From Nitrospirota bacterium (GTDB lineage Bacteria > Nitrospirota > Thermodesulfovibrionia > Thermodesulfovibrionales > SM23-35): a DNA stretch of 64,000 nt. The position numbers were made by a program, and so were the translations under genes. Below, in pieces: positions 1 to 64,000 of the stretch. The stretch lies in NCBI GenBank assembly GCA_963796125.1, contig CAWCKM010000018.1:1951-65950 (forward strand). The letters are read 5' to 3'. Below the pieces are notes generated by a model that did no database searches, was not told the origin of the DNA, and saw only the letters and a program-made list of their open reading frames with translations. The number at the start of each line of letters is the position of its first letter. Positions within the stretch are counted from its first letter, which is position 1.

Positions 1-176
1 TTACCTAAAGAGTAAACCACTCATGAAGAATATAATCGCTATATCAATTTACATGTGTGATGTTGTATTGCAAGAGAAGATTTTAAAGACACTATGCAGG
101 AAGAAGTGGACGAGGGTTTTGGAAGCTGGTCGACGTTGATGTTTCTATGTGTACTTAATTAAACCCTTCTGAATAG

Positions 177-428
177 CTACTTTTCTTCGATTATTTCAAA
201 GCCGATTTGTGACAGAATATTTTTTGCGATAATATTGCTGATGTCGAGCAGGGAAAGGCCCCCACATTGCTTCCTCAGAGACAGATATAGAACCTGTATA
301 ACGGGATATTTTTCACCATTCACATTAACAAAGTAATGGCGACCTTTAATAGGCTGGACACCTGCCATTATCCTTTCAACTTCTTCCTTTGACAGTTGAC
401 ACTGTCTCCCGCTCAACATAAAGACCAT
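177..428 (-). CDS. hypothetical small protein (83 aa)
   Basis: Intact ORF in the track. I can assign no diagnostic motif. Confidence 0.3.
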   Translation of the reverse strand: MVFMLSGRQCQLSKEEVERIMAGVQPIKGRHYFVNVNGEKYPVIQVLYLSLRKQCGGLSLLDISNIIAKNILSQIGFEIIEEK

Positions 429-530
429 ACTTCGTCCCTCTTTTCCTTGAAAGTTATGGGCTGCAATACAATCTCTTGTACTAAAATTAAATATATACCC
501 ATTTTATCGAAAAAACTACAGCAATATTGC

Positions 531-3500
531 TCATCTCTCCACTACCTCTGATTCCACCTCCATCTCCTTACCATCCCTCATAAAAATGATACTGACTATA
601 TTGCCTGGTTTTAATGATTTAAGAACATCGGAAAGGTCTTTCAAGTTGTGAATGGCATCAGAGTTTATCCGGATGATTACATCACCTTCCCTCAATCCGC
701 TTTTCTCTGCAGGCGATCCAGGCATAACACCAGAAAGTCTGCACCCCTTTCCACTATAAGCAAAGTCAGGAATAATGCCAATACTGACTTTTCTCTCCTT
801 CTTTGAAGAAGACTCAGGTTGCTTTTCATAAATTATTGTAGGAGTTAAAGGTTCTTCTCGATTTGCAAGATATTCAATCATTTCCTTTGCTACGGTAGCA
901 ACTTTCAAGAGGCCCTGAGAATCTATCTTGTCTGCAGTGTCAGTTGGACGATGGTAATCAAGATTGGGACCGCTAAAAAGCTGTATTGCAGGGACACCTA
1001 TTTCTTTAAAACTGATGTTGTCACTTGAATCAAGGCCTTCAGGTACAGCCTCTGTTTCAACCCCTGTATCAGATGCGGCTCCTCTGAAGATATGCAGCCA
1101 TTCTTTTGCAGAACCTGCACCAAGAACAAGCAATTTTTTCTTTCCAAGGCGTCCCACTGTATCAAGGTTGATCATGCCTATACACTTTTTTGCAGGAAAT
1201 TGCTTTTCATTGGCTACATAATATTTTGAACCCTTTCTTCCTGCTTCTTCTCCGGTGAATGCCACAAAGACTAAAGTTCGGTCAGGCTTCAATTCCTTGC
1301 CAAGCACCCTTGCGAGTTCTATGAGTACTGCCACGCCGCTTGCATTATCATCAGCACCGGGATGGACCTTGCCCTTGTTCTCTTCTCTTCCATCTGGCCA
1401 TCCCGTGCCGATATGGTCATAATGTGCGCCGACCACTACACTCTGGTCAGAGTTTTCAGGCCTTCTCCCCGGTATCACCCCTATTACATTCTTCATCGTT
1501 ATATTCAGTTCAGGGTCTTTCCATTCCTGGAAAAAGCTTCCTTCAGTATCGCCGACTGGTGTGAGTCCTGCTTCCTGAAATTTCCCTGCAATGAACTCAG
1601 CAGCATGCTCAAGTTCCCCGGTACCCAACCCTCTCCCTTTAAGCTCATCACTTGAAAGAAATTTGATTGTCTCCATCATTCTTTCTTCTGAGAAAACAGT
1701 TGGAAGTATCGTCAGGGGTTCAGATCGATTCAGGGTACCCATTTCTCTGTATACTACTTTTCCATCCTTATCTGGTAAAATCGCAGTCATCGGTGAATGG
1801 AGTACCGGCCATCTACCCTTTATAATATTTACAGGCTCATCACCTTCGAATACAAGATAACTGTATTTATGATAATGGGGGAGTTTTCTGCCGAGACCAG
1901 GAAGGGCTTCAGCCAAATCAGAGGCAATAAACAGAATGGCCATGTCTTTGTTTCCTGGATTTTTCATGCTGAATACCACAGTATGCTTTTCTTTAGAGAT
2001 TTTATTCTTATTAATTTTCATAGAACTCTGGTCTATAGGCACATCATACTGAGATAAAATTGCCAGCGTTTCTTTCAGGAAACGGTTTTCCCATCCCAGA
2101 ACGGTAACAGCACAGTCTGAAGGAATTCTTTCGACCTCCTTGTCAAATTTCACCTCTGCTGTATCCGGACCTGAATTACTTAGCACCCTCGCGAACTCTT
2201 GATACGCCTTCAGCATTATCCCTTCTGCCACTGATGGAAGCACTATCAGCATCCTTTTTGCACCTAATGCCTGTGTCAGTGCAGGTGGGATCTCTTCCCT
2301 GTCAAGTCTGCGGAACAGATCAAACTCAGGGTCAACATCAATTCTCAAAGGTTTTGAAGGCAGATGAATTGTAAGTTCAAGGTGCTTTTCATTCATGACA
2401 GCTTTAGTTTGATAAGCCTGTTCCTTCCCTTCCATAGTCACCGCCACAGGAATTTTCAGATGATATGCCTCCTCTGACTGCACTTGCTCAATACTGGCCG
2501 TAAGAATATACTCATCTCCTTCCATTTTCGATCTGACATCAGATAACTTCAATTGCGGCGCACCTTGACGCGTTATCCATTGATCGGAAAAAACCTTCAA
2601 ATCTTTTCCTGAAACTTTTTCAAAACTCTTTCTGAGATCATTGAAAGAAGCAAACTGAAACTTCTTTTCCCTATAGAAATCCCGAAGTCCATCTATGAAA
2701 ACTTTGTCGGCAAGCTCCTGACGGAGCATGTGGAAAAACATAAGGGATTTACCATATCCTACTGCCTCAGAAGGAGAGCTATGGCGTGACCGGAATTCTG
2801 TGAGGGGAAAATCTTTTCCTGTTGTAACATAGTCAGCATACTTCTGGAGAGTCTCCTGGCGGTATTCCTTTGCATTTCCCTGCTGTTCCTTGATAAGGTG
2901 ATCGGATAAATATGCTGTGAGACCTTCAGACCAGTTTCCGGAACTGTAATCAGGATAAACACTGTTTCCCCACCAGTTATGGAGGATCTCATGAGGATAG
3001 GAAGAGTTGATAATGAAAGGAAAGCGGATAATCTTTGGCCCAAGGAGTGTAAAGGAAGGCATTCCTAATCCTGTCTCCCAGAAATTCTCCACAAGCGCAA
3101 ACTTCTTATAAGGATATTGTCCGATGAGTTTTTCATACATGGTGATATACTGCGCAGTTGCGTCAAGATATCTGTCAGCCAGTTCTTTCTCTGGTGAACG
3201 AAGGAATACCATGGCCTGTATATTCCCGGTAGATCGCATGTATTCAGTAAACTTTCCCGCTACAAGGTATATCTCATCCTGGTTTTCTGTTGATACCCAT
3301 CGCACTTGCATATTGTCTTCCCTGTAGTCATGGATTGTACGTTCTCCTTGACTGACTGCATCCCATCCCGAGGGAAGTTCCACATCAAGGTTAAAAGTCA
3401 CCATATGACCTTCAATCTTTGGATACCAGAGAGAATTTCCAGAAAGATATACTCCTTCCTTCGAAATGATGCCGGGTGTCATACGAAAACCCCGCGCCTG

Positions 3501-3863
3501 CTCGCTTCCATAAGGTTCTATGGAGTGATGAATCGTTCCGCTATACTTTATTTCAAATGTTTTCAGTCCGAAAGGATTTTTTACCGTGAATGATTCAATG
3601 GGAAATCCCCCTGCTGGCCCTCTTTCACGGGTAAGAATAATGCCGGGAGTCGTTGACGATGGCTCAAGTCCGGCATGAAGTGAAAAGCTGAGCACATCAG
3701 GAGAATTCCCGGGCACCGTTATCAAGTCCTCAGCAACAAGCCGCCCCTCCTCCGGATAGAGCTTTATTGATAATTCATGATGGATTACAGGTTTTTCTGC
3801 CGCTTTCAGAGGGACCGGGAAAGTTATAAGGATTATAAAAATGATAAAGAATATACGGTTCAT
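531..3863 (-). CDS. secreted multidomain peptidase: M1 (gluzincin) domain + M28 aminopeptidase domain + C-terminal PDZ
   Basis: 1110-aa ORF with an N-terminal signal-like hydrophobic segment. HEILHNWWGN...WSEGLTAY gives the HEXXH-X18-E motif. M28 metal-ligand blocks are present: GAHYDH, GADDNASG, FTGEEAG, NLDTVG, DYHRPTD. A PDZ-like GVMPGSPAEKSGLREGDVII lies at the C-terminus. Confidence 0.85.
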   Translation of the reverse strand: MNRIFFIIFIILITFPVPLKAAEKPVIHHELSIKLYPEEGRLVAEDLITVPGNSPDVLSFSLHAGLEPSSTTPGIILTRERGPAGGFPIESFTVKNPFGLKTFEIKYSGTIHHSIEPYGSEQARGFRMTPGIISKEGVYLSGNSLWYPKIEGHMVTFNLDVELPSGWDAVSQGERTIHDYREDNMQVRWVSTENQDEIYLVAGKFTEYMRSTGNIQAMVFLRSPEKELADRYLDATAQYITMYEKLIGQYPYKKFALVENFWETGLGMPSFTLLGPKIIRFPFIINSSYPHEILHNWWGNSVYPDYSSGNWSEGLTAYLSDHLIKEQQGNAKEYRQETLQKYADYVTTGKDFPLTEFRSRHSSPSEAVGYGKSLMFFHMLRQELADKVFIDGLRDFYREKKFQFASFNDLRKSFEKVSGKDLKVFSDQWITRQGAPQLKLSDVRSKMEGDEYILTASIEQVQSEEAYHLKIPVAVTMEGKEQAYQTKAVMNEKHLELTIHLPSKPLRIDVDPEFDLFRRLDREEIPPALTQALGAKRMLIVLPSVAEGIMLKAYQEFARVLSNSGPDTAEVKFDKEVERIPSDCAVTVLGWENRFLKETLAILSQYDVPIDQSSMKINKNKISKEKHTVVFSMKNPGNKDMAILFIASDLAEALPGLGRKLPHYHKYSYLVFEGDEPVNIIKGRWPVLHSPMTAILPDKDGKVVYREMGTLNRSEPLTILPTVFSEERMMETIKFLSSDELKGRGLGTGELEHAAEFIAGKFQEAGLTPVGDTEGSFFQEWKDPELNITMKNVIGVIPGRRPENSDQSVVVGAHYDHIGTGWPDGREENKGKVHPGADDNASGVAVLIELARVLGKELKPDRTLVFVAFTGEEAGRKGSKYYVANEKQFPAKKCIGMINLDTVGRLGKKKLLVLGAGSAKEWLHIFRGAASDTGVETEAVPEGLDSSDNISFKEIGVPAIQLFSGPNLDYHRPTDTADKIDSQGLLKVATVAKEMIEYLANREEPLTPTIIYEKQPESSSKKERKVSIGIIPDFAYSGKGCRLSGVMPGSPAEKSGLREGDVIIRINSDAIHNLKDLSDVLKSLKPGNIVSIIFMRDGKEMEVESEVVER

Positions 3864-3970
3864 AATTAATTAGTGATAATTTTCCGTAAATCCACGATAT
3901 ATTTCATACTCTTTCGTTAGTATCAATATTATCATGAAAAATGAACTGCTTACAAAAATGATTAATTTTC

Positions 3971-3999
3971 TTGACATATTCATTTTTAAGTGATAATTT
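3971..3999 (+). promoter_or_regulatory. putative sigma70-type promoter for the perR-rubrerythrin operon
   Basis: TTGACA (3971-3976), a 17-nt spacer, then TAATTT (3994-3999) with TG one nt upstream (extended -10). AGTGATAATT occurs twice (about 3871 and about 3989), resembling Fur/PerR-box half sites. Confidence 0.35.
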
Positions 4000-4023
4000 A
4001 ATTTAAATAATAATGATTCTAAA

Positions 4024-4464
4024 TTGTGTGGTGTCATGAAAAGATACAGGGACATAGGGTTGAAACTTACACCTCAACGGTTGGCAATACTGGATTACCT
4101 CGAAGGCAACAGAGAGCATCCCTCGGCAGAGGATATTTATCATGCTGTTTCAAAAAAGTTTCCTACCATGTCTTTCTCAACTGTATATAACACACTCGAC
4201 GCTCTAAAAAAGAAGGGAAATGTTCTTGAGCTTACAATCGATGCCAGTAAAAAACGGTTTGACCCGAACACTGCACCACATCACCATCTGATATGCATCG
4301 AATGCAAACGGATTGCAGACATTATGAATGTGTATGAACTCTCTTTGCCTGATGATGAAAAAACAAATTTCAGAGTAATCGGCAATCACATAGCATTTTA
4401 TGGCATCTGCCAGACGTGCGGAAAGAAAAAACCTCATTTAAAAAGGAGGGGGAAAAGCAAATGA
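4024..4464 (+). CDS. Fur-family transcriptional regulator (PerR-like)
   Basis: LTPQRLAILDYL...HPSAEDIY is a winged-helix motif. HHHLICIECKR and CQTCGKK give two CxxC pairs (structural Zn site). The likely true start is the ATG at 4036. Context: upstream of rubredoxin and rubrerythrin. Confidence 0.8.
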   Translation: MCGVMKRYRDIGLKLTPQRLAILDYLEGNREHPSAEDIYHAVSKKFPTMSFSTVYNTLDALKKKGNVLELTIDASKKRFDPNTAPHHHLICIECKRIADIMNVYELSLPDDEKTNFRVIGNHIAFYGICQTCGKKKPHLKRRGKSK

Positions 4465-4643
4465 GCGACCATGATTTTACATACAGTGTGAAAACTCCAT
4501 ATGGCATATTCGATATGCCGCTACGCAACCCCATAACATGTCCGATATGTGGATTTGAAATACAAATATGGACAGAAGACGAAGAAACGATCTGTTTCAT
4601 CTGCGGTTTTAAATTGTTCAAAAAAGAAACAACAATTCACTAA
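4461..4643 (+). CDS. small zinc-ribbon protein (60 aa)
   Basis: ATG at 4461 preceded by the RBS AAAGGAGGGGG. Carries CPICGF...CFICGF (CxxC x2). It is in frame with track ORF 4416..4643. Confidence 0.5.
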   Translation: MSDHDFTYSVKTPYGIFDMPLRNPITCPICGFEIQIWTEDEETICFICGFKLFKKETTIH

Positions 4644-4695
4644 CAGGTTTTTGCAGGAGCAGATATTATAAAGAATTAAGAAGGAGGAGGCCAAG

Positions 4696-4827
4696 ATGTG
4701 GATGTGCACCATGTGCGGTTTTGAGTATTATGAGGATATAGAGGGCACAAAGTTCGCAATGCTGCCTGTTGAGTGGAAGTGCCCGGTATGTGAGGCACCG
4801 AAAAGCGCATTCGAAAAAATACTATGA
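4696..4827 (+). CDS. short rubredoxin-like protein (43 aa)
   Basis: Absent from the ORF track because it is under 60 aa. RBS AAGGAGGAGG, then ATG 4696 and TGA 4825-4827. Sequence is MWMCTMCGFEYYEDIEGTKFAMLPVEWKCPVCEAPKSAFEKIL, with CxxCG...W.CPxC..PK as in rubredoxins. Confidence 0.7.
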   Translation: MWMCTMCGFEYYEDIEGTKFAMLPVEWKCPVCEAPKSAFEKIL

Positions 4828-4839
4828 GAGGAGGAGATT

Positions 4840-5334
4840 ATGACAAAGACTGAAAAGGATCTTCAGGATGCATTTGCAGGGGAATCACAGGCAAACAGAA
4901 AATATCTCGCCTTTGCTAAGAAAGCAGACCAGGAAGGCTATAAACAGATTGCAAAATTGTTCAGAGCTGTTGCTGAGGCAGAAACAGTCCATGCTCACAA
5001 CCATCTGAGAGAACTCTGTGGTATCAAGTCTACAAAAGAAAATCTCCTTGAGGCTATTAACGGTGAATCCTATGAATTTCAGAAAATGTATCCTCAGATG
5101 ATTGAAGATGCCAGAGCTGAGGATAAGAAAGGTGCTGAGAGAAGCTTCTCGTATGCAAATGAAGTAGAAAAAGTACATGCAGACTTGTATAAAAAGGCAT
5201 TAGAGAATCTCGGGAGTAATCCGGACATCGATTATTATGTATGCCAGGTCTGTGGGTATACAGCAGAAGGGGAAGCGCCGGATCAATGTCCTGTCTGTAA
5301 ATCAAAGAAACAGATGTTCAGGAAGATCGAATAA
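4840..5334 (+). CDS. rbr: rubrerythrin
   Basis: Ferritin-like diiron ExxH motifs (AEAETVHAH, EVEKVHAD) plus a C-terminal rubredoxin-like CQVCGY...CPVC. Confidence 0.9.
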   Translation: MTKTEKDLQDAFAGESQANRKYLAFAKKADQEGYKQIAKLFRAVAEAETVHAHNHLRELCGIKSTKENLLEAINGESYEFQKMYPQMIEDARAEDKKGAERSFSYANEVEKVHADLYKKALENLGSNPDIDYYVCQVCGYTAEGEAPDQCPVCKSKKQMFRKIE

Positions 5335-5370
5335 AGTACATTAGTTTTCAAAAAAGGTTATTCAGACAAT

Positions 5371-5404
5371 CTAAAGGCAGAGCCATTGCTGACCCTGCCT
5401 TTAG
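5371..5404. terminator. hairpin between convergent rbr and the BNR gene
   Basis: CTAAAGGCAG...CTGCCTTTAG forms a 10-bp stem. The T-tract is weak. Confidence 0.35.
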
Positions 5405-5452
5405 TTTCTACAGCCTAATTAAAAAAATATAAGGTTTTTCTTTTTATAACCT

Positions 5453-5992
5453 CTAATCCAAAACACCTTTCTTGAAATATATCTCAAAGTTCGGAGGAAA
5501 TGTTATGAAATTCTGCCAGACGACATAGATGTTTGAGCCATCCACTGCTATTGCTGGATACATAGAGCCAATTGCATCATTTGTGAGCCTCCTCGTTGTC
5601 CAGGTAGCCCCTCCGTCAACTGACTTCTTGAAATATATCTCATAGTTCCCCGGTGTGTCATCCTGCCAGACCACATAAATGTTTGAGCCATCCACTGCTA
5701 TTGCTGGATCCAGAGAGTAACTTGCATTGTTTGTGAGCCGCTTGTTCGTTTTCCAGGTAACTCCTCCGTCAACTGACCTCTTGAAATATATCTCATCGTT
5801 CAATAGGTCAGGTGTGTTATCCTGCCAGACCACATAGATGTTTGAGCCATCCACTGCTATGGCTGGATACTTAGAGTCACCGAGAGTGTTTGTGATCTGC
5901 TTGTTCGTTGTCCAGGTATCGCCATACGCCACGGCTGAAAAAAGTAGCAGAAATATCACAACTGTAATAAATATCTGTCTGAATCTTTTCAT
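5453..5992 (-). CDS. secreted BNR/Asp-box repeat protein
   Basis: Signal peptide present. Three tandem units of about 46-56 aa (YPAIAVDGSNIYVVWQD...SVDGG(V/A)TW), i.e. SxDxGxTW Asp-boxes. The DNA-level repeats recur at about 5513, 5654 and 5822. Confidence 0.75.
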   Translation of the reverse strand: MKRFRQIFITVVIFLLLFSAVAYGDTWTTNKQITNTLGDSKYPAIAVDGSNIYVVWQDNTPDLLNDEIYFKRSVDGGVTWKTNKRLTNNASYSLDPAIAVDGSNIYVVWQDDTPGNYEIYFKKSVDGGATWTTRRLTNDAIGSMYPAIAVDGSNIYVVWQNFITFPPNFEIYFKKGVLD

Positions 5993-6305
5993 CTCTTACC
6001 TCCTTTTTAAGACAGTCTGTATTTAGCCAACGCTACGGAAAGAAAACTTCTATGTTTTTATAATCTGACCATGATTATTCGTATGTCAAAAACCACCTAA
6101 GATAAAAATTTAGAACAGTTTTTTAGATTTTATAAATTATACATAATAAATAGTTAAAGTCTATAAGATTATTGCTTTTTAATTGGCCAAAATTGCTCTC
6201 TATGAAAAAAGATTTAAAGGAGAGATAAAAGGTACACTGTTTGTTGATTTTCTTTTAGGTCTTCTGTTGAGCAACAGATTTCAAAAAACTTGGCCTTAAC
6301 CCTTA

Positions 6306-7387
6306 CTACTCAATCCAGTCAGCGATAAAGATATCAGTTGCCCTGGGTTTCTGCGGGTTTCTGTTTGATGCAAAGACCAGTTTTTTCCCGTCAGGAGAAA
6401 ACATGGGGAAACTGTCAAAGACAGAATTATGTGTAATCCTTTCAAGTCCGGTACCATCAATATTGATTAGATAGAGTTCGAAATTATGGCCAAACCTTTT
6501 AATGTCTTCGTGCCAGTCATCCATGTTGCTTGAAAAAATAATGCGTTTTCCGTCAGGATGCCATGAAGGAGCCCAGTTTGTTGCACCATTACGGACAATC
6601 CTCATTTTGTTTTTCCCGTCTACATCCATAACCCAGAGGTCAAGGGGAACAGGAACTATATAATCGTTTTCCATGCAGTTACGCCACAGTGCATATTCCT
6701 CTTCTGTCTCCGGATACCAGGCACGCCAGACTATCTTGCTGCCATCAGGAGAAATCCATGGGCCACCATCATATCCAACCCTGTCTGTCAATCGCCTCAC
6801 ATTGGACCCGTCTGAATTCATAATATAGATATCAAAATCTCCTTCTCTTTGAGAGCCGAAGACAATCTGTTTCCCGTCAGATGATACAACCGGTTCAGCA
6901 TCGTACTTGGGATTATCGGTTATTTCTTTCATCTCAGACCCGTCAACATTAGCTATAAAGATGTCATAGGGATAGAGAGGCCATACATGGCCTATACCCT
7001 GAAAAGATTCCGGCGTCTTTGGTTTCAGTAGGACATTCCCCGGGAAAATGGTTTGTCGAAGCAAAGACGATTTTCTTACTATCAGGGAAAAAAGAAGGAG
7101 CAAGTATGGGCTCCGTGATCCGGGCTGACCATATGCTTGTCCGAACCATTTGTATTCATGATCCAGATCTTATCGCAGGCATACCCTTCGCGGTTCGACT
7201 GGTAGATCAGTTTAAGACCATCCCTGCTGAAGTATGCCTCACCGTTATCACCATCAAAGGTAAGCTGCGTAACGTTTTTCATATGGCGATCTACAAATTG
7301 GCTGTCCCTCTCGACCAACATATTTTTGCTGGCACATCCTGCAAGAACGAAAACAAAATAAACTGCAAAAATGGTTATTCTCATCAT
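6306..7387 (-). CDS. TolB-like / PD40 beta-propeller lipoprotein (frame-broken in this assembly)
   Basis: Lipobox MMRITIFAVYFVFVLAGC at 7387. Repeated S.DG..i.f motifs. The gene is split over track ORFs 7082..7387, 6964..7149 and 6306..7103. Confidence 0.7.
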
Positions 7388-7443
7388 TTTTGATATCTCT
7401 TTAAACTTACCTTAGGCAAGGATACAAATTTTTTCTTACGGTA

Positions 7444-7525
7444 TGTCACCCTGAACTTGGTTCAGGGTCTCTAAATCAATATATTTAAAAAGATGCTGAA
7501 ACACGTTCAGCATGACAGCATGACA
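7444..7525. repeat. TGTCA...TGACA double-hairpin miniature repeat
   Basis: TGTCAC-CCTGAACttggTTCAGGG ... GCTGAAcacgTTCAGC-ATGACA. Same layout as the copies at 14511 and 47769. Confidence 0.6.
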
Positions 7526-7549
7526 TCTGTAGAGCCACTTTACTATTAT

Positions 7550-8387
7550 CTACTCCACTATTTTCAGACTTATATCAACAGCTGATGAAGAATGTGTAAG
7601 GGCTCCGACAGAAATCAAATCTACACCTGTTTCAGCAACTTCTCTGACATTTTCGGGTTTCATATTTCCTGATGCTTCAAGGAGTGCTTTTCCTCCTGCA
7701 ATTTTTACAGCCTCTTTCATCTCCTGGAATAGTCATGTTATCAAGCATAATAATATCAACCCCTGCTGCGATTGCTTCTTTCAGTTCCCGGAGATTCTTA
7801 ACTTCTACTTCAATCCTCAAAAGATGGTGCCCCCCCTTCTTTGCCGCCTTTACTGCCTTTTGAATGCTCCCTGCAGCTTTAATATGGTTATCCTTTATAA
7901 GGATTCCATCAAAAAGTCCAAACCTGTGGTTGTATCCTCCACCTACTCTGACAGCATATTTTTCCATAAACCTCAGGCAGGGAGTTGTCTTCCTTGTGTC
8001 AACAATTTTTGCTTTTGAACCCTTTATCCTCTCCACGTATATGTTCGTAAGCGTTGCTATTCCTGAGAGCCGCTGAAGTATGTTGAGACTTACTCTCTCT
8101 CCCTTAAGTATGTTATAAGTCTTTCCCGATATCTCGGTAATAACATCGCCTTTTTTAACCCGTGTTCCATCACGATAGTAGATCTTCGACATGATGGATG
8201 AGTCAAGAAGTTGAAAAACCTCTAATGCAAAGGGAAGCCCTGCCAGAACAAAGCTCTCATTTGCAATAAAATGGGCCTTTGATTTATTTCCTTCAGGTAT
8301 CAGAAGGGATGTCGTAATATCTTCATACCCTATATCTTCCTGAAGAGCACTCTGAATAACATTGATTACATCCGGAGGGACGTCCAC
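7550..8387 (-). CDS. nadC: nicotinate-nucleotide diphosphorylase (quinolinate phosphoribosyltransferase)
   Basis: Contains GGGYNHRFGLFDGILIKDNH and IEVEV..L.EL.EA..AGVDIIMLDNM. One frame break near 7735. The C-terminal EMKEAVKIAGGKALLEASGNM...ISVGALTHS continues in another frame to a stop at 7550. Confidence 0.85.
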
Positions 8388-8388
8388 C

Positions 8389-8871
8389 CTATCTCCTTTT
8401 TAAGAGAGAAAGGAAGCCAAGTAATCCTCCAAAGGTTGCACCCAGGGCAAGGGCAGAACGCCAGTTAATAAGGGTTGTTATATTTCCTTCCACCTTATTC
8501 GCAATAACAAAGAGTGCTGATGTATTTTCTGCTTTCACATTTCGTGCTGCCAAAATACCCACTGCTGACCTGTTCACCTCGGTGTTTTCTTTTGAAATGG
8601 ACACAGGAGACAATGAAAACTGTACTGATACATTTTCACCCGCTGTAATGCCGCTTATACTCTGGTTAAGGCTGACATCATTTCCCCTGAGTATGACAGA
8701 GGCACCCTGTGTCACTTCCATTCTTTCAGCATCAATGCTGAATGCCGCTACCTGCTGAAGCTCGACATGTCCTCCTTCAACTGACCTTATAGTGCTCTGT
8801 TTTATATTGATAAACTCGCCCTCAATGCTTTCAAGATCACTTTTTTCAAGTTCTCTTTCTTCTTTCTCCAT
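8389..8871 (-). CDS. hypothetical protein with C-terminal transmembrane anchor
   Basis: 160-aa ORF with a hydrophobic C-terminus (ALALGATFGGLLGFLSLL). It is tightly packed between valS and nadC. Confidence 0.4.
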   Translation of the reverse strand: MEKEERELEKSDLESIEGEFINIKQSTIRSVEGGHVELQQVAAFSIDAERMEVTQGASVILRGNDVSLNQSISGITAGENVSVQFSLSPVSISKENTEVNRSAVGILAARNVKAENTSALFVIANKVEGNITTLINWRSALALGATFGGLLGFLSLLKRR

Positions 8872-11570
8872 TATTTTTCACCTCCAACTTCTCTCAGTTT
8901 CTTGATACTCTCTTTTATTCGCTCTTTCCTCATGCTGAGTTCCTCATACTTTGCCTTCTCCTTCTCGACAACCTCTCTGGGAGCCCTCAGGAGAAAGTCT
9001 TCATTATGAAGCTTTTTATTGAGAAAAGAGAGAGATCCTTCTACATCGGCTGTGGCCTTCTTCAATCTGTCCATTTCTGCATCTATGTTCAGGACGCCTT
9101 TGAGGAGAACATATACCTCCATTGAGCCTTTAACAGAAGTTGCAGAACCCTCCGGCTTTTCAGCTTCCATGCCTATCCTTATCTCACCGGCATGAGCAAG
9201 CTTCTTAATATATGCTACATTTTTTTTCAGTATTTCATCTACCTTTAGATCATATGTCTTTATAACTGCATTCAGTTCAGAAGAAGGAAGTATATTCAGC
9301 TCCCCCCTGATCGTCCGTATCCCTGTTACAGCATCGATTATGCAGGACATTTCTTCTTCTGCCTGGAAATCCCTCGGCAGAGAGTTTGGAAATTCAGAAA
9401 TCATGATACTCTCACCTGTCTTTTCATTCCCTCTTCTGATATGCGGTACCTTCTGCCATATCTCCTCGGTAACAAAGGGCATGAATGGATGGAGGAGTCT
9501 TAAGGAAGCATCAAGAGTGTAAAGGAGACATTCAATCACATTCTTTTGAATCTCAGGGTTTTTCATATCTGATTTCGCAATCTCGATATACCAGTCACAG
9601 AACTCATGCCATATAAACTGATAGATATCAGACGCTGCATCATTAAACCGGTATTCATCAAGGGCTTTATTGATGTTATCAACTGCAAGAGCGAGTCTGC
9701 TCAGGATCCATCTGGCTGATACATTGAACGCTGCTATCTCATGAACAATTTTAGACATCTGGATGTCAGCAGTCTGCATGTTCAGCATGATAAACCGTGC
9801 TGCGTTCCAGAGCTTGTTCACAAAATGCCTGTACCCTTCAACCCTCTCTTCCGAGAACCTGATATCCCTGCCCTGTGCTGCAAAGGCAGCAAGGGTAAAC
9901 CTGAAGGCATCCGTACCGTATCTTTCCATAAGCGGAAGGGGGTCAACAACATTCCCCTTTGATTTTGACATCTTCTGACCTTTAACATCCCTGACAAGGG
10001 CATGGATATAGACATCCCTGAAAGGGACGTCTCCCATAAATTTAAGGCCCATCATAATCATCCGTGCAACCCAGAAAAAAATAATGTCAAAACTCGTAAT
10101 AAGGACACTTGTCGGATAGAAATTCTGAAGCTCAACCGTCTTATCAGGCCATCCAAGAGTTGAGAAAGGCCAGAGTGCAGAGGAAAACCATGTATCCAGA
10201 ACATCCTCGTCCTGAACAAGTTTCTGCGAACCACAGTACGGACATGCTGCCGGGCTTTCCCGTAAAACAATAATACCGTCCTTTATCCTGCATTGTTCGT
10301 TCTTCTTTTCCTGGCAGTACCATGCCGGTATCCTGTGTCCCCACCATATCTGCCGGGAGATGCACCAATCCCTGATATTTTCCATCCAGGCAAAATAGGT
10401 GTTTTCCCATGAGTCCGGTATGATTCTGATCTTCTTCTCTCTCACAACCCTTATTGCTTCATGAGCAAGAGGTTTCACATTCACATACCACTGGAGGGTC
10501 AGTAATGGTTCTATAACAGTCTTACACCTGTAACAGTGTCCGAGAGAATGTTTGTATTTCTCTTCTTTTTCTAAAAGCCTTTGCTCCTTCAGATCATTGA
10601 GGACAGCTCTTCTGCATGCATATCTGTCCATGCCTGCATACTTCATTCCTGCCTCTGCCGTCATGTGACCATCTTTTCCGATGACCGTAATGAACTCCAG
10701 AGGGGGTGTATGCCTTTTTGCCATTGCTTCATCATTAAAGTCATGTGCCGGCGTCACCTTAACAGCGCCTGTTCCAAAAGATGGATCAACAGCATTGTCT
10801 GAAATGACCGGTATGTTTCTTGTCGTAAGGGGCAGAGCAAGGAACTTACCGATATGGTCTTTGTACCGCTCATCCGCAGGGTGAACTGCCACCGCAGTAT
10901 CACCAAGCATCGTTTCAGGCCGAGTAGTAGCTACTGTGATAGAGCCAGTTCCGTCTGAAAGAGGATACTTTATGAAATAAAGTTTGCTTTCGAATTCTTC
11001 GTGTTCTACCTCAAGGTCTGAGAGTGCAGTATGACAGCGAGGGCACCAGTTTATCAGCCGGTCATCCCTGTATATCAGACCCTCTTCGTACAACTGTACA
11101 AAGACCTCCCGCACTGCTCTTGAGAGGCCTTCGTCAAGAGTAAACCTTTCCCTTGACCAGTCACATGAAGCACCAAGACTCTTTAACTGATGGATAATCT
11201 TCCAGCCGTATTCTGCCTTCCATTTCCAAACCCGCTCGATAAATGCTTCCCTGCCAATCCTGTGCCTGTCGAGTCCTTCAGATGCCAGTTGTTTTTCCAC
11301 AACATTCTGGGTAGCTATGCCTGCATGGTCGGTTCCCGGCAGCCAGAGGACTTTACATCCTGACATGCGTTTCCATCGTGTGAGAATATCCTGAAGGACT
11401 GCGTTAAGGGCATGCCCCATGTGGAGAGAACCGGTTACATTTGGAGGCGGTATAACAATGGAAAAAGTACTGTCTTCTGAGGCTATGTCGGGCTTAAAAT
11501 AGCCCCTGGAGACCCAATATTCATACCAGCTTTCTTCAATACCTTTCGGATTGTAGCTCTTCTCTAAAAT
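8871..11570 (-). CDS. valS: valyl-tRNA synthetase
   Basis: HIGH region PPPNVTGSLHMGHA and KMSKS (KMSKSKGN). Coiled-coil C-terminus. The reading frame is open upstream of the track start (11420) back to 11570, but it contains no ATG, GTG or TTG, so the start is uncertain. Confidence 0.9.
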   Translation of the reverse strand: MLEKSYNPKGIEESWYEYWVSRGYFKPDIASEDSTFSIVIPPPNVTGSLHMGHALNAVLQDILTRWKRMSGCKVLWLPGTDHAGIATQNVVEKQLASEGLDRHRIGREAFIERVWKWKAEYGWKIIHQLKSLGASCDWSRERFTLDEGLSRAVREVFVQLYEEGLIYRDDRLINWCPRCHTALSDLEVEHEEFESKLYFIKYPLSDGTGSITVATTRPETMLGDTAVAVHPADERYKDHIGKFLALPLTTRNIPVISDNAVDPSFGTGAVKVTPAHDFNDEAMAKRHTPPLEFITVIGKDGHMTAEAGMKYAGMDRYACRRAVLNDLKEQRLLEKEEKYKHSLGHCYRCKTVIEPLLTLQWYVNVKPLAHEAIRVVREKKIRIIPDSWENTYFAWMENIRDWCISRQIWWGHRIPAWYCQEKKNEQCRIKDGIIVLRESPAACPYCGSQKLVQDEDVLDTWFSSALWPFSTLGWPDKTVELQNFYPTSVLITSFDIIFFWVARMIMMGLKFMGDVPFRDVYIHALVRDVKGQKMSKSKGNVVDPLPLMERYGTDAFRFTLAAFAAQGRDIRFSEERVEGYRHFVNKLWNAARFIMLNMQTADIQMSKIVHEIAAFNVSARWILSRLALAVDNINKALDEYRFNDAASDIYQFIWHEFCDWYIEIAKSDMKNPEIQKNVIECLLYTLDASLRLLHPFMPFVTEEIWQKVPHIRRGNEKTGESIMISEFPNSLPRDFQAEEEMSCIIDAVTGIRTIRGELNILPSSELNAVIKTYDLKVDEILKKNVAYIKKLAHAGEIRIGMEAEKPEGSATSVKGSMEVYVLLKGVLNIDAEMDRLKKATADVEGSLSFLNKKLHNEDFLLRAPREVVEKEKAKYEELSMRKERIKESIKKLREVGGEK

Positions 11571-12868
11571 TCTGACCTTATCCTCTCGATTTCCTTTGAT
11601 ATTAATGACTCTGCAAGGTCAGGGATGGTCTTCCAGATTACTGTCTCGACTTCTTTTTTCATGGATTCGAAGGATACTTTCAGTTCTTCTCTCAGCGTTT
11701 TCTCAACAAGTCCCGGTAAAATTTCATTCATCGTCTTTTCTGTAGCTTTCACAACAGAATCAAGGGAATTACTTAACGTATCCTTGAAGATTTTCTCTGT
11801 AAGTTCCGGCACCTGCTTACTTATTACATGTTCAGTCTTTTCCGTAAGAGATTCCACAGAGGTTTGTAACGTATCCAGGAGCACCTTTTCAGTTAAAGCA
11901 GGTACAGTCTCATTGATAACTTTTTCAAGAGGTTCTTTTACCAAAGAAGACAAGGAAGATGCTATAGTTTCTGTTATATCAATTGAAGACAAAAGGGACG
12001 TTATCTTCGTATTAAGCGTCTCTTCAAATATGCCCTTTAATTCATCATGCATTATCCTCTCTGTAATTTCAGGCACTTTCTCGCTTAATGTCTTATCTAT
12101 AGTATCTTTCAGGAGTGATGTGAGCGATGAAGACACAACTTCTTTCATATCAATTGAGGAAAGTAATGAAGATATATTGCTATTGAGAGTATTCTGAAAT
12201 ATCTCCTTCAGTTCTTCTTTTGAAGGTAACTCTGCTTCCAATATCCCTGCTTCCTCTACAGGTACTGCTTCTTCAATACGAGAAGGCGCAGCTTTTACCG
12301 GTTCCTGTTCAAGGGAAATTCCCATCTCCTGTGCAGCCTTATAGATGTCTTCTTTCTCAATCTCTGCTGTCTCTTCGGGAAGTATTTTTTCAAGCTCTCC
12401 AGGTTCTGCAATTTCTTCCATAGCCCAGAGGTCTTCTTCAACTGCTGCCTCTGCTGCAGGAGGAGCCTGAGATTTACCAAAAGTGCCTTCATCCAATACA
12501 GCCGAGGACTCAATGGCCTCCTGAATCTTGTTTATCAATTCCTGTGCATCAAAAGGTTTAATAACAAAACCATCCGCATGAACTCTTTTAGCGCTTTCTT
12601 CATCAAAGGGTTCAAATGCACCTGCAAGGAGCAGTACGGGAATTTTTGAAGTAGAGGGATCCTGTTTAATCTTCTCACAGAGAAGGTATCCGTTCATCCT
12701 GGGCATCTCTACATCTGCAAGGACAATATCAGGCTTAAAATCAGGGATAGCAGCCCATGCATCTTCTCCGTTATTCAGTGTCTTTATCTCAAATCCTTCC
12801 CCTGCGAGGATTAACTCGACTACTTTATGGATTGTAATGCTGTCATCGGCAAGGAGTAACTTACGCAA
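11564..12868 (-). CDS. response regulator (CheY-like receiver) with long repetitive C-terminal extension
   Basis: Receiver motifs LLADDS...DIVLADVEMPRMNG...VIKPF. The C-terminus holds two clear units of about 57 aa plus five copies of a (V/I/L)P.L.E(K/R/S) motif. Confidence 0.8.
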   Translation of the reverse strand: MRKLLLADDSITIHKVVELILAGEGFEIKTLNNGEDAWAAIPDFKPDIVLADVEMPRMNGYLLCEKIKQDPSTSKIPVLLLAGAFEPFDEESAKRVHADGFVIKPFDAQELINKIQEAIESSAVLDEGTFGKSQAPPAAEAAVEEDLWAMEEIAEPGELEKILPEETAEIEKEDIYKAAQEMGISLEQEPVKAAPSRIEEAVPVEEAGILEAELPSKEELKEIFQNTLNSNISSLLSSIDMKEVVSSSLTSLLKDTIDKTLSEKVPEITERIMHDELKGIFEETLNTKITSLLSSIDITETIASSLSSLVKEPLEKVINETVPALTEKVLLDTLQTSVESLTEKTEHVISKQVPELTEKIFKDTLSNSLDSVVKATEKTMNEILPGLVEKTLREELKVSFESMKKEVETVIWKTIPDLAESLISKEIERIRSEF

Positions 12869-12983
12869 GACATTTCACCTCACATAAAAAATTTAAGGTA
12901 TCCTTCGAGATTTTATGGTTACGTGCCGAAAAAGTCAAGAGTTATCATCGAATATGCGGTCCTTTTATGATGCCCCTATGATA

Positions 12984-13326
12984 CTAAATCTTTTTCCTGT
13001 AGTAATCCATCAGAATGTAGAGAAGAGTGAAGAAAACAGCACCACTAACATTTGCCATCATATCTGAAAAAGAACACTCCCTCCACGGTATTGCAGATTG
13101 TATAAGTTCTGTTAGCAAAACCAAATAATGAAGCAATAATTATAGAAAGAACTGCCGATTTCTTCATTGAGGACTTTGATCGGAAATTTTTCATGAAGAG
13201 GACTGCCGTTATTCCATACATCACAAAATGAATGACCGTGTCGGATAGATGCCTTGTCGGTAAACCCTTAACCGGTATGGTGGAAAATACAAGGATGAGG
13301 AAAAGCCACAGAAGAGTAAGAATCAA
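12984..13326 (-). CDS. VanZ-like membrane protein (frame-broken)
   Basis: N-terminal part is in track ORF 13045..13326 (LSDTVIHFVMYG). The C-terminal part ELIQSAIPWRECSFSDMMANVSGAVFF is in another frame and ends at 12984. Confidence 0.55.
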
Positions 13327-14151
13327 TTACTAACCTTGAGGCTCTTATCGTAGAGTTCCTTTTTGCTTAATCCATACGCTTCAGCAACTTTCTTTACGGC
13401 CTCTTTTCTCCCAAGACCTTTTTTCATTAACGTACTCACCTCCATGGAGGGCATCATCAGACGTGAGTTTCTCCTCTTCCGCCCTTCCCTCCATGACAAT
13501 GACATACTCTCCTGCTATTGTTGTTTTTTCAAGCGTTCTGAATACTTCAGAAATATTGCCCCTGATAACCTCTTCATAAATCTTACTGATCTCTTTTATG
13601 ACTGCTGCTTTTCTCTCTCCGAATATCTCTTCCATATCTGAAAGGGTCTCAAGAATTCTGTGTGGTGCTTCATAGAAAACAAGGGTCCTCTGTTCATAAC
13701 TCAGATCTTTGAGAACTTTCTGGCGCTGACTCTTCCTGGCTGGAAGAAATCCCATAAAAGTAAACTCATCTGTTGAAAGGCCCGATACAGACAGGGCGGC
13801 AATCAGAGCTGTTACACCCGGAATCGATACAACGTCAATGGCTTCCTCCAATGCCTTTCTTATAAGTACTGCCCCTGGATCAGATATGCCAGGGGTTCCT
13901 GCATCTGAAATAAGAGCAACAGATTGACCTGCATGCAGCCTCTCAAGAATCTCCGTTGATCTGACCTTCTCTTTTTCTCCCCAGTAGCTTATTAATGGCT
14001 TTGAAATGCCATAATGTGTAAGGAGCTTGCTCGACCGTCGTGTGTCCTCTGCAGCAATGACATCTACGTCCTTGAGGACCTTCAATGCCCGCAGGGTAAT
14101 GTCTTCGAGATTTCCGATAGGTGTTGAGACTATATAGAGGGTGCCTTTCAC
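13323..14151 (-). CDS. rsmI: 16S rRNA (cytidine1402-2'-O)-methyltransferase
   Basis: GTLYIVSTPIGNLEDITLRALKVLKDVDVIAAEDTR. The C-terminal part (GLGRKEAVKKVAEAYGLSKKELY) lies in a second frame (track ORF 13323..13505). Confidence 0.85.
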
Positions 14152-14354
14152 TCTATCTTCAGGAGCTTTCTAAGTCTTCTGTCTGCCCGGACAATTTCAT
14201 CTGCATCATCACCCGTTATCTCCCATGTGTACTTATCCTCTGCTGAGCGTCTGAGCTTGATTTTAACTGGCTTCTTCGGCTTTATCTGCTGGATTTCGGG
14301 TTGTTTCTTTACCTGGAAAGTCTTGGGATCCTCAGAAAAAACGGAACTGGACAA
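14148..14354 (-). CDS. hypothetical small protein
   Basis: 68-aa ORF overlapping the rsmI start by 4 nt. A possible N-terminal TM extension from an ATG at about 14431 lies in another frame. Confidence 0.3.
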   Translation of the reverse strand: MSSSVFSEDPKTFQVKKQPEIQQIKPKKPVKIKLRRSAEDKYTWEITGDDADEIVRADRRLRKLLKIE

Positions 14355-14510
14355 TCAAAAAGATAAAAGAAAAGGATAAGACCGATTATAAGAAAAACAA
14401 TTTTATGTTTGATTTTCGATGCCTGTACCATTAGTTATTATCCGTTATTGCAATTTGGTTACTTAATTATTCTTTTTTGCTTTTGAGAACCAGCACAAAA
14501 TCTTACATTC

Positions 14511-14573
14511 TGTCATGCCGGCTTGTCCGGCATCTTTCTTTAAGAAGGATTCGCCGACAAGTCGGGAATGACA
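14511..14573. repeat. TGTCAT...ATGACA double-hairpin miniature repeat
   Basis: TGTCATGCCGGCTTGTCCGGCAT...TTCGCCGACAAGTCGGGAATGACA. Two hairpins sit between inverted TGTCAT/ATGACA termini. Confidence 0.65.
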
Positions 14574-14625
14574 AAAGTACAGAACCATTGTCACCAAAGC
14601 ATCGCTATCCAAGTGTATTCCTTGA

Positions 14626-16365
14626 CTAATAGCCCCTGTATTTATTCGTTATCGGAAAGCGTCTGTCTCTACCAAAGGCCCTCTTGGTAATCTTTATGCC
14701 AGGAGGTGCCTGTCTTCTCTTGTATTCACTCGTATCGACCATCCGTATAACCTTCTGTGCTGATTCAACCTTGCAGCCAAGAGACAGTATTTCCTCAAAC
14801 CCCTTATCATCTTCTATATATGCTTTCAATATGGGGTCTAAAAGAGAATACGGTGGAAGTGTATCCGTATCCTTCTGGTTTGGTCTCAGTTCTGCTGAAG
14901 GTTCCTTTCGTAAGACCCTCTCGGGTATAACAATCCTTCCCTCTTTCTTATTCTTCCACCTGCAGAGCTCATATACCATTGTTTTAGGCACGTCCTTTAT
15001 TACAGCAAATCCACCTGCCATATCACCGTAAAGAGTTGCATAGCCGACACTCATCTCCGACTTATTTCCTGTTGTAAGGACAAGCCATCCGAATTTGTTT
15101 GAAAATGCCATGAGGATATTACCCCTTATCCTTGCCTGAATATTTTCTTCTGTTACATCTTCTGCAAGCCCTTGGAATTCCTCTTTCAAGGCATCAAGAT
15201 AACCCTTAAAGATATTATGAATAGGTAGTTCAATTATCTTGATCCCAAGGTTCCTTGCAAGGGAATAGACATCTTCTTTGCTTTCCTTTGATGTATAAGG
15301 AGAAGGCATGAACAAACCTGTTACATTTTCTTTCCCGATTGCATCCACTGCAATGGTTGATACCAGTGAAGAATCAATGCCTCCACTCTGGCCGATAACA
15401 ACACCTGTAATACCGTTCTTCCTTATGTACTCAGATGTGCCAAGTACAAGGGCTTCGTAGACCTCTTCTGTCGGCTCCATGATGTTGTATTCAACCGGCG
15501 GAAGATGCGGCACTGTTCGTATTTCATGCAATTTCTTTTCAACATGGATGACAACCTCTTCAACAGCTCCCTTTTCGAGTTTCATAACTTCCTGTCTTCT
15601 TCGAGGGGCATGAAGCCTCTGCATGCTCACAGCATCAAGGTTTAAGTCTGCAACAATCAGGTCTTCCCTGAACTGTTTTCCTCTTGCAATGACATTACCA
15701 TTCTGGTCAAGAATAAGGCTGTCACCATCAAAGACGAGTTCATCCTGGCCACCGACGGTATTCAGATAGACAACAATGGCTATGCTGTCTGACGATCTTG
15801 TGGAAAGCATATTCTCTCTTGACTTGCCTTTTCCAATGCGGTAGGGAGATGCATTGATATTGATGATCACCTCGGCCCCGGAAAGCGTCTGCATCCTCAT
15901 AGGACCTTCAGGGTACCAGATATCCTCACAGATATTGATACCGAAACATGTGTCACCAGACCTGTATATGGAGCATCTCCTGCCTGCCTGGAAATAACGG
16001 ACCTCGTCAAAGACACCATAATTCGGGAGATACATTTTATGGTAGGTATCAATTAATTTCTTATTGTAAATGATTGCAGCAGCATTATAAATATCATCAG
16101 TCCTGTCAACAAATCCAATGATCGCAATGATATCTTTTACCTTCTTCTGGACTTTTTTCAGGGCTTTGAGGTTATCTTCAATGAAATTGGGTTTTAGGAG
16201 TAAGTCTTCTGGCGGATAACCGGTTATTGCAAGCTCGGGAAATACAACGATCTGAGCACCGTATTTCCCTGCATCCTCAAGGTAGTCAAGAATCTTTGAG
16301 ACATTTCCTTCGAAATCTCCAACAGTAGGATTAATCTGTGCAAGGGCTATCCGAAGCGTTCTCAT
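14626..16365 (-). CDS. nadE: glutamine-dependent NAD+ synthetase
   Basis: N-terminal CN-hydrolase domain ([18 protein letters not shown]) and C-terminal NAD synthetase domain (SGGIDSS). Confidence 0.9.
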
Positions 16366-16493
16366 GTATGTTCCTCTTCACCTCCTCATACAACTCTCAA
16401 AGGGGAATGAAGCCTTGCCTATTATAGCATCAGAGCGAAAATTCAACAAAAAATTATCAATACAATAAGGATTCCAGTGAAAATTACCGACAC

Positions 16494-17180
16494 TTGAACC
16501 CTCGAATCCTTGAATCCTCGAACCCTTTCTTTTACAATCAAGAACAAAATTCAATATCAGTCTGTCTAAATATGAAAAGAGAAGAACAGGCTTTCATAGA
16601 CGAAGATGCTGAGATCGTTTCTTTTTGTAAAAAGGGAAATGTTGATGCCTTTGAAGAATTAGTCAGAAAGCACCAGAAAAAGATGCTCAATATTGCATTC
16701 AGGATGATCGGGAACTATGAAGATGCATGCGAGATTGTGCAGGACGCCTTTGTTTCAGCTTATAAGGCTATCAAACATTTCGAAGAGAAGGCCAGATTTT
16801 CTACCTGGCTTTATACAATAGTTGTCAACCTTTCAAGGAACCGTCTGAACCAGTTGAAGATAAAGAACAGCCGTGAAGCTTTTTCAATGGATGATCCTGT
16901 CCTCACAGATAGTAGTGAACTGGCCGTAGAGTTAGCATCCAGTGAACCCTCGGTCCTGGAAAAACTTGAAAAAAGAGATGTGCAACAAAAGGTTCAGGCA
17001 TGCATAGATTCCCTTGACAATGAATTCAAGGAAGTTATCATTCTTAGGGATATGCAGGGGTTTTCTTATGACGAGATCAGTGATATGCTTAAGATGCCGG
17101 GTGGCACTGTTAAATCAAGACTTTTCAGGGCAAGGGAAATGCTCAGAGACTGCCTGAAAAGAGTTATGGGAGATCTGTAG
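16494..17180 (+). CDS. ECF-type RNA polymerase sigma factor
   Basis: Sigma-70 region 2 (DAFEELVRKHQKKMLNIAFRM...DAFVSAYKAI) and region 4 (FSYDEISDMLKMPGGTVKSRLFRARE). The probable start is the ATG at 16572. Confidence 0.85.
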   Translation: MNPRILESSNPFFYNQEQNSISVCLNMKREEQAFIDEDAEIVSFCKKGNVDAFEELVRKHQKKMLNIAFRMIGNYEDACEIVQDAFVSAYKAIKHFEEKARFSTWLYTIVVNLSRNRLNQLKIKNSREAFSMDDPVLTDSSELAVELASSEPSVLEKLEKRDVQQKVQACIDSLDNEFKEVIILRDMQGFSYDEISDMLKMPGGTVKSRLFRAREMLRDCLKRVMGDL

Positions 17181-18223
17181 ATGAAGTGCCAGGACATTCA
17201 GCAAAAGCTGTCTGCTTATGCAGAAGGTATTCTTCATCCTGAAGAAAAGATGCTTGTTGATGAACATCTCAAATCTTGTCCGAAATGTAATGAATCTCTT
17301 GCATCCCTGAGAAAAACTATTGACTATGTCCATCGTCTTGAAAGATGTAGAACCTCCGGCCTGGCTGACTCAGAAAGTTATGGCAAAAATAAAAGCAGAA
17401 GTTCAGCCAAAGAAAAGGATAATACAAAAGCTATTTTATCCTTTGCACATAAAACTTCCTCTTGAAGCTGTTGTTACTGCTTTAATTGCTGTTATTACAA
17501 TTTATATTTTTAAAACAATGCAACCTGAGATGAAGCTTGCTCAAGCACCTTCTGAACATGAGACTGTCATTGCGAGGAGTCCATCAAAAGTAGACGACGA
17601 AGCAATCTCAAAGGAAAAGATTGCTGCGCCCCTGGCTCGCAATGAGAGGAAAAAGTTACCCCCACCCTCGCATCTCTGGCCTCTTAGAAAAGGCACTCCC
17701 TTCATCCCCCCCTTTGGAAAAGACATCCCCGTCCCCCCCTTTGGAAAAGGGGGGCAAGGGGGGATTTGAAGCCGAACAGCCTGTCCCCGCAAAAAAACCA
17801 ATGATTATGGACAAATTGGAAGAAGCACCTCAAGCACCTGCTCAAATTGCAAAACAGGATGAGGTTAGACCTTCAGCAGGTGCTGTAGCAAAAGAGGAAG
17901 CAAAAACTGAGGTTTTATCCCGTGCAGCAAAGGCAAAAGTGTCGGATGAAAAAAGGGAAGTTGTCAATGTCACCGTTCTTGTTAAAGATATTAGGATAGC
18001 CAGAACAGAGATTGAAACGGCTTTAACACAGCTTGGAGGGAAAATAATCAAAAAAGAATTTTTTGAAAATAAAGAAATCCTCACTGCAGAGATTACCTCT
18101 CAGAAACTGACGGAGCTTATTGCAAGACTGAAGAGTATCGGAGATGTTAAAGATAAAGAAATAGATATTCATGCTTTAGAAGTTCATGTTGAAATAGTAA
18201 TAGAGGTAATGAAACAACCATGA
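17181..18223 (+). CDS. anti-sigma factor (zf-HC2 type), frame-broken and carrying a repeat insertion
   Basis: N-terminal MKCQDIQQKLSAYAEG...HLKSCPKCNE, then a TM segment (LPLEAVVTALIAVITIYIF). Split over track ORFs 17181.., 17320.. and 17621... The repeat at 17565-17767 lies inside it. Confidence 0.7.
17565..17767. repeat. composite miniature repeat (GTCATTGCGAG module + C/G-run hairpin module) inside the anti-sigma CDS
   Basis: GTCATTGCGAGG...CGAAGCAATCTC...AGATTGCTGCG...CTCGCAATGAG, followed by CCCCCCTTTGGAAAAG...CCCCCCCTTTGGAAAAGGGGGGCAAGGGGGGATTT. Both modules recur elsewhere (45980, 55357). Confidence 0.65.
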
Positions 18224-18242
18224 GGTAAGAGTAATTCTTCAG

Positions 18243-18431
18243 TTAGATAGCGGCAACTACTACGAATAAAAAAATAGCAGCAGCCAATTGAATAATGAAT
18301 CCGTTAAAGATTCCTTTAGCGAGTTTCAGGTCATCTGAGTTTTCAGATTCATAACAATCGACATAGTCTATGTCGTTTTCATAAATTATTCTTTCCTTGT
18401 CAATAGTATATTCCATGGTCTCTCTCCTCAT
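18243..18431 (-). CDS. hypothetical small membrane protein
   Basis: 62-aa ORF with a C-terminal TM segment (FIIQLAAAIFLFVVVAAI). Confidence 0.3.
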   Translation of the reverse strand: MRRETMEYTIDKERIIYENDIDYVDCYESENSDDLKLAKGIFNGFIIQLAAAIFLFVVVAAI

Positions 18432-18595
18432 TGTGCAATTTAGGGTACTTTAGAGAAGTATTGATTGATGTAATACAAATCACTAATAATTCTTTAGGGA
18501 ACTTTTCTGGAACTACGTTTGTCTTATAAACTAAGACCGGTCAGAGGAAATGAGATTGATGTGCGAGACTAGTTGTCAATTATAATTGTCGCAGA

Positions 18596-18672
18596 AATCA
18601 TTCCGGACTTGATCTGGAGAATCCGACAGGGGATTGTAAAACACTCTGATTCCCGTATCAACGGGAATGACG
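18596..18672. repeat. degenerate member of the TGTCAT...ATGACA hairpin family
   Basis: TCATTCCGGACTTGATCTGGAGAATCC...TGATTCCCGTATCAACGGGAATGACG. Confidence 0.45.
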
Positions 18673-18698
18673 AAACGAGATAACAAAGGAGGTTTGAG

Positions 18699-20174
18699 AT
18701 GAGAACAAAATATCTATTAATTGTTTTGATGGTTATGGTTTTAATGGTAATAGGTTACAGTGCAATGGCAGTTACTGAAAAGTCATCGACCCAACCAGAT
18801 AGATGACAAAAAGGCTGGAGCTCTTTCTACCGGACTGGAAGATCAGACAGGTGTTGCAGTAACGATCTACAATGTCAACCTCGGGCTTGTGAAAGACCAG
18901 AGGGAGATAAAACTCTTAAAGGGTCAGGAGAGTTAAGGTTCATGGATGTGGCATCACAGATAATCCCTACAAGTGTACATATAAAATCTCTCATAGACCC
19001 TGACAGCCTTCAGATTCTTGAACAGAACTATGAGTATGACCTGCTCAATCCTCAGAAACTCCTCGATAAATATGTGGGCAAAGAAGTAAAACTTTACTAC
19101 AAGAACCCATATACTGAGAGAGAAGAGATTGTAACAGCGACTCTTCTATCGAATAATGGCGGCCCAATATTTAAAATCGGTGATGAGATAACCTTCGGGC
19201 ATCCTGGAAGGATAATATTCCCCGGTGTTCCGGAGAATCTCATCTCAAAACCAACCCTTGTCTGGCTCATCGACAATGATCTCTCTACAAATCAAAAGGT
19301 TGAGGCATCATATCTGACAAATGGTATCAACTGGCGGGCTGATTATGTTGTGACACTGAATGACAAGGATGATAAGGCAGATCTTTCAGGCTGGGTCACC
19401 ATTGATAACAAGAGCGGCACAACTTATAAGAACGCAAAACTCAAACTCGTTGCAGGAGATGTAAACAGGGTTAAAGATGAATCTGAATATAAAGACAAGA
19501 TGCTCCGTGTAGCAGAGATGGCAGCAGCAAAGGCACCTGCTCAGTTTCAAGAAGAAGAATTTTTTGAATACCACATATATACCCTGCAGAGACCGTCAAC
19601 GATTAAGGAAAACCAGACAAAACAGATAAGCCTCATCAATGCCGATACAATCCCGGTGAAGAAAGAACTCCTCTACTATGGTGCACGATATTATTACTAT
19701 AACCAGCATGGCGAGGCAATAACAAACGAGAAGGTTGGTGTGTTTGTGGAGATTGCAAATAAGAAAGAAGACAACCTTGGTATCCCCCTTCCAAAAGGCA
19801 CAGTCAGGGTCTACAAACATGACAATGAGGGAAGCCTTCAGTTTGTTGGAGAGGACTCAATAGACCATACACCAAAAGATGAGAAGGTCAGGATAAAGCT
19901 CGGAGACGCCTTTGATGTGGTCGGAAGCAGGAAGCAGACAGACTGGAAAAAGATTGCCTATGATACCTATGAGGCAAGCTTTGAAATCTCCCTTAGAAAT
20001 CATAAGAAAGAGGATGTTGTTGTAAAGGTTGTCGAGCCGATACCAGGAGACTGGAAAATGCTCAGCTCATCCCATGAGTATAAAAAAACAGAGGCATTCA
20101 CTGCAGAATTCAATATCCCTGTCCCAAAAGATAAGGAGACAAAGCTGACATACAGAGTAAGGATGAGATTTTAA
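18699..20174 (+). CDS. DUF4139-like secreted protein (frame-broken N-terminus)
   Basis: Signal peptide MRTKYLLIVLMVMVLMV begins at 18699. VAVTIYNVNLGLVKDQREIKLLKG lies in a second frame. The main ORF is 18942..20174. The family assignment is from memory of the VTIYN...LVKD...YEYDLL pattern. Confidence 0.6.
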
Positions 20175-20179
20175 AACAC

Positions 20180-20459
20180 ACCCCTTTCCCCTCCTTCTCT
20201 GGCCCTCCCCCATCAAGGGGGAGGGAACATTAACCCCTCCTTTGCCTCCCCTTAGACTAGAGGGGACGGTGTAGGTGAACTTGGTCAGCGTCTAACAAAA
20301 TGACTACCTTATCCACTCATCCCTTCCGGTGACATAAGTCGACCGTCATCCCCCTCGTTGACTTAATAGAGATGTAACGAGGCAGAAAATCTCCCCTCAC
20401 CCCTCTTTGCCAAAGAGGGGAATTCCTCCCTTTGGAAAAGGGAGGTAAGGAGGGATTTT
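20180..20459. repeat. cluster of C/G-run hairpin repeats
   Basis: CCCTCCCCCATCAAGGGGGAGGG, CCCCTCTTTGCCAAAGAGGGG and CCTCCCTTTGGAAAAGGGAGGTAAGGAGGGATTTT. Same modules as at 55357-55468. Confidence 0.7.
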
Positions 20460-20498
20460 TAATGCACAAAAATTCATTTTGTTAGACTCTTAAGCTCT

Positions 20499-22143
20499 GT
20501 GAAAAAAGAAATCGTAAAGACAATTGAAACTGCTTTAAAAAACCTCGGCATCGAATCGATACCGGCTATTGAGGTGGAAGTCCCTCCCGAGAGAATCCAT
20601 GGGCGATCTGGCAACGACTGTTGCAATGTCTCTTGCAGGAATAATGAAAAAGCCTCCAAGAGAAATAGCAAAAGATCTTTTCAACTCTATAAGGGATGAA
20701 GCAACTTTCGAAAAGATAGAGATTGCCGGTCCCGGTTTTATCAACTTTACCTTCTCAAAAAATTTCCTGTATTCAAAGCTTAAAAAGATAATCCGCGATA
20801 AAGAGAATGTTTTAAGGGAGGATGTAGGGAAGGGAAAAACAGTGCAAATTGAATTTGTCAGTGCAAACCCCACAGGTCCCCTTCACCTTGGACACGGCAG
20901 GGGCGCTGCCACAGGTCAGGCACTCTGTAACCTCTTAAGAGCTGCCGGCTATAAGGTAGAACGGGAATACTACATAAATGATGCGGGAAAACAGGTAAAG
21001 CTCCTTGGCCTATCAGTGTTTGCACGTTACAAGGAATTGCTTGGAACAGAATATCCCTTTCCGGAAGAAGGCTACAAAGGAGACTACGTTGAAGAGATCG
21101 CTCAGGAAATAATCAATAAAGTGAGCGACAAATTCATCAAGACAGACTTTGAAAAAGCATCGGATTTTTTTATTGACTATTCGTATGCGTTGATGCTTTC
21201 CCGTATTAAAAGAGATTTGGAAGATTTCAGCATCGGGTTCGATACATGGCAGAGTGAAAGAGAACTCTTCAGCAAAGGAGATGTGGAGAAAGCTATCAAT
21301 GACCTCAGGGCAAAGGGTTTCATCTACGAAAAAGATGGTGCAACCTGGTTCAGGTCAACAGCATTCGGAGACGACAAAGACAGGGTGATTATCAAACAGG
21401 ATGGCGAGTATACCTATTTCACTTCTGATATTGCCTATCACAGGAAAAAGGTAGAAAAGCATTATGATGAGCTTATCGATATTTGGGGAGCTGACCATCA
21501 CGGTTATATACCAAGGGTAAAGGCCGTTATCGAGGCCCTCGGTTATCCTCAGGAGAAACTGAAAATTCTGCTTGTCCAGATGGTATCGCTCATGAGAGGC
21601 GGCAAACCCGTGCAGATGTCAAAGAGGGCAGGTGAATTTGTGACCTTGAGAGAGGTAATGGATGAGGTCGGTGTAGATACGACAAAGTTCATATTCCTGA
21701 CAAGAAGACCCGACAGTCATCTTGAGTTTGACATTGAGGTCGCAAAGTCTCAGTCTTCAGAAAACCCCGTCTTCTATGTCCAGTATGCGAATGCACGAAT
21801 AAACAGTATTTTTGCACACGCAAAGGAAAAAGGCTTCAGCACAGAAGGTCTCTGCGATGCAGACCTTGAACTACTCTCCGCTCCTGAGGAAATGAGGATA
21901 ATCAGGAAGCTTCTCATATACCCCATGGTCTTCGAGGGAGCTGCCACTTCTCATGAACCGCACAGGATTACTTTCTACCTTCAGGAACTCTCAGGCATTT
22001 TCCATCCCTACTACAATAAATACAGGGTTGTTGACAGCGACAGAGAGCTAAGCAAGGCACGGCTTGCACTGTGCGAGGCTGTCAGGATAGTGCTCAGGGA
22101 TGGCCTCACCATACTCGGTATCAGTACACCTGAAAAGATGTAA
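20499..22143 (+). CDS. argS: arginyl-tRNA synthetase
   Basis: ANPTGPLHLGHGRGA is the HIGH motif. The N-terminus lies in track ORF 20499..20699. The frame break is at the GGG run at 20601-20603 (CATGGGCGATCTGG; removing one G restores ...ERIHGDLATTVAM). Confidence 0.9.
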
Positions 22144-22180
22144 TTGTGAATATGCATTCAGGCTGGTATAATAGTAACCC

Positions 22181-23099
22181 ATGATAGCCAAAACAAAAAA
22201 GATATGGATGGATGGAAAATTCGTTGACTGGGATAAGGCATCAGTACATATTCTTACCCATACCCTTCATTACGGCCTTGGAGTCTTTGAAGGAATCCGC
22301 TGCTATGAAACTGAAACAGGGCCTGCGGTATTCAGACTTGATGAACATATCGATCGGCTCTTCAATTCTGCCCGCATATTCCTGATGGACATCCCCTATG
22401 CAAAGAAAGACATTAAAAAATGCGGTTATTGAAACAGTACAAATAAATAAGATTAAAGAATGCTATATCAGGCCTCTCGTCTATATAGGCTATGGAGCAA
22501 TGGGCCTCTATGCGCCAAAGAATCCCATTAACGTCTCTATTGCCGTATGGCCATGGGGAGCATACCTCGGCGACAAAGGACTGAAGAACGGCATCACGGG
22601 TCAAGACTTCATCCTTTATCACAAACCATGTGAATTCAAACATGTCAAGAGGTAAGGTTTGCGGCTATTATGTAAATTCACAACTTGCCAAGAAAGAGGC
22701 GATATCATGCGGATATGACGAAGCCCTTTTACTCGACACAGAAGGTTATGTGTCTGAGGGAAGCGGTGAGAATATTTTTATCGTAAGGAAGGGAATTCTG
22801 AAAACTACACCTCTTACCTCAATCCTTGAAGGAATAACACGGAGACAGCATCATCAGGATAGCACATGATGAAGGCATAGAGGTCATAGAAGAAAGGTTC
22901 ACAAGGGACGAACTTTATATCTCTGATGAGGCCTTTTTTACAGGTACAGCAGCAGAGGTTACCCCTATCCGACTGGTTGATGGAAGGAACATTGGTACCG
23001 GCAGACCAGGGCAAGATAACAAAGAGACTTCAGTCTCTATTTTTCAGTATTGTAAAGGGCAGGAATAAGAAGTATGAATCGTGGCTGACAAGGGTTTAG
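22181..23099 (+). CDS. ilvE: branched-chain amino acid aminotransferase (multiple frame breaks)
   Basis: [35 protein letters not shown]... The gene is split over 22181.., 22398.., 22630.. and a fourth frame ([15 protein letters not shown]). Confidence 0.85.
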
Positions 23100-23105
23100 G
23101 ATACT

Positions 23106-23597
23106 TCAGTATTCAATAAAGGTGCGCAGCAAAGCTGCGCACCCTTTTTTATTTATTTCTTTTCCTCCGGCATTGCGCCTTCTTGTTTCATCTCTCTTGG
23201 CTTCATTTCTTCTTTCAGGTTTCTTTCTCTTCGGCTTCATTTCTTCTTTCTTATGGCACTTTGCGCAGTCTGACCCTTCCTGCCAACCAAATACCTTTGT
23301 ACCGCCTACTTCCTTTGTTCCATCATGACATGTTCCACAGTATTTTCCTGCTACATGGTCTTCCTTTGTGACCTTAACACAACCTTCAGTACCCGGTTTT
23401 TTCATCGCAAAAGGAGTGTTGCCTTTGTGACACTCCATGCATTTACCCGGACCAAGTTTCGCATTGTGAAGCTTTCCATCAAAAGTGACTTTCCCTAAAT
23501 CACCGCCTTTGTACTCAAGGACATTCATCCCTGCAAATGCTGATGCAACAAGAGCAAATGCTGCCATTACTCCTAAAAAGATCTTAAATAATCTCAC
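23106..23597 (-). CDS. small trihaem c-type cytochrome with basic C-terminal tail
   Basis: Signal peptide present. Three CxxCH motifs (CMECH, CGTCH, CAKCH). The predicted C-terminus reads through the terminator hairpin, so the 3' end is uncertain. Confidence 0.75.
   Translation of the reverse strand: MRLFKIFLGVMAAFALVASAFAGMNVLEYKGGDLGKVTFDGKLHNAKLGPGKCMECHKGNTPFAMKKPGTEGCVKVTKEDHVAGKYCGTCHDGTKEVGGTKVFGWQEGSDCAKCHKKEEMKPKRKKPERRNEAKRDETRRRNAGGKEINKKGCAALLRTFIEY
23121..23150 (+). terminator. rho-independent terminator (hairpin shared by convergent ilvE and the cytochrome gene)
   Basis: GGTGCGCAGCaaaGCTGCGCACC followed by CTTTTTT. Confidence 0.7.
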
Positions 23598-23852
23598 TAT
23601 TCTTCACCTCCTTTCATAAACTTCATTCCGAACAATTATATAACAAATACTATGCCAGTATAACTCCTGCAATTAATCAACCATATTTTACTGACATCGA
23701 TTCCTTAAATAAGGAAATCTGCCTTTTTAAGGAATCAATATTCTTTTTAACTTTAATGAAACAAGAAGAGGATAGTCAAGTGGAGCACGTATCCCAATTG
23801 CTTTATATACTATTTACATGTTAGGATTTATAATTATTTTTCAGGAGATCAT

Positions 23853-25314
<1,462 letters not shown>

Positions 25315-25396
25315 GAACAGTCATTTGTCAACAGTCAATAGTTGATAGTCAAAAAAACACCCTCACAATAGAAACTCATTGAAGAAGAATTGAGCA

Positions 25397-26941
25397 ATGA
25401 CTCAGACCGAAAAGATTTTAGTCCTTGATTTCGGTTCCCAGTACACTCAGCTCATTGCGAGGCGTGTCAGAGAATGCAAGGTTTATTCGGAAATATTTCC
25501 CTTTAATGCCTCCATTCGAAAAGATAAAGAACTTTAACCCAAAAGGGATCATTCTTTCAGGAGGCCCTTCAAGCGTTTATGATAAGAATGCACCAATCCT
25601 TGATATAGAAGATCTTTGAGCTTGGAATACCTGTGCTCGGTATCTGTTACGGCATGCAGCTCATGGCCCATCTTTTCGGTGGAAAAGTAGCAAAGGCAGC
25701 AAAAAGAGAATATGGGAAGGCAGAGCTCATTATTGACAACAGGATGAGCATTTTTGATGGAATCCCAAATAAAACCACTGTCTGGATGAGCCACGGAGAC
25801 AGGATCATAAAGTATCCCTCTTCTTTTAAACCAATAGCACATACGTCCAACTCACCTGTTGCTGCAATGGCAGATCAAAAGAAAGGATTATATGCATTGC
25901 AGTTTCACCCCGAAGTTATACATACACCAAAAGGTTTTGAGATCCTCAGGAACTTTCTCTTCAAGGTATGCAAATGCAAGCCTGTATGGACGATGAAATC
26001 CTTCATAGAGTCAGCTACAGAAGATATACGGGAAAAGGCCGGCAGGAAAAAAGTTGTATGCGGTATAAGCGGAGGGGTTGATTCTTCTGTAACAGCAGTA
26101 CTGGTTCACAAAGCCATAGGAGACCATCTTACGTGCATCTTCGTAGACAATGGAGTCCTCAGGGCAGGAGAGGCTAAGAAGGTTGAGGAAACTCTGAGGA
26201 AACACTTCCGTATGAAGATACATTGCGTAGATGCCTCTGAACGGTTTTTGAACAGGTTAAAAGGTGTGACTGATCCTGAGGTAAAGAGGAAACGCATTGG
26301 GAACGAATTCATAAAGGTCTTTGAAGAAGAGGCAACAACGATAAAGGGAGTGAAGTTCCTTGCTCAGGGAACATTGTACCCAGATGTAATCGAAAGTGTT
26401 CCCTTTAAAGGTCCTTCTGCTACTATTAAAAGTCATCATAATGTCGGGGGACTCCTGAAGAGGATGAAACTGAAACTCATTGAACCCCTCAGGGAACTAT
26501 TCAAGGATGAAGTACGTGTTTTAGGAAAGGAACTTGGGTTACCTGATGAGATAATAAACCGGCATCCTTTTCCCGGACCCGGTCTCGCCATAAGGGTCAT
26601 CGGAGAGGTTACAAAGGAAAGGTGTGATATATTGAGGAAGGCAGATACCATAGTCCTTGGATGAGATAAAAAAGGCAAGACTGTACACAGAACTCTGGCA
26701 GTCCTTTGCTGTGCTCCTTCCTGTTAAAAGTGTTGGGGTTATGGGTGATGAGAGGACATACGAAAATGTGATCGCTGTCAGGGCTGTAAAGAGCCTCGAC
26801 GGTATGACTGCAGACTGGGCAAGGATTCCCCATGATGTTCTCGGGATTATTTCAAACAGGATAATAAATGAGGTAAAAGGCGTTAACAGGGTGGTTTACG
26901 ATATAAGCTCGAAACCACCAAGTACTATAGAGTGGGAGTAA
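25397..26941 (+). CDS. guaA: GMP synthase (glutamine-hydrolysing), multiple frame breaks
   Basis: [20 protein letters not shown] from the ATG at 25397. [15 protein letters not shown], and C-terminal ...[14 protein letters not shown]. Split over at least four track ORFs. Confidence 0.92.
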
Positions 26942-26986
26942 AACGTAATGCGTTATGAGTAACGTGTTAACAAGTTAGATACGCTA

Positions 26987-27930
26987 ATGGATATAGAGAC
27001 TTATCTGAAAGAAAAACGTGAACTAATTGATTCTTACCTGGAGTCATATTTCAGTATTCCTGCCGAACCTTCACTCCTCCATGAGGCAATGCGGTATTCC
27101 CTTTTTGCAGGAGGCAAAAGAATCCGCCCTATCCTTGCCCTTTCAGCTTACGAAGCATGTGGAAGAGACCCCAAAAATATTATCCCTTATGCTTCAGCGC
27201 TCGAACTTATACATACCTATTCTCTTATCCATGATGACCTGCCTTCCATGGATAATGACGACCTGAGAAGAGGAAAATCAACAAACCATAAAGTATTCGG
27301 TGAAGCTATTGCCATTCTTGCAGGCGATGCCCTTCTCACAGAGGCATTCTTAATGCTGACGAATAATTCCCTTTTCCCCCCCTTAGTAAAGGGGGAGAGA
27401 GAGGGGTTAAAGGGGGTAAGGGGAGATTACATGATGAAATAAAATCATCCTCCTTATTAAAAGCAATAAGGGAGGTTGCTCTTTCTTCCGGCGTTCACGG
27501 CATGGTAGGAGGTCAGGCCATGGATATTTTGTCAGAGAACTCAAAACCTGATAGAGATACCCTTACCTTTATCCACACTCATAAAACAGCAGCTCTCATA
27601 ACAGCATCTGTGAGAATGGGAGGAATACTTGCTGACAGTGATGTAAATACTTTGAAGGCTCTTACAAAGTATGGAGAAAGAATAGGACTTGCTTTCCAGA
27701 TTACTGACGATATCCTTAATGTTGAAGGCAATACCGAGGAACTTGGAAAAGCGGCAGGTTCAGATGCTAAAATGAAGAAAATGACCTATCCGGCATTTTA
27801 TGGAATTGAGAAGTCACGACAAGAAGCCGAAAATTTAGTCGCAGAGGCGATAGATGCACTTGCTCTATTTTCTTCTGATGCAGACCCATTGAGAGCAATC
27901 GCCCGCTACCTCATACAAAGGAGAGTTTGA
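26987..27930 (+). CDS. ispA: (2E,6E)-farnesyl/geranylgeranyl diphosphate synthase, interrupted by a miniature repeat
   Basis: [17 protein letters not shown] (first DDxxD) and FQITDDILN (second). The two halves (26987..27442 and 27502..27930) are in different frames on either side of the repeat at 27368-27428. Confidence 0.88.
27368..27428. repeat. C/G-run hairpin repeat inserted in ispA
   Basis: TTCCCTTTTCCCCCCCCTTAGTAAAGGGGGAGAGAGAGGGGTTAAAGGGGGTAAGGGGAGATT. Confidence 0.7.
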
Positions 27931-29813
27931 TGTATCTGGAATCAATCAAAAGTCCATCAGATCTCAAAAGTCTCTCGATTGCAGAGCTCAAAGTGGCTTG
28001 CAAAAGAGATACGTGAGAACAATATTACGAAAATGTATCAGCAAATGGAGGCCATCTCGCCTCAAACCTTGGTATAGTTGAATTGGCAATCGCTCTCCAT
28101 TATGTATTCAATTCACCTGTAGATAAAATCATATGGGATGTGGGTCATCAGTGTTATCCCCATAAACTCCTCACAGGAAGATACAAAAGATTTTCTACGC
28201 TCAGACAATATGGAGGCATCTCCGGCTTTCCCAAAAGAAATGAGAGTGAACATGATGCCTTCGGTACCGGACATAGTTCCACTTCAATATCAGCGGCTCT
28301 CGGAATAATCGAAGGAAGAGATAAGAAAAAAGAGAACTTTCAAGGTCATAGCTGTTATCGGTGATGGAGCAATGTCTGCCGGGCTTGCTTTCGAAGGATT
28401 AAACAATGCCGGTCACCTCAAGAAAGATCTTATTGTCATCTTAAATGACAATGAAATGTCTATATCCAAAGAATGTTGGTGCTCTCTCTGCATACCTCAA
28501 CAGAATACTGACGGGAGAATTCTATCAGAAATTCAAAAGAGAGACAAAATCTTTCCTCGAAGGAATTCCGAAACTGGGGAAGAGGGCTGCAAGGATAGCT
28601 CAGAGGACAGAGGAGATGCTTAAAGGACTTTTCCTTCCCGGAATCATCTTTGAAGAACTCGGGTTTAATTATATCGGTCCCATAGATGGTCATAACATAG
28701 AGCTTTTAATCGAGACCTTCAAGAGGATAAAAGGAGCAGACATCCCCTACCCTGATACATGCTGTAACAAAAAAGGGAAAGGGTTATAAGTTTTCAGAGA
28801 AAAGACCGTCTTTTTTTCATGGGGTTGGTCCTTTCAAAGTCGAGACAGGATCAATCATCACAGGAGGCGGGTCTACCTATAGTGAAACCTTTGGCAGGAT
28901 TCTGACAGACCTTGCTGCAAAAGATGAGAGGATCGTCGCTATTTCAGCAGCGATGAAAGAAGGCACCGGTCTGAGAGAGTTTGCAGAAAGATACCCGGAC
29001 AGATTCTATGATGTCGGCATTGCTGAACCTCATGCAGTAACCTTCGCAGCAGGACTTGCCACGCAAGGCTTACGGCCTGTCGTAGCCATCTATTCAACCT
29101 TTCTTCAGAGGGCCTATGATGAGATTGTCCATGATGTCTGTCTCCAGAACCTCCCTGTTGTTTTTGCTATCGACAGGGCTGGCATTGTTGGAGAAGACGG
29201 ACCTACCCATAACGGTCTCCTCGACCTGTCATATCTCAGACATATCCCGAATATTGTAGTGATGGCGCCGAAAGATTCTTTTGAACTAAAGGTCATGTTT
29301 GAGCTTGCCCTGCAACATGACGGCCCGTCAGCCATACGGTATCCGAGAGGAAACGTACCCAGCTTTCCTCATTCTTTATATATGCCTTTCCATATTGGAG
29401 AGGCTGAAATTCTTAAGGATGGAGATGAGATTGCTATAATAGCCCTTGGTAATTCTGTCTATCCAGCCGTGTTTGCTGCTGAGCGGCTATACAAGGATGG
29501 TGTAAGCGCGATGGTTGTCAATGCACGGTTTGCAAAACCCCTGGACTGTAATCTCCTGATCTCAACAGCTTCACGGATTAAAAAGATTATCACCGTGGAA
29601 GATAACACCCTGAGCGGTGGTTTTGGCAGTGCTGTGCTTGAATTTCTGAATGATGCAGAGATTCCACATGTAAAAGTCCGTCGACTTGGATTACCGGATG
29701 AATTTATTTGCCAGGGTCATCTTGATGAACTGAGAAAAAAATATGGTCTCGATGAAGAAGGCATATATCAATCCGCACTCTCTCTCCTCAAAGAACCAAC
29801 ATATAGCCATTGA
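27930..29813 (+). CDS. dxs: 1-deoxy-D-xylulose-5-phosphate synthase (multiple frame breaks)
   Basis: The ATG at 27930 overlaps the ispA stop. [31 protein letters not shown], and C-terminal transketolase-like domains. Split over at least five track ORFs. Confidence 0.92.
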
Positions 29814-30595
29814 AGGAAAGATTGGATAAAATTCTCGTCTCAAGAGGGCTTGTAAAATCCAGGGAATTAGCAAAGGCTTTCATTATGGAGGGAAAGGTCT
29901 TTGTGGAGGGCAATAAGATAACAAAGGCCGGTACCCTTGTCAGCGATACTGCAGAGATATCCCTCAGAGAAGGAGTCATGCCTTACGTCAGCAGGGGGGG
30001 CATCAAGCTTGAGGCGGCTATTGATTTCTTCAGCATCGACGTCACCGGGAAGATTATTATGGATGTTGGTTCAGGGACAGGTGGATTTACAGACTGTTTA
30101 CTGAAAAAAGGAGCACAGAAAGTTTACTGCATAGATGTAGGATATGGACAGCTTGCATGGCCTTTGAGAAAAGATCAGAGAGTTGTGCTTATGGAAAGAC
30201 TGAATGTAAGATATCTCGACAGAATAATCCGGGATCAGGAGCAAAGGTTCATGGGTACTGAGTTTGAAGATCTTAGGAAAAGTAATATTGATATGGTCAC
30301 GATGGATGTTTCTTTTATTTCCCTGACCAAGGTAATGCCTGCAGTTCTCGGATGTATCAAGGCAGAAGGTAGAATACTTGCCCTTGTAAAACCTCAGTTT
30401 GAGGTAGGGAAAGGAGAGGTAGGGAAAGGTGGTATTGTAAGAGAAGAAGAAAAGAGATTGAAAGCTGTTGAAAACATCCGGAAAGAGTTAGAAGGCCTCA
30501 GCCTGAGAACAATGGGAGTCTTTCAATCTCCTTTGCCTGGAAGGAGTGGTAACATAGAATACTTTTTATATATGACGAAACATACATGCAAATAG
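29810..30595 (+). CDS. tlyA: TlyA-family rRNA (cytidine-2'-O)-methyltransferase
   Basis: S4-like N-terminus (RLDKILVSRGLVKSRELAKAFI), PYVSRGGIKL, and the SAM motif DVGSGTGGFTD. The ispA-dxs-tlyA order is conserved. Confidence 0.85.
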   Translation: MKERLDKILVSRGLVKSRELAKAFIMEGKVFVEGNKITKAGTLVSDTAEISLREGVMPYVSRGGIKLEAAIDFFSIDVTGKIIMDVGSGTGGFTDCLLKKGAQKVYCIDVGYGQLAWPLRKDQRVVLMERLNVRYLDRIIRDQEQRFMGTEFEDLRKSNIDMVTMDVSFISLTKVMPAVLGCIKAEGRILALVKPQFEVGKGEVGKGGIVREEEKRLKAVENIRKELEGLSLRTMGVFQSPLPGRSGNIEYFLYMTKHTCK

Positions 30596-30631
30596 CTACT
30601 AAGAATCATAATTATGACGACATTGTTAAAT

Positions 30632-30731
30632 AAATCCCTCTAACCTCCCTTTGTCAAGGCAGGCAATATCCCTCTCTTTGGCAAAGATTCTCGCGGCGAG
30701 AGGGGAGATTCCAGACAAGCTGGATATGACA
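30632..30731. repeat. composite miniature repeat (C/G-run hairpins + ...ATGACA end)
   Basis: AAATCCCTCTAACCTCCCTTTGTCAAGG...CCCTCTCTTTGGCAAAGA...GAGGGGAGATTCCAGACAAGCTGGATATGACA. Confidence 0.6.
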
Positions 30732-30779
30732 GACACTTACTTCATAGACTAAAATAGGTTAAAAGTACAGGAGTTTGAA

Positions 30780-31454
30780 ATGGAAGAACAAAAACTTCTC
30801 GGAATAGATTTTTCGACTGCATCGCAAGAGTTAATTGAGGTTATCATTGAGGAATCCGAAGATCCATCAGTATTCACTGAAATCGCAAAAGCAAATATGA
30901 AAAGGCCTGAGATACTTAAGCTGCTCTTAGAAAGCCCTGATGTACCCGAAGAGGCAAGAAATCTTATAAGCGACACTTTACAGGTCCCTGTAGCATTCCA
31001 CGCAGAGGTTCCAAAGGTAAGGAAAACACCCGAGATGCGTTCACTGACACTCCTTCAGAGGATCCAGAGACTGAGTTTTGGCGAGAAGAGGCTCCTCGCT
31101 TTGAGAGGCGGAAAGGAAGTACGTTCCATTCTTATAAAAGATCCCAATAAAGAGATTGTGCTTGCTGTTTTAGACAACCCTAAAATCACGGAAACAGAAA
31201 TCGAGATCATAACAAAGTCACGGTCTGTGCCAGAGGAAGTCTTAAGAAAAATAATAAGGAAAAGAGAATGGATGAAAAACTATGTAATTGTCCTTTCTGT
31301 TGTTTCAAATCCGAAGACGCCAGCCGGCAATGCTGTGCCCCTTCTCAGTGAACTGAAAACAAAAGACCTCTCGATACTCACAAAAAGTAAAAATATCTCT
31401 GAAGCTGTCCGTGCCGCTTCAAAAAGACTTCTTCAAGCGAGAAAGGGCACTTGA
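30780..31454 (+). CDS. hypothetical protein (helical-repeat-like)
   Basis: 224-aa intact ORF. I recognise no catalytic motif. Confidence 0.4.
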   Translation: MEEQKLLGIDFSTASQELIEVIIEESEDPSVFTEIAKANMKRPEILKLLLESPDVPEEARNLISDTLQVPVAFHAEVPKVRKTPEMRSLTLLQRIQRLSFGEKRLLALRGGKEVRSILIKDPNKEIVLAVLDNPKITETEIEIITKSRSVPEEVLRKIIRKREWMKNYVIVLSVVSNPKTPAGNAVPLLSELKTKDLSILTKSKNISEAVRAASKRLLQARKGT

Positions 31455-31535
31455 AACCTGTTGCAATTTTTTCTTAGATACCTTTAAATAAAATCCAAAC
31501 AATTGTGTAAATGCCGGCAACATTAAAGGACCATT

Positions 31536-32700
31536 ATGCTGAGAACGTTCAAAGTAGAGAGACTCCATGCAAGCCTTATCCCTGAATCTACTCTGTTTAA
31601 GGTACTAAAATACCTTGATAGAGAAAAGATAGAAACACCCTTCCTTCTTATTGACAGTGACACAGTCCGGGAAAAAGTATCCCTCATTGGACAGCATATT
31701 AAGGACTCAAAGGTATTTTATGCTGTGAAGGCAAACCCTGACAGAAAGATCCTCAGATTCCTGAACGATCTTAACCTGGGTTTTGAAATATCCTCTGAGG
31801 GAGAACTGGAAATACTTGCGTCCCTCGGTGTAGGGCCCGAAAGGATTATATCAAGCAACCCTGTAAAATCTCTCAAGTTTTTGCGTCTGGCTTCCTCCTA
31901 CGGAATCAATTATTTTTCATATGATTCTGAAGACGAGATAGAAAAACTCTCAAACTATGCTCCTCACTGCAATGTGTATGTAAGGCTTTCCGTACCGAAC
32001 GAAGGCAGCGAGTGGCCCCTGAGCAAAAAGTTCGGCGTAGAACTCGATGAGGCTGCAGCTCTTCTGTCTGCTGCAAAAGAAAAAGGACTCAATCCGGTAG
32101 GAATTACTTTTCATGTTGGCTCTCAGTGCACAAATATTTACAACTGGCATATTGCCCTTGACAAGGCAAGGGCTTTGTGGGGTAAAGCCGAGAAGAATGG
32201 TATAAAACTGACCCTTCTTAATATCGGCGGCGGTTATCCGATAAATTACACAAAACATGTGATCAGTATCGATGCAATCGAGAAACAGGTAAACAACCTT
32301 ATTTATGACTATATTCCCTGAAGACGTTGAAATACATATCGAACCAGGCAGAGCAGTGGTTGGAGATGCCGGCGTATTGGTTACAACAGTAATTGGAAAA
32401 GCCTCCAGATCGGATGAAGACTGGCTTTATATAGACGTAGGCGTTTTTAACGGTCTGATGGAGAGCGTCGGTGGCATAACATACAGCTACATTGTAGAAA
32501 GCTATAAACATGCAAGGTCTAAAAAGAGATGGACACTGGCAGGTCCGAGCTGTGACAGCTTCGATGTGATAGATAAAAATGTAGCTCTCCCGGAACCGAA
32601 CATTGGAAATCTGATTCTCATATTATCAAGTGGTGCCTATACTATATCCTATGCTTCGGAATTCAATGGCTTTTCAATACCAAAAACTATACTGATATAA
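31536..32700 (+). CDS. type III PLP-dependent decarboxylase (Orn/DAP/Arg / carboxynorspermidine decarboxylase family), one frame break
   Basis: FYAVKANPD (PLP lysine), HVGSQ, GGGYP, EPGRAVVGDAG. The break is near 32300. Sits next to two speE genes. Confidence 0.8.
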
Positions 32701-32715
32701 GGAAAGGATGAAACA

Positions 32716-33555
32716 ATGATTAAATTTTTTGAAAAAGCACCATATGCGCCGGTGGAGTACTCCTATGACGTGGAAGAGATCCTTTACAGGGGTAAGAGTA
32801 AGTTTCAGGAAATTAAGGTTATCAGAAACCCGCATTTCGGCAGGATGCTCATCCTTGACGATGTTGTCCAGATTACTGAAAGGGACGAGTTTTTTTACCA
32901 TGAGATGCTCACCCATATCGTCATGCATGCCCATCCGTGTCCAAAGAAGGTAATCGTGATTGGTGGTGGAGACGGAGGAGTTGTGAGAGAAGTGCTCAAG
33001 CATAAAACAGTTGAAAAAGTCTATTTCGTGGAGATAGATGAGGAAGTAATCAACGTTTCAAGGAGATTCTTCCCCGGTGTTGCTTCAGGCGTTGATGATC
33101 CGCGTGTAGAGATAAAAATTATGGACGGAGCGGATTTTGTATTAAAAAGGCAACACGCAGATATAGATGCAGTTATCATTGATTCTACAGATATTATCGG
33201 GTTTGCACGAAGTCTTTTCACGGGAGATTTTTTTACTTCTGTCAAACAGTGTCTTACGAATGATGGCATGTTCGTTACACACACGGAATCGCTCCATTTT
33301 CATAAAGATATGGTTATTGAAATCCAGGAAGTGCTTAAATCCGTCTTCCCTTTGGTCGATCTGTATACTGCTCCTCTTGCAACGTATCCGGGAAACTGGT
33401 GGGTCTTTGCTGTCGCATCAAAAGGTCTCTCGCCGCGTGAGGCAAGACATGACCCGGAGATAATAACAAAATTTTACGATGGAGAAATCCACCGGCAGTC
33501 TTTTATGACAAAAGGTTTGTATGAGAAACTGATGCAGAGAAAGCTTGCATGGTAG
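32716..33555 (+). CDS. speE: spermidine synthase / aminopropyltransferase
   Basis: FQEIKVI....GRMLILDDVVQ.TERDEFFYHEML.H, GGGDGGVVREVLKH and DSTD. Confidence 0.88.
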   Translation: MIKFFEKAPYAPVEYSYDVEEILYRGKSKFQEIKVIRNPHFGRMLILDDVVQITERDEFFYHEMLTHIVMHAHPCPKKVIVIGGGDGGVVREVLKHKTVEKVYFVEIDEEVINVSRRFFPGVASGVDDPRVEIKIMDGADFVLKRQHADIDAVIIDSTDIIGFARSLFTGDFFTSVKQCLTNDGMFVTHTESLHFHKDMVIEIQEVLKSVFPLVDLYTAPLATYPGNWWVFAVASKGLSPREARHDPEIITKFYDGEIHRQSFMTKGLYEKLMQRKLAW

Positions 33556-34405
33556 GAAATTGTCAATTCCAAGCAACAAAAATAACTGGTTCATTGACAA
33601 AGACAGCAGACACAGATGGATATATCACAGGATAAAAAAGCATGTTTTATCAGTTAAGACAAGGTTCCAACAGGTAGAATTCATTGATACTTATGAGCTT
33701 GGACGTCTTGTTGTTCTCGACAACAAAATACAGTCTGCTGAAGCAGATGAGTTTATCTACCATGAAACCCTTGTACATCCTGCTATGATCGCACACCCGG
33801 ACCCGAAGATTGTTCTGATTCTCGGCGGAGGTGAGGGAGCAACTCTCAGAGAGGTTCTGAGACATGGAACAGTTGAAAAAGTCGTCATGGTAGATATTGA
33901 TGAAGAGTTTGTAAGCTTATGCAAAAAACATCTCAGGAACTGGCACCATGGTTCTTTCAACGACAAGCGGGTCGAATTAATTTTCGCCGATGCAAAGGAA
34001 TACATCAGTAACAGCACGCCATTCTTTGATGTTATCATCGCCGACATAAGTGATCCTTTTGAAAAAGGGCCGGCTCAGGAACTATATACCATGAAATTCT
34101 ACTCGGATATAAAAAAGGCTCTCAAGACCACCGGTATCTTTGTGACTCATGTAACAGGTGTTTTCTATACTTCAGGCAGATATCGCTATATGGATATTTT
34201 AAAAACGCTCAATGATATTTTTCCTCTCACACATTTTTATTATGAATATATTCCTAGTTATAGCTCTCTGTGGGGATTTGCCGCTTGCTCTCAAAAATAC
34301 AGCCCCCGAAAGATTTCTCCTGATACGGTATATAAGAGGTTAAAAAAGAGGAATCTCGATTCCCTCTCCTACTATGATAAAGAAACACATACAAAACTTT
34401 TCTAA
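33545..34405 (+). CDS. second spermidine-synthase-family aminopropyltransferase paralogue
   Basis: FQQVEFIDT..LGRLVVLDNKIQSAEADEFIYHETLVH, GGGEGATLREVLRH and ADISDP. Confidence 0.85.
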   Translation: MHGRKLSIPSNKNNWFIDKDSRHRWIYHRIKKHVLSVKTRFQQVEFIDTYELGRLVVLDNKIQSAEADEFIYHETLVHPAMIAHPDPKIVLILGGGEGATLREVLRHGTVEKVVMVDIDEEFVSLCKKHLRNWHHGSFNDKRVELIFADAKEYISNSTPFFDVIIADISDPFEKGPAQELYTMKFYSDIKKALKTTGIFVTHVTGVFYTSGRYRYMDILKTLNDIFPLTHFYYEYIPSYSSLWGFAACSQKYSPRKISPDTVYKRLKKRNLDSLSYYDKETHTKLF

Positions 34406-34628
34406 CTACCCAGGTTTCTCAGAAATTTTCTGTTGAACTCCCCCTTTCCTAAAGGAGTATAGAGGGGCTTACTAAAAATTATTTATGAATACCTGCTTAC
34501 GAATGCTTTTCAAGTCAAAACAACTTTCCTGCCGATGATAGGGTAATCTGGTAACCCTCCGAAATAAAATCAACTGCATTGTCTATTCTTCGAGAAGAAT
34601 ATTGAAACCAGCCTGTTCAAAAAGGTTG

Positions 34629-34685
34629 AACCAGTTCGTACTGAGCTTTGCATTCCTTTGATATATTCAGTCGAGTTTCATTGTT
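34629..34685. other. weak attC-like imperfect palindrome
   Basis: AAC-CAGTT-CGTACTG...(22-nt loop)...CAGTCG-AGTTTCATT-GTT followed by AAAT. The AACAATGA-type arm is on the opposite strand relative to the sites at 37304 and 39155. Confidence 0.3.
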
Positions 34686-34843
34686 AAATAACAGGATATT
34701 TACTGTTCAGAAGAAATCAAGGCATTGGCTGGAAACGTTATGTGAGAGGAAATTTGGAAAATAGAATTAAATAATGTAGGAAGTGTCCCTTTGACCTATC
34801 CCTTCGCTTGAGTAACAGTTTAGTACATTTGTCGTCTGATGTC

Positions 34844-36469
34844 TCAGCTTGAATTGCAGTAAAGAGCGGCTTGTGCTTTAGCGGTGTCGCAAGTCAGGAG
34901 AGTTTGCAGAAATTCTCTTGGATGCCGACCCTGTCGCATGGCGGTAAGCAGAAGACTGGGCAAGATGCTGTGTGTCCTTAATCCACTTTCAGAGCGTGTT
35001 CCGAACATGATTTTACGAAAGATCACAAGAAAACGGATTGATTGTTCTGCCTGATTGTTTGTTGGCTGCACACCGGGATGTCGAAGGAAAGTGAACAAAT
35101 GCTTTTGATCCTTTCCGATAAGTGAAGCTCTTAAAGTTTCAGCAGGATTGTAACTGAGCTTGCAGGCACAAAGCTTTTTAAGATCCGAAACGAATTGTTT
35201 TTCGATAAGAGACGCTTGATTCCATTGAAGGGTACCGGAGAGAAGTTCCTGTCCTACCGCGCAAGCCTCTGAGAAAAAAGTAGCGATTTTATCACAAAAG
35301 GCTTCTGCCTTTTTATCACGGGCTGCATCCTCTATGAGCAGAAGCTCCCGGGTAATTTCTTTGGCTTTAGTCATGAGATGGCCCAAACATGACTGCCGCG
35401 CTTTCGCATTGGCGCCGTTATATGCGGCATAACGATCGGCAACCAGAACCCCGCCGAAATCTGATCCGAGGATGGATTGTGCCACTTCCGTTGACCGATG
35501 CCGGTCAATCTGGAAGAACGCCAGATCGGTATTGCCCGCATACCATGCAAAATGGCCTATGCCGTCATTTCGCCATGAAGTTTCATCTGCATGAATGACA
35601 GCGGAAGCCTTGATCTTCTCTCGCAAATCTTCATAAATCGCCGCACCCTTTACCGCTGCTTGTCGGTCAAACCCCACAGCAGAGGCTGGCACAAATTGCA
35701 GGCCGAATAAATCCCTGAAAACCTCCTGGACTTTTCTATATGTCATGCCCATTCGATACCGCAAATAGATAGCAGCAGACTTCGCAACCGGTCCGATAGG
35801 GGCATTGAGAAGCTCATCTTCTGCCGCTTGAACAACAGGCCGGTTACAATGACCGCAAAATGCCTCACGATGCAGGTATCGGGTAACAAAGGGGCGGGGC
35901 TGAAGGACAATATCTTCCTGAAGATGTTCCTTAACACCCTTAATCGGCGTGAGATTGTGGGATTGGCAATGGGGACAAATCCTCGGGGCGGGTACTTCCA
36001 CGGTTTGGTCCACATGTATGGGTTTGTATCTAAACCATCCCGAATGGCCAACCGGAGCGCCACGCCTCTTCTTCCCCCCATCTACTGGTGTTGAGGCATT
36101 CTCTGCATCCCTGCCGTTTTCATCAGTATCTTTCTTTTTGTTTGCCTTAAATTGCCTCCGATGTAAAGCAGTATTCTTAGCCTTCAATTCCGCATTTTCC
36201 TTCTCCAGTGCCTGGATTCGTTTCAGTGCAGTATTCAACTCATCGCCCATTGTATCTATGATCCTCAGATGTTCTTGGTACGTTTCACCGGCACGTCGAT
36301 ACTCACCCAAAACCCACGTCGTGGACAGCCAATCCAAATAAGGACAGTTATGCTCATAAGGACAGGTAAAGTCAGGCGGTGGATAAGAGGGGCGAGGCAT
36401 ACTCCTTATTCGTTCTCCAGGTTTAGAATCTCCCAGTTGACCTTGGAGAGTTTCTGCATGAGTAGCCAC
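34844..36469 (-). CDS. IS66-family transposase (TnpC-like)
   Basis: Leucine-zipper region (LKRIQALEKENAELKAKNTAL), zinc-finger CPHCQS, and DDE-region blocks HADETSWR and ADRYAAYN. The likely true start is the ATG at 36400 (MPRPSY...), preceded by AAGGAG. Confidence 0.85.
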   Translation of the reverse strand: MATHAETLQGQLGDSKPGERIRSMPRPSYPPPDFTCPYEHNCPYLDWLSTTWVLGEYRRAGETYQEHLRIIDTMGDELNTALKRIQALEKENAELKAKNTALHRRQFKANKKKDTDENGRDAENASTPVDGGKKRRGAPVGHSGWFRYKPIHVDQTVEVPAPRICPHCQSHNLTPIKGVKEHLQEDIVLQPRPFVTRYLHREAFCGHCNRPVVQAAEDELLNAPIGPVAKSAAIYLRYRMGMTYRKVQEVFRDLFGLQFVPASAVGFDRQAAVKGAAIYEDLREKIKASAVIHADETSWRNDGIGHFAWYAGNTDLAFFQIDRHRSTEVAQSILGSDFGGVLVADRYAAYNGANAKARQSCLGHLMTKAKEITRELLLIEDAARDKKAEAFCDKIATFFSEACAVGQELLSGTLQWNQASLIEKQFVSDLKKLCACKLSYNPAETLRASLIGKDQKHLFTFLRHPGVQPTNNQAEQSIRFLVIFRKIMFGTRSESGLRTHSILPSLLLTAMRQGRHPREFLQTLLTCDTAKAQAALYCNSS

Positions 36470-36579
36470 ATTTTACTGTACCGTCTGGCCATTTCCTGCG
36501 CTTTATTTACTATGCCTTTTCGCACATATAGAGATTCGGTTTTCCCCTTCACCTTTGTCGTAAGACCATAGCCGGTCAT
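36406..36579 (-). CDS. small IS-internal accessory ORF (57 aa from the ATG; frame open to 36684)
   Basis: MTGYGLTTKVKGKTESLYVRKGIVNKAQEMARRYSKMWLLMQKLSKVNWEILNLENE. Its stop lies 5 nt upstream of the transposase ATG. It does not resemble the canonical IS66 TnpA/TnpB as I remember them. Confidence 0.4.
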   Translation of the reverse strand: MTGYGLTTKVKGKTESLYVRKGIVNKAQEMARRYSKMWLLMQKLSKVNWEILNLENE

Positions 36580-36797
36580 GGCAGGGGACTTGGCGATTGT
36601 ACCGATAAGGAAAAAATCGAGGCTCGCTGTGATTTCTTCCTTAAGTACAGCTCGACGCTTTTTAAGGATGTCTATTTTTTGTATGTTATCTCCTATAAAG
36701 AGTATTTATACTCTTTATATAATATCAATAAATCGCCTGCAAGTCAACACTTTTGTGGATGTCTGGTAGATGTCAGGCGAAAAAAGTTACGGAAGGA

Positions 36798-37145
36798 CTA
36801 AACTGTTACAAAAAGATGTCTTACAAAAGGCTTTTTATCAACCAAGACTCTTCTTCCCTGCAAGATCCGCCCTGCAAGACTGAGCGGTGCATTGTTAAGA
36901 ATCACGAGGTCTATTTCATCAGTTCCGAGTATATCTGCAATTCTACCAAACATCTCAAGATAATCCGGTTTCTTCATGTCCTTCACATACACCGCCAGAT
37001 CGACATCGCTCAGGGGATTTGGCCTCGCCTTGACCATTCCGCCAAAGAGGTACGCAAAGATAACATTAGAGTCACGGAGAAAAAAGTCACTCAGCAAACT
37101 CATTTTTTGATGGATATTTTCTGGAACTTTCTTAAATCTAATCAT
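36798..37145 (-). CDS. MNT-type nucleotidyltransferase (antitoxin-like), 3' end supplied by the IS66 inverted repeat
   Basis: The FAYLFGGMVKARPNPLSDVDLAVYV motif (G-x-...-D-x-D). The last three sense codons and the stop (GTA ACA GTT TAG) are the IS terminal repeat. Confidence 0.75.
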   Translation of the reverse strand: MIRFKKVPENIHQKMSLLSDFFLRDSNVIFAYLFGGMVKARPNPLSDVDLAVYVKDMKKPDYLEMFGRIADILGTDEIDLVILNNAPLSLAGRILQGRRVLVDKKPFVRHLFVTV

Positions 37146-37303
37146 GATTAAAACAATACCACAAAAAAGCCAGAAATGTAATTTTCTTCCGTTAACTTCT
37201 CTATCAAATGTGCAGAGCAGATGATATTGAAAAGAGTGAGACTAACACCTACAAGGTGTAAAAAATAGACAGTGAAGAAAATTAGCGATTATGAAAAGAA
37301 ATG

Positions 37304-37343
37304 AACAATGAGTTCAGCGGGTTCCCCGCTTGAACGATTGGTT
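37304..37343. other. attC-like recombination-site candidate
   Basis: AACAATGAGTTCAGCGGG-ttc-CCCGCTTGAACGATTGGTT. AAC/GTT termini, an unpaired spacer, a CAGCGGG/CCCGCT(T)G stem and a bulged base. 39/40 identical to 39155-39194. Confidence 0.6.
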
Positions 37344-37409
37344 AGCGGCGATCATCCTTTGTCCAATGTCAAGGGCTGACCGCTATTTCCATTCTGATAA
37401 TGCTTGCGA

Positions 37410-39108
37410 TTAAAGATCACGAAAAGCCTCAATAATTGTTTCCAGGCTTTCGTCGCACACGGAACATAGATGTTCAAAATGCTTACGAAAGCTACCATAA
37501 TCTTGTAATGCTTGCTTTCTCACTATTTCTGCTTCGCTTCCAGAAGCATGGCCTTTCAATATGGAGCGTAAGTTATGGATTTCATGGAAGGGTGACATGA
37601 GTTGGTGCGCATGTTCAGCCTCAAAGCCCACAGCAATGAGACATTCTTCAGTAAGTTTTAGAGCTCTTAACTTTATGTCAGGATTTCTGCCAAGCTCTTT
37701 TGCTCTCTTGCGCAACCATTTTTCATCTAAACCCTCAACCACGAGTTGATCGAGATTCAATATTTCCTCCGCCCATTCATCACGAGAAGAGGTATATGGA
37801 TAGTGGACTGTCTTAGGCGCATCTTCGTCCCTTAGAGTCCACCAGCCGACTTTTGCGCGATGTAGCTTGTCAAGCTTATTCTTTAGGCTATAAAGTGCGT
37901 CGTATCCTTCATAAAATTGGCCATCAAAGTCAGTGGTAATTGCTCTTTCAGAAAGTGGCGCTTTGGGCTTTTCATTATATTGTTTCCAATGAAGCTGTTC
38001 TTCGTAAGGAAGATGACTCAAATATATTAGATAGGTATGGACTTGACCTGCTGCATTGACATCGAACGTTTTTAAATGCCATGCGCCACGGCAACCAACT
38101 GATCGACTTTCTAAATGGTATTTTGCCCTATCGCTCTTGTATTTTAACAAGACTTCGGGCTTAAAAAATGCGGGGTTATCTCGAAAGGAAGATCTGACTT
38201 AGTAAAATAATTAGATAACCATGCAGGGTCACATGATATTTCAGCAATCTTTTTATTTTTCCAATCATATGCAATAAACGTTGCGTACTGCTTTGCCTCT
38301 TTGGATTCAGGCTTACCCCACATATTATTTATTATTTTATCCTTTGGAATGCTGATTTTCTTGACCTGAAATCCTCTTGAGTAGCTCCCATAACTCTCGG
38401 AGACTACCAAGCTTCCAAAAATGTTATTCTTACCATCAAATTGTATCGGAGCATTTCGAGAACCCCAGCCGGAAAAACTACCTGATTTATATCGTGTGAA
38501 ATCAAACATACGAACTAATAACATTTTACTTACACTGGTGTACTCTCCAAAGATGTCTTTCTTAATTGTAATAACTGTGCCCGTTTCATTATTCGGCAGC
38601 CTATTTATCTCTATGATTTTTACGATGTCTTCAAAATCGCCAAATCTGTCAAGTCTACACCAAGCACTACGTTCGGACATGAAGTGAATCCCTAATACAT
38701 GAGATATTTTCTGTTCCAACTCAAAGTACAGCTTCTTAGATTCAACCCCTTCAAAAGAGCGACCAAATAATATCGGCTCCCCCTTACTCAGGGTTTTACT
38801 TCCAGCATGAGCAAGGGGTCCTTCAATCCAAGCTTCATCTGAAGAGCATGTTATCCCCCAAGTGGAAAATGGATTATGACTCCAGCCTTGAAGATCATCG
38901 ACGGTTGAGTCATCAATCGCAACCTCCGGTATCAGAACAGCATGAATAAAAATGTGTCGTAAGGATGCATAGATAATAATGTTTTCATCCTCTATTTCTT
39001 TTTCAAGAAAAGGTAGCACATCCTCCTGTCTAACCCAGCTGTGAGGGCGTCTTCCTGTGCTGGTTCTTTGTCAAGCGATAAAATTATTTTGAAGTCGTAT
39101 AGGTTCAT
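37410..39108 (-). CDS. large orphan cassette protein (about 565 aa if two frame breaks are repaired) with an R-x5-H (HEPN-like) C-terminal motif
   Basis: Track ORFs 38144..39019 and 37410..38150 overlap by 7 nt (FLSPKSC* / MLKYKSDRAKY). A further N-terminal piece (MNLYDFKIILSLDKEPAQEDALTAGLDRR) starts at the ATG at 39108 in a third frame. The C-terminus contains FHEIHNLRSILKGHASG. Confidence 0.55.
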
Positions 39109-39154
39109 CACTCATTCAATGTTTCCGCAAATCTTCACACACGGCACACCGATT

Positions 39155-39194
39155 AACAATGAGTTAAGCGGGTTCCCCGCTTGAACGATTGGTT
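39155..39194. other. attC-like recombination-site candidate
   Basis: AACAATGAGTTAAGCGGG-ttc-CCCGCTTGAACGATTGGTT followed by GAAA. Confidence 0.6.
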
Positions 39195-39223
39195 GAAAGC
39201 TCATTCTCCCATTCCCAGTCACT

Positions 39224-39878
39224 TTAAGTTGGCAACGTCCCCAACAGACCCGTCCCGAAGTATTTACTCGTTCTGTTCCTCGACCACAATGCGACGAGGT
39301 TCACGTAGTCAATAAAGGTTAGTTCATCGGGGATTAATCGGCTTTGGCTGCATAACCTGCCAAATTCCTTCTTGAACTTTTTGAAACGTTGGTAGATGAT
39401 GCTTCCACTGGGAATTGTCTTTCGTTTGGACGAAGTTTGTAGCCAGTCTCTTATTTCCGTGACAAGTAATTGATGATTGTTCTTGTGTGTGCGAATATCC
39501 ATTCCTGATATATCAGACAACATCTTTTGGTACCTATATGGATAGCGATCGAGAACTAAACAAACCTTTCTGTTCTGTATTTCTTTGCCAAACCGTTTAG
39601 CACCGAAGAATAAGCCCAGTTCAAATGGCATATTAAATCGAGGTAATTTGCTTTTGGAATCAAGTTCAGTCCTGGAAATATCATGTATTCCGTATTTGCA
39701 TGTTGAGATTCTTTACTTCATTAATCTTTTCCAAGCGAAACTGGCTTGCATCGTTGGTCTCCTTGGAGCAACGTGGAACAAAGCCGGAATCTAACACAAC
39801 AAAAATAGCAGCATCAAATAAAGATTTATAACCTTCGTCGAACGGACAGTTGATAAATACTTGATCGTCGTATCTCAT
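39224..39878 (-). CDS. TIR- / nucleoside 2-deoxyribosyltransferase-like protein (one frame break)
   Basis: Track ORFs 39681..39878 (MRYDDQVFINCPFDEGYKSLFDAAIFVVLDSGFVPRC) and 39224..39631 (MPFELGLFFGAKRFG...VCLVLDR..YRYQKMLSDISGMDI). The alternating beta-strand/helix pattern with a conserved Glu after a strand resembles TIR/NDT flavodoxin-like folds. Its start ATG overlaps the upstream stop (ATGA at 39875-39878). Confidence 0.5.
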
Positions 39879-40522
39879 TTTTTGCGCGTTGTCATAGCTG
39901 ATTTAGATAATATGTCAATCAGATTCTTCGTTGAACTTGCAGATTTCTGCATGTCGGATAATGACTTTAGCAAGGTTGAAGGTAGCTTGCACGCCTGTTG
40001 GGTCTTCCGCATTTCTTCAAGAAGTGAACCCATCTTAGATGAGGTTTTCTGCGTTTCAGCCAATGTCTTTAGTAAGGATTCTGGCGGCTTGCATGCCTCT
40101 TGAGCCTTCCGCATTTCTTCAAGAAGTGCACCCGCCTTAGATGAGGCTTTCTGTGCCATCTGCATTTGTTGAATTATTGTATTCGTCGGCTGTAATAAAT
40201 CCTTAGTTGCACTTATGGAAGCAAGTGTTTTATCAATATTTGACGCCTCTTTCTGGATTTCAGTAAATGTCTTTAGTAAGGATTCTGGCGGCTTGTACGC
40301 CTCTTGAGCCTTCCGCATTTCTTCAAGAAGTGTGCCCGCCTTAGATGAGGCTTTCTGCGTTTCAGCCAATGTCTTTAGTAAGGATTTTGGCGGCTTGTAT
40401 GTCTCTTGAGCCTTCCGCATTTCTTCAAGAAGTGTGCCCGCCTTAGATGAGGCTTTCTGCGTTTCAGCCAATGTCTTTAGTAAGGATTCTGGCGGCTTGC
40501 ATGCTTCTTGATTTTTGCGCAC
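39875..40522 (-). CDS. tandem 34-aa helical-repeat protein
   Basis: Units of KPPESLLKTLAETQKASSKAGTLLEEMRKAQEA(C/Y). A probable N-terminal extension runs to the ATG at 40602 (MNRTKSMIKQLVEARKDNRS) through one frame change near 40540. Confidence 0.65.
   Translation of the reverse strand: MRKNQEACKPPESLLKTLAETQKASSKAGTLLEEMRKAQETYKPPKSLLKTLAETQKASSKAGTLLEEMRKAQEAYKPPESLLKTFTEIQKEASNIDKTLASISATKDLLQPTNTIIQQMQMAQKASSKAGALLEEMRKAQEACKPPESLLKTLAETQKTSSKMGSLLEEMRKTQQACKLPSTLLKSLSDMQKSASSTKNLIDILSKSAMTTRKK
39963..40520. repeat. 102-bp tandem repeat array (about 5.5 units) inside the CDS
   Basis: The unit register recurs at 39963, 40065, (40167, divergent), 40269, 40371 and 40473. Units at 40269, 40371 and 40473 differ by only a few bases. 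Confidence 0.9.
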
Positions 40523-40598
40523 TTCTTCAAGTAAGGCTTCTACGAACGATTATCTTTACGTGCTTCAACAAGTTGTTTTATCATAGACTTTGTTCTGT

Positions 40599-40712
40599 TC
40601 ATTGTTGATAGGACTTCCGGACTTTTGGAGGCGGCAAAAGATCTGATAATTCAGCGAGAGAAAAAAGCCCCTTTTTGGGATGATACTTAATAGTTCGCTT
40701 TTTCTCACTCAT
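40599..40712 (-). CDS. 37-aa basic ORF at the head of the cassette
   Basis: MSEKKRTIKYHPKKGLFSLAELSDLLPPPKVRKSYQQ. Its TGA overlaps the next ATG (ATGA at 40599-40602). It is below the ORF-track size cutoff. Confidence 0.35.
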   Translation of the reverse strand: MSEKKRTIKYHPKKGLFSLAELSDLLPPPKVRKSYQQ

Positions 40713-40843
40713 GTGATAATCTCCTATCTGCGTTACTATTTCTGCTTACTAACAGCATTAGTATCCCAATTTTACCACGTATGTTGCCGAATAGACGCTT
40801 AAGTGATATCGTTTTACCATCAAAATAATTCATTAGTGCGTAC

Positions 40844-40895
40844 AACGGCCTAAGCTCAGCGGCGGCTAACAGCCGTCCGCTGGAGTTGGCTAGTT
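40844..40895. other. attC-like recombination-site candidate
   Basis: AACGGCCTAAGCTCAGCGGCGG-ctaaca-GCCGTCCGCTGGAGTTGGCTAGTT. Same AAC...CAGCGG / CCGCTG...GTT layout with bulges. It starts 5 nt beyond the stop of the gene at 40901. Confidence 0.5.
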
Positions 40896-40900
40896 CGGCT

Positions 40901-41699
40901 TTAGATTATCTTATTAAGATCAACATCAAGCCCAGCGGCTCGTAGTTCTCGCCCGAGAAGAAGTCGCCATCCGCCAGACTTATCTAAGGGAACAAATACG
41001 ACACCGTCATAATCCGAAGGAATTTCCACTCCTTCTTCATATAAAGCGCACACACGATCCCGTCCGATTCGCCCCAGGAAGAAACTCGAGCTCAAGGATA
41101 ACGTTCTGCCTTGCACGTGGTTTATATGCATCGGGTAAATCGTCGGTTTTCCCTCCCCGGTCGTCAGCCGTCAAGATGATAACGGAATACCCCACGTCTG
41201 AGTAATCGATGAATTTCTCAATTATTGTTTTTCCTCTGTTTGGCTGTTCGTGCAGTATTATAGGATCAAGCCCAATCTGTCTTATCAGGCGTGCAACAGA
41301 TTCACGTGCAGCTTCATTATGCCCATGTACTATAAAAACTTTATTGGATGATGCAGGATTCTTTTCCTCTCGCTGTCCAAGATTTTCTCCTGTATCCGGC
41401 CAATACTCTTGCACTTCGTCAATCATAGATTGAAGAAGCGCATCCGCACTTGCTTTTCCATTAACAAAAGCTTGCGCGAAAGCAGGTTCAGGATTCATCA
41501 TATTGTACGACCCAGGAGTAAAACTGACGCCTCGGAAATCGCGAATATGACGAGTGTCTTTCCCAAAAAGATGTTCGAGCGAGACGTCTGTATCTCGCCG
41601 CCATTTCTTAAAAGCGGGGTCTTTGGTTGCACTTGCAGATAGTCCCCGGAGCACTTCCAAACGCTCCTTTAGCTTCTCAATTATCTTTTGTTTTTCCAT
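40901..41699 (-). CDS. COG4271-type TIR-like nucleotide-binding protein with a unique N-terminal domain (one frame break)
   Basis: VFIVHGHNEAARESVARLIRQIGLDPIILHEQPNRGKTIIEKFIDYSDVGYSVIILTADD...RARQNVILELEF in ORF 41037..41699. It continues as FFLGRIGRDRVCALYEEGVEIPSDYDGVVFVPLD in ORF 40901..41131. Confidence 0.65.
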
Positions 41700-41731
41700 T
41701 TATCTTCATTTGGTGCCGGACATTCGAAATA

Positions 41732-41785
41732 AACGGTTTTTGGAGCGGCTTTAGCCGCGGGAAAAATCCGCTCGATTGAGTTGTT
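41732..41785. other. attC-like recombination-site candidate (weaker stem)
   Basis: AACGGTTTTTGGAGCGG...CCGCTCGATTGAGTTGTT followed by AAAT (GTTAAAT). It shares the GAGCGG/CCGCTC box and the CGATTG..GTT right end with the sites at 37304 and 39155. Confidence 0.4.
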
Positions 41786-41804
41786 AAATAGTAATTTTTT
41801 CTAT

Positions 41805-41895
41805 ATTAACCCCGGCAGGGAATTGGCAGCCTAAGCCGCCAATTCCTTCGACGCCTCGCTTTCACATATGTGAAGCCAGGGAGTTGCCTTAGTTA
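41805..41895. other. compound palindromic structure downstream of the IS30-disrupted gene
   Basis: GGAATTGGCAGcctaagCCGCCAATTCC plus the perfect palindrome TTCACATATGTGAA. It could be a long attC variant or a terminator. Confidence 0.3.
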
Positions 41896-42022
41896 TGTGC
41901 GACAGGATTAGGTTGTTTTTGAGCACCTTGTAGTCTTTGTCCAGTTTTTTTCATCACACCTTTCAAATAATTCATTTCTCCATTCCAATAAGCTAAGATC
42001 GGTAGATTTTTTAATTCGCCAG

Positions 42023-43072
42023 TTCAACAATGAAGTGCAACACTTGGGAGAGCAGAAAAGGAGATGCTATCCTAAGTGTCTATGCCAAAGAACTACAAAC
42101 ATATTACCATGGACGAAAGAGAACTCATAGCTAAAATGAACTGGGAGGGTAAGGGGCTGAACGAGATCGCCAGTGCCCTTGCCCGGGACAAAGGAACCAT
42201 CTCACGGGAACTCAAACGAAACGCCTCTTCTGAATACAGATGCTACACCCCGTGTCGAGCGCAATACCGAGCCGATGAACGGAGGAAAACGGCAAGTAGG
42301 CGTCCCCGGCTTAAGAACGAGACAGTCCGTCAGTATGTACTGGAGAAACTTGCCATAGGATGGTCTCCCGAACTGACAGCCGGAAGACTTCCATTGGAGC
42401 ATCCTGGTTTTTCAATCAGCTATGAGGCGATCTACCAGTATATCTATCACCCAAAGACAGCAGAGCGTGAGGAACTGATCGCTTCTCTGCGCCGTTGTCA
42501 TCGGAAGCGCATGCACAAGAGCATAGGTCGAAAAGTACGTAAAACCAAGATTCCCAATCGGGTGCCGATTGATGTCAGGCCGAAATCAGTTGAATCCAGA
42601 CATTACTATGGTCATTGGGAAGGCGATAGTCTCATATCCCGGAAAAGCCTTGCTGCCTTAAACAGTCTCACAGAGAGAAAAAGCAGGCTGCTATTGCTTA
42701 CCAAACTGAAGCGCAAGGGTGCAGAGGAAACAAAGGATGCCATCATCAGACGGTTATATGCACTCCCTGCCTCAATGAGAAGGACACTTACCCTCGATAA
42801 CGGGACCGAGAACGCCCAGCATGAAGAGATTACTTCAGAGATTGGTCTGAAGTGCTATTTTGCCCATCCCTATGCCTCATGGCAGCGAGGAACTAATGAG
42901 CACATTAATGGTCTTGTTCGATGGTATTTGCCAAAGGGTACGGATTTCAGTAAGATTTCAGAGGAGCAGATTGCTCAGATAGAATCATTGATCAACAATC
43001 GCCCCAGAAAGTGTCTGGGGTTTAAAACACCACTTGAAGTCGCTTCTTCTTGTGTTGCACTTCGAGATTGAA
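42023..43072 (+). mobile_element. IS30-family insertion sequence (1050 bp)
   Basis: Terminal inverted repeats are TTCAACAATGAAGTGCAACAC (42023-) and GTGTTGCACTTCGAGATTGAA (-43072); 17 of 21 positions match. One transposase ORF lies inside. Confidence 0.85.
42076..43071 (+). CDS. IS30-family transposase
   Basis: HTH N-terminus (GLNEIASALARDKGTISRELKRN) and DDE blocks HWEGDSL, TLDNGTENAQH, YFAHPYASWQRGTNEHINGLVRWYLPKG. Confidence 0.9.
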   Translation: MSMPKNYKHITMDERELIAKMNWEGKGLNEIASALARDKGTISRELKRNASSEYRCYTPCRAQYRADERRKTASRRPRLKNETVRQYVLEKLAIGWSPELTAGRLPLEHPGFSISYEAIYQYIYHPKTAEREELIASLRRCHRKRMHKSIGRKVRKTKIPNRVPIDVRPKSVESRHYYGHWEGDSLISRKSLAALNSLTERKSRLLLLTKLKRKGAEETKDAIIRRLYALPASMRRTLTLDNGTENAQHEEITSEIGLKCYFAHPYASWQRGTNEHINGLVRWYLPKGTDFSKISEEQIAQIESLINNRPRKCLGFKTPLEVASSCVALRD

Positions 43073-43920
43073 TGTGGGATTTCTATTCCAGAAACAAATC
43101 TTTTTCTTTTTTTAATTATACCAAAACATCTGGAATCTCCAATTCTATATAATCCCATTAGTTGTGGCAAGCCTCCACAATAATCGTCTTTGATATTGAA
43201 TAGTGTGTCGCAAAAGCAGTGAAAAACTGCCCGGCTAGTTTTTTTGTTGCTACTTTCCCAATATGTTTTGAATTTACTAAGAAATTCATTTTTACCAGAT
43301 CCTAAAACAAAAAGCTTATTTGAATGATCGCTGAAATTTGCCTTTTTCCCTTTCCATCCACTCTCCTTATTCCATTCAATAATATGGCAAAAGAAATTTT
43401 TGTCATCTCTTGATGCATGAACAATCGAAAAAGGAGAGCTTAAAATATTTTTAGGATAATCATTAAAAAGATTAATTATTCTTTCTTTTATTATTTCGAA
43501 TTTTTCTTTACAAGTTGCTTTTTTACCGAATAGTAATCCCTTATCACCAATATCAATTATTTGTGGTAAAACCAATGTTGGAAATAACACGTCTCCGCAA
43601 TAGCCGATAATATCTGGCGATTTGTTAAACCCAAAAATCTTTCGTCCGTAATCCCACTTGTTGTCTTTCCCCCAGGTGATTCTACTATCGCTTGCAATGT
43701 ATATTGACGCTGGAGCTCTTGAATCGACCCCCAACCATGTGATTAGTAATGACATATTAAGGTAATAGGGTCAGGCTTTCTTTTATGCAATTAACTTTTC
43801 CTTCACGCGGCTGCTATTCGGGGACACCATATTTATCTCTTTTCTTTTAGAGCCTGGTTTCAGCGTAGTGCATCGAGAAGGGTGACATCAAGAATTAAGT
43901 ATGGTGTCCCGAGAACATCT

Positions 43921-44154
43921 TTAGTGCCATACCCCACCATCACAATCTCTGCCAAATAACCTTTGATTGCCGGATATAACAACGAAGCTTTTAATATTTT
44001 TCTGAACATTCTGATAGATCTGAATAAAACATGTTGATGTAATGGAGAGCTTAATTTTTATGGTATTGGGTGTTTTCAGGAGAGTTTCTGCTTTTTCAAC
44101 AAAGGCAAACTTAGAAGCAACTTCATAAATTTGCTTCTCAACATTATCTATCAT
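43921..44154 (-). CDS. possible toxin-like small protein, probably 3'-truncated
   Basis: 77-aa ORF ending ...LFGRDCDGGVWH*. It overlaps the upstream gene by 4 nt. The family assignment (toxin of a two-gene TA-like pair) is only a recollection. Confidence 0.3.
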   Translation of the reverse strand: MIDNVEKQIYEVASKFAFVEKAETLLKTPNTIKIKLSITSTCFIQIYQNVQKNIKSFVVISGNQRLFGRDCDGGVWH

Positions 44155-44453
44155 CCTACAGAAAGGTCTTTTATCTTAGCCCCCAAGGTTTCTATGGCAT
44201 CCATAGCTGAGTCCCATTCATGATAATCACTCTCTGCTTCAAAGGAAAACCCTTTCTCTTTAACAATATTCCGTTTCTCAAACTCGTCAAGTGTCATCCC
44301 ATATTTTTTTTGGAAGCGATTGTCAATAATCTGGAATTCTGCAAGTTTCCTCTTAAGATCTTCCCTAAGAATCTTTCTGACTTTGTAATCAATATCCCCT
44401 TCCGGGATTATGAGATTAAGAATCTTTGTGGTCTTCTCGGTAATAGTCTTCAT
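44151..44453 (-). CDS. possible antitoxin-like small protein
   Basis: 100-aa ORF containing ...FQKKYGMTLDEFEKRNI...ESDYHEWDSAMDAIETL. Two-gene overlap architecture. Confidence 0.3.
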   Translation of the reverse strand: MKTITEKTTKILNLIIPEGDIDYKVRKILREDLKRKLAEFQIIDNRFQKKYGMTLDEFEKRNIVKEKGFSFEAESDYHEWDSAMDAIETLGAKIKDLSVG

Positions 44454-44513
44454 GAAAAAAGCTTACCACATGCTATTAAATGAGTCAATCTTGCAGGCGC
44501 TGAATTATCGCTC

Positions 44514-45959
44514 TTACCCCTTTATCACCCCAATCGGTCTGAGCCTTGCTACCTTTTTCGAAATGCCTGCCTTATGAACTACATCGACGACATTTGAGAT
44601 ATCCTTATATGCCTCGGACATTTCTTCTGCAAGGGTTTCCCGGCCGGCAGACTTGACAATAATTCCCTTGTCTTCCATTTCACGCCATATGGAGCGGCCT
44701 TTTGCCTTCCTTATTGCCTGATGCCTTGACATCACCCTTCCAGCACCATGACAGGTAGAGCCAAAAGTCTCCTTCATTGCCTTCTCAGTCCCGAGAAGGA
44801 CGAAAGATACCCTTCCCATATCACCGGGGATCAAGACAGGCTGGCCAAGGGATCTATAAATTTCAGGTAGTTCTGGATGGCCTGGAGGGAATGCCCTTGT
44901 CGCACCCTTTCTATGAACTACCAGCTTCATCTTCTTGCCATTCACTTCATGCTCTTCTACCTTTGCAATGTTATGGGCAACATCGTAAATAAGGCTCATG
45001 CCGAGTTCTCTCGGTGAAATATTGAAAATATTCATAAAGGATTCTTTTGCCCAGTGCATGATACACTGCCTGTTCGCCCAGGCATAATTGGCCGCAGCCC
45101 TCATGGCAGCAAGGTAATCCTGTGCCTCAGAGCTTGCATAAGGTGCACAGGCAAGTTCTTTGTCAAGAAGTACTATCTTATATTTGATAGCCGCACGTTC
45201 CATGACCTCAAGAAAGTCTGTGCATACCTGATGTCCAAAACCCCGGGAACCTGTATGAATCATTACAGTAATTTGGTCCCTGAAAAGTCCGAGGATGTTT
45301 GCGGCCTGCTCATCATAGATCTCATCAACATACTGAACCTCGAGAAAGTGATTGCCGGAGCCCAGGGTACCCTGTTGTGCCCTTCCCCTCTCGTATGCCT
45401 TCCGGCTTATCAGGGATGGATCAGCCCCTTCAATATATCCACCGGATTCTATTTTTTTCAGGTCTTCAGCGCTCCCGAACCCCTGTTCTACTGCCCATTT
45501 TGCACCATAGAGAAGGATCTTCTTTTCATCATCAGGGCCAAGCCGTATTTTCCCCTTTGAGCCGACTCCTGATGGAACCTCATTGTAAAGGACATTAACT
45601 AAATCCTTTATTTTCGGCAAGACCTTATCTTTTGTTAAGTTGCTTTTTAAAAGGCGGACTCCACAGTTGATATCGTAGCCAACACCACCGGGAGAGACGA
45701 TCCCCTCTTTGAGGTCAAAAGCGGCAACGCCTCCAATGGAAAACCCATAGCCCGTATGTACATCAGGCATTGCAAGAGATGCGCCGATAATTCCCGGTAA
45801 TGTAGCAACATTTGCCACCTGGTCTATTGACTGGTACTCAAGTTCTTTCTCAAGAAGGTCATCAACATAAATAATACCCTTAACCCTCATGCCCTGCTTG
45901 TAATCGGAGGGGACTTCTATCTTTGTGTCATCAATTCTTTTGAGTTTTTCAAGTGGCAT
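44514..45959 (-). CDS. rtcB: RNA-splicing ligase RtcB
   Basis: GYDINCGVR, GSGNHFLEVQ, HTGSRGFGHQV, CHGAGR. Confidence 0.93.
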   Translation of the reverse strand: MPLEKLKRIDDTKIEVPSDYKQGMRVKGIIYVDDLLEKELEYQSIDQVANVATLPGIIGASLAMPDVHTGYGFSIGGVAAFDLKEGIVSPGGVGYDINCGVRLLKSNLTKDKVLPKIKDLVNVLYNEVPSGVGSKGKIRLGPDDEKKILLYGAKWAVEQGFGSAEDLKKIESGGYIEGADPSLISRKAYERGRAQQGTLGSGNHFLEVQYVDEIYDEQAANILGLFRDQITVMIHTGSRGFGHQVCTDFLEVMERAAIKYKIVLLDKELACAPYASSEAQDYLAAMRAAANYAWANRQCIMHWAKESFMNIFNISPRELGMSLIYDVAHNIAKVEEHEVNGKKMKLVVHRKGATRAFPPGHPELPEIYRSLGQPVLIPGDMGRVSFVLLGTEKAMKETFGSTCHGAGRVMSRHQAIRKAKGRSIWREMEDKGIIVKSAGRETLAEEMSEAYKDISNVVDVVHKAGISKKVARLRPIGVIKG

Positions 45960-45979
45960 GTTACATTCCTTATCAAGCT

Positions 45980-46074
45980 TCTTGCGAGTTCAACGAAGCA
46001 ATCTCTTGATGTCGTTCTCAGTGCTATGATATTCAGATTGCTTCGTCAGTCGCAACGACTTCCTCGCAATGACA
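45980..46074. repeat. nested palindromic repeat of the ...TTGCGAG / CTCGCAATGACA family
   Basis: CTTGCGAG...CGAAGCAATCT...AGATTGCTTCG...CTCGCAATGACA. Same module as 17565-17650. Confidence 0.6.
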
Positions 46075-46135
46075 CTTCCCGTAACGTGTTCTTAATCTGC
46101 TTGATTATCGGAACTTGGTAACTGGTTATTAAATA

Positions 46136-46599
46136 TTATATATCAAAAATTACATCAATCTCCCATTCGCTATTCTTTTTCTCTACCTTAAGCCTGTGAT
46201 AGGTTGCTGCCTTGATCAGTAGTTTGCTCTCATGTCTTTCAGGGTCAAAATCTTCTCCTGATACAGAGGCTCGAAGCTTGCAAACTTCCTCCCCTCCTAT
46301 CCCTCCCCCTTGAGGGGAAGGGTAAAGGAAGGGGTGAATTCAGTAATAACAATTCCTTTCCCTATAAACCCGTAGGCATCAAAATGAAAGATAAGCTCAT
46401 TCAGCCATGAGACAAGAAGTCCTTCTATTGAACCGCTTTCGACAGAGATGTCAATTGCCTTTTGTTCTCTTATCATTCCGGGATCAGTAATCAGGCTGTA
46501 CATCCCGTTTGCAGCATTAATAAAGGCAGCTTCCGGGTTTTTCCCATAAGCCTTGAGGCCAACGTCACCCGATATATCAATGACCTCAAAATGCTTCAT
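46136..46599 (-). CDS. archease, interrupted by a 50-bp miniature repeat
   Basis: The N-terminal 100 aa are in the track (FEVIDISGDVGLKAYG...LLVSWLNELIF). The C-terminal EEVCKLRASVSGEDFDPERHESKLLIKAATYHRLKVEKKNSEWEIDVIFDI* lies in the +2 frame downstream of the repeat. Confidence 0.8.
46287..46336. repeat. C/G-run hairpin repeat inserted in archease
   Basis: TTCCTCCCCTCCTATCCCTCCCCCTTGAGGGGAAGGGTAAAGGAAGGGGT (50 nt, not a multiple of 3). Confidence 0.7.
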
Positions 46600-47522
46600 T
46601 TTTTCTTTTCTGGTGTCTCTTTTGTCTCCTGCTTTGGTGCCTCAGGTTTTTCCGGAGTTTCTGCCTTCTGTTCTTCTGATGGTGTGAGATTTGACAGCGC
46701 TTCTTTATTGATCTCTACCTTATAACTCTTTTTTAGCCCGTCAATATAGGAATCGAAAACCTCCTTCTGTTTTTCTGCCATCAGGTTTTGAGATATGACA
46801 TTTTTTATCTTTTCGAATTCGACTACCTGACCAAATTTTTTGTCTGTCACCTTTATAATATGGTAGCCGTACTTCGTCTTTACCGGCTCGCTTATTTCAC
46901 CCGTTTTCAGCCTCATAGCTTCTGACTCGAACTCCGGCACCATCTGGCCTTTTGAGAAATACCCTATGTCTCCACCGTTTTTCGCTGAAGCAGTATCAAT
47001 AGAACTCTTTTTTGCAATCTGGGCAAAGTCTTCTCCCTTCTTCAGTCTTTCTTCTATCTTCTTGGCTTCATCTTCTGTCTTTACGAGGATATGACTTGCC
47101 CTGATCTGAGTTATAGGAGCAAATTTCTCTTTGTTCTTTTCATAATACTCTTTGACTTCCTGATCAGAGACCTTTACCTTCTCTTCGATCTCTTTTTGCA
47201 GAAGCAGCCCAACGAGGGTGATCTTCTTAAAGTCCTCAAGTTTTTTTACATATTCCTGATCCTTGTCAAGCCCTTTCTTTAAAGCCTCTTTGTAGAGGAG
47301 TTCCCTCTTTACAAGTTCTTCGAGGAATTTCTCTTTCCCGGCTCTGTCCTCAAACATCTTCTGTACAAACTCGGGCAAGTTTTTCATCTCCCTGTCAAAA
47401 TCAGCCTGCGTTATCAAGGAATCTCCGACCTTGGCAAGGTAAGGCCCTTTCTTTTCTCCCTCCTTTTTCGCACAGGCAAAAGCCAGACATACGACAAATA
47501 ATAAAACCAATACTCTTTTCAT
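46596..47522 (-). CDS. parvulin-type peptidyl-prolyl isomerase lipoprotein (PrsA/SurA-like)
   Basis: Lipobox LAFAC. PpiC domain: RASHILVKTEDEAKKI...GGDIGYFSKGQMVPEFE...YGYHIIKV. Confidence 0.85.
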   Translation of the reverse strand: MKRVLVLLFVVCLAFACAKKEGEKKGPYLAKVGDSLITQADFDREMKNLPEFVQKMFEDRAGKEKFLEELVKRELLYKEALKKGLDKDQEYVKKLEDFKKITLVGLLLQKEIEEKVKVSDQEVKEYYEKNKEKFAPITQIRASHILVKTEDEAKKIEERLKKGEDFAQIAKKSSIDTASAKNGGDIGYFSKGQMVPEFESEAMRLKTGEISEPVKTKYGYHIIKVTDKKFGQVVEFEKIKNVISQNLMAEKQKEVFDSYIDGLKKSYKVEINKEALSNLTPSEEQKAETPEKPEAPKQETKETPEKKK

Positions 47523-47760
47523 CGAAACCTCCTTAATTTTTTGACTTACCTTTTATAGCACAATGAACACAGATGTGTAAAAAGGTTTTTTGGACATGTT
47601 AACGCTACTTAGTATTTGTGCCGAAAATACCCCTCAACCCTTGCCCTCTCCCAGCAAGAGGGTTTTTTGCATCTTGTGAATAATAGTCGGTAAACCCACT
47701 CTTTTGACACTTACAAATTTTTTATGATAGAGTATCGGTAGTTTTCAGGCGGTTGTCTTT

Positions 47761-47836
47761 TTTGTTTGTGTCATTCCCGCTTGTCGGGAATCCCTCGATT
47801 AAGAAAGATTCTGGACAAGCCAGAATGACAAACAAA
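47761..47836. repeat. TGTCAT...ATGACA double-hairpin miniature repeat
   Basis: TTTGTTTGTGTCATTCCCGCTTGTCGGGAATCC...TTCTGGACAAGCCAGAATGACAAACAAA. Confidence 0.7.
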
Positions 47837-47876
47837 GTAATATAGCAAAAAGAAAGGGAATAATGAATTAAATCTC

Positions 47877-49160
47877 ATGAACAGGAAAAATTCACAGAAA
47901 TTATTCAAAAAGGCTCAGGAGGTCATCCCCGGAGGCGTGAACAGCCCTGTCAGGGCATTCAAAGCCGTCGGTGGAAATCCAATATTCATCCAGAAAGCAA
48001 AGGGTTCAAAAATATATGATGTCGATGGGAATGCATATATTGATTACGTCCTTTCATGGGGTCCCCTGATCCTTGGCCATGCCCACCCGGAAGTTGTAAA
48101 GGCCCTCAAAAAGGCTATAGAGCGTGGAACAAGCTATGGCGCCCCGACCTCGCTGGAGATTGAGCTTGCAGAGCTTGTCCTGAAGGCATATCCATCAATG
48201 GATATGGTGAGGATGGTAAATTCAGGCACAGAAGCAACCATGAGCGCCATCAGGGTTGCACGTGGATTTACAGGCAGGGACAAGATTCTAAAGTTTGAGG
48301 GTTGCTATCATGGCCATGCTGATGGACTGCTTGTAAAGGCAGGTTCAGGTGCGACCACTTTTGGAGTTCCTGACAGCGCCGGAGTTCCAAGGTCATATGC
48401 ACAGGAGACTATTACTCTGCCATTCAATGACCGGGAGGCGCTCAGGAGAGTAATCAGTGAGGAATGGAGATATATTGCATGTGCAATCATTGAACCCGTT
48501 GTCGGGAACATCGGTTGTGTCCTTCCAAAGCCAGGGTTCCTTGAAACCCTCAGGGCACTGACAGCCAAGCATGGCATTATCCTCATCTTTGATGAAGTGA
48601 TGACCGGCTTCAGGGTATCGTATGGAGGAGCACAGGCATATTACGGCGTAACTCCTGATATGACCTGTCTCGGCAAGGTCATCGGCGGCGGACTCCCTGT
48701 TGGGGCATACGGCGGGAAAAAGGAAATCATGTCCCTCGTATCACCATTAGGACCGGTCTATCAGGCAGGAACCTTATCAGGTAACCCGCTTGCAATGACA
48801 GCAGGCATAGAGACACTCAAGATACTTTTAAGAGACAAGCATTACAGGAGACTTGAAAAGATATCCTGTCTATTGGAAAAAGCACTCACCGATGTGGCAA
48901 AGATGGCTGGTGTAAAAACGAAGTTCTACAGGGCAGGAACCATGTTCTGCACATACTTTACAGAAACAGACGTTATTGACTATAAAACAGCAAAGACATC
49001 GGATACAGCAAAATTCTCACGGTTCTTTTCTCTCATGCTTGAAAAGGGGATATACATAGCCCCTTCACAGTTTGAAGCCGGCTTCACATCCCTTGCACAT
49101 ACTGAAAAGGATATTGAGAAAACTGCAAAGGCTGCTTACGCCTCGCTCAAGAAACTTTAA
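47877..49160 (+). CDS. hemL: glutamate-1-semialdehyde 2,1-aminomutase
   Basis: [47 protein letters not shown]. Confidence 0.93.
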
Positions 49161-49291
49161 AATTCCAAAATCCAAAGTCCAAAATTCAAATATCAAAACT
49201 TGATCGTGGAACTTTTCTTATTTTGCGCTTTGAGCTTTGACATTTGAACTTTTTTAAAACTTGTTGGTCTATGTTAGAATTGTGAAAAGAC

Positions 49292-49543
49292 ATGGCTGAA
49301 AAACCATTATTCAAACAACTCCTCTGGGCAAGCACCGTAGGACTTAATTTTGTTATCTCAACAGTCATCGGGGGATTGATCGGTTATGGACTTGATTCCG
49401 CCATGGAGAAGTGGTTCGGTGTCCATACAGAACCCTGGCTGCTCTTTGTCTTTGCACTATTGGGTATCATTGCAGGCTTCAGGGAACTTCTGAGAATGGC
49501 AACAAAAAAAGAGAATGAATCCACTCGTAAAAAGAACGTTTAG
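49292..49543 (+). CDS. AtpZ/AtpI-like small membrane protein
   Basis: Two TM segments (VGLNFVISTVIGGLIGYGLD). The assignment is from memory of the AtpZ family pattern. Confidence 0.45.
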   Translation: MAEKPLFKQLLWASTVGLNFVISTVIGGLIGYGLDSAMEKWFGVHTEPWLLFVFALLGIIAGFRELLRMATKKENESTRKKNV

Positions 49544-49877
49544 GCTGTCAGCAATCATCCTTCTCCCTTTATCAATCTTTTCAGCTTTCATGTGGGGAAG
49601 AACGCCTGCCATGAGTATCCTCATTGGGGGTATCCTCGGCCTCGTAAATCTCAGGGGCCTTGCGAGAGGTGTTGAAGGCCTGATCGGTTCAAACAGGCCG
49701 ACAGGGAAAATAATCTTCCTCAGCCTCCTCAGACTCACAGCCCTCACCTTTATTCTCGGCATCCTTTTTTATTACAGGGCAATAGATGTCTTAGGTATCC
49801 TTATCGGTTTCACCATTGTCTTTGCTGCGATAATCAAAGAGGGGCTGAGGTCCGCTAAAGAATTTCCTAAGGAATGA
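49515..49877 (+). CDS. ATP-synthase-protein-I-like membrane protein
   Basis: 120-aa polytopic ORF overlapping the previous gene. No atpB follows in this window. Confidence 0.35.
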   Translation: MNPLVKRTFRLSAIILLPLSIFSAFMWGRTPAMSILIGGILGLVNLRGLARGVEGLIGSNRPTGKIIFLSLLRLTALTFILGILFYYRAIDVLGILIGFTIVFAAIIKEGLRSAKEFPKE

Positions 49878-49895
49878 TAAACAAAGGATTCCTGT

Positions 49896-50108
49896 TTAAT
49901 TATTCGTATAAGGCCCGTTATGCGGGCAACGAATGCCTTTGGCAAGAACCGGACACTGGATGCCTGATAGATAATGCATGGGAAAGTGGCACAACCAGAT
50001 AGTAAGATCAGGCCTCTTATCGAAAGGCATGCCTCTGCTCACCCGTTCGATAATTCTTTTTTCGAGGTGAAGACAATGCGTCTCTTCTGTCAGGTGTTTA
50101 AAATCCAT
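49896..50108 (-). CDS. hypothetical small Cys/His-rich protein
   Basis: 70-aa ORF. No assignment. Confidence 0.25.
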   Translation of the reverse strand: MDFKHLTEETHCLHLEKRIIERVSRGMPFDKRPDLTIWLCHFPMHYLSGIQCPVLAKGIRCPHNGPYTNN

Positions 50109-50202
50109 ATTTTTTAAAACAGTATGTATTATTTTACACCATGAGACGGGAAAATGTATGAACTGTCAGCAAGGCAGGCAAACCAAATAACAGAGCAGTT
50201 AT

Positions 50203-50865
50203 TTACTCCCCGGGGTTTTTCATGTGCCTTATGATCTTTCCCTCGCACATATAGATAACCATTTCAGCAATATTTGTTGCATGGTCTGCAATACGTTCAA
50301 GGTATTTTGAGACATAGCTGATTCTTGTGGCTCGGGATACGGTATGCGGATCTTGTATCATGAAAAAGAGCAGTTCATTGAAGACCTGGGCATTCAAATT
50401 GTCCACCTCGTCATCCCTCTTGATCACTTCATACGGTATCTTTGAACAACCCCTCACAAAGGCATCAAGAGAATCTCTGACCATCTCTTCTGTAATTTCA
50501 GCCATTCGGGGTATGTCGATATAGGGCTTCAGTTGCGGCTCATCATTCAACTCGATTGCCCTTTCAGCAATGTTTTCAGCAAGATCCCCGATCCTTTCGA
50601 GGTCAGTCGTTATCTTCATTGCAGTCGTTATAAACCTCAAATCCCTTGCCTTTGGTTGCCTGAGAGCGATCAGCCGTATACATTCTTCATCGATCTCCAC
50701 ATCGAGGGCATTGATCTTGTGATCCTTCTCAATAACCTTTCGTGCAAGGTCACTGTTCCTCTCGACGAGAGACTTCACTGAGTCGTGTATGGCTGCTTCG
50801 ACCAGCGAACCGATTCTTAATACCCTTTCCTTCAACAACCTTAACTCTTCGTCAAAGATTGCCAA
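50203..50865 (-). CDS. phoU: phosphate signalling complex protein PhoU
   Basis: Two PhoU repeats (E.IGD.AENIAE.. / [13 protein letters not shown]). Confidence 0.9.
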   Translation of the reverse strand: MAIFDEELRLLKERVLRIGSLVEAAIHDSVKSLVERNSDLARKVIEKDHKINALDVEIDEECIRLIALRQPKARDLRFITTAMKITTDLERIGDLAENIAERAIELNDEPQLKPYIDIPRMAEITEEMVRDSLDAFVRGCSKIPYEVIKRDDEVDNLNAQVFNELLFFMIQDPHTVSRATRISYVSKYLERIADHATNIAEMVIYMCEGKIIRHMKNPGE

Positions 50866-50925
50866 CTGTCAATCTCCCTTTATCCTGCCATAGGCCGGTT
50901 TCTTGGCGACAAGTATTACGATTCA

Positions 50926-51581
50926 TCAGGTGTAACATGCCTGATGATCTTCCCCTTGCACATATAAATGACCATCTCTGCAATATTGGTTGCATGATCT
51001 GCAATCCTTTCGAGATATTTTGCAACATAAGTTCTCTTCACCGCTGATGGATATAATCTTCGGGTCACGAATCATGAAACCCAGGAGTTCATTGAAGTTC
51101 TTTACGGTAAGTTCGTCAACCTCATCATCCTTCTTTATGACTTCATAGGGCAGTGTTGAGCATCCCCTTACAAAGGCATCGAGGGAGTCTCTCACCATTT
51201 CCTGCGCAATCTCGGCCATCTTCGGTATGTTCACATATGGTTTCAATTGCGGCTCTTCGTTCAGCTCAATTGCCCTTTCGGCAATGTTGACCGCAAGGTC
51301 ACCCATCCGTTCAAGGTCTGTCGTTATTTTCATGGCAGTTGTTATAAATCTCAGGTCTCGTGCCATAGGTTGTCTCAGAGCAATGAGTCTTATACATTCT
51401 TCATCTATTTTTACATCGAGGGCATTGATCATGATGATCCCTCTTGATAACTTCTTTTGCAAGATCACTATTCCTCTCAACAGGGAATGAACAGAATCGC
51501 GTATAGCAACCTCAACCATGCAGCCGAGTTTCATAATACTATTTCTTTTAAGGCATTTAACTCTTCATCAAAGATAGCCAT
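50926..51581 (-). CDS. phoU: second phoU paralogue (several frame breaks)
   Basis: The start ATG at 51581 overlaps the pstB stop. [13 protein letters not shown]... and [37 protein letters not shown]. The DNA is clearly similar to 50203-50865. Confidence 0.75.
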
Positions 51582-52356
51582 TATCCGAACCTTCCTGTAA
51601 TATATTCTTCTGTAAGTTTATTCTGAGGATTAACAAAGAGTGTGTCTGTTTCTCCAAACTCTATCAGTTCTCCTAAATACATAAAGGCAGTATAGTCAGA
51701 TACCCTTGCAGCCTGCTGCATATTATGGGTGACAATTACTATCGTAACAGTTTTTCTTAATTCCTGGAGTAAGTTCTCGATATTCGCTGTTGATATAGGG
51801 TCTAGGGCTGAAGTAGGCTCGTCAAAGAGAAGGACCTCTGGTTCCTGTGCAAGGGATCTCGCGATACAGAGCCTCTGCATCTGGCCTCCGGAAAGACTCA
51901 TTCCTGATTCATTGAGTTTATCCTTTACCTCTTTCCATAAATCGGCTCTGACAAGTGCATTTTCAACGATCTCATCAAGCTGGCTCTTCTTCCTTATTCC
52001 CCTGATTTTTGGCCCATATGCCACATTCTCATAAACAGAACTCGGAAAGGGATTAGGCTTCTGGAAAACCATGCCGACCCTCTTTCGTAATTCAATAACA
52101 TCAGTATCCTTTTGATAAATATCTACTCCCTTGAATAGTGACCTGACCTTCAACCCATGAATTCATAATTAGATCATTCATCCTGTTTAATGCTCTGAGG
52201 AGAGTTGATTTGCCACAGCCCGAAGGCCCTATAATTGCGCGTAATTTTATTGTTTCCATATTGAGGTTTACCTTCTTAACAGCCAGGAAATGCTCCATAG
52301 TAGATACTGAAATCCTTTATCTCAAAAATGTTCTTTTCACTAAACTCCTCTACCAT
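51581..52356 (-). CDS. pstB: phosphate ABC transporter ATP-binding protein (frame-broken)
   Basis: [22 protein letters not shown] (Walker A), [27 protein letters not shown]. The N-terminal piece starts at the ATG at 52356. Confidence 0.9.
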
Positions 52357-53253
52357 GCCCTTTTCACCCTTGTCCTCGTCCTGAGTATTATTCCTAATAA
52401 ATTCATTCCCAATACAAGAATTATGAGGGTCAAGGCAGTCCCGTACTGTATAGGTCTTGTCTCCTCGATATGGGTGCCTGCAGTGGCCAATACATAGATA
52501 TGATACGGAAGCGCCATCACCGGCTCCAATAGTGATCTTGGTACTCCCGGTGTAAAAAAAGCCGCTGCAGTAAACATAATGGGAGCAGTCTCACCTGAAA
52601 CCTTTGCTGTGCCCAGGATTGAACCTGTCAGGATTCCAGGCATTGCGGTCGGCAAAACGACCTTCTTGATGGTCTGCCATTTTGTAGCACCACATGCAAG
52701 AGATGCCTCACGAAAACTGTAAGGAACTGCCTTAATTGCCTCTTCAGATGTCGATATGATATAGGGAAGCACCATTACAGCAAGCGTCAATGACCCGGCA
52801 AGCAAACTCATACCAAACTGAAAAGCAACAACAAAAACAGTAAGTCCAAAGAGCCCGAAAACGACTGAAGGCACACCGGCAAGGGTATATATGGACATCA
52901 TAACGGTTTTCAGGAGTATTCCCGGTTTTGAATACTCGGCCAGGAAAATGGCAGTGGTAACACCAATCGGTATAACAACAATCATGCAGAGAAAGGTCAG
53001 GAGTACAGTGCCAACAATAACCGGGAAGATCCCTCCCTTTGTCATAGCTTCAACAGGAGGCTGTGTTATGAATTCCCAGCTTAAGACACTGGATGCCGTT
53101 ATATGCAACAAAAAACAATATGATGACGAGAATTATTGCTCCGGTAAAACCGAGGGTTCTGATCAGGGAAAGGAAAAAATTTTCTTTAAGATTGAACTTC
53201 TTCTTGCGAATCCATTCAGAAGACCCAAATCTGTTGTAAGTCCCATGGATCAT
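52350..53253 (-). CDS. pstA: phosphate ABC transporter permease PstA (frame-broken)
   Basis: Polytopic, with the EAA-loop-like EASLACGATKWQTIKKVVLP. The N-terminus is in track ORF 53050..53253. Confidence 0.85.
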
Positions 53254-54282
53254 ACCTTTTCCCCTATCCTTACAGCCCTGTATTTTTTTGATATGAAATC
53301 AGATACGAGACTTAAAACAAAGGTAATAACAAAGAGGATTGCACCTACACCAAAGAGCGCATGATAATGGAGGCTTTGATAGGGTGCCTCAGCCATCTCT
53401 GCTGCGATGGCTGCCGGCATAGGCCTTGCAGGATCAAATATCCAATAGAGGTACTACTGCTGCACCTCCTGCAACCATAAGGACAATCATCGTTTCACCG
53501 ATGATTGTCCCGATGCCGAGGATCACGGCAATACTCAATCCTGATACAGATGCGGGAACAACCACGCGCCGGATTGTTTCCCATTTATTTGCCCCGAGAG
53601 AGTATGATGCCTCTCTGTATGTGCGGGGTACCGCTGTCAGGGCATCTTCGGCAATAGTTGAGATAACAGGAATCGCTCTCACTGTGAGCATTAAAGCTGC
53701 GGTAGTGATATTCAGCCCCGATGCAATAAACAGTTTGTTATAACAGAAATCAGCAAGAGTGGTTGAAATAAACGGGATATTCGTACTTCTCAGCAATTCA
53801 GGAAGCCTCTCAGAAAGTATCGGCGAAAGCCAGTTTGAGAGAATCGGCGCTATGACTACCATGCCAAAGAAGCCCAGTACGACAGACGGAAAACTTGCAA
53901 GCATTTCTATGAGGGGTTTTAAAAATTCCTTCACTCTATGGTGAGCAATTTCTGCAATATAAATGGCTGTTGCAAGACCTAAGGGGATAGCTATTAGGGC
54001 AGTAAGAAGAGTTACGGCAAGAGTACCCATAATGAGGGGGAGCATCCCGAAGCTTGGTGGATCATAGGTAGGATACCATGCATTACCAAAGAGGACATTT
54101 ACAACACCTGCTTTATAGAAAATATAAAATGCCTCTTTGAAGAGAAAAAACCCAATGAGGAGAAGAATGATGACAGAGATAAAACCAACAGAACTGACGA
54201 TGAATTCAACAGCCTTCTCTTTTTTCTGCCATTTCAAAGGCAATGTTACACTCCATTTTTTATTGAGTCTATTTCTGAACAT
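53250..54282 (-). CDS. pstC: phosphate ABC transporter permease PstC (frame-broken C-terminus)
   Basis: REASYSLGANKWETIRRVVVP. The C-terminal segment continues in another frame to the TGA at 53250, overlapping the pstA ATG. Confidence 0.85.
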
Positions 54283-54400
54283 GAAAAAATCTCATTGAAT
54301 GTAGCCGCAAACTTTGTTTTGGGTTAAATAATTTCTCAACGCAGGCTGAAAGCCTTCGGCTACAAAAACTTGCCTGTTTAAAGCGACCCTTATTTACTGC

Positions 54401-55214
54401 TTACTTTATGCTTACATACTTCACTTCATTCACAATCTTCTGTCCTTCTTTGGAGAGCATGAAGTCAATAAATTTAGCTATTGTCCCAGCAGGCTTCCCA
54501 TTCGTGTACATGAAAAGGGGTCTCGCAATAGGCCATGAACCATCACGCACACTCTGACTAGTAGCTGTCTTTCCATTTACCTTTAGAGCCTTAATGGATT
54601 TATCAATGTATCCGATTCCGATATAGCCTATGGCATATTTATTCTGTGCAACGGTCTGTACAGCCTGACCACTTGAAGCAACAAGGAGTGCATCAGGTCT
54701 TACTTTATCACCTTTTAGAACCTTTTCTTCCCAAACTTCATATGTACCGGAGCTTGTGTCTCTTGAGACAACAGATATCGGCCTGTCCGGTCCACCGAGT
54801 TCTTTCCATGTTTTGATCTTTCCATTATAAATATCCCTTAGTTGTTCCAGGGTAATATTCTCTATCTTCATCGAAGGATGTACAATAGGGACTATCCCAT
54901 CGAGAGCAACTTTATGAGCAGTAAGGGTAACCCCTTTTTCTTTTCCGGCAGCTATTTCTTTATCTTTTGCCTCTCTTGAACTTGTTGCAATATTGGTAGT
55001 CCCATCAATAAGCGCCTTAATGCCAGTTCCTGAACCGCTTCCTGATACAAACATCTTCACATCAGGATTCTTTTTCATGAATACCTCTGCTGCCTTCTGC
55101 GCAATAGGGAGAACAGTTGTTGACCCATCAATCCTCAAGATCTTCAGCGTAGCGAAACCCATAAGTGAGCACACAAAAGAAAACTGAAAAAATAACTGTC
55201 AAAAATTTTTTCAT
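54401..55214 (-). CDS. pstS: phosphate-binding protein PstS (frame break in the signal peptide region)
   Basis: IDGSTTVLPIAQKAAEVF, GSGSGTGIKALIDGT, SSGTYEVW. ATG at 55214 with a GGAGG RBS and MKKFLTVIFSVFF. Confidence 0.88.
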
Positions 55215-55356
55215 TTCTTTCCTCCCTAGTAGATTTTAAGATACAATTCAATTGTTACAATTATGTTACAATTCTGTTAAATTTCTGTTACATATCTCAC
55301 CTCCCTACCAGCGACTTACTCATATAAACGTAAGAAATAATGTATAGAGGGTTCGT

Positions 55357-55468
55357 AAAATCCCCCTCAATCCCCCTTTTCCAAAGGGGGAGATTTCCTT
55401 GGATTCCCCTCTTTGGCAAAAAGGGGTTTGTTCCCTCCCTTTGGCAAAGGGAGGTTAGGAGGGATTTT
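55357..55468. repeat. archetypal triple-hairpin C/G-run repeat
   Basis: AAAATCCCCCTCAATCCCCCTTTTCCAAAGGGGGAG...TTCCCCTCTTTGGCAAAAAGGGG...CCCTCCCTTTGGCAAAGGGAGGTTAGGAGGGATTTT. The termini are inverted copies of each other. Confidence 0.75.
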
Positions 55469-55711
55469 GTAAACACTGTATTCATACTTATGACCTTATT
55501 AGTAATTCAGAATGACATCTCACCCCTCTCTAAATATTCTCTCTATAAGTTGAAACATAAAGAGCTTTGGTTTTCCCTTAATGAGAACAAATAATATTAC
55601 GGCTGACGCAATAAGACTTAGAAATATAATGAAAAGCATCTTGCGTTAGGATAACAAGCTATTGTTACAACGATATTAAGGGAATATTAAATTTTAGCAG
55701 CAGTGAGGAGT

Positions 55712-55885
55712 TTACAGTGAGACTATTAATTCCTTTTGCACATCTGTGCTCTTTAAATAGAAGGGACACTTCTTATGCTCTTTGCGTTTACAATATTCTC
55801 GAACTTGAAAATCGCTGGGATAATAAGGATTCTCTCTTGCCTTACATGCAAAGGTTACCCATTTAATGAGGTGAGGACATTTCAT
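55712..55885 (-). CDS. 57-aa Cys-rich small protein
   Basis: Below the track cutoff. MKCPHLIKWVTFACKARENPYYPSDFQVREYCKRKEHKKCPFYLKSTDVQKELIVSL. CP...C.A...C...CP pattern. Confidence 0.45.
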   Translation of the reverse strand: MKCPHLIKWVTFACKARENPYYPSDFQVREYCKRKEHKKCPFYLKSTDVQKELIVSL

Positions 55886-55888
55886 ATT

Positions 55889-56074
55889 TCATCCGTTAAC
55901 GATCTCTTTTAATTTTGTATTAGATGACATGCTCTCCAGAAACTCCAGGATATCTATCTCGTTCGGATCATAAGTGATTAAGACTGTGCCTTTAAGTTGA
56001 TCGAGATTGACATCTTTAATGCCGGATGGCAAAAGAAGAGAAGACCTTTTAAATCTTTTTAACAGACCCAACAC
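55889..56074 (-). CDS. hypothetical small protein
   Basis: 61-aa ORF. A possible N-terminal extension (MENAEIPYKIILYSKGCVKVQMPSLKGLS) lies in another frame. Confidence 0.3.
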   Translation of the reverse strand: MLGLLKRFKRSSLLLPSGIKDVNLDQLKGTVLITYDPNEIDILEFLESMSSNTKLKEIVNG

Positions 56075-56397
56075 GAAAGACCTTTTAAGGACGGCATCTG
56101 CACTTTTACACAGCCCTTACTGTAAAGAATGATTTTATACGGAATCTCAGCATTTTCCATTGCCTTCCATGCTCCTGCTAATTACAGGTCCCCGCTGTAA
56201 CTAAACCGTGTTCTTTCTTACCGCTTCATCAGCGCGATGTTAAATTTTCAATGAAATCTGTTAGCCTCAGGAAGCGGTGAAAGAGATTGTGGATATTCTT
56301 AAAGCGCTGTCTCATGATACGGTTAATGGCCTGATTTAGTATTGCCTTCTTTATTAGTATAACCTTTAAAAAAAGGGAGAGGGATTAAGTTTTTTAA

Positions 56398-56601
56398 TTA
56401 ATCTGTGGATAAACATTGACACCGAATTGTTTTCATTAACCTTTTCTCAATATCTTTGAAAGGAACATTGGGACATTCGTCATAGTTTTCGGTGCCACAA
56501 CAACGGGCATGCTTCTCATCATCAATCAACATCGACGAGAGTGAGGCCATGCAGGTATTAATGCCATTGTACGGACATCCCTTTTCATGAAAATCTGCCA
56601 C
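56398..56601 (-). CDS. 67-aa Cys-rich small protein (same CP...C.A...C...CP pattern)
   Basis: MADFHEKGCPYNGINTCMASLSS...ARCCGTENYDECPNVPF. Confidence 0.4.
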   Translation of the reverse strand: MADFHEKGCPYNGINTCMASLSSMLIDDEKHARCCGTENYDECPNVPFKDIEKRLMKTIRCQCLSTD

Positions 56602-56894
56602 TTATAGGAGAGGGTCGACAACTTCATTGCGCATTTCGAGGCTACATGTGGGTTCGCCTTTGCTACGAGCCCGCAGGTTCGCTCAGTTCCCTTTGGAACC
56701 TTTGTCAGGGAACTTAATGCTTCAGGTTACCCTTTGCACCTCCCTCAAGCTACGTGGGTGAACTACCAAATTCCCACAGTCGGACTTCAACCGACAAGTC
56801 ATATGTTTTACACGGCATGCCCTACAACTGAGTATAAGTAAGAACAGAGGAAAGCTGAAGGTTAACATTCGAACTACGCATCACATCCCATATA

Positions 56895-56926
56895 AAAAAG
56901 GTAGAGCCGTATGACTCTACCTTTTT
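56895..56926 (-). terminator. rho-independent terminator downstream of the multihaem cytochrome gene
   Basis: AAAAAGGTAGAG-ccgtatga-CTCTACCTTTTT. On the minus strand the stem is followed by TTTTTT. Confidence 0.7.
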
Positions 56927-56946
56927 GTCTTTGATTCAATCTAAAC

Positions 56947-59338
56947 TTATGGACAAGTAAACGGCTTAATAACCTTGATTCTCTTCTTGTTGCTGTCTAC
57001 ACTATCCACGGTAACCCATACCTTTATATACCTATAGTCTTGGCCTTGAAACCATCCGCATTGGTAATTTGGAAGTCTAATCCTGATTTTGATATTGCTC
57101 CAGAGTTTTATCCCTGGGCTACTTGAATCGAAGGTCTTTGGGCCTATACGAACTATGCTATCGCCCTGAGTCTCGCCAAAGTTCTGTCCTATGATCCTGA
57201 CAATAAGTCCAGGTTTTTTCACGCCCAGAATCTTGTCGATAAAGGAAGTTTGGGCTACCCGAACTGTGATCGCAGAGGTGTCAGTATCTATTGCCCCTTG
57301 GTTATCAGTAACGGTTAAATTAATCTGGTATATCCCCATAGTTGTATATGTGTGAGAGACCGTTATACCGTTCACCTTTGGCGTACTATCACCAAAGTCC
57401 CATTCGTAGCCAACGATTGTTCCATCATGATCGTAGGACGAAGAACCTGAGAATTGTGTCGCAGATCCAGTAGAAACTACTTTGTCAGCACCACAGTTAG
57501 CAATCGGTGGTCGGTTACCAGAAATGAGGTGACAGTCATCACAGGAAATGTTCTGCCCTGTCATTCCGCTATAGATAGCAGTCAGAATCTTGGTATCCGT
57601 ATTTGTATGACAAGGGAGGCAGCCGATACCATGGGGTCCGTGGCCCTGATGTTCAGACACAGCATTGGCTACATGACAGGCACCGCAGGCAGTAGAGGTG
57701 AGACTGGTCTGATCATGCATGTGGGCATGGTTACTAAACTGTATATGGCAATCTGCACAGTAGACCTTGCTCCCTGCTGTGCCCTTACTGATAGCGGCTT
57801 GTATAGCAGGATCAGTGCTATTGTGACAGGCGTTGCACTCGAAATTCTTTTTGGCATGTTCATTAACAACGTTGGCCTGCAAGCCAAGGTTCAATCAGAT
57901 GGCAGACGGAACAGTCTGTTAAAGGTAGATAAGTATTCTTGTGCACCTGATGGTCTATCAGTCCATGACAGTCGGTGCAGTTAACTGGGATTCCACTCTT
58001 TCCCCTGGCAATTGCATTCTGCACATTGGTATTTGTGCTATTGTGGCAGATGGTGCAGCTTAAGTTGTATTTGCTGTGCTCGCTGGGAGCATCGGCAATA
58101 TGACACTGAGAGCAACCGCTTGAGGGAAGCAATGTCTGATCGTGAGCGATGGAGTGATTTCCTGCCTGTACGTGGCAATCGCTACAGCTAAAGGGTTCCT
58201 TTATGACGGTCTGATAGTTGGCGCAAACAGTTGTGAAATCAAGGTCCGACGGATAATTCAATGGTGTGCAAAGCTTCAGAGAATAATCAGTATTGTGGCA
58301 CACCCAGCAGTTGCCTTGATGATTCTCAACTAATAATGGGAGATGACACTGAGTACAGTCTGTCGATGGCTGATCGTATCCCAAATTGCCATGGGGATCT
58401 TGGGCTGAACCAGATATCGGAAAAAGACCTAGATCAGTATCAGAGCCGCAGCAATCAGAAACCACGACTTTGCCCCAGTAGTCTTTGAGACTTTATGAAG
58501 TTCATATACGATGTTCATTCTTTTCCCATCTTTTTATTACGGTGGCCACTTCTTATATGGTTCCGGGCCATGGATATTGTGACAATCGGTACACGAGGCA
58601 GCCTGACTGTGATGAGTGTCATCATATTGTTCCCATTGATGACAGTCGTCGCAGTTAGCCAAGGTGCCTCCTGCACCTTCATTAATCGCAGACTGAACCA
58701 CAGGATCAGCGCTTGCGTGACGAACCTTCGCAACTTAACCCCTTATTCAGATGCTCGGTGGCAATATTGTCAGCATGGAGAGGTATGGCGCATTCCGGTA
58801 AAGTCAGACCCGACTGTCCATCTCTCTCATGAGCTTCGGTATGATCAATCATGTGACAGGCAGAGCAGTAAATAGGGTTACCGGCCCTGCCATAGGAAAT
58901 AGCGCTTTGAATCTGCGGGTCAGAACTACCATGACAGACGTAGCAATTCAGGCCGCGATTGCCATGCTCAGTGGCAACATTCGCCAAGTGGCAATCAGCG
59001 CAACCCTCTGCGGGAAGAAAGGTCTGGTCATGTGCAAGGGAATGATCGAGCTGAGCATGGTAATCGAATACAGCGTACCGGTTGCCCCAGTTTGCCTTTG
59101 GCTATGGTCTCCTTTACATTCACCAGTTGGCTATCGTGGCAGGCGGTGCAGACAGGATACAGAAGCCGCCATGTTGCTGGATTCTGTTTTGTGAATGGCA
59201 AGGAGTACATTCTGGATTTAAAATGCTCTGATGTCCTGCTAAAGATACTTTTGGGAATAATATAAATAGAAAAAATAGTACTAACGGAAGATAACCCATA
59301 CCCCTTTGCATTAGAGCCCCCTGATCAAAGAATTGCAT
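56947..59338 (-). CDS. large modular multihaem c-type cytochrome with C-terminal PKD and IPT/TIG-like domains (many frame breaks)
   Basis: Signal peptide at 59338. At least 16 CxxCH motifs occur in the track fragments (59120.., 59028.., 58706.., 57863.., 56947..). A recurring module is C..CH(N/G/D)S.D..(I/V)Q.AI..G..G....C.(D/A)CH. The PKD signature is SSSYDHDGTIVGYEWDFGDS...HTYT..G.Y.I.LTVTDNQG. Confidence 0.8.
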
Positions 59339-59569
59339 AGATTAGTAAAAATGTCAATCTAAAAGTTTAATTAAAATATATTTGTATTTTTATACTTTAA
59401 AATCTTTAAAAAATAAAATTAATGGGAATAAACCGCCGACATTATCAGTGGTGGAAAATTATTTTTTACTGGTTATTGTTTGAAAGCTTCATGATTTCTG
59501 CAATCTCTTGAGATGTGGAGTACAGGAAGTTATCGAGGAGGTTCAAAAAACTTTAGAAGATACACATTT

Positions 59570-59702
59570 CTATGTGTTAATGACAAAAAATCTCTCAGAC
59601 TTACGAGGTAAAACATGGCCTCAAACGTGGTAAGATTGCTAAAGAGTCCCGAAGCCTTCGGGATTTCGCCAAGGGAGGTTGGGAATGGTAAACAAAAAGG
59701 AA
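59570..59702. repeat. direct repeat copy A flanking the CDF segment
   Basis: CTATGTGTTAATGACAAAAAA...ACTTACGAGGTAAAACATGGCCTCA...GGTAAGATTGCTAAAGAGTCCCGAAGCCTTCGGGATTTCGCCAAGGG...GGTAAACAAAAAGG. Aligns with 61411-61560 in the same orientation. Confidence 0.75.
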
Positions 59703-59742
59703 TCCGTGATTGGTAAAAAATGGGAACAACCATTTTTTATTT

Positions 59743-60744
59743 TTATAACTTCTCATTTTTTGGAAGATTGGCATCCTCATCTGATGATTGTTGTTGATGC
59801 TTTGCTGGAGATTCAATCGGCGGAATTTCCGTACGGTCTAAACTCGTATCATCCCATGAAGCAGGGTCATTTAGTGACTCTAAATGCGTAAACACTGTAA
59901 CGCTCGGCAACGCACGACAAATGTCAGCTTCTATACTTTCCAATAGCCGATGACCGCGTTGGACTGTCCATATACCGGGAACCAGAACATGAACTGACAC
60001 AAACTGTCGCGCTCCTGATTGGCGAGTACGAAGCGCGTGGTACTGTACTCCATTCTGGACATACGGTTCTAATACTCTTCGTAATGTGTTTTGCTCCTCA
60101 ACCGGTAGAGCCGTGTCCATCAGCCCCAACGCGGACTTGCGCACGATACGTACCCCCGACCAGACGATATTACCGGCGACAAGAAATGCTACAATAGGGT
60201 CCAGTCGTTCCCAGCCGGTGAGTGCTACCGCTCCGACCCCGACTATCACGCCTGCCGATGTCCACACATCTGTCATCAGGTGCTGTGCGTTGGCTTCAAG
60301 AGTAACTGAGTGGTGGTGCTTACTTGCCCTTAGCAAGACAATCGCGACAAACAAGTTTACGAGTGAGGCCGCAATCGAAACCCCCAATCCCAGCCCAATC
60401 TGCTCAAGTGGTTTTGGGGTAATAAGCCTTGGAATAGCCGCTACGCCGATACTTCCGGCGGCAATCAGAATCAACGTCCCTTCGACGCCACTTGAAAAGT
60501 ATTCGGCCTTACTATGTCCGTAGGCATGGTCCTCATCGGCTGGTCGAGCGGCTATCGTCAACATCGCCAACGCCATAAGTGCGCCAACAAGGTTGACGAA
60601 AGACTCCAGCGCATCTGAAAGTAGACCAACCGAACCTGTCAGTAAATACGCAATGGCCTTTAGTGCAATGGTGATAATGGCCGCGGCAATCGAAAGCCAA
60701 GCAAAGCGTGTAAGAGATGAACGGTTTGTAGTATTAGATGTCAT
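59743..60744 (-). CDS. cation diffusion facilitator (CDF) family metal efflux transporter
   Basis: Six TM segments. [10 protein letters not shown] and HLMTDVWTS (DxxxD/HxxxD-type metal site). Cytoplasmic C-terminal domain. Visibly higher G+C and CpG content than its neighbours. Confidence 0.88.
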
Positions 60745-60949
60745 ATCGTAACAATTTCCGTTATAACCATCACTAAGCTGATCAATTCAGGAGATATCAA
60801 CTTCAGGGGGAATCTTGCACCTGTGGGACAAATACCTCTCTGCGACGTACAACCTCAAATAGAGACAGCATTATTGTCTGAAGTTCCACTATCAGGAATA
60901 GAACTTCATCAGGAATTGTGGTCTTCTCGGATTTGAATCCTGATTCCTG

Positions 60950-61063
60950 TTACGGGTTTTTTGGTTGTTGCTTATCCTGCTTCTTTTTTGTATCTTGTTC
61001 CTGTTTTTTTATCTTCTGTTTCTGTGTCTTATTCTTGTCCTTCTTGCCACCTTTGTCTCCCAT
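60950..61063 (-). CDS. 37-aa lysine-rich ORF
   Basis: RBS AAGGGAGGA, then MGDKGGKKDKNKTQKQKIKKQEQDTKKKQDKQQPKNP. Below the track cutoff. Coding status is uncertain. Confidence 0.3.
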   Translation of the reverse strand: MGDKGGKKDKNKTQKQKIKKQEQDTKKKQDKQQPKNP

Positions 61064-61410
61064 TGTGTGTATCCTCCCTTTTTATCAGTCAACTTCTCGC
61101 CGTGAGGAGCGCTACCGCCTCGCCAGTTCTGGCTTTGCGTATCTTGATTGCACCGGAGGCCAACCAGTAATTATATAGTTTATATCTCCAGAAATCTTAT
61201 CATACTTGCTTGTTTTTTTCAGAAAATCTATGGTTTTAACTGTATATCATGAGTTTTAGGATGTTAGTCAGAAACTGGATAATCACACTTATAAATTCGT
61301 AAACGGTTCGCGATTACCAAAATAAATGCGCAGCCTTGAAAGCAGCCGCAAAGGGGCAGACTTCAGGACGTACCAAACGTAGATCTGGAAACCGTCCGGC
61401 ATGCGCAGTG

Positions 61411-61560
61411 CTATGTGTTAATGACAGAAAGCCCTTCATACTTACGGTGTGAAACATAGCCTCAGATAGGGTAAGATTGTAAAGAGTCCAGAAAAGCCTT
61501 GGGGATTTGGCAAAGGGTCTGTAACTCTTAATAGGTTGGGAGGAGTAAACAAAAGAGGAA
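61411..61560. repeat. direct repeat copy B flanking the CDF segment
   Basis: CTATGTGTTAATGACAGAAAG...ACTTACGGTGTGAAACATAGCCTCA...GGTAAGATTGTAAAGAGTCCAGAAAAGCCTTGGGGATTTGGCAAAGGG...(17-nt extra)...GAGTAAACAAAAGAGG. Confidence 0.75.
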
Positions 61561-61596
61561 ATGTATGAAAAATTTCCCCCCTGAAGGAACTGTGAG

Positions 61597-62160
61597 TTGA
61601 GTAATAGAGTATGTCCCTGGTGGTTAGGCTTCTTACTGGCAAGTCCTTTGAGGCGGTTTTTATACTCTCCTGAAGACATTTTAAAACCACATGTAAGGGA
61701 AGGAATGAATGTCCTGGATGTTGGATGTGGAATGGGTTTTTTTTCTTTACCAATTGCGAGGCTGGTTGGTGAAACAGGCAGAGTTGTATGTGTTGATTTA
61801 CAAGCAAGAATGATTAAAGGCCTTCTCAGGCGATCTAAAAAAGCCGGGCTGTTAGACAGAATCGATGCGCGCATATGTCAGAAGAATTCTCTCATGTTAC
61901 ATGATATTGCAGGAAAGATCGATTTCGCTCTGGCCTTTGCGGTTGTCCATGAGGCGCCTGATAAAGAACGGTTGTTGTCGGAAATACGGCACACAATGAA
62001 AGAGGTAGGTAAGCTCTTGATTGTCGAACCAAAAATGCATGTGTCAAAGGCTGCTTTTGACAAAACCATATCCATCGCCCGAAGCGTGGGTTTTGAAGTA
62101 ATCAATGACCTGGCAATACGACGAAGTTATGCTATGTTGTTGGGCAAAAAGCAGGATTAA
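61597..62160 (+). CDS. class I SAM-dependent methyltransferase
   Basis: CPWWLGFLLASPLRR..., VLDVGCGMGFFS (motif I), VVCVDLQ. The start codon is uncertain (TTG at 61597). Confidence 0.8.
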   Translation: MSNRVCPWWLGFLLASPLRRFLYSPEDILKPHVREGMNVLDVGCGMGFFSLPIARLVGETGRVVCVDLQARMIKGLLRRSKKAGLLDRIDARICQKNSLMLHDIAGKIDFALAFAVVHEAPDKERLLSEIRHTMKEVGKLLIVEPKMHVSKAAFDKTISIARSVGFEVINDLAIRRSYAMLLGKKQD

Positions 62161-62181
62161 ATTTTGGACACCGGATTCAGA

Positions 62182-63453
62182 TCATGCGAAGCGCGCCTTT
62201 ATAGCATCTACAACCCTGTATTTCCATGACCATATACCAAGCTCGGTGCATGGTGAGAGAAGTGAATCCCTGCCAATGATATATCGATTTCCTCTCCACA
62301 CAACTGTATTACTGATAATCGGAATAAACCAGATGATGCCTGCAATGAGGTCTTTTACCGGTGACAGGAGGTATAGGAGGGGGTTCATCCCTGCTTTTAT
62401 TTTTCTGCCGATATAGAAATCACCTGTGACTTTTACACAACTCACCAAAAGGGCAAATAATCCCGTGAGTTTCGAAGGTTCATAGAGAAAGAGAGGAAAA
62501 CAAGACATGAATACAGCATTGCTGATTAGTTCAGAAAAATACCTGAACCCACCGATTTTCCACCTGAGTTTTCCCCATCTTGTATGTCTGTTCAGGAATT
62601 TCTTAAATCCCCAGTATTGGTTCACATTATTGATAAAATAGTTTGATACAAAAACTCTCTTGCCCCTTTTGTGCATCTTTTTTCCCATGACGTAATCTTC
62701 AGCAAGTACATCCTTGACGGACCGAAACCCTCCAATTGCCAGAAGGTCTTCTTTCCTCATAAGCATGGACTTGCCGACAACACAGGGCATCTTGAGAAAC
62801 CGGTCCAGAAAGCAGATACTTCCCATGATAAAGGTGTTCAGGTGGAGGTTCTCGAATACCGAGCCGAGCGTTCTGCCACCGACTCCCCGTATCAGATTGG
62901 TTACAAGACCAATATCAGGGTTACTAAAATGTTTCGCAATTTCTCTGAGATAATTTCTTCCAACCAAGACATTGCTGTCGCTGATGAGTATAAGTTCGTA
63001 TTTTGCTATCCGGTATGCAGTGATAAGGTTATTCACCTTTGGGTTGAGGCCGGCCTTGCACTGTTCGACGATAAGAGAAATATCTTTCTCAGGATATTTC
63101 TCTTTTATTTTTCTTGCCACTTTATAAGCAGGATCATTGTGGTCCTGAAGAGAAAAGATAATTTCATATTCAGGATAGTCCTGCACACAAAAGCTTTCAA
63201 GGTTATCGAATAAATTATCATCGAGCCCTTTCAAAGGTTTTAATATTGAGACGGAGACGCAGTGACACTGGGACACAGTGTCTTCGTGTCGCCGTTTCTC
63301 TGTCTCTCTCAAGTAAGAACGGACTGCAAGTATCTGAAGTCCATATCCTATAAGCCCGAAAACCGTTAAGCCTGCAAAAATCCAAAATACAACCATTTCT
63401 CCTCCTAATTTCTGAACAACGTTATTGCGACCCCTTTGTTCTGTCTTATGCAC
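62182..63453 (-). CDS. GT2/GT21-family glycosyltransferase (ceramide-glucosyltransferase-like)
   Basis: VSILKPLKGLDDNL, LISDSNV, LAEDY, and the (Q/R)xxRW-type motif NRHTRWGKLRW. N- and C-terminal TM segments. Confidence 0.75.
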   Translation of the reverse strand: MHKTEQRGRNNVVQKLGGEMVVFWIFAGLTVFGLIGYGLQILAVRSYLRETEKRRHEDTVSQCHCVSVSILKPLKGLDDNLFDNLESFCVQDYPEYEIIFSLQDHNDPAYKVARKIKEKYPEKDISLIVEQCKAGLNPKVNNLITAYRIAKYELILISDSNVLVGRNYLREIAKHFSNPDIGLVTNLIRGVGGRTLGSVFENLHLNTFIMGSICFLDRFLKMPCVVGKSMLMRKEDLLAIGGFRSVKDVLAEDYVMGKKMHKRGKRVFVSNYFINNVNQYWGFKKFLNRHTRWGKLRWKIGGFRYFSELISNAVFMSCFPLFLYEPSKLTGLFALLVSCVKVTGDFYIGRKIKAGMNPLLYLLSPVKDLIAGIIWFIPIISNTVVWRGNRYIIGRDSLLSPCTELGIWSWKYRVVDAIKARFA

Positions 63454-64000
63454 TGCTTTACTGCTTCAACATTCTTTTCACAATTCAAAAGGGTTTTCCA
63501 TGAATAGATATGTCTTACTCTGTGGAAATCACTGTTTGCTAAATAAGGATATTTTTTAAGGCTTACGACACTAAAGACATCGTCCCTGTTTGCTATCTCC
63601 CAGGCGTCTATGTATTTGGCATACTTCTCCCTGTTATTCCAGAGGAAAAGTGTATCCCTGTTTGTCAGCTCCTTTGAGGCGGTATGGTGGGGATGACATG
63701 CCACGATCAGAGAATCCTGCTGCTTCGCAGTAAGAAATATCTTCTCATATCCCCAGCAGGCAGAAATAAACTCCTTTATATCAAGGATGAGGATGTGGGC
63801 TGACTTATCAGAAGACAGGTGATTCTTGCTGATCTCCACGCCAGGGACTACAAGCATCCCGTATTTGGTCCAGGCTCTTTCAGCTTCCTCTCTTATATGA
63901 CCGACATATTCTTCAAAATTATCTGCAGTAACAGAAAATCTAAATCTGTTGACAAGCTTTCCAAAGGTGTTATCCCCGTTAACGACATGGTCTGTTATTG
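63405..64000 (-). CDS. PHP-domain phosphoesterase-like protein (5' end runs off the window)
   Basis: ...ITDHVVNGDN... at the window edge, VPGVEIS, ACHPHH. Partial. Confidence 0.55.
   Translation of the reverse strand, partial: ITDHVVNGDNTFGKLVNRFRFSVTADNFEEYVGHIREEAERAWTKYGMLVVPGVEISKNHLSSDKSAHILILDIKEFISACWGYEKIFLTAKQQDSLIVACHPHHTASKELTNRDTLFLWNNREKYAKYIDAWEIANRDDVFSVVSLKKYPYLANSDFHRVRHIYSWKTLLNCEKNVEAVKQCIRQNKGVAITLFRN

Follow-up and report, generated by a model that had tools for sequence, protein, structure and literature searches.

Introduction

Rickettsia RPEs, described by Ogata et al. 2000, are dispersed palindromic repeats that, in the passages of PMC10969869 and PMC3733652 that deal with them, are found both in intergenic regions and in frame within functional, often essential protein genes that are unrelated to one another, where the peptide they add is located at positions compatible with the protein fold. 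GTAG/CGTC REPs are 20-40-nt G+C-rich stem-loops that are mostly extragenic and often arranged as dimers or clusters (Di Nocera et al. 2013, PMC3733652), with a minority residing wholly within ORFs, where the 20-30 aa that they contribute have been proposed to lie in flexible loops or linkers (PMC3733652). MITEs and intragenic ERIC/BOX elements are non-autonomous, have inverted arms at their ends and can give rise to in-frame fusions with ORFs of the host (PMC10969869; PMC3184786), and repeat-ORF fusions in general have been reviewed (PMC3184786).

In the 64-kb stretch of Thermodesulfovibrionia DNA analyzed here (referred to throughout as the window), a repeat that we term type A is found between genes and also within a polyprenyl synthase gene, ispA, and an anti-sigma gene. 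The original prediction, made by reading the window alone, had likened the segment in ispA to the RPEs of Rickettsia, and the analogy is apt, as a dispersed palindromic repeat resides in frame in functional genes: ispA in eight close relatives, the anti-sigma gene in the related contig L001. The two differ in that RPE-1 type elements measure approximately 100-150 bp, whereas the ispA insert spans 54 nt and its core module about 21 nt; in that the host is a member of the Nitrospirota (Thermodesulfovibrionia), free-living anaerobes; and in that one loop is here hit repeatedly by several families. Type A is set apart from RPEs on the grounds of size and host. Like the REPs, type A is a short, G+C-rich, imperfect palindrome that is multicopy, mostly extragenic and clustered, but no GTAG or CGTC tag flanks any type A copy, the ends being AAAATCYCC and GGRGGGATTTT, and the element is a nested palindrome whose outer arms repeat the inner arm. 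With MITEs it shares terminal inverted repeats (AAAATCYCCYC / GGRGRGATTTT), here placed around one to three hairpin modules, but it falls well below the length of typical MITEs (70-300 bp).

Type A elements behave like RPEs and intragenic REPs, yet fall outside those families by size, tags and phylum. A literature search returned no description of such elements for Nitrospirae, and none of MITEs in Nitrospirae. The cyanobacterial SDR elements of Elhai et al. 2008 are reportedly about 20-30 nt long and hairpin-associated, and are said to insert into repeats and occasionally into genes; they belong to another sequence family and another host phylum, and the comparison serves as a lead only. In-frame palindromic repeats in genes are already established. 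The most distinctive aspect of this locus is the recurrent hotspot in one essential enzyme, and it adds the free-living anaerobic Thermodesulfovibrionia and a new nested-palindrome family to the short list of in-frame selfish palindromes in essential enzymes.

Results and discussion

Reading frames and product of ispA

As given in the window (G+C 42.7%), ispA is split between two reading frames. Frame 0 (26987-27442) reads normally at first, then enters a C/G-rich segment and ends at the stop codon at 27440-27442, and frame 2 (27368-27930) is open from 27368 across the repeat to the stop codon at 27930. Both a frame change of a polyprenyl synthase within a C/G-run repeat and a downstream frame open over the whole of that repeat had been anticipated by the original prediction, and the two frames bear this out. 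With one base restored, the product is 314 aa long and the repaired protein matches PF00348 at 205.6 bits (cut-off 27; E=9e-61) in a profile search, with GGPPS/FPPS as the top PDB matches (E=2e-80). The Asp-rich motifs on either side of the insert are intact (Table 1), and the columns D83, D84, D89, D91, D241 and D242 are invariant in an alignment of 35 orthologues. The product of the intact gene is predicted from these matches to be a 314-aa short-chain prenyl-diphosphate synthase of the IspA/GGPPS type.

Table 1. Positions of ispA, its insert, the type A copies and genes with window-only frameshifting indels (numbering of the window; fold z is relative to shuffled controls)
Feature	Position	Strand	Remarks
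Anti-sigma gene	17181-18223		8 window-only frameshifting indels (at least 2 net frame changes)
Type A copies in linker of anti-sigma (zf-HC2/DUF2275) gene	17686-17768	+	In frame in L001
Intergenic composite type A copy	20386-20460	.	Outer arms and two hairpin modules; fold z=-3.0
ispA/GGPPS-type polyprenyl diphosphate synthase gene	26987-27930	+	PF00348, frame reading, orthologues
First Asp-rich motif of ispA	27233-27262	+	5' of insert, intact; residues 83-92
Recognisable repeat element in ispA	27364-27432	+	Left arm AATTCCCTTTT (degenerate), core, G-rich arm repeats, right arm TAAGGGGAGATTACAT
Missing single base (A), cause of frame change	27375-27376	+	Alignment to L001 and L002; probable assembly error
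Hairpin core in ispA	27376-27396	+	CCCCCCCTT-AGTA-AAGGGGG(A)
Second Asp-rich motif of ispA, DDILN	27706-27720	+	3' of insert, intact; residues 241-245
dxs	27930-29813	+	Directly 3' of ispA; 6 window-only frameshifting indels, all 1-nt insertions
Intergenic degenerate type A copy	30626-30710	.	Missing from, or altered in, L001 and L002
Intergenic degenerate type A copy	34438-34471	.	
Intergenic composite type A copy	55357-55470	.	Outer arms and three hairpin modules; fold z=-4.1
Aminotransferase gene			4 window-only frameshifting indels
argS			1 window-only frameshifting indel
guaB			1 window-only frameshifting indel
guaA			At least 1 window-only frameshifting indel
Decarboxylase (speA-like) gene			1 window-only frameshifting indel

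Origin of the frame break

Two contigs, retrieved by exact-protein look-ups, were used for comparison at the DNA level: L001, a 33.6-kb JGI contig that is syntenic with 17.1-34.5 kb of the window and 96% identical around ispA, and L002, an 8.2-kb ENA contig that is 95-98% identical to the window. In a three-way DNA alignment, the junction reads TTTT-CCCCCCC in the window, TTTTACCCCCCC in L002 and TTTCACCCTCCC in L001, and the sole indel in ispA across the three sequences is the A that is absent from the window between 27375 and 27376. The true reading at the junction is NSLLPPLSKGG.... The expectation that a one-base change at the 5' junction would yield an unbroken enzyme carrying an insertion in a loop was correct, as the added A does exactly this, but the proposed site of the indel, in runs of C8 and G5, was not: the run in the window is C7 (27376-27382), the intact L002 has a C run of equal length, and the lesion is a dropped A. 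A homopolymer miscount (C8 or G5) was rejected on these grounds.

Searches with the one-base-repaired protein returned eight orthologues that are 94-97% identical to it; they come from independent JGI, ENA and Logan assemblies, and each of them is intact. Five of these are 314 aa long and three are 321-324 aa, the extra length residing in N-terminal extensions and/or in an insert that is longer by 4 aa. The same segment is present in frame in every one of them, reading NSLLPPLSKGG(E/N)RGV(K/R)GGKGRLH(D/E)EIK.

The surroundings of ispA in the window were compared with L001 and L002 as well, and approximately 30 window-only frameshifting indels were found inside genes between 17 and 34.5 kb, almost all of them 1-nt insertions at non-homopolymer positions (counts per gene in Table 1). 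The genes argS, guaB, guaA, dxs and the aminotransferase gene, all broken in the window, are intact in L001, L002, L163, L166 or L168, including an intact 625-aa dxs in L001, L002, L163 and L168. As simultaneous decay of this many essential genes is not credible at approximately 4% substitution divergence, this stretch must be rich in errors. Given the eight intact relatives and the roughly 30 window-only frameshifts nearby, the break in ispA is very probably not biological but an artefact of assembly in which an A beside the C7 run was dropped.

A real frameshift in this strain, which would leave ispA either as a pseudogene (with another prenyl synthase elsewhere) or as two polypeptides, is highly unlikely. 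The sequence as given is indeed frameshifted, and the lesion is a deletion among window-only genic errors that are otherwise nearly all insertions, which sets it somewhat apart from the errors around it. However, argS, guaB, guaA and dxs are frameshifted in the same way and cannot all be truly broken, the gene is intact in all of the close relatives, no second polyprenyl synthase was found in the 64-kb window, and ispA has no further sign of decay at the same divergence of approximately 4%. As for two polypeptides, there is no start codon or ribosome-binding context for the C-terminal half at the junction, and the first ATG, at 27502, is within the helix that carries GMVGGQ.

Correction at the level of expression, by -1 ribosomal frameshifting on C_CCC_CCC or by transcriptional slippage on C7, would also reconcile the two frames, given that TTC CCC CCC TTA is formally a slippery X_XXY_YYZ heptamer in frame 0 and that a -1 slip there gives exactly the open downstream frame. 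We regard it as exceedingly improbable, as no frameshift is needed to encode the protein in the relatives, where an A interrupts the T4-C7 junction, no outstanding stimulatory structure is present (fold z=-0.5) and the window contains many other frameshifts that are unprogrammed.

The genes ispA, dxs, guaA and several of their neighbours on this contig should not be annotated as pseudogenes, and the stretch from 17 to 34.5 kb needs polishing. Outside 17000-34600, the window has intact long ORFs, such as those at 531-3863 and 8871-11420, and for this reason the error load looks regional. Exact-protein look-ups with an intact 849-aa ORF of the window and with the truncated 151-aa ispA fragment returned no recorded match to either.

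A dispersed nested palindrome

The hairpin core CCYCYCTTTnnnAAAGRGRGG, allowing at most two mismatches, matches the window eight times against an expectation of 0.02, and none of 100 dinucleotide-preserving shuffles reached eight matches. By this count the repeat exceeds chance, and the idea that a palindromic mini-repeat resides inside ispA, between the catalytic halves, is upheld. With the sequences flanking intergenic copies, both in the window and in its relatives, the canonical type A element was derived as AAAATCYCCYC-TMA-[CCYCYCTTTnnnAAAGRGRGG]n-YAA-GGRGRGATTTT with n=1-3, a nested palindrome. Nine hairpin modules are distributed over six sites in the window, including a cluster of two at 20.4 kb and a cluster of three at 55.4 kb. 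Cores are located at 17733 (anti-sigma gene), 20400, 20425, 27376 (ispA), 55371, 55406 and 55434, with degenerate copies at about 30644 and 34438. The element is mainly intergenic in this Thermodesulfovibrionia genome, and across 168 loci (1.85 Mb) from many phyla its core is almost confined to Nitrospirota and Thermodesulfovibrionia loci. Type A may be a selfish or structural intergenic repeat. Rfam contained no known RNA family matching at or near the ispA repeat, and a simple terminator scan called none of the copies at 17-36 kb; no terminator role is claimed for type A.

The anti-sigma gene is a second in-frame carrier of the type A repeat in the window, which the original prediction did not note. 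L001 reads SPLEKVTPSFPPLEKGGKGGFEAEQ in frame in this gene, including PPLEKGGKGGF, and relative to L001 the window has one additional 27-nt module and two frameshifts.

Separately, an Rfam search placed domains D1-D4 of a group II intron (RF02003) at 56658-56797 on the minus strand (77.9 bits, E=2e-15). ORFs of at least 90 aa are absent from the region 55174-56947, and the triple-hairpin cluster at 55357-55470 is approximately 1.2 kb from the RF02003 match.

The insert in ispA

Measured against the empty site, the insert in ispA is 54 nt (18 aa; 27379-27432 in the window) and adds the peptide PLSKGGxRGVxGGKGRLH. A loop insertion of about 20 aa had been predicted; the loop insertion stands, and the size is corrected to 18 aa. 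From anchor to anchor (LLTEAF to GMVGGQ), the DNA is 141 nt when empty vs 195 nt in the lineage of the window. Empty sites in P0021 (L163/L164) and in L083 read AATAAT-CCCGCCTTCCCT-AATAAAATAAA, encoding NNPAFPNKIN. The native loop codons (AATAATCCCCCCTCCCCT, AATCCCCCCTCCCC and AATCCCCCC-like) resemble an arm of a type A element, and because they are C-rich the left edge of the insert is uncertain by a few nucleotides. At the other end, the right outer arm is TAAGGGGAGATTA in ispA and CAAGGGGAGATTTT in an L165 copy located between genes. Besides this right arm, the ispA copy keeps the hairpin core and additional G-rich arm repeats, and the ispA of L084 has kept both outer arms and two hairpins inside the gene.

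Empty sites of baseline length occur in orthologues with a core identity of 85-90% to P0002, and the loop is also short in the distant outgroups L004, L006 and L007 and in solved structures. As the close empty sites, the outgroups and a solved structure all have a short loop, the short form must be ancestral and the segment an insertion. An alignment of orthologues had been suggested with the original prediction, and it shows an insertion that is specific to this lineage. On the basis of these sequence comparisons, ispA carries a real, lineage-specific, in-frame copy of a dispersed palindromic repeat. Presence or absence at orthologous sites is evident both at ispA (filled vs empty) and for the 30.6-kb copy (absent in L001 and L002). 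For type A elements, neither a target-site duplication nor a parent IS was found; with flanks rich in C or in A/T, and with an ambiguous left edge, no duplication could be delimited.

In L166 (8080-8135, the ispA of P0018), a different sequence, CCTCCCTTCATAAGTCGGTACGACTCGCAACCGAGGGAGG, is nested within the hairpin, which suggests a secondary insertion into the element or a replacement of its loop.

Position of the insert and drift of its sequence

In the protein, the insert has the helix following the first Asp-rich motif on one side and the GMVGGQ-bearing helix on the other, a position that we call the E-F loop by the helix lettering of avian FPPS. The HMMER match to a GGPPS of solved structure (7mxz) splits at the insert, with query residues 125-155 opposite residues 133-142 of the chain, so that the loop has 29 residues in the query vs 8 in the chain. 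The insertion point had been thought to correspond to a variable surface loop, which agrees with this split and with the short loop of the solved homologues. In sequence, the insert is far from both of the Asp-rich catalytic motifs.

An AlphaFold model of the intact homologue P0002, built with a 38-sequence alignment, had a mean pLDDT of 50.4 and a pTM of 0.37, which is too poor for a fold search or for placing the insert in three dimensions, and it was therefore used for secondary structure only. The model has a helix at 100-126, coil at 127-153 and a helix at 154-168, its pLDDT is lowest across the insert, and the loop carrying the insert is probably disordered.

When compared with shuffled controls, the ispA copies had fold z values of -0.5 to -1.5 (-0.5 in the window) vs -3.0 and -4.1 for the intergenic composites, from which we infer that the palindrome is no longer maintained as a structure inside ispA. 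Between the window and L001, the insert has diverged by 10.8% vs 3.4% for the rest of ispA (p=0.01). Of the three strain pairs, this was the only one for which the excess was significant, and it therefore lends weak support to relaxed constraint. The hairpin stem of the L001 ispA has two substitutions, and compensatory change was rejected by inspection since these are not at positions paired with one another.

Recurrent insertion into one loop across Thermodesulfovibrionia

In order of their similarity outside the loop, ispA orthologues with empty and with variously filled loops are interleaved, even at 85-90% core identity to P0002, and turnover of the loop must therefore be fast. Among 110 orthologues at 64% identity or more, the stretch between the anchors has a baseline length of 31-32 aa in 46, and the remainder have 34 to 97 aa, corresponding to inserts of +2 to +66 aa. 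Inserts of type A have one to about four modules of the form PP[LF]xKGG.... Inserts of type B read SPPPTPPPSRGRDRVGG in the protein and CCCTCCCCCCTCGAGGGGGAGGG with outer GGGTGGGGG in the DNA, and this second family is likewise a dispersed nested palindrome (CCCTCCCCC-TYRA-GGGGGAGGG), with intergenic copies in L001, L166, L032, L093, the window (20216-20250 and 46300-46335) and Geomonas loci (L014, L020). Type C inserts, KVQSSKFKVQ... and HHASRITHHA, are known from protein alone. The ispA loop must have been colonized independently at least twice, by different families, and it is a recurrent insertion hotspot across Thermodesulfovibrionia, a point that the original prediction had missed.

The occupation of the loop by more than one family also bears on whether the segment in ispA was acquired at all, or is instead a native low-complexity Pro/Gly/Lys loop produced by replication slippage or fold-back synthesis on C-rich codons, its likeness to intergenic copies being convergent. 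The arm-like codons of the empty site (AATAATCCCCCCTCCCCT), the ambiguous left boundary, the lack of any target-site duplication found and the variation in module number among close relatives, in ispA as well as in the anti-sigma gene, would all fit such an origin. Nonetheless, we consider it very unlikely, because slippage on native codons cannot explain why unrelated, dispersed type B palindromes occupy the same loop in other lineages. It is also at odds with the features common to the insert and the intergenic copies, the loop motif as well as the specific right outer arm (YAAGGRGRGATT), and with the presence of both outer arms in the L084 ispA.

In all likelihood, the locus encodes an intact 314-aa enzyme with a lineage-specific, in-frame 54-nt copy of a nested palindrome in its E-F loop, and the frame break is a dropped A, one of approximately 30 assembly errors. 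Under this explanation, a repeat copy would have landed in the C-rich loop codons of ispA (NNPPSP|NKIK), either by transposition with an unseen transposase or by microhomology or template switching at C-rich targets. It may have persisted for the reason that it was in frame, free of stop codons and in a permissive loop away from the Asp-rich motifs. Inside the gene, the copy would then drift as a Gly/Lys/Arg-rich disordered appendage whose modules could expand and contract in multiples of three by slippage. The ispA insert is presumably functionally neutral.

A further proposal is that the E-F loop is a preferred, perhaps sequence-targeted landing pad, in view of its arm-like native codons and the arrival of at least two families, and that the resulting hypervariable, Lys/Arg/Gly-rich, disordered appendage of 0-66 aa has possibly been co-opted, for example in membrane or partner association, and is not merely tolerated. 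This we hold to be unlikely. Regardless of its cause, one loop of one enzyme that ranges from empty sites through inserts of +2 to +66 aa from two or three families constitutes a clean natural series, usable for the study of how proteins tolerate repeat-derived insertions and of how repeats choose their targets.

Just 5' of the ispA start, L001 (9950-10000) and L002 (150-212) have a CATCAC/CACG-rich simple repeat of 30-40 nt (CAGCTCATCACACGTCACAGATCACGCATAACGG) that is lacking in the window and is like the type C HHASRITHHA of other lineages.

Other repeats in the window

Several repeats outside these families were observed in the window. At 39944-40561, a 102-nt unit occurs five times in tandem, with identities of 63-87% to the reference copy. 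Most of this array overlaps a minus-strand ORF (39875-40522), which suggests that this ORF encodes a repeat protein with 34-aa units. A 43-nt direct repeat with a small hairpin (AGCGGGTTCCCCGCT) is present at 37301-37343 and 39152-39194, its two copies being 95% identical and bracketing two minus-strand genes (37410-39019). Lastly, a 79-nt direct repeat is found near gene starts at 59560-59638 and 61401-61479, with copies that are 77% identical and 1.8 kb apart, and may represent a shared regulatory region or leader.

Follow-up and report, generated by a model that had tools for sequence, protein, structure and literature searches.

The region from 37.3 to 40.9 kb of the window analyzed here (a 64-kb stretch of DNA from a Nitrospirota chromosome, Thermodesulfovibrionales-like in affiliation) is very probably a short integron cassette array without a nearby integrase, that is, a CALIN. 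Three hairpins positioned between accessory genes, designated A, B, and C, are genuine attC recombination sites. As defined for IntegronFinder, a CALIN comprises at least two attC sites <4 kb apart on one strand, with intI absent within 4 kb (Cury et al. 2016, PMC4889954); here, the plus strand carries A, B, and C at spacings of 1851 and 1689 bp. An earlier note on this DNA had proposed attC-type sites in a CALIN-like array, and three of its five sites stand, borne out by a model built from genuine attC sites and by boundary polymorphism among relatives. The array resembles published CALINs in its clustered, same-strand attC sites, the absence of intI from 64 kb, cargo of mostly unknown function, and adjoining insertion sequences (Cury et al. 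2016, PMC4889954). It differs in having been called with a surrogate model from 13 genuine attC sites rather than with IntegronFinder's own model. CALINs are an already known element type, and the array adds no new kind; its novelty is modest and lies in the A/B attC family, notable for a length of only 48 nt and for one extrahelical base.

Structure and detection of the attC sites

Sites A, B, and C fold as imperfect hairpins with AAC and GTT at their ends (DNA fold z scores of -2.4 to -3.5). These end triplets are conserved in 24 of 26 copies of the A/B family, and among 41 aligned sites, 40 keep the AAC/GTT pairing without change. Site A (37300-37347, plus strand) consists of R' AATGAAC (AAC at 37304-37306), the spacer (UCS) AATGA, L' GTTCAGCGGG, a TTC loop, L'' CCCGCTTGAAC, UCS GATTG, and R'' GTTAGCG, with a predicted cleavage point at 37305|37306. 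Site B (39151-39198, plus strand) has the same plan: R' GATTAAC (AAC at 39155-39157), UCS AATGA, L' GTTAAGCGGG, a TTC loop, L'' CCCGCTT[G]AAC, UCS GATTG, and R'' GTTGAAA. As the earlier note had observed, 37304-37343 and 39155-39194 are identical at 39 of 40 positions, and shuffled sequences gave 0 chance matches. Site C (40840-40899, plus strand) differs in sequence, with R' GTACAAC, UCS GGCCTAAG, and L' CTCAGCGGCGGC followed by a loop, a distal arm of GCCG[T]CCGCT[G]GAG, UCS TTGGCTA, and R'' GTTCGGC. Its inner boxes, CTCAGCGG and [T]CCGCT[G]GAG, are common to the 75-nt attC sites of a related array (L019, described below).

In attC sites, extrahelical bases lie on the arm opposite the bottom-strand AAC, with a G at about position 16 and a T at about positions 23 to 24 (PMC5027507). 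Site B carries the G at position 16 counted from the 3' end (39183), and site C carries both bases (T at 40876 and G at 40882, with 5 bp between them). The bulge of site A is weakened or shifted by an adjacent A>C substitution, and the A/B family as a whole is without the second extrahelical T. Central spacers are 5 and 5 nt in A and B, and 8 and 7 nt in C, exceeding the typical ∼5 to 6 nt per arm. When compared to the RYYYAAC and GTTRRRY cores, R'' reads GTTRRR in nearly all copies (e.g., GTTAGCG and GTTGAAA), the fourth base usually being A rather than Y, and the R' sides (AATGAAC, GATTAAC, and GTACAAC) match RYYY loosely. Measured from 7-mer to 7-mer, A and B are 48 nt, below the quoted attC range of 57 to 141 bp, which is a reported range and not a mechanistic requirement; C is 60 nt.

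The closest known counterparts of A and B are the attC sites of class 1 integrons. The aadA1 and aac(6')-29a attCs can be aligned to site B base by base (GTTAAGC...GCTT[G]AAC, a 5-nt spacer, and GTTAGA). With these and the aadA2 attC, the 60-nt "aadA-type" 59-base elements, site B shares the L box GTTAAGC/GCTT[G]AAC, the G at position 16, the 5-nt spacer before a GTTAGA-like R'', and the bottom-strand bulge opposite AAC. The A/B family differs from the aadA type in being 48 rather than 60 nt, in having no extrahelical T at position 23, in a stem that continues for 3 bp past the L box and closes on a TTC loop, and in residing in Nitrospirota chromosomes rather than in clinical mobile integrons. 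Site C, along with L019 3688-3747, is closer in geometry to the 57-nt ereA2 attC ([T], 5 nt, [G], 3 to 4 bp, spacer, GTTAGA), differing in its spacers of 8 and 7 nt versus the usual 5 to 6.

Detection relied on two covariance models. Model R2, the surrogate for the attC covariance model that the earlier note had suggested, was trained exclusively on the bottom strands of 13 genuine attC sites, drawn from published work and class 1 integron plasmids, and was applied to both strands of the 64-kb window (128 kb in total) with filters off and E ≤ 10. Of its four matches, B ranked first, C second, and A third, each on the plus strand; with E values from a shortened calibration, B scored 24.7 bits (E = 7e-4), C 19.9 bits (E = 0.011), and A 11.6 bits (E = 1.4). 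In 48 kb of related housekeeping DNA, the R2 maximum was 8.7 bits. The family model, R1, was strongly strand specific, giving 65.9 bits (plus) versus 10.4 (minus) for A and 73.9 versus 16.4 for B. A strict attC descriptor also matched B and C, and the control attCs from aadA7 and ereA2 passed it on the bottom strand only. This descriptor is weak by itself, since its 2 matches, versus 0.37 expected, were equaled in 2 of 60 shuffles. Across 41 sites, pairing in the L-box helix reaches 97.6%, compensatory changes occur in 7 of its 9 pairs, and the covariation score is 0.41, compared to 0.12 in shuffled alignments (0 of 500 reached the observed value) and 0.04 to 0.10 in slid controls. As such, the L-box stem keeps its structure while its sequence varies, as is characteristic of attC sites.

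The earlier note had placed one AAC...GTT palindrome in each gap between minus-strand open reading frames (ORFs), which holds for A, B, and 40844-40895 (site C). Its two remaining candidates fail as attC sites. At 41732-41785, an inner hairpin competes in the fold, the L-box bulge is missing, and R1 and R2 are silent on the plus strand, with 6.0 bits on the minus (wrong) strand only; this is a palindrome-bearing spacer whose status as an attC is unsupported. The weaker fifth site, 34629-34685, folds no better than shuffles (z of -0.27 and -0.73), and R2, at E ≤ 10 across 33.5 to 47.8 kb, is silent on it.

Polarity and cassette cargo

The extrahelical G at position 16, opposite AAC, identifies the plus strand as the recombinogenic bottom strand, and therefore the minus-strand cargo is sense, with each attC just past a stop codon. 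This settles the polarity and reverses the tentative suggestion of the earlier note that the cargo is antisense to the cassettes. Stop codons lie 1 to 29 nt from R'', and at all 11 mapped copies of the A/B element (9 genome loci and both window copies) the adjacent ORFs are on the opposite strand. The sites are thus arranged as in integrons, with attC at the 3' end of the ORF, a common array orientation, and a boundary at G/TT (AA/C on the bottom strand).

A GC-rich stem just past each sense-strand stop codon is also what would be expected if the hairpins were terminators or 3'-untranslated-region stem-loops of the minus-strand genes that function at the RNA level. The sense strand has no T-run after the stem, however, and a terminator scan of the minus strand flagged none of the three sites. 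Such a function would also leave unexplained why the outer AAC/GTT triplets are conserved, why the unpaired spacers are fixed, why the bulged G is specific to one strand, and why homology between loci breaks exactly at AAC, and we consider it highly improbable.

Read as an array of attC sites, the region contains two complete cassettes. The first extends from the C to the B cleavage point (39157-40845, minus strand; 1689 bp) and encodes a frameshifted protein of 102-nt tandem repeats (39875-40715) and a two-frame 200-aa ORF (39224-39878). These ORFs have no Pfam match; the latter gave an NCBIfam Cap12 hit at E = 0.003, far under the cutoff. The second extends from B to A (37306-39156, minus strand; 1851 bp), and its ORFs (38144-39019 and 37410-38150) retrieved nothing in searches of Pfam, PADLOC, and NCBIfam. 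Beside attC A is a short conserved tail (…GQPLTLDKG*) common to L003, L007, L012, L015, L017, and L019. The cassette ending at C carries a TIR-domain protein of the CAP12/Pycsar-effector type (PDC-S35) at 40901-41699 (minus strand), read as two overlapping frames with its stop 1 nt from R'' (Pfam PF10137, 3e-23 and 1e-5; PADLOC PDC-S35, 3e-58). Downstream of A lies a gene for an MntA-type nucleotidyltransferase antitoxin (36798-37145, minus strand; NCBIfam MntA at 68 bits, cutoff 60; Pfam Polbeta, 1.6e-16), with no attC after it.

The nucleotidyltransferase named in the earlier note is thus upheld by both NCBIfam and Pfam. Of its two TIR-like proteins, one is supported by PF10137 and PDC-S35, and the second, empty in Pfam and PADLOC, has only the faint Cap12 hit; the R-x5-H protein has no family match. 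The window also has a housekeeping ODC gene that is split, by a 1-nt insertion. Because of this, the frameshifts in the cargo may be assembly errors.

The A/B element in related arrays

The 40-nt A/B element occurs at 26 Nitrospirota/Thermodesulfovibrionales loci in MAG and metagenome contigs (one doubtful match was dropped from 27), and its conservation ends sharply at AAC and GTTRRR. On related contigs, the element sits within textbook same-strand arrays with one ORF per attC. R2 detected 11 sites (up to 46.6 bits) around the element in L019, where each attC site follows one top-strand ORF, 6 in L021, and 4 in L023. The same cassette is present in L023 and L025, which are 100% identical from AAC through the attC and its cargo and 25% identical beyond. 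The cassette-boundary polymorphism that the earlier note had proposed to look for in relatives was therefore found, with the break falling exactly at the AAC/GTT core and the element also lying within long canonical arrays.

The same comparison bears on whether the palindromes are REP-like extragenic repeats moved by RAYT/IS200-like Y1 transposases. The element is a short imperfect intergenic palindrome, and IS200-like "YHxxxRGN" ORFs lie 0.03 to 1 kb from it in L003, L005, and L007. Such a gene is present in only 3 of 27 loci and absent from the window, however, and that of L005 occupies the position of cassette cargo. The element is also low in copy number (one strict match per 357-kb and 187-kb contig), is fixed in orientation relative to its neighboring genes at all 11 mapped copies, scores on a model made only from integron attCs, and occurs in canonical cassette arrays. 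High copy number, both orientations, and a flanking RAYT gene are not what is observed, so this reading is largely refuted and very improbable.

Hairpin ends and a sharp, one-sided break in homology could likewise mark the subterminal hairpins of another single-stranded DNA mobile element (IS200/IS605, IS91, or HUH type) carrying cargo, and GCGAAGC-type mini-hairpin loops adjoin the element in 7 loci. Neither a matching second end nor an HUH transposase is consistently linked to it, though, and the tandem one-ORF-one-hairpin arrays and the sequence match to class 1 attCs fit integron cassettes specifically. We regard such an element as extremely improbable.

For the attC sites of this lineage, two further features were noted: a second 48-nt attC family in the related arrays, and conserved modules of 25 to 40 nt just inside R'', often with TTGACA, that are common to cassettes of unrelated cargo. 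It is conceivable, if unlikely, that both 48-nt families represent a lineage-specific minimal attC class below 57 to 141 bp, with a single extrahelical base and recognized by a Nitrospirota integrase of relaxed structural requirements, and that the modules just inside R'' have a function in the cassette, as outward promoters or as scars of attC attachment to genes. The tandem one-ORF-one-attC arrangement, lineage-typical attC families, and toxin-antitoxin or defense cargo are also reminiscent of sedentary chromosomal integrons, such as the Vibrio cholerae superintegron with its VCRs. The window differs from that type in having three sites, no integrase, and mixed attCs (two of one kind and one of another) rather than homogeneous ones.

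Integrase, insertion sequences, and mobility

A tblastn search of the 64 kb with IntI1 (a query 100% identical to real IntI1) and XerD returned nothing below E = 1.7, in agreement with the earlier note, which had seen no tyrosine recombinase, and the Pfam-scanned ORFs flanking the array contained no PF00589 domain. The window therefore does not hold a complete integron, in which intI and attI lie beside the array, as intI is absent. The 27 related loci, like the window, yielded neither an integrase nor an attI; attI has no conserved sequence to search with.

Both insertion sequences that the earlier note had placed inside the array are present but flank its attC-bounded core (37304-40895). An IS66-family element (34812-36809, minus strand) was identified by its Pfam and NCBIfam IS66 transposase and its inverted repeats, GTAACAGTTTAGT. 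It cuts the 3' end of mntA and forms the boundary of the island on its low-coordinate side. The lack of a target-site duplication, together with the truncated mntA, suggests an adjacent deletion. Synteny with relatives ends at 34405. Upstream of the array, an IS30-family element (42023-43072, plus strand; inverted repeats and a repaired ORF) splits a 265-aa minus-strand ORF (43073-43755 and 41908-42022).

These observations leave considerable room, somewhat short of an even chance, for the sites being attCs by descent that are now dead fossils, with the integrase lost, the cargo decayed, the locus rearranged by insertion sequences, and the cassettes immobile. Pointing in this direction are the missing intI, cargo ORFs in several frames, the stem mutation and low score of site A, the IS66-family element that truncates mntA without a target duplication, the broken synteny, and the loss of the R'' GTT from the element copies in L002 and L005. 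Conversely, B and C are intact in all structural features, the frameshifts may be artifacts of assembly, and about half of CALINs share a replicon with an IntI gene (Cury et al., PMC4889954).

If the sites of this CALIN are functional, each cassette unit would end in an attC, with one or two minus-strand genes ahead of it. The single-stranded plus strand is predicted to fold into a hairpin for recognition by an integron integrase. Its parts would be a paired R box (5'-AAC...GTT-3'), an unpaired spacer of 5 to 8 nt per arm, an L box in which a G (in C, also a T) is extrahelical on the arm facing AAC, and a short terminal loop. Cleavage by an IntI acting in trans would fall between the A and the C of AAC, recombination between two attC sites would release the intervening DNA as a circle (the 1689-bp and 1851-bp cassettes), and the circle could reinsert at an attI. 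The attC sites may still undergo recombination in this genome, which would require an integrase elsewhere in the cell; alternatively, the array may be a stranded remnant, cut off through IS-mediated rearrangement.

attC sites in the window

The analysis supports the array at 37.3-40.9 kb as a CALIN, a known kind of element defined as a cluster of attC sites lacking an integron integrase (PMC4889954). The earlier note, made from the sequence alone, had proposed five attC-like sites, of which three held: A (37300-37347), B (39151-39198), and C (40840-40899), each in a gap separating minus-strand ORFs. Each forms an imperfect hairpin with AAC and GTT ends (37304-37343, 39155-39194, and 40844-40895, respectively; DNA folding z = -2.4 to -3.5). 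A and B are nearly identical, as claimed (39/40 positions), and they share a 28-nt core with exactly two occurrences in the window, versus zero matches in shuffles.

Reference attC sequences were taken from PMC2095811, PMC5371416, and class 1 integrons from plasmids. A covariance model was trained on the bottom (recombinogenic) strands only of 13 genuine attC sites (aadA1, aadA2, aadA7, psp, qacL, cmlA1, estX, VIM-2, aacA4, ereA2, aac(6')-29a, dfrA5, and arr-3) and searched against both strands of the entire 64-kb window with filters off. In this search, of a kind suggested in the earlier note, the top three matches were B (24.7 bits, E 7e-4), C (19.9 bits, E 0.011), and A (11.6 bits, E 1.4), all on the plus strand; one background match followed on the minus strand (8.2 bits, E 9.7), and no score exceeded 8.7 bits on 48 kb of related housekeeping DNA. 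The two remaining proposed sites fell away. The one at 41732-41785 (D) has a competing inner hairpin, no bulged L box, and only 6 bits on the wrong strand, and the one at 34629-34685 shows no folding advantage over shuffles (z -0.3 and -0.7) and gave no match to the model.

A second covariance model, built from the 48-nt A/B family, matched A and B and nothing else in the window; its specificity is too high for a test of C or D. A hand-written attC descriptor, which recognises aadA7 and ereA2 in their bottom but not their top strands, matched B and C alone in the window; this enrichment is modest (2 matches versus 0.37 expected), weakly significant by itself, and taken as supporting evidence only. 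Relaxed versions of the descriptor, which misses VCRs, were no better than shuffles. Rfam at the gathering threshold holds no attC family, and its sole return in the window was a group II intron match at 56658-56797 (minus strand, D1-D4).

Bottom-strand attC cores read RYYYAAC (R') and GTTRRRY (R''), with extrahelical bases on the arm facing AAC (G at position 16, T at 23-24), an unpaired spacer of 5-6 nt per arm, and a length of 57-141 bp (PMC5027507). The bottom strand of the aadA1 attC is ATCTAAC GCTTGA GTTAAGCC ... GGCTT[G]AAC GAATT GTTAGAC, and the plus strand of the A/B family is yTAAC AATGA GTTAAGCG GG-TTC-CC CGCTT[G]AAC GATTG GTTRRRA. The two agree in L box, in spacer length, and in having the bulged G at position 16, so the plus strand of the window is the bottom strand. 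The minus-strand genes therefore lie in the normal sense orientation, contrary to the tentative earlier suggestion that the cargo is antisense to the cassettes, and A, B, and C are each placed immediately after the stop codons of these genes. Site C has both extrahelical bases (GCCG[T]CCGCT[G]GAG) in the same geometry as the ereA2 attC. The A/B family measures 48 nt from 7-mer to 7-mer, lacks the extrahelical T, and has a 3-nt loop where other attCs have variable terminal structure. A second, unrelated 48-nt attC family, CGTAACCCG-TTTA-CGGGTT[G]ACG, was observed on the minus strand of two related loci (L003, 4949-4996; L001, 5707-5754), which shows that very short attCs recur in these Nitrospirota arrays.

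Two other explanations of the hairpins were rejected. If A, B, and C were transcription terminators, the AAC/GTT ends, the strand-specific bulge, and the cassette boundary would be left unexplained; moreover, no T-tract follows the stems, and a terminator scan made no call at the three sites on the sense strand. Ends of an HUH-type element are likewise rejected, since neither a second end nor a linked enzyme was found.

The A/B element in related loci

A search for the core pattern GTTNAGCGGGNNNCCCGCTTGAAC, with each species represented by a single genome, retrieved nine loci, each in Nitrospirae or Thermodesulfovibrionales MAGs. A metagenome collection supplied 18 further loci, among which one doubtful match (L016) was excluded from the alignment. 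Across the aligned loci, conservation exceeds 90% within AAC...GGTT(RRR) and drops abruptly outside. Flanking ORFs are opposite in strand to the element in all nine ORF-mapped genome loci, and the two window copies show the same arrangement. The element's polarity is thus fixed relative to transcription, as expected of a cassette site but not of a REP. REP-like repeats had been named in the earlier note as the reading that would displace its own, and IS200-like genes do occur near the element, but in only 3 of 27 loci. The window has no such gene, copy number is low, and orientation is fixed; a REP/RAYT origin is therefore rejected.

A break in homology at AAC is seen in two loci sharing a cassette (L023 and L025), as the earlier note had anticipated in proposing a search for cassette-boundary polymorphism. 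Their identity is 100% over the stretch that starts at AAC and takes in the attC plus 127 nt of cargo, and 25% on the other side of AAC; homology thus ends where an integrase would cut. The model of genuine attC sites also found same-strand arrays round the element, with 11 sites in L019 (maximum, 46.6 bits), 6 in L021, 4 in L023, and 3 each in L001 and L003. These are textbook attCs, e.g., CTCTAAC GCTTGA ACTCAGCGG...[T]CCGCT[G]GAGT GAAAT GTTAGGT. In L019, whose attC family has inner boxes in common with site C, one top-strand ORF directly precedes each site, and the 48-nt element is one member of the array. Together with the model ranking in the window and the AAC boundary, these arrays uphold the CALIN-like reading of the earlier note.

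In an alignment of 41 sites, pairing in the L-box helix reaches 97.6%, with compensatory changes in 7 of 9 pairs. The covariation score is 0.41 versus 0.12 in shuffles (0/500 reach 0.41) and 0.04-0.10 with slid partners, where fitting the alignment to the model biases it toward pairing and the slid controls carry the same bias.

Just inside R'' lie conserved modules of 25-40 nt, of few kinds, common to cassettes with otherwise unrelated cargo (for example, GGTCAGCCCTTGACATTGGACAA and GGGACGGTGATGAATTAGTTGAC). They occur in the window at 37353-37385 and 39220-39240 and in grouped loci (L003, L007, L012, L015, L017, and L019; L006, L010, L020, L026, and L027; L002 and L021). Many contain TTGACA ∼17 nt before the R'' core, and a long ORF runs in frame with the modules in L003 and L020 alone. 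When the cargo proteins of the window were compared by tblastn with every related locus, nothing matched; the common sequence is the attC and its short adjacent tail, not the genes.

At seven loci (L014, 13850-13884; L023, L003, L004, L012, L013, and L021), a perfect, GC-rich hairpin, GTT-stem-loop-stem-AAC, adjoins the element on its 5' side (bottom strand) and ends in the very AAC that belongs to the 48-nt attC; its loops are mini-hairpins of the GCGAAGC type. In L014 and L023 the next attC is just ∼70 nt further, and the cassette between is nearly empty. Window sites A and B lack this hairpin. Separately, L001 has a group II intron match (1-100, minus strand), and a reverse-transcriptase ORF (3405-4556, minus strand) lies on the bottom strand within its cassette array, the location expected of group IIC-attC introns.

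Cargo, flanks, and integrase

Two cassettes are complete (1689 and 1851 bp). Along the minus (top) strand, a TIR/PDC-S35 gene (41699-40901) is followed by attC C; a repeat protein (40715-39875) and a 200-aa ORF (39878-39224) by attC B; and two ORFs of unknown function (39019-37410) with a short conserved tail by attC A. Just past A, the last attC, lies mntA, a minus-strand MntA antitoxin gene (37145-36798). An IS66-family element (34812-36809), which lacks a target duplication, truncates this gene. An IS30-family element (42023-43072) lies upstream of the array and splits a 265-aa ORF. Neither element sits between supported attC sites, so the earlier placement of both inside the array does not stand. 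Within the cargo, a 215-aa ORF (39944-40561) consists of five or six 102-nt (34-aa) tandem repeats (…KPPESLLKTLAETQKASSKAGTLLEEMRKAQE…) and matched no known family. A 21-nt inverted repeat at 43821-43910, GGGACACCATATTTATCTCTT / AAGAATTAAGTATGGTGTCCC, has its arms 48 nt apart and is not attC-like; it separates the IS30-split ORF from a small pair of genes.

Several cargo genes have their reading spread over more than one frame. The ornithine/DAP decarboxylase (ODC) gene at 31536-32700 is likewise broken: compared with an intact 387-aa orthologue (92% protein identity), it carries a 1-nt insertion that leaves ORFs of 261 and 131 aa. As this housekeeping gene is frameshifted too, the frameshifts in the window, cargo included, may be assembly errors; for the cargo, we judge assembly error and decay equally likely.

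Homologues of a window housekeeping gene bear Nitrospirota or Thermodesulfovibrionales labels in their sources, which puts the window in that lineage. Four relatives (L036-L039) keep the gene order IMPDH, GuaA, DXS, TlyA, ODC, SpeE, SpeE2, and then YceD-PlsX-FabH. Window synteny with them stops right after SpeE2, at 34405, and YceD, PlsX, and FabH are absent from the window, so the island starts at a rearrangement breakpoint beside the IS66-family element. A search for an ancestral intI through SpeE2 homologues found only YceD-PlsX-FabH after SpeE2 in relatives, with no integron there.

The 64-kb window contains no tyrosine recombinase, as the earlier note had stated: tblastn with XerD and with an IntI1 query that matches thousands of real IntI1 genes at 100% identity returned nothing below E 1.7. 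No integrase was found in any related locus either, so the array may be a live system or a dead fossil whose attC sites are genuine by descent; we consider the fossil quite plausible, if somewhat short of probable.

Significance of the array

Cassette arrays are known reservoirs of defence genes. CALINs and integrons are widespread and have already been reported in Nitrospirota (PMC9668308). Given this distribution and the familiar defence cargo, the array should not surprise a specialist. A real CALIN proved recognisable to a reader of the sequence without tools. What is new here, modestly, is a 48-nt single-bulge attC family conserved across Nitrospirota, with its adjoining conserved modules. 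With polarity settled, the cargo can be read as sense cassettes carrying a TIR-type defence gene and several genes of unknown function, and the MntA antitoxin gene beyond the final attC is likewise read in sense. The attC family, being very short and highly conserved, could offer a natural minimal substrate on which to study what IntI requires, and the related metagenomic arrays form a set in which cassette boundaries are directly readable.

Follow-up and report, generated by a model that had tools for sequence, protein, structure and literature searches.

A widespread unnamed protein family with a HEPN-like C-terminal tail, found in a single-gene integron cassette

Introduction

HEPN superfamily ribonucleases carry an R-x(4-6)-H motif in which a small polar residue follows the arginine, and the motif has been described as lying where one helix ends and the next loop starts (Anantharaman et al., 2013; PMC3710099). 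This superfamily, which is among the closest known systems, includes the small "integron cassette HEPN" family (PDB 3jrt) and the stand-alone Abi-type HEPN proteins (AbiJ, AbiV, and AbiU2); being cassette-borne and having a conflict or defense neighborhood are features that the gene described here shares with it. HEPN-type toxins are likewise found in the HepT/MntA (HEPN-MNT) type II/VII toxin-antitoxin modules. Integron cassettes have been recognized as reservoirs of phage-defense systems (Darracq et al., 2025; Kieffer et al., 2025; Getz et al., 2025), and one of the integron defense cassettes, "Esos", has only a HEPN-like domain. Two further points of comparison are Avs3 (PDB 8dgc), an anti-phage STAND protein with a Cap4-like nuclease effector at its N-terminus, and HamA/DUF1837.

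Most integron cassettes are still unannotated. The cassette described here encodes a protein of 566 aa, and what is new is that this protein represents a widespread, unnamed family that has a HEPN-like tail and whose N-terminal architecture is novel. The family shares with the HEPN ribonucleases the R-x(4-6)-H motif and the small polar residue after its arginine, the site of the motif at the end of a helix and in the following loop, and a C-terminal domain that is predicted here to be all-helical. It differs from them in its length, since the N-terminal and central domains add about 400 aa that are highly conserved and unrelated to HEPN, and in the serine that usually takes the place of N, H, or D after the arginine. 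Neither sequence profiles nor Foldseek linked it significantly to any HEPN family. With integron-borne defense systems such as Esos, which was compared by its description, the present locus shares a cassette with one gene between attC sites, a HEPN-like domain, and TIR-type defense effectors in the neighboring cassettes. Unlike those systems, the protein matches no PADLOC model, its 1.85-kb cassette is large, and an attC-like site follows the gene in only roughly 8–22% of the species-level homologs.

Results and Discussion

One gene in three reading frames

Three consecutive open reading frames (ORFs) lie in three different frames on the minus strand of the window (the whole 64-kb stretch of DNA that was analyzed), at 38992-39111, 38144-39019, and 37410-38150, and the last two overlap by 7 nt. 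The earlier note had read them as one protein once two single-base changes of frame are repaired. Its coordinates and description were correct, and the ORFs, the 7-nt overlap, and the quoted peptide FHEIHNLRSILKGHASGSEAEIV were all recovered from the window translation. As the reference, we used the closest intact copy, P0001 (566 aa; loci L001/L002), which lies on an 850-kb contig of a Nitrospirota MAG. The DNA alignment with L001 contains exactly two 1-nt gaps in the coding region of the window (Table 1), and the repaired protein, in which no other stop or lesion occurs, has 89% identity to P0001. The three frames belong to one gene because they match hundreds of proteins of 560–570 aa colinearly and at 100% coverage, and at the level of sequence comparison these full-coverage matches rule out chance as the source of the colinearity. 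Programmed frameshifting was rejected, as every homolog is a single ORF.

Table 1. Features of the cassette and its surroundings, in window coordinates.
Feature	Position	Strand	Description
Whole gene	37410..39108	-	566 codons plus stop once the two 1-nt gaps are repaired; ATG 39108-39106, TAA 37412-37410
Frame break 1	39041..39045	-	One base fewer than in the intact homolog; around codon 23, EDAL-x-SWVRQ
Frame break 2	38172..38175	-	C4 in the window versus C5 in the homolog; homopolymer; EITP/AFFKPEV
N-terminal beta-rich domain (aa 1-305)	38195..39108	-	Conserved R117, E130, Q133, G157, D203, G246, D282, K/R284
Central alpha/beta domain (aa 306-400)	37911..38194	-	Most conserved part; FFKPEVLLKYK...EQLHWKQYNE; dN/dS 0.025
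C-terminal all-helical HEPN-like domain (aa 436-566)	37413..37805	-	Assigned from predicted structure and motif
R515-x5-H521 motif (RSILKGH)	37548..37568	-	R codon 37568-37566, H codon 37550-37548
Upstream attC	39151..39198	-	R'' TTTCAAC ... R' GTTAATC; cassette start is T at 39156
Cassette's own attC	37300..37347	-	R'' CGCTAAC, L'' GTTCAAGCG, L' GCTGAAC, R' GTTCATT; cassette end is G at 37306
Gene cassette	37306..39156	-	1,851 nt, set by the two recombination points
MNT gene (Polbeta/NTP_transf_2)	36798..37145	-	Separate cassette; an IS66-family element abuts its 3' side

The gene as an integron cassette

That the gene forms a single-gene cassette between two attC sites, as had been suggested before, is borne out by the sites themselves and by the limits of homology. 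The repeats at 37304-37343 and 39155-39194 fit a 40-nt pattern with 0 mismatches, where 0 fits were expected (100 shuffles); the two 43-nt repeats are 95% identical to each other and occur nowhere else in the window. For comparison we took the aadA1 attC of R100, which lies directly 3' of aadA1, in the interval from intI1 to qacEdelta1, and recurs at 100% identity in more than 1,800 plasmids. In the alignment, the window sites correspond to it box by box (Table 2), and both strands of the window sites give bulged hairpins when folded (z-scores from -2.8 to -3.6). DNA similarity to L001, whose protein is the 89%-identical one, runs from just past the upstream GTTAATC to the downstream GTTCA, and the flanks are unrelated. 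Similarity that stops at the GTT cores is the behavior of a mobile cassette.

Table 2. Box-by-box comparison of the aadA1 attC with the cassette's own attC.
Element	aadA1 attC	Window site
R'' box	GTCTAAC	CGCTAAC
Spacer after R''	AATTC	CAATC
L'' box	GTTCAAGCC	GTTCAAGCG
L' box	GGCTTAAC	GCTGAAC
Spacer before R'	TCAAGC	TCATT
R' box	GTTAGAT	GTTCATT

Several homologs elsewhere are also found in cassettes. In an Oceanicoccus genome (L010), the homolog occupies the first cassette position, and a divergent intI, whose product is 41% identical to IntI1, lies 0.5 kb from it; a canonical attC lies 3' of the gene in L004, L008, L010, L014, L023, L024, and L080. The copy at L089 is preceded by a canonical attC that differs from those of the window, and L087 and other copies stand alone between housekeeping genes, without attC. 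When 78 loci were scored with a box-aware score, an attC-like site followed the gene in 8% of them at a strict threshold (1.3% of intragenic controls) and in 22% at a loose one (6% of the controls). Scores that presumed pairing directly inside the AAC/GTT cores did not discriminate and were dropped.

The cassette is part of a short array, in which other attC-like hairpins at about 40892-40840, 41795-41735, and 41895-41810 bound other cassettes. The array is bracketed by IS66-family and IS30-like elements, in a chromosome of 43% G+C, and no intI was found in the 64-kb window (tblastn with IntI1, E ≤ 1e-3). It looks like an integrase-less attC cluster (CALIN-like), or else one whose integrase lies outside the window.

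Family size and distribution

The protein had been taken for an orphan, a description that does not hold. A search with the joined sequence gave, among the scored candidates, at least 875 homologs that cover the protein end to end at E ≤ 1e-3; the best 120 of them are almost all 560–570 aa long, with about 100% query coverage and 51–87% identity. A profile search of a database of 1.84 billion representatives returned 1,954 clusters (50% identity) at E ≤ 1e-3, of which 539 also reached E ≤ 1e-30; the proteins in nearly all of these clusters have 550–590 aa. Within species-representative genomes, 280 loci were confirmed. The hosts include Nitrospirota, Chloroflexota, Gammaproteobacteria, Alphaproteobacteria, Acidobacteriota, Planctomycetota, Gemmatimonadota, Verrucomicrobiota, and cyanobacteria, and a single 90%-identity cluster includes Yersinia, Citrobacter, and Colwellia, indicating recent horizontal gene transfer. 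Relatives are rare on plasmids, with only seven records in a plasmid collection, and none was found in a phage collection.

No Pfam, NCBIfam, or PADLOC model matched the window protein, and the family members are all named "hypothetical protein". Judged from their sequences, they form a large, uncharacterized, and unnamed bacterial family of about 565 aa.

Domain architecture and the HEPN-like tail

Two AF2 models were used, one of P0001, built from a 50-sequence alignment (mean pLDDT 85, pTM 0.50), and one of the window's own 246-aa C-terminal ORF (pLDDT 90, pTM 0.85). The P0001 model has three parts: a beta-rich N-terminal region of about 300 aa, a small alpha/beta domain at about residues 308–400 that is preceded by a low-confidence linker (residues 270–305), and a helical C-terminal region. 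Conserved positions are found in all three. Across 240 full-length homologs, G246 and F316 are invariant; each of W344, N352, Q356, W375, N379, R117, G157, W446, R515, and H521 is found in 237 or more; and E130, D282, K330 (or R), E459 (or D), and H544 are conserved nearly as strongly.

The earlier note had drawn attention to an R-x5-H spacing in the tail, compatible with HEPN ribonucleases, and had made this reading depend on the conservation of the two residues in homologs and on a HEPN-like four-helix bundle around the motif. Both residues are conserved: R515 is present in 238 and H521 in 237 of the 240 full-length homologs, the exceptions being truncated or misaligned sequences, and both are invariant in a 67-sequence alignment with identities down to 27%. 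The spacing between them also varies as in HEPN proteins. Among 210 homologs scored by regular expression, it is 5 in 187, 4 in 17, and 6 in 6, and the arginine is followed by S in 148 sequences, by N in 28, and by T in 19. Serine at this position, instead of N, H, or D, is atypical for HEPN, and some members have RNKLxH, the textbook form. In both AF2 models, R515 lies at the C-terminal end of a long helix (residues 498–518) and H521 in the first positions of the loop that follows (519–524), after which come two further helices (525–538 and 541–563), and an acidic residue, E459 (E or D in 238 of 240), is found in the helical segment before the motif helix. As modeled, the placement of the motif among the helices matches that in HEPN ribonucleases.

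As to the four-helix bundle, the domain is modeled as all-helical, and its matches to HEPN crystal structures fell short of significance. Searches with structures and profiles gave no significant link to HEPN. Foldseek of the C-terminal model against the PDB listed HEPN structures (2hsb, 7bxo_D, and 1wwp) only at E-values of 1.8–4.3 and probabilities of 0.1–0.2, in a list that also held vinculin tails, TetR proteins, and designed bundles and in which nothing was significant. PDB profile searches with the full-length protein and with the C-terminal part only returned no HEPN protein. None of the Pfam HEPN models reached threshold, including in searches with ten C-terminal domains, and DUF86 was unmatched; one of the ten domains gave sub-threshold matches to HEPN_Cthe2314 (E = 0.089) and HEPN (E = 0.18). 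Considering the conserved motif and the predicted helices, the C-terminal domain probably works like a HEPN domain. The label "HEPN-like" is well supported, with the domain a putative rather than an established member of HEPN.

Weighing alternative explanations

An MNT ORF lies 265 nt downstream of the gene on the same strand, and the earlier note had suggested that the two might be partners, that is, a HEPN toxin with an adjacent MNT antitoxin as in HepT/MntA modules. MNT-HEPN pairs are commonly found in integron arrays, which together with the putative HEPN-type motif lends this idea its appeal. However, an attC site lies between the two genes and places them in different cassettes, and a phmmer search with the window MNT protein gave no homolog in the 1,268 ORFs that lie up to 3 kb from the gene at 79 homolog loci. 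The neighbors vary among L001, L087, and other loci, and none is conserved; the largest cluster of neighbors is present in only five of the 79 loci. The protein, with its unrelated architecture, is four times as large as HepT and lacks a DUF86 match. HepT-like proteins were not detected by a regular-expression search of the homolog loci, nor was a DUF86/HEPN remnant in the region past the IS66 element (34380-34900). A toxin-antitoxin pair of this kind is therefore very improbable; the adjacency is coincidental, and the family is a stand-alone gene. The state of the window copy needs to be weighed in a similar way, and both frame breaks most probably stem from indel errors in the assembly rather than from gene decay. 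Also frame-split in the window are guaB, guaA, valS, a dxs-like gene, pstB, a TolB-like gene, and a multiheme cytochrome gene; in guaB, an A-run is the site of the break, which leaves two pieces (23853-24356 and 24163-25314). Between the window copy and L001, dN/dS is 0.11–0.17 overall and 0.025 in the central domain, indicating purifying selection over essentially all of their divergence. Because housekeeping genes in the window are split as well and dN/dS is this low, the frameshifts are probably artefacts. If the window copy were instead a true pseudogene, a cassette decaying in an integrase-less, IS-invaded array through two real 1-nt deletions, this would agree with the density of lesions: two frameshifts in 1.7 kb exceed the prediction from the window-wide rate, breaks per kb are more frequent in the cassette region than in the remainder of the window, and both neighboring TIR-type cassettes are frame-broken as well. 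The missing intI, the flanking IS66 and IS30-like elements, and the weak selection on silent cassettes point in the same direction. We nevertheless consider decay, which would be very recent, unlikely, since breaks of the same kind in the essential guaB, guaA, and valS indicate that the sequence itself is indel-prone, one of the two breaks is at a homopolymer, other stops or indels are absent at the dN/dS given above, and the contig of the closest relative is likewise full of split genes, including those for PFK and a P-type ATPase. With its broken look probably due to sequencing errors, the window copy itself adds little beyond what the family provides.

A different question is whether the activity resides in the tail at all. 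Many invariant polar residues lie in the N-terminal and central domains, and the main activity could lie there. The protein would then not be an RNase; the R/H pair would bind a phosphate-bearing ligand or be structural, and the real activity would sit in the N-terminal and central domains, for example as a Cap4/HamA-like nuclease fold or a new enzyme. This is consistent with the central domain being the most conserved part, at the dN/dS noted above, and with about 15 near-invariant polar residues across aa 117–380. In Foldseek with the full-length model, the top and sole probable structural match was Avs3 bound to terminase (8dgc_A/B; probability 0.99, E = 0.011, 228 columns), with low TM-scores. 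Avs3 is missing from the list of the C-terminal fragment, and the match is therefore placed in the N-terminal ~320 residues. In addition, one family member weakly matched the PADLOC model HamA2/DUF1837 (E = 4e-4). A Cap4/HamA-like nuclease fold for the N-terminal domain is thus a tentative lead. On the other hand, the N-terminal domain has no D...(D/E)xK triad that is invariant among the 240 homologs, and the lysine of the best candidate, D282-x-K284, is replaced by R in 49 of them. The protein also differs from Avs3 in having neither the STAND ATPase nor the TPR repeats. In addition, the R-to-H spacing varies exactly inside the range of HEPN, the arginine is followed by a small polar residue, and the motif has a HEPN-like position in the helices, so that a protein with no RNase activity seems to us rather doubtful.

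Proposed role

The reading we prefer, with a probability of roughly 0.55 for the whole, combines one cassette gene, a HEPN-type RNase effector as its product, an unrelated MNT gene, and frame breaks that are assembly errors. The locus (39156-37306, minus strand) is one integron cassette, which carries only the 566-aa gene together with an attC of its own and lies in a short array lacking an integrase. The C-terminal domain would be a metal-independent HEPN-type RNase, which may be kept inactive by the N-terminal and central modules or may act together with them. A trigger, such as phage infection or stress, would release the RNase and lead to growth arrest, and the protein would thus function as a self-contained growth-arrest or defense effector that needs no separate antitoxin. 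A stand-alone RNase effector in defense or conflict is the most likely inferred role, and this proposal fits the published storage of defense systems in integron cassettes. More tentatively, the family may represent an undescribed self-contained anti-phage or abortive-infection protein that joins a new clade of HEPN RNases to a central domain of extreme conservation and to a sensor or nuclease module that is novel and possibly Cap4/HamA-like, spread over at least eight phyla and partly mobilized by integrons; this fuller version is speculative.

R515 and H521 offer a clean and directly testable catalytic hypothesis for the family. If it is confirmed, defense catalogs would gain another HEPN clade as well as an effector architecture of a new, single-protein kind, and thousands of "hypothetical proteins" would receive a name.

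The surroundings of the gene and the rare fusions of its product also bear on conflict systems. In the window, the adjoining cassettes encode CAP12/Pycsar-type TIR proteins, and the neighbors of homologs elsewhere include CBASS, toxin-antitoxin, and AAA-ATPase genes. Rare members have an extra N-terminal domain, which is TIR in P0157 and DUF7002 (ThsB-like) in P0264. A literature search on DUF7002 found nothing, and neither did searches by accession number. Fusions to TIR and DUF7002 are typical of conflict systems, and one member of the alignment, taken to be P0264, matched the PADLOC ThsB model at E = 7e-56.

Array boundaries and neighboring cassettes

No integron integrase was found in the whole 64-kb window, and the array, flanked by the spermidine synthase genes on one side and rtcB on the other, therefore looks like an integrase-less (CALIN-like) cluster. 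Two attC-like imperfect hairpins mark its distal end, and insertion elements are present at both ends (listed below). At the IS66-family element and the MNT cassette, no HEPN/DUF86 partner for the MNT gene remains.

A CAP12/Pycsar-effector-type TIR protein is the product of one neighboring cassette. Two genes lie in the cassette that precedes the HEPN-like family gene; one product comprises five tandem repeats of 34 aa (102 nt) each, and the other gene is frameshifted and, with its frames joined manually, weakly matches CAP12/Pycsar-TIR (E 2.4e-4).

Relatives in other genomes

Relatives of the HEPN-like family gene are carried on Rhodococcus plasmids (loci L083 and L084). Since these actinobacterial proteins (~545 aa) match by tblastn only residues 307-556, i.e., the central and C-terminal modules, the N-terminal domain must either diverge much faster or have been replaced. 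Their neighbors include AAA ATPases and toxin-antitoxin/RES genes. In L001, the Nitrospirota MAG locus with the closest intact homolog, a DUF4365 protein gene and an unannotated 318-aa gene precede the corresponding cassette and terminate at a different attC-like site. A DUF4365 domain has also been reported for the integron defense cassette "Divona."

Assembly quality and other features of the window

Many housekeeping genes in the window are split by frame changes or have a start that falls mid-domain. The assembly appears to be indel-rich, resembling long-read data, so caution is needed before anything in this window is called a "pseudogene." Tandem paralogs occur in two sets, a spermidine synthase pair and a phoU pair. 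In addition, a 35-nt G+C-rich palindromic repeat (CCTCCCTTTGGAAAAGGGAGG...) is dispersed in intergenic regions and looks like a REP element or terminator.

Coordinates of features in the window and, where a locus is named, elsewhere (FC/MS, split by frame change or mid-domain start)
Feature	Position	Strand	Remark
TolB-like gene	6306-7387		FC/MS
valS	8871-11618		FC/MS
guaB	23853-25314		split; break at A-run
guaA	25633-26941		FC/MS
dxs-like gene	28083-29813		FC/MS
Orn/Arg decarboxylase gene	31536-32700		FC/MS
Spermidine synthase genes	32716-33555, 33545-34405	+	
IS66-family transposase and upstream accessory ORF	34844-36760	-	adjoins 3' side of MNT cassette
Upstream cassette, two genes	39224-39878, 39875-40522	-	
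attC-like hairpin	~40892-40840		after TIR cassette
TIR cassette gene	40901-41699	-	one frameshift (220 aa + 76 aa)
attC-like imperfect hairpin	~41735-41795	-	distal end; ssDNA fold z-score -2.4
attC-like imperfect hairpin	~41810-41895	-	distal end; ssDNA fold z-score -3.1
IS30-like HTH ORF	42076-43071	+	opposite array end from IS66-family element
phoU genes	50203-50865, 50926-51534	-	adjoin pst phosphate-transport operon
pstB	51581-52153		FC/MS
Multihaem cytochrome gene	56947-58465		FC/MS
35-nt repeat	17734-17768, 20425-20459, 27376-27410, 55434-55468		
L001 DUF4365 and 318-aa genes	7944-9904		
L083 relative	3155-4798		
L084 relative	3155-4783

What the first reader, a model, noticed from the sequence alone, without database searches (positions are those of the whole stretch)
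39224..40712. Translationally coupled three-gene cassette: 37-aa ORF, 34-aa tandem-repeat protein and TIR/NDT-like protein (candidate undescribed defence module)
One cassette, bounded by the attC-like sites at 40844 and 39155, carries three minus-strand ORFs chained by ATGA stop/start overlaps at 40599-40602 and 39875-39878.

- The first ORF is a basic 37-aa peptide.
- The second is almost entirely 34-aa helix-turn-helix-like repeats.
- The third (split by one frame break) starts VFINCPFDEGY...FVVLDSGFVP and contains NMPFELGLFFGAKRFG. Buried strands followed by a conserved Glu are what I associate with TIR / nucleoside 2-deoxyribosyltransferase-type folds, which act as NAD- or nucleotide-cleaving effectors in known defence systems.

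I do not know this combination as a named system. It may be a repeat-protein sensor or scaffold paired with a TIR-like effector.
Basis: inference. Interest (0 to 1): 0.8.

Follow-up and report, generated by a model that had tools for sequence, protein, structure and literature searches.

The report
Two-gene TIR-like module with docking motif
What looked like three coupled genes is really a two-gene unit (a helical-repeat protein with a short conserved docking motif, then a TIR-like enzyme) belonging to a widespread family that matches no model in Pfam, NCBIfam or PADLOC, and this copy is interrupted by four frame breaks in a sequence that has many such breaks.

Summary
The ORFs, the 102-nt (34-aa) tandem repeat and both ATGA overlaps are present, but the gene count is wrong. 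Homologues P0126 and P0127 carry the "37-aa ORF" sequence and the helical repeats in one protein. So ORF1 and ORF2 are one gene, split by a -1 shift in a T-run. Only the overlap at 39875-39878 is a real, conserved gene junction. There are four frame breaks, not two.

The last gene belongs to a family of about 205-aa proteins with 3312 database hits across many phyla. It has no Pfam, NCBIfam or PADLOC model. An AlphaFold model (pLDDT 85.5) best matches SPARTA and STING TIR domains, then MilB, DNPH1 and NDT. Its invariant Glu aligns with the ELG motif of Cap12/PycTIR-type TIR domains.

The conserved partner element is not the repeats. This motif lies next to the TIR-like gene in 63/80 genome loci and 35/72 metagenome loci. 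It is fused to varied domains: repeats, TPR, DUF2188, a DncV-like nucleotidyltransferase, or a second TIR.

The cassette lies between attC-like sites, beside a PDC-S35 cassette, with no integrase found. Housekeeping genes in the window are also frameshifted, so the breaks may be assembly errors.

My best reading is a modular TIR-like effector with a docking-motif regulator. Its function is inferred, not shown.

The parts
39875..40712 (-). Gene A: partner protein with an N-terminal docking motif followed by a helical tandem-repeat array, about 279 aa once repaired.
   Evidence: Six-frame translation. A one-T repair reads through. Single-ORF homologues P0126 and P0127. The C-terminal 58 aa are conserved in L001.
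40635..40703 (-).
   Evidence: An HMM built from 33 independent upstream ORFs scores it 13.3 bits, against a maximum of 8.5 in 2000 shuffles. The motif lies next to the TIR-like gene in 63/80 and 35/72 loci.
40636..40639 (-). Frame break 1: a T-run one base short. It creates the apparent ORF1 stop and the spurious ATGA junction at 40602-40599.
40541..40548 (-). Frame break 2 (-1), at the start of the first repeat.
39985..40531 (-). 102-nt (34-aa) tandem repeat array, 5.4 copies. The unit is KPPESLLKTLAETQKASSKAGTLLEEMRKAQEA(C/Y).
   Evidence: Autocorrelation peaks at lags 34 and 68, with a weak peak at lag 17.
39875..39878 (-). Real ATGA stop/start overlap between gene A and gene B.
   Evidence: Conserved in L001 as AAAAAATGA. 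Overlapping junctions are also seen in L082, L013 and L042.
39264..39878 (-). Gene B: TIR-like (Cap12/PycTIR-like) protein, about 204 aa once repaired. Invariant residues include N10, P12, D14, H65, D66, S68, P79-R80-F81-N82 and E86; R36, C37, E40 and R69 are invariant in one alignment (A1) and at least 90% conserved in the other (A2).
   Evidence: 3312 homologues. Alignments A1 and A2. AlphaFold pLDDT 85.5. Foldseek. hhalign to the neighbouring PF10137 domain.
39710..39716 (-). Frame break 3: 4 extra nt (AAAG) relative to L001, inside helix alpha2 of gene B.
   Evidence: DNA alignment. Protein alignment shows a one-column insertion only in the window sequence.
39281..39286 (-). Frame break 4 (-1), just after the conserved Trp. 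It replaces the C-terminus WLEEQNE* with an unrelated 20-aa tail that ends at 39224.
39151..39198 (-). attC-like site at the 3' end of the cassette: TTTCAAC-CAATC-GTTCAAG...CTTAAC-TCATT-GTTAATC. It has the 7-5-7 / 7-5-7 layout with two unpaired bases.
   Evidence: A 95% identical copy lies at 37346-37300. Conservation stops exactly at AAC...GTT.
40840..40899 (-). attC-like site that closes the upstream cassette and opens this one.
   Evidence: 52-nt AAC...GTT hairpin, -23.5 to -27.7 kcal/mol.
40710..40725 (-). Shine-Dalgarno sequence AGGAG, 8 nt upstream of the gene A ATG.
   Evidence: Sequence reading. No promoter signal above chance.

Best explanation
**What it is.** The locus is one copy of a widespread, unnamed two-gene module.
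- Gene B encodes an enzyme of about 205 aa. Its core has a TIR/flavodoxin-like fold of the Cap12/PycTIR type, followed by a three-helix C-terminal extension.
- Its conserved pocket (FINCPFD, PRCxxE, GIHDISR, PRFNMPFELG) points to N-glycosidic cleavage of NAD+ or a nucleotide.
- Gene A encodes a partner. Its only family-wide conserved part is a strand-plus-helix motif of about 25 aa: [KR]x[VI]KxxPxxGx[VIL]xxxx[IV]xxAV.

**How I think it works.**
- I infer that the motif docks the partner onto the enzyme and controls its activity or oligomerisation.
- The variable region fused to the motif would supply sensing, scaffolding or signal generation. Here that region is 34-aa helical repeats. Elsewhere it is TPR, DUF2188, a DncV-like nucleotidyltransferase, a second TIR, or nothing.
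- The likely outcome is growth arrest or abortive infection through NAD+ or nucleotide depletion.

**Setting in this window.**
- The module lies between attC-like sites, next to a PDC-S35 cassette.
- Its two genes carry four frame breaks. These may be assembly errors.

**Shown versus inferred.**
- Shown: gene structure, fold class, conservation, and adjacency of the motif to the enzyme gene.
- Inferred: the docking role, the substrate, and the defence role.
For: - Gene fusion of ORF1 and ORF2.
- Pairing of the repeat protein with the TIR-like gene in independent contigs.
- Family size and breadth: 3312 proteins, and 586 of 600 matched stretches in the scanned species genomes across many phyla.
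- Fold: pLDDT 85.5, pTM 0.85; SPARTA TIR E 6e-5, SfSTING, MilB, DNPH1, NDT.
- Weak but consistent PF10137, PADLOC TIR-effector and NCBIfam Cap12 hits.
- E86 aligned to the ELG of a genuine PF10137 domain.
- Motif statistics:
  - 13.3 bits against at most 8.5 in 2000 shuffles;
  - 47 upstream and 16 downstream of 80 loci, with about 4 hits elsewhere in 631 kb;
  - 35 of 72 loci, with 0 hits elsewhere.
- Variable fusions: (DncV-like NTase 30.7 bits, TPR, DUF2188, PF10137).
- Defence-type setting: the neighbouring cassette is PDC-S35, E 2.4e-86.
- Integron cassettes are known stores of defence systems (references cited in 10.64898/2026.03.17.712381).
- DUF2188 has been linked to defence operons (10.1101/2022.04.27.489752 and 10.64898/2025.12.03.692087).
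Against: - No enzymatic or phage assay exists for any member.
- Pfam PF10137 scores stay below the gathering threshold (17.9 against 24.7 bits).
- Flanking genes of 80 homologues are mostly housekeeping. Only about 10% are defence-like.
- Conservation is very high across phyla: mean column identity is 54% in A2 (57% in A1), and the listed hits are 50-58% identical to the query. That is unusual for fast-evolving immune genes.
- No complex was modelled, so docking is conjecture.
- The repeat array has almost no detectable homologues: 11 weak hits in 1.84 billion representatives.
- This copy cannot make either full-length protein as sequenced.
Confidence: 0.5

Rival explanations
1. Type II toxin-antitoxin-like addiction module. 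The TIR-like enzyme is the toxin. The small basic motif protein is the antitoxin, and its conserved segment neutralises the toxin. The module would persist as a selfish stabiliser of cassette arrays and genomic islands.
For: - A small upstream gene overlaps or abuts the enzyme gene.
- The minimal partners are only 43-80 aa and very basic.
- The module occurs as scattered single insertions among housekeeping genes. One sits between the aconitase large and small subunit genes.
- Some genomes carry several copies, for example two in OZ246979.1.
- The window copy lies in an attC-bounded cassette. From general knowledge, TA pairs are common in such cassettes.
Against: - Partners fused to 13 TPRs, a DncV-like nucleotidyltransferase, a 600-aa domain or a second TIR are unlike known antitoxins.
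- No recognised DNA-binding antitoxin domain was found.
- Gene order is reversed in 16 Poribacteria loci.
Confidence: 0.25
2. A non-conflict nucleotide-metabolism enzyme, such as an NDT/DNPH1/MilB-like N-glycosidase acting on a modified nucleotide, together with a small nucleic-acid-binding accessory protein.
For: - Foldseek also matches MilB, DNPH1 and nucleoside 2-deoxyribosyltransferases.
- Sequence conservation across phyla is unusually high.
- Neighbours are mostly housekeeping genes.
- Many partners have lysine/alanine-rich, histone-like tails.
Against: - The best structural and profile matches are immune TIR domains, not NDT.
- The family is patchy in distribution, multi-copy and cassette-borne.
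- The partner's variable domains include immune-type parts: a DncV-like NTase, a second PF10137 TIR, and DUF2188.
- No PF05014 (NDT) hit was found.
Confidence: 0.12
3. This copy is a decayed, non-functional cassette. The four frame breaks are real mutations in a relic kept in an integrase-less attC array between insertion sequences.
For: - There are four breaks in 1.5 kb. One is a +4-nt insertion, which is not a simple homopolymer error.
- The neighbouring PDC-S35 gene is also frameshifted.
- The IS30-like ORF lacks a detectable DDE domain.
- No integrase was found.
- The break density is about 4-5 times my rough estimate for the rest of the window.
Against: - Single-base frame breaks also split housekeeping genes in the same window: guaB, guaA, dxs, ispA-like, and an Orn/Arg decarboxylase.
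- The breaks in guaB and guaA sit at short base runs. That points to general indel errors in the assembly.
- No in-frame stop codons appear after repair.
Confidence: 0.35
4. One reading: three separate, translationally coupled genes (a 37-aa peptide, a repeat protein and a TIR-like protein).
For: - The ATGA at 40602-40599 exists.
- Motif-only partners of 43-50 aa exist elsewhere, in L054 and L030.
Against: - The frame upstream of ATG 40602 is open. It aligns without gaps to P0127 across the supposed gene boundary.
- A single added T restores one ORF.
- P0126, P0127, L013 and L042 all have the motif and the repeats in one protein.
Confidence: 0.05

Closest known systems
Cap12 / PycTIR-type TIR effector domains (Pfam PF10137) of CBASS and Pycsar
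   Same: - Same fold class.
- Same R-x-N-x-x-x-E-L-G-x-F-x-G motif, with the conserved Glu aligned.
- Weak PF10137, PADLOC TIR-effector and NCBIfam Cap12 hits.
- In Poribacteria the partner carries a DncV-like nucleotidyltransferase domain, which echoes CBASS.
   Different: - Scores stay below the Pfam gathering threshold.
- There is no cyclic-nucleotide sensor domain (STING, cNMP-binding) on the enzyme. It has a private three-helix C-terminal extension instead.
- There is no cyclase in the window or in most loci.
- The constant partner is a docking motif of about 25 aa that is absent from CBASS and Pycsar.
SPARTA TIR-APAZ and TIR-STING (solved TIR NADase effectors)
   Same: They are the best structural matches: Foldseek E 6e-5 to 4e-3, TM about 0.5 over about 165 residues.
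   Different: - Sequence identity is 11-20%.
- There is no APAZ, Argonaute or STING partner.
- The activation logic is unknown.
PDC-S35 (PADLOC candidate single-gene defence system) in the adjacent cassette
   Same: It is also built on a PF10137-type TIR domain, and it is also cassette-borne in the same array.
   Different: - PDC-S35 is a single gene with its own N-terminal domain.
- The module studied here gets no PADLOC system hit and has a separate partner gene.
BcTir/BcTpr two-gene TIR plus TPR anti-phage system (bioRxiv 10.1101/2023.05.26.542521)
   Same: - Both are two-gene operons that pair a TIR-type protein with a helical-repeat protein.
- In BcTir/BcTpr, repeat number is reported to tune NADase output.
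- One relative of the present family (L011) has a genuine 13-TPR partner.
   Different: - In BcTir/BcTpr the glycosidase sits on the TPR protein itself.
- The window repeats give no TPR Pfam hit.
- No docking motif is described there.
- Homology was not tested.
Nucleoside 2-deoxyribosyltransferase / DNPH1 / MilB N-glycosidases
   Same: - Related flavodoxin-like fold.
- A Glu at the start of the helix after a glycine-rich turn.
- Foldseek E 5e-3 to 2e-2.
   Different: - Weaker matches than to TIR domains.
- No PF05014 hit.
- Different conserved residues (HDISR, RCxxE).
Integron gene cassettes carrying defence systems
   Same: - The unit is bounded by AAC...GTT imperfect palindromes with the R''-5-L''...L'-5-R' layout.
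- All sites have the same orientation as the genes.
- Neighbouring cassettes share near-identical sites.
   Different: - No IntI was found in the scanned ORFs.
- The array is flanked by IS66 and IS30-like genes.
- The sites are short (48-60 nt) and were called by eye, not by IntegronFinder or HattCI.

Membership tests
Pfam PF10137 CAP12/PycTIR TIR domain | Score at or above the Pfam gathering threshold (24.7 bits) | tested here: not met
   17.7-17.9 bits, E 0.003-0.004. 31 of 40 family members give sub-threshold hits; the best is E 2.4e-4.
TIR / flavodoxin-like fold superfamily | Parallel beta-sheet alpha/beta core that superposes on solved TIR domains | tested here: met
   AlphaFold model at pLDDT 85.5. 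Foldseek against the PDB: SPARTA TIR E 6e-5, probability 1.0, TM about 0.53.
TIR / Cap12-type NADase | Conserved glutamate in the x-E-L-G motif at the start of the central helix | tested here: met
   E86 is invariant in 40 and 64 sequences. It aligns to the ELG of the neighbouring genuine PF10137 domain. That this Glu is catalytic is my inference from general knowledge.
TIR / Cap12-type NADase | NAD+ (or nucleotide) cleavage activity | not testable with these tools
   It needs biochemistry.
CBASS / Pycsar | A CD-NTase or cyclase gene in the operon, and a nucleotide-sensor domain on the effector | tested here: not met
   There is no cyclase or NTase in the window cassette. No sensor domain was found on the enzyme. 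Only the Poribacteria relatives L003 and L012 have a DncV-like NTase domain on the partner.
Thoeris | A ThsB-type TIR together with a ThsA-type (or other described) effector gene | tested here: not met
   PADLOC gives no Ths hits for either gene.
Nucleoside 2-deoxyribosyltransferase (PF05014) / DNPH1 | Profile match and fold match | tested here: inconclusive
   No Pfam hit. The fold matches are only secondary: E 5e-3 to 2e-2.
TPR repeat proteins | 34-aa repeats matching TPR profiles | tested here: not met
   The period is 34 aa, but there is no TPR Pfam hit. The only repeat-family hit is a non-significant PPR_2 match at E 0.21. The AlphaFold model has low confidence.
Integron cassette (CALIN-type array) | An attC site (R''-L''...L'-R', AAC...GTT) at the 3' end of the cassette, with at least 2 sites in one orientation within a few kb | tested here: inconclusive
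   Four candidate sites with the canonical layout were found by inspection and folding. No dedicated attC model was available.
Complete integron | An IntI tyrosine recombinase adjacent to the array | tested here: not met
   No Phage_integrase hit in about 40 window ORFs scanned. The upstream ORF is IS30-like (HTH_38).
Type II toxin-antitoxin | A small gene coupled to a toxin gene, an antitoxin with a DNA-binding domain, and toxicity relieved by the partner | tested here: inconclusive
   Coupling and small size are met. No known antitoxin domain was found. Toxicity is not testable here.

The most novel reading that the evidence does not exclude
This would be a previously unnamed, phylum-spanning class of modular conflict systems. 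A dedicated TIR-like N-glycosidase is wired to interchangeable input proteins through a strand-helix docking motif of about 25 aa. The inputs include helical-repeat arrays, TPR, DUF2188, a DncV-like nucleotidyltransferase and a second TIR. The motif would act as a plug-and-socket adaptor for bacterial TIR effectors. The units move as integron-type cassettes and as small insertions, even inside housekeeping operons.
Probability: 0.35. Interest if true: 0.75.

Novelty: new variant of a known kind. Interest (0 to 1): 0.58.

Why it matters
- TIR-fold NADases are central effectors of bacterial, plant and animal immunity. How they are switched on is the main open question for each new system.
- If the docking motif really couples many different sensor or signal-generating domains to one conserved enzyme, it would be a compact and experimentally tractable example of modular effector control.
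- It would also add a widespread family to defence or toxin catalogues that currently miss it. The family has more than 3300 protein clusters and is found in Poribacteria, Planctomycetota, Acidobacteriota, Verrucomicrobiota, Cyanobacteria and others.
- For annotation, the case shows that a 'small ORF with an ATGA overlap' can be a frameshift artefact in an error-prone assembly.

Tried and rejected
- **Word-indexed homologue search with the repeat protein.** It collected 8000 candidates and none was significant. This was probably saturated by low-complexity words. The exhaustive search then found only 11 weak hits.
- **PDB sequence search with the family profile.** No hits even at E 10.
- **Strict attC scans.** One used regex plus folding and one used arm alignment. 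Both missed the sites because of their bulges. A relaxed fold scan recovered the site at 40895-40844 and a candidate at 41885-41808.
- **Test for AAC...GTT hairpins downstream of the 81 fetched loci (80 genome loci plus L001).** There was only a weak excess over controls (Mann-Whitney p 0.009). The top hits were GC-rich folds, not clean attC sites. I do not claim the family is generally cassette-borne.
- **17-aa unit HMM from the L013 and L042 repeats.** It did not score the window repeats above shuffles: -2.1 against a maximum of 5.9. Homology between these repeat arrays is therefore not shown.
- **Promoter and terminator scan.** Nothing above chance.
- **Source organism.** Exact-sequence look-ups gave no name.
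- **Closer relatives in metagenomes.** None was more than 56% identical in the JGI set.
- **Literature searches** (integron + TIR, DUF2188, PF10137). I found no description of this pair. Absence of prior work cannot be proven from this library.
Full report
**1. What is in the sequence**

- A 37-aa ORF runs from 40712 to 40599.
- An ATG at 40602 opens a 20-codon stretch that stops at 40542.
- A 215-aa ORF (40522-39875) is made of 102-nt repeats. TRF gives period 102, 5.4 copies and score 571 (family D1).
- A 65-aa ORF (39878-39681) and a 135-aa ORF (39631-39224) carry VFINCPFDEGY and NMPFELGLFFGAKRFG.
- Both ATGA overlaps are physically present.
- A good Shine-Dalgarno sequence (AGGAG) precedes the first ATG.
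- Promoter and terminator scans show nothing above chance.

**2. Two genes, not three**

An exhaustive HMMER search with the 215-aa ORF found only 11 weak hits in 1.84 billion representatives. Two of them settle the gene count.
- P0126 (131 aa) begins MEQKKRTIKQHPNIGNYSLTELRKII.
- P0127 (133 aa) begins MDKEERKIKYHPGEGAFTTIELADIW.
Both then continue, in the same polypeptide, into helical repeats.

In the window, the frame of the repeat gene is open upstream of ATG 40602 and reads ..SFAASKSPEVLSTMNRTK... Adding one T to the T-run at 40639-40636 gives a continuous protein: MSEKKRTIKYHPKKGLFSLAELSDLFAASKSPEVLSTMNRTKSMIKQLVEARKDNR.... This aligns without gaps to P0127 across the supposed gene boundary.

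L013 (a Syntrophaceae MAG) and L042 (a Pirellulales MAG) also have KRKIKQHP plus tandem repeats in one ORF. The ATGA at 40602-40599 is therefore a by-product of a frameshift. Only the ATGA at 39878-39875 is a true junction, and it is conserved in L001.

**3. Frame breaks**

There are four.
- Break 1: -1 in the T-run at 40639-40636.
- Break 2: -1 at 40548-40541.
- Break 3: +4 nt (AAAG) at 39716-39710 relative to L001.
- Break 4: -1 just after TGG 39286-39284. This hides the homologous C-terminus WLEEQNE* (stop at 39266-39264) behind an unrelated tail.

Are they real? Housekeeping genes in the same window are split in the same way.
- guaB is split at a GGGGAAAA run.
- guaA is split at a GG.
- GMP_synt_C lies on its own ORF.
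- dxs is in at least three pieces.
- A polyprenyl synthase, an Orn/Arg decarboxylase and an anti-sigma factor are also split.

So the assembly has a general indel problem. I estimate very roughly 0.5 breaks per kb in the 16-34 kb stretch. The cassette has about 2.7 per kb, and one break is a 4-nt insertion. A real decay component therefore cannot be excluded. I put real decay at about 0.35.

**4. The enzyme (gene B)**

- The repaired protein has 3312 hits at E <= 1e-3, nearly all 200-215 aa long. They are annotated 'hypothetical' or 'nucleotide-binding protein' and have no precomputed Pfam domain.
- The nearest hit, P0001 (81% identity), lies on a Logan contig. It is preceded by the C-terminus of the same repeat protein, with the same ATGA overlap.
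Of those 600 matched stretches, 586 were confirmed. They come from Poribacteria (several per genome), Planctomycetota, Acidobacteriota, Thermoanaerobaculia, Verrucomicrobiota, Nitrospirota, Gemmatimonadota, Cyanobacteria, Chlorobiaceae and others.
- Conservation is strong. Mean column identity is 54-57%. Invariant residues include N10, P12, D14, H65, D66, S68, P79-R80-F81-N82 and E86; R36, C37, E40 and R69 are invariant in A1 and at least 90% conserved in A2.
- Family libraries give only sub-threshold hits, all pointing the same way:
  - Pfam PF10137 (Cap12/PycTIR TIR), 17.9 bits against a cutoff of 24.7, seen in 31/40 members;
  - a PADLOC TIR effector model, E 0.005;
  - NCBIfam Cap12, E 0.01.
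- The PDB sequence search was empty.
- An AlphaFold model of P0001 with 64 homologues is confident (pLDDT 85.5, pTM 0.85). It shows a five-stranded alpha/beta core (residues 1-130) plus three C-terminal helices.
- Foldseek against the PDB ranks the TIR domains of SPARTA TIR-APAZ first (E 6e-5 to 1e-3). SfSTING TIR follows, and then MilB, DNPH1 and nucleoside 2-deoxyribosyltransferases.
- hhalign places RFNMPFELGLFFGA on RQNVILELGFFLGR of the genuine PF10137 domain encoded by the neighbouring cassette.

Formal PF10137 membership is not met.

**5. The partner (gene A) and what is really conserved**

- In 47 of 80 genome loci, an ORF that ends within a few tens of nt of the enzyme start carries a shared motif. 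I built an HMM from 33 of these ORFs and summarise the motif as [KR]x[VI]Kx(x)PxxG[ST][VIL]xxxx[IV]xxAVxxV.
- In 16 Poribacteria loci the motif ORF instead starts immediately downstream of the enzyme gene.
- Only about four hits lie anywhere else in 631 kb.
- In 80 further metagenome loci, 35 of the 72 with enough upstream flank have the motif upstream. None has it elsewhere.
- The window's ORF1 scores 13.3 bits against this HMM, against a maximum of 8.5 for 2000 shuffles of its own sequence.

The motif is fused to very different sequences:
- nothing, in 43-50 aa proteins;
- basic K/A/S-rich tails;
- DUF2188 (L008, L016, L043 and others);
- 13 TPRs (L011);
- a DncV-like nucleotidyltransferase domain (L003 and L012; PF21654, 30.7 bits);
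- a second PF10137 TIR (L053);
- a 600-aa unknown region (L006);
- helical tandem repeats (the window, L013, L042, P0126).

The repeats themselves are nearly orphan sequences. A 17-aa unit HMM from L013 and L042 does not recognise the window repeats. The single-sequence AlphaFold model of the 215-aa ORF is unreliable (pLDDT 56). It suggests one long helix per repeat, broken at the KPP sites.

**6. Setting**

The unit is bounded by imperfect AAC...GTT palindromes on the coding strand, at 40899-40840 and 39198-39151.
- The second can be parsed as R''(TTTCAAC)-5-L''(GTTCAAG)-loop-L'(CTTAAC)-5-R'(GTTAATC), with two unpaired bases.
- It recurs at 95% identity at 37346-37300. There, sequence conservation starts and stops exactly at AAC and GTT.
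- A fourth candidate lies at 41889-41804.

This fits the established attC layout, which I apply from general knowledge. I had no dedicated attC model, so I rate it as plausible rather than proven.

No integrase was found in about 40 ORFs scanned. An IS30-like HTH ORF (42076-43071) and an IS66 transposase (34844-36469) flank the array.

The upstream cassette gene, once its own frameshift is repaired, is a full-length match to the PADLOC candidate system PDC-S35 (E 2.4e-86).

Elsewhere the module is scattered. In L082 and L083 it sits between the aconitase large and small subunit genes, followed by a palindrome of about 77 nt. Across 80 loci the nearest neighbours are mostly housekeeping genes. 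Roughly 10% are defence-like: Eco57I-type RM, AbiJ, mad2, Drm and Brx parts.

P0127 is followed by a methyltransferase, not by the enzyme.

**7. Mechanism**

Shown:
- a conserved two-gene unit;
- a TIR-like fold with an invariant ELG glutamate;
- a short motif that travels with the enzyme gene while everything fused to it changes.

Inferred:
- The motif docks the partner to the enzyme, perhaps on the three-helix extension or on a sheet edge.
- The variable part senses or scaffolds.
- The enzyme then cleaves NAD+ or a nucleotide, causing growth arrest.

The main rival is a toxin-antitoxin reading. It is favoured by the small coupled upstream gene, the scattered multi-copy distribution and the cassette location. 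It is disfavoured by the large enzymatic and TPR fusions on the partner. A metabolic N-glycosidase role is less likely but not excluded.

**8. Known or new**

Integron cassettes are established stores of defence systems (works cited in 10.64898/2026.03.17.712381). DUF2188 has been linked to defence operons. A TIR plus TPR two-gene system has been reported, BcTir/BcTpr.

I found no model for this family in Pfam (2025 copy), NCBIfam (2026) or PADLOC (2023). I found no paper describing the enzyme family or the motif. The literature library is incomplete, so this is not proof of novelty.

I classify it as a new variant of a known kind, namely TIR-effector conflict modules. This particular copy is of modest value because it is broken or mis-assembled. 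The family it points to is the interesting part.

Noticed in passing
window 40901-41699 (minus): The adjacent cassette gene is split by a frameshift into 41037-41699 and 40901-41131. Once repaired it is a full-length match to the PADLOC candidate defence system PDC-S35 (E 2.4e-86). It has a genuine PF10137 TIR domain.
   Followed up: partly
window 16494-34405: Many housekeeping genes are split by single-base frame breaks: guaB (23853-24356 / 24163-25314), guaA (25633-26664 / 26657-26941), dxs (28083-29813), a polyprenyl synthase (26987-27930), an Orn/Arg decarboxylase (31536-32700) and an anti-sigma factor (17181-18223). This suggests an indel-prone assembly.
   Followed up: partly
window 37410-39019 (minus): The next cassette holds two ORFs (291 and 246 aa) that overlap by 7 nt. 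They have no Pfam or PADLOC hit. They may be one gene of about 540 aa broken by a frameshift. The cassette ends at the near-identical attC-like site 37346-37300.
   Followed up: no
window 34844-36469 and 42076-43071: An IS66-family transposase and an IS30-like ORF bracket the attC-like array. The IS30-like ORF has HTH_38 and HTH_32 but no DDE domain was detected. No integron integrase was found.
   Followed up: partly
window 20376-20483 and 55327-55456: Long G/C-rich nested palindromes built from CCCTCTTTGGCAAAGAGGGG-like units, resembling REP-type intergenic repeats. They are unrelated to the cassette.
   Followed up: no
L082 2844-3834 (ENA ERZ27247977 k141_855556): The intact pair P0126 plus the TIR-like P0029 is inserted between the aconitase/isopropylmalate-isomerase large and small subunit genes. 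It is followed by an AAC...GTT-type palindrome of about 77 nt. This looks like a cassette at a secondary site.
   Followed up: partly
L003-L019, L023, L029 (Poribacteria MAGs), about 4580-6590: Gene order is reversed here. The motif sits at the N-terminus of the downstream gene and is fused to a DncV-like nucleotidyltransferase, TPR arrays, DUF2188, a possible GIY-YIG-like segment, or a 600-aa unknown domain. L023 has three motif ORFs in a row.
   Followed up: partly
L100 (Ga0247727_10031001), upstream ORF: This partner protein carries two tandem copies of the docking motif (..KRVVKYPPFPSTLGNERIRQAVIEV.. and ..KRVVKDSPLPSVLGKDRIREAV..).
   Followed up: no
L084 689-1671 (Logan SRR28022909): P0127, a motif plus helical protein, is followed with an ATGA overlap by a SAM-methyltransferase-like gene instead of the TIR-like gene. 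The motif is therefore not exclusive to this enzyme.
   Followed up: no
window 44514-45959: An intact RtcB RNA ligase gene (481 aa, full-length PF01139 match) lies just beyond the island.
   Followed up: no
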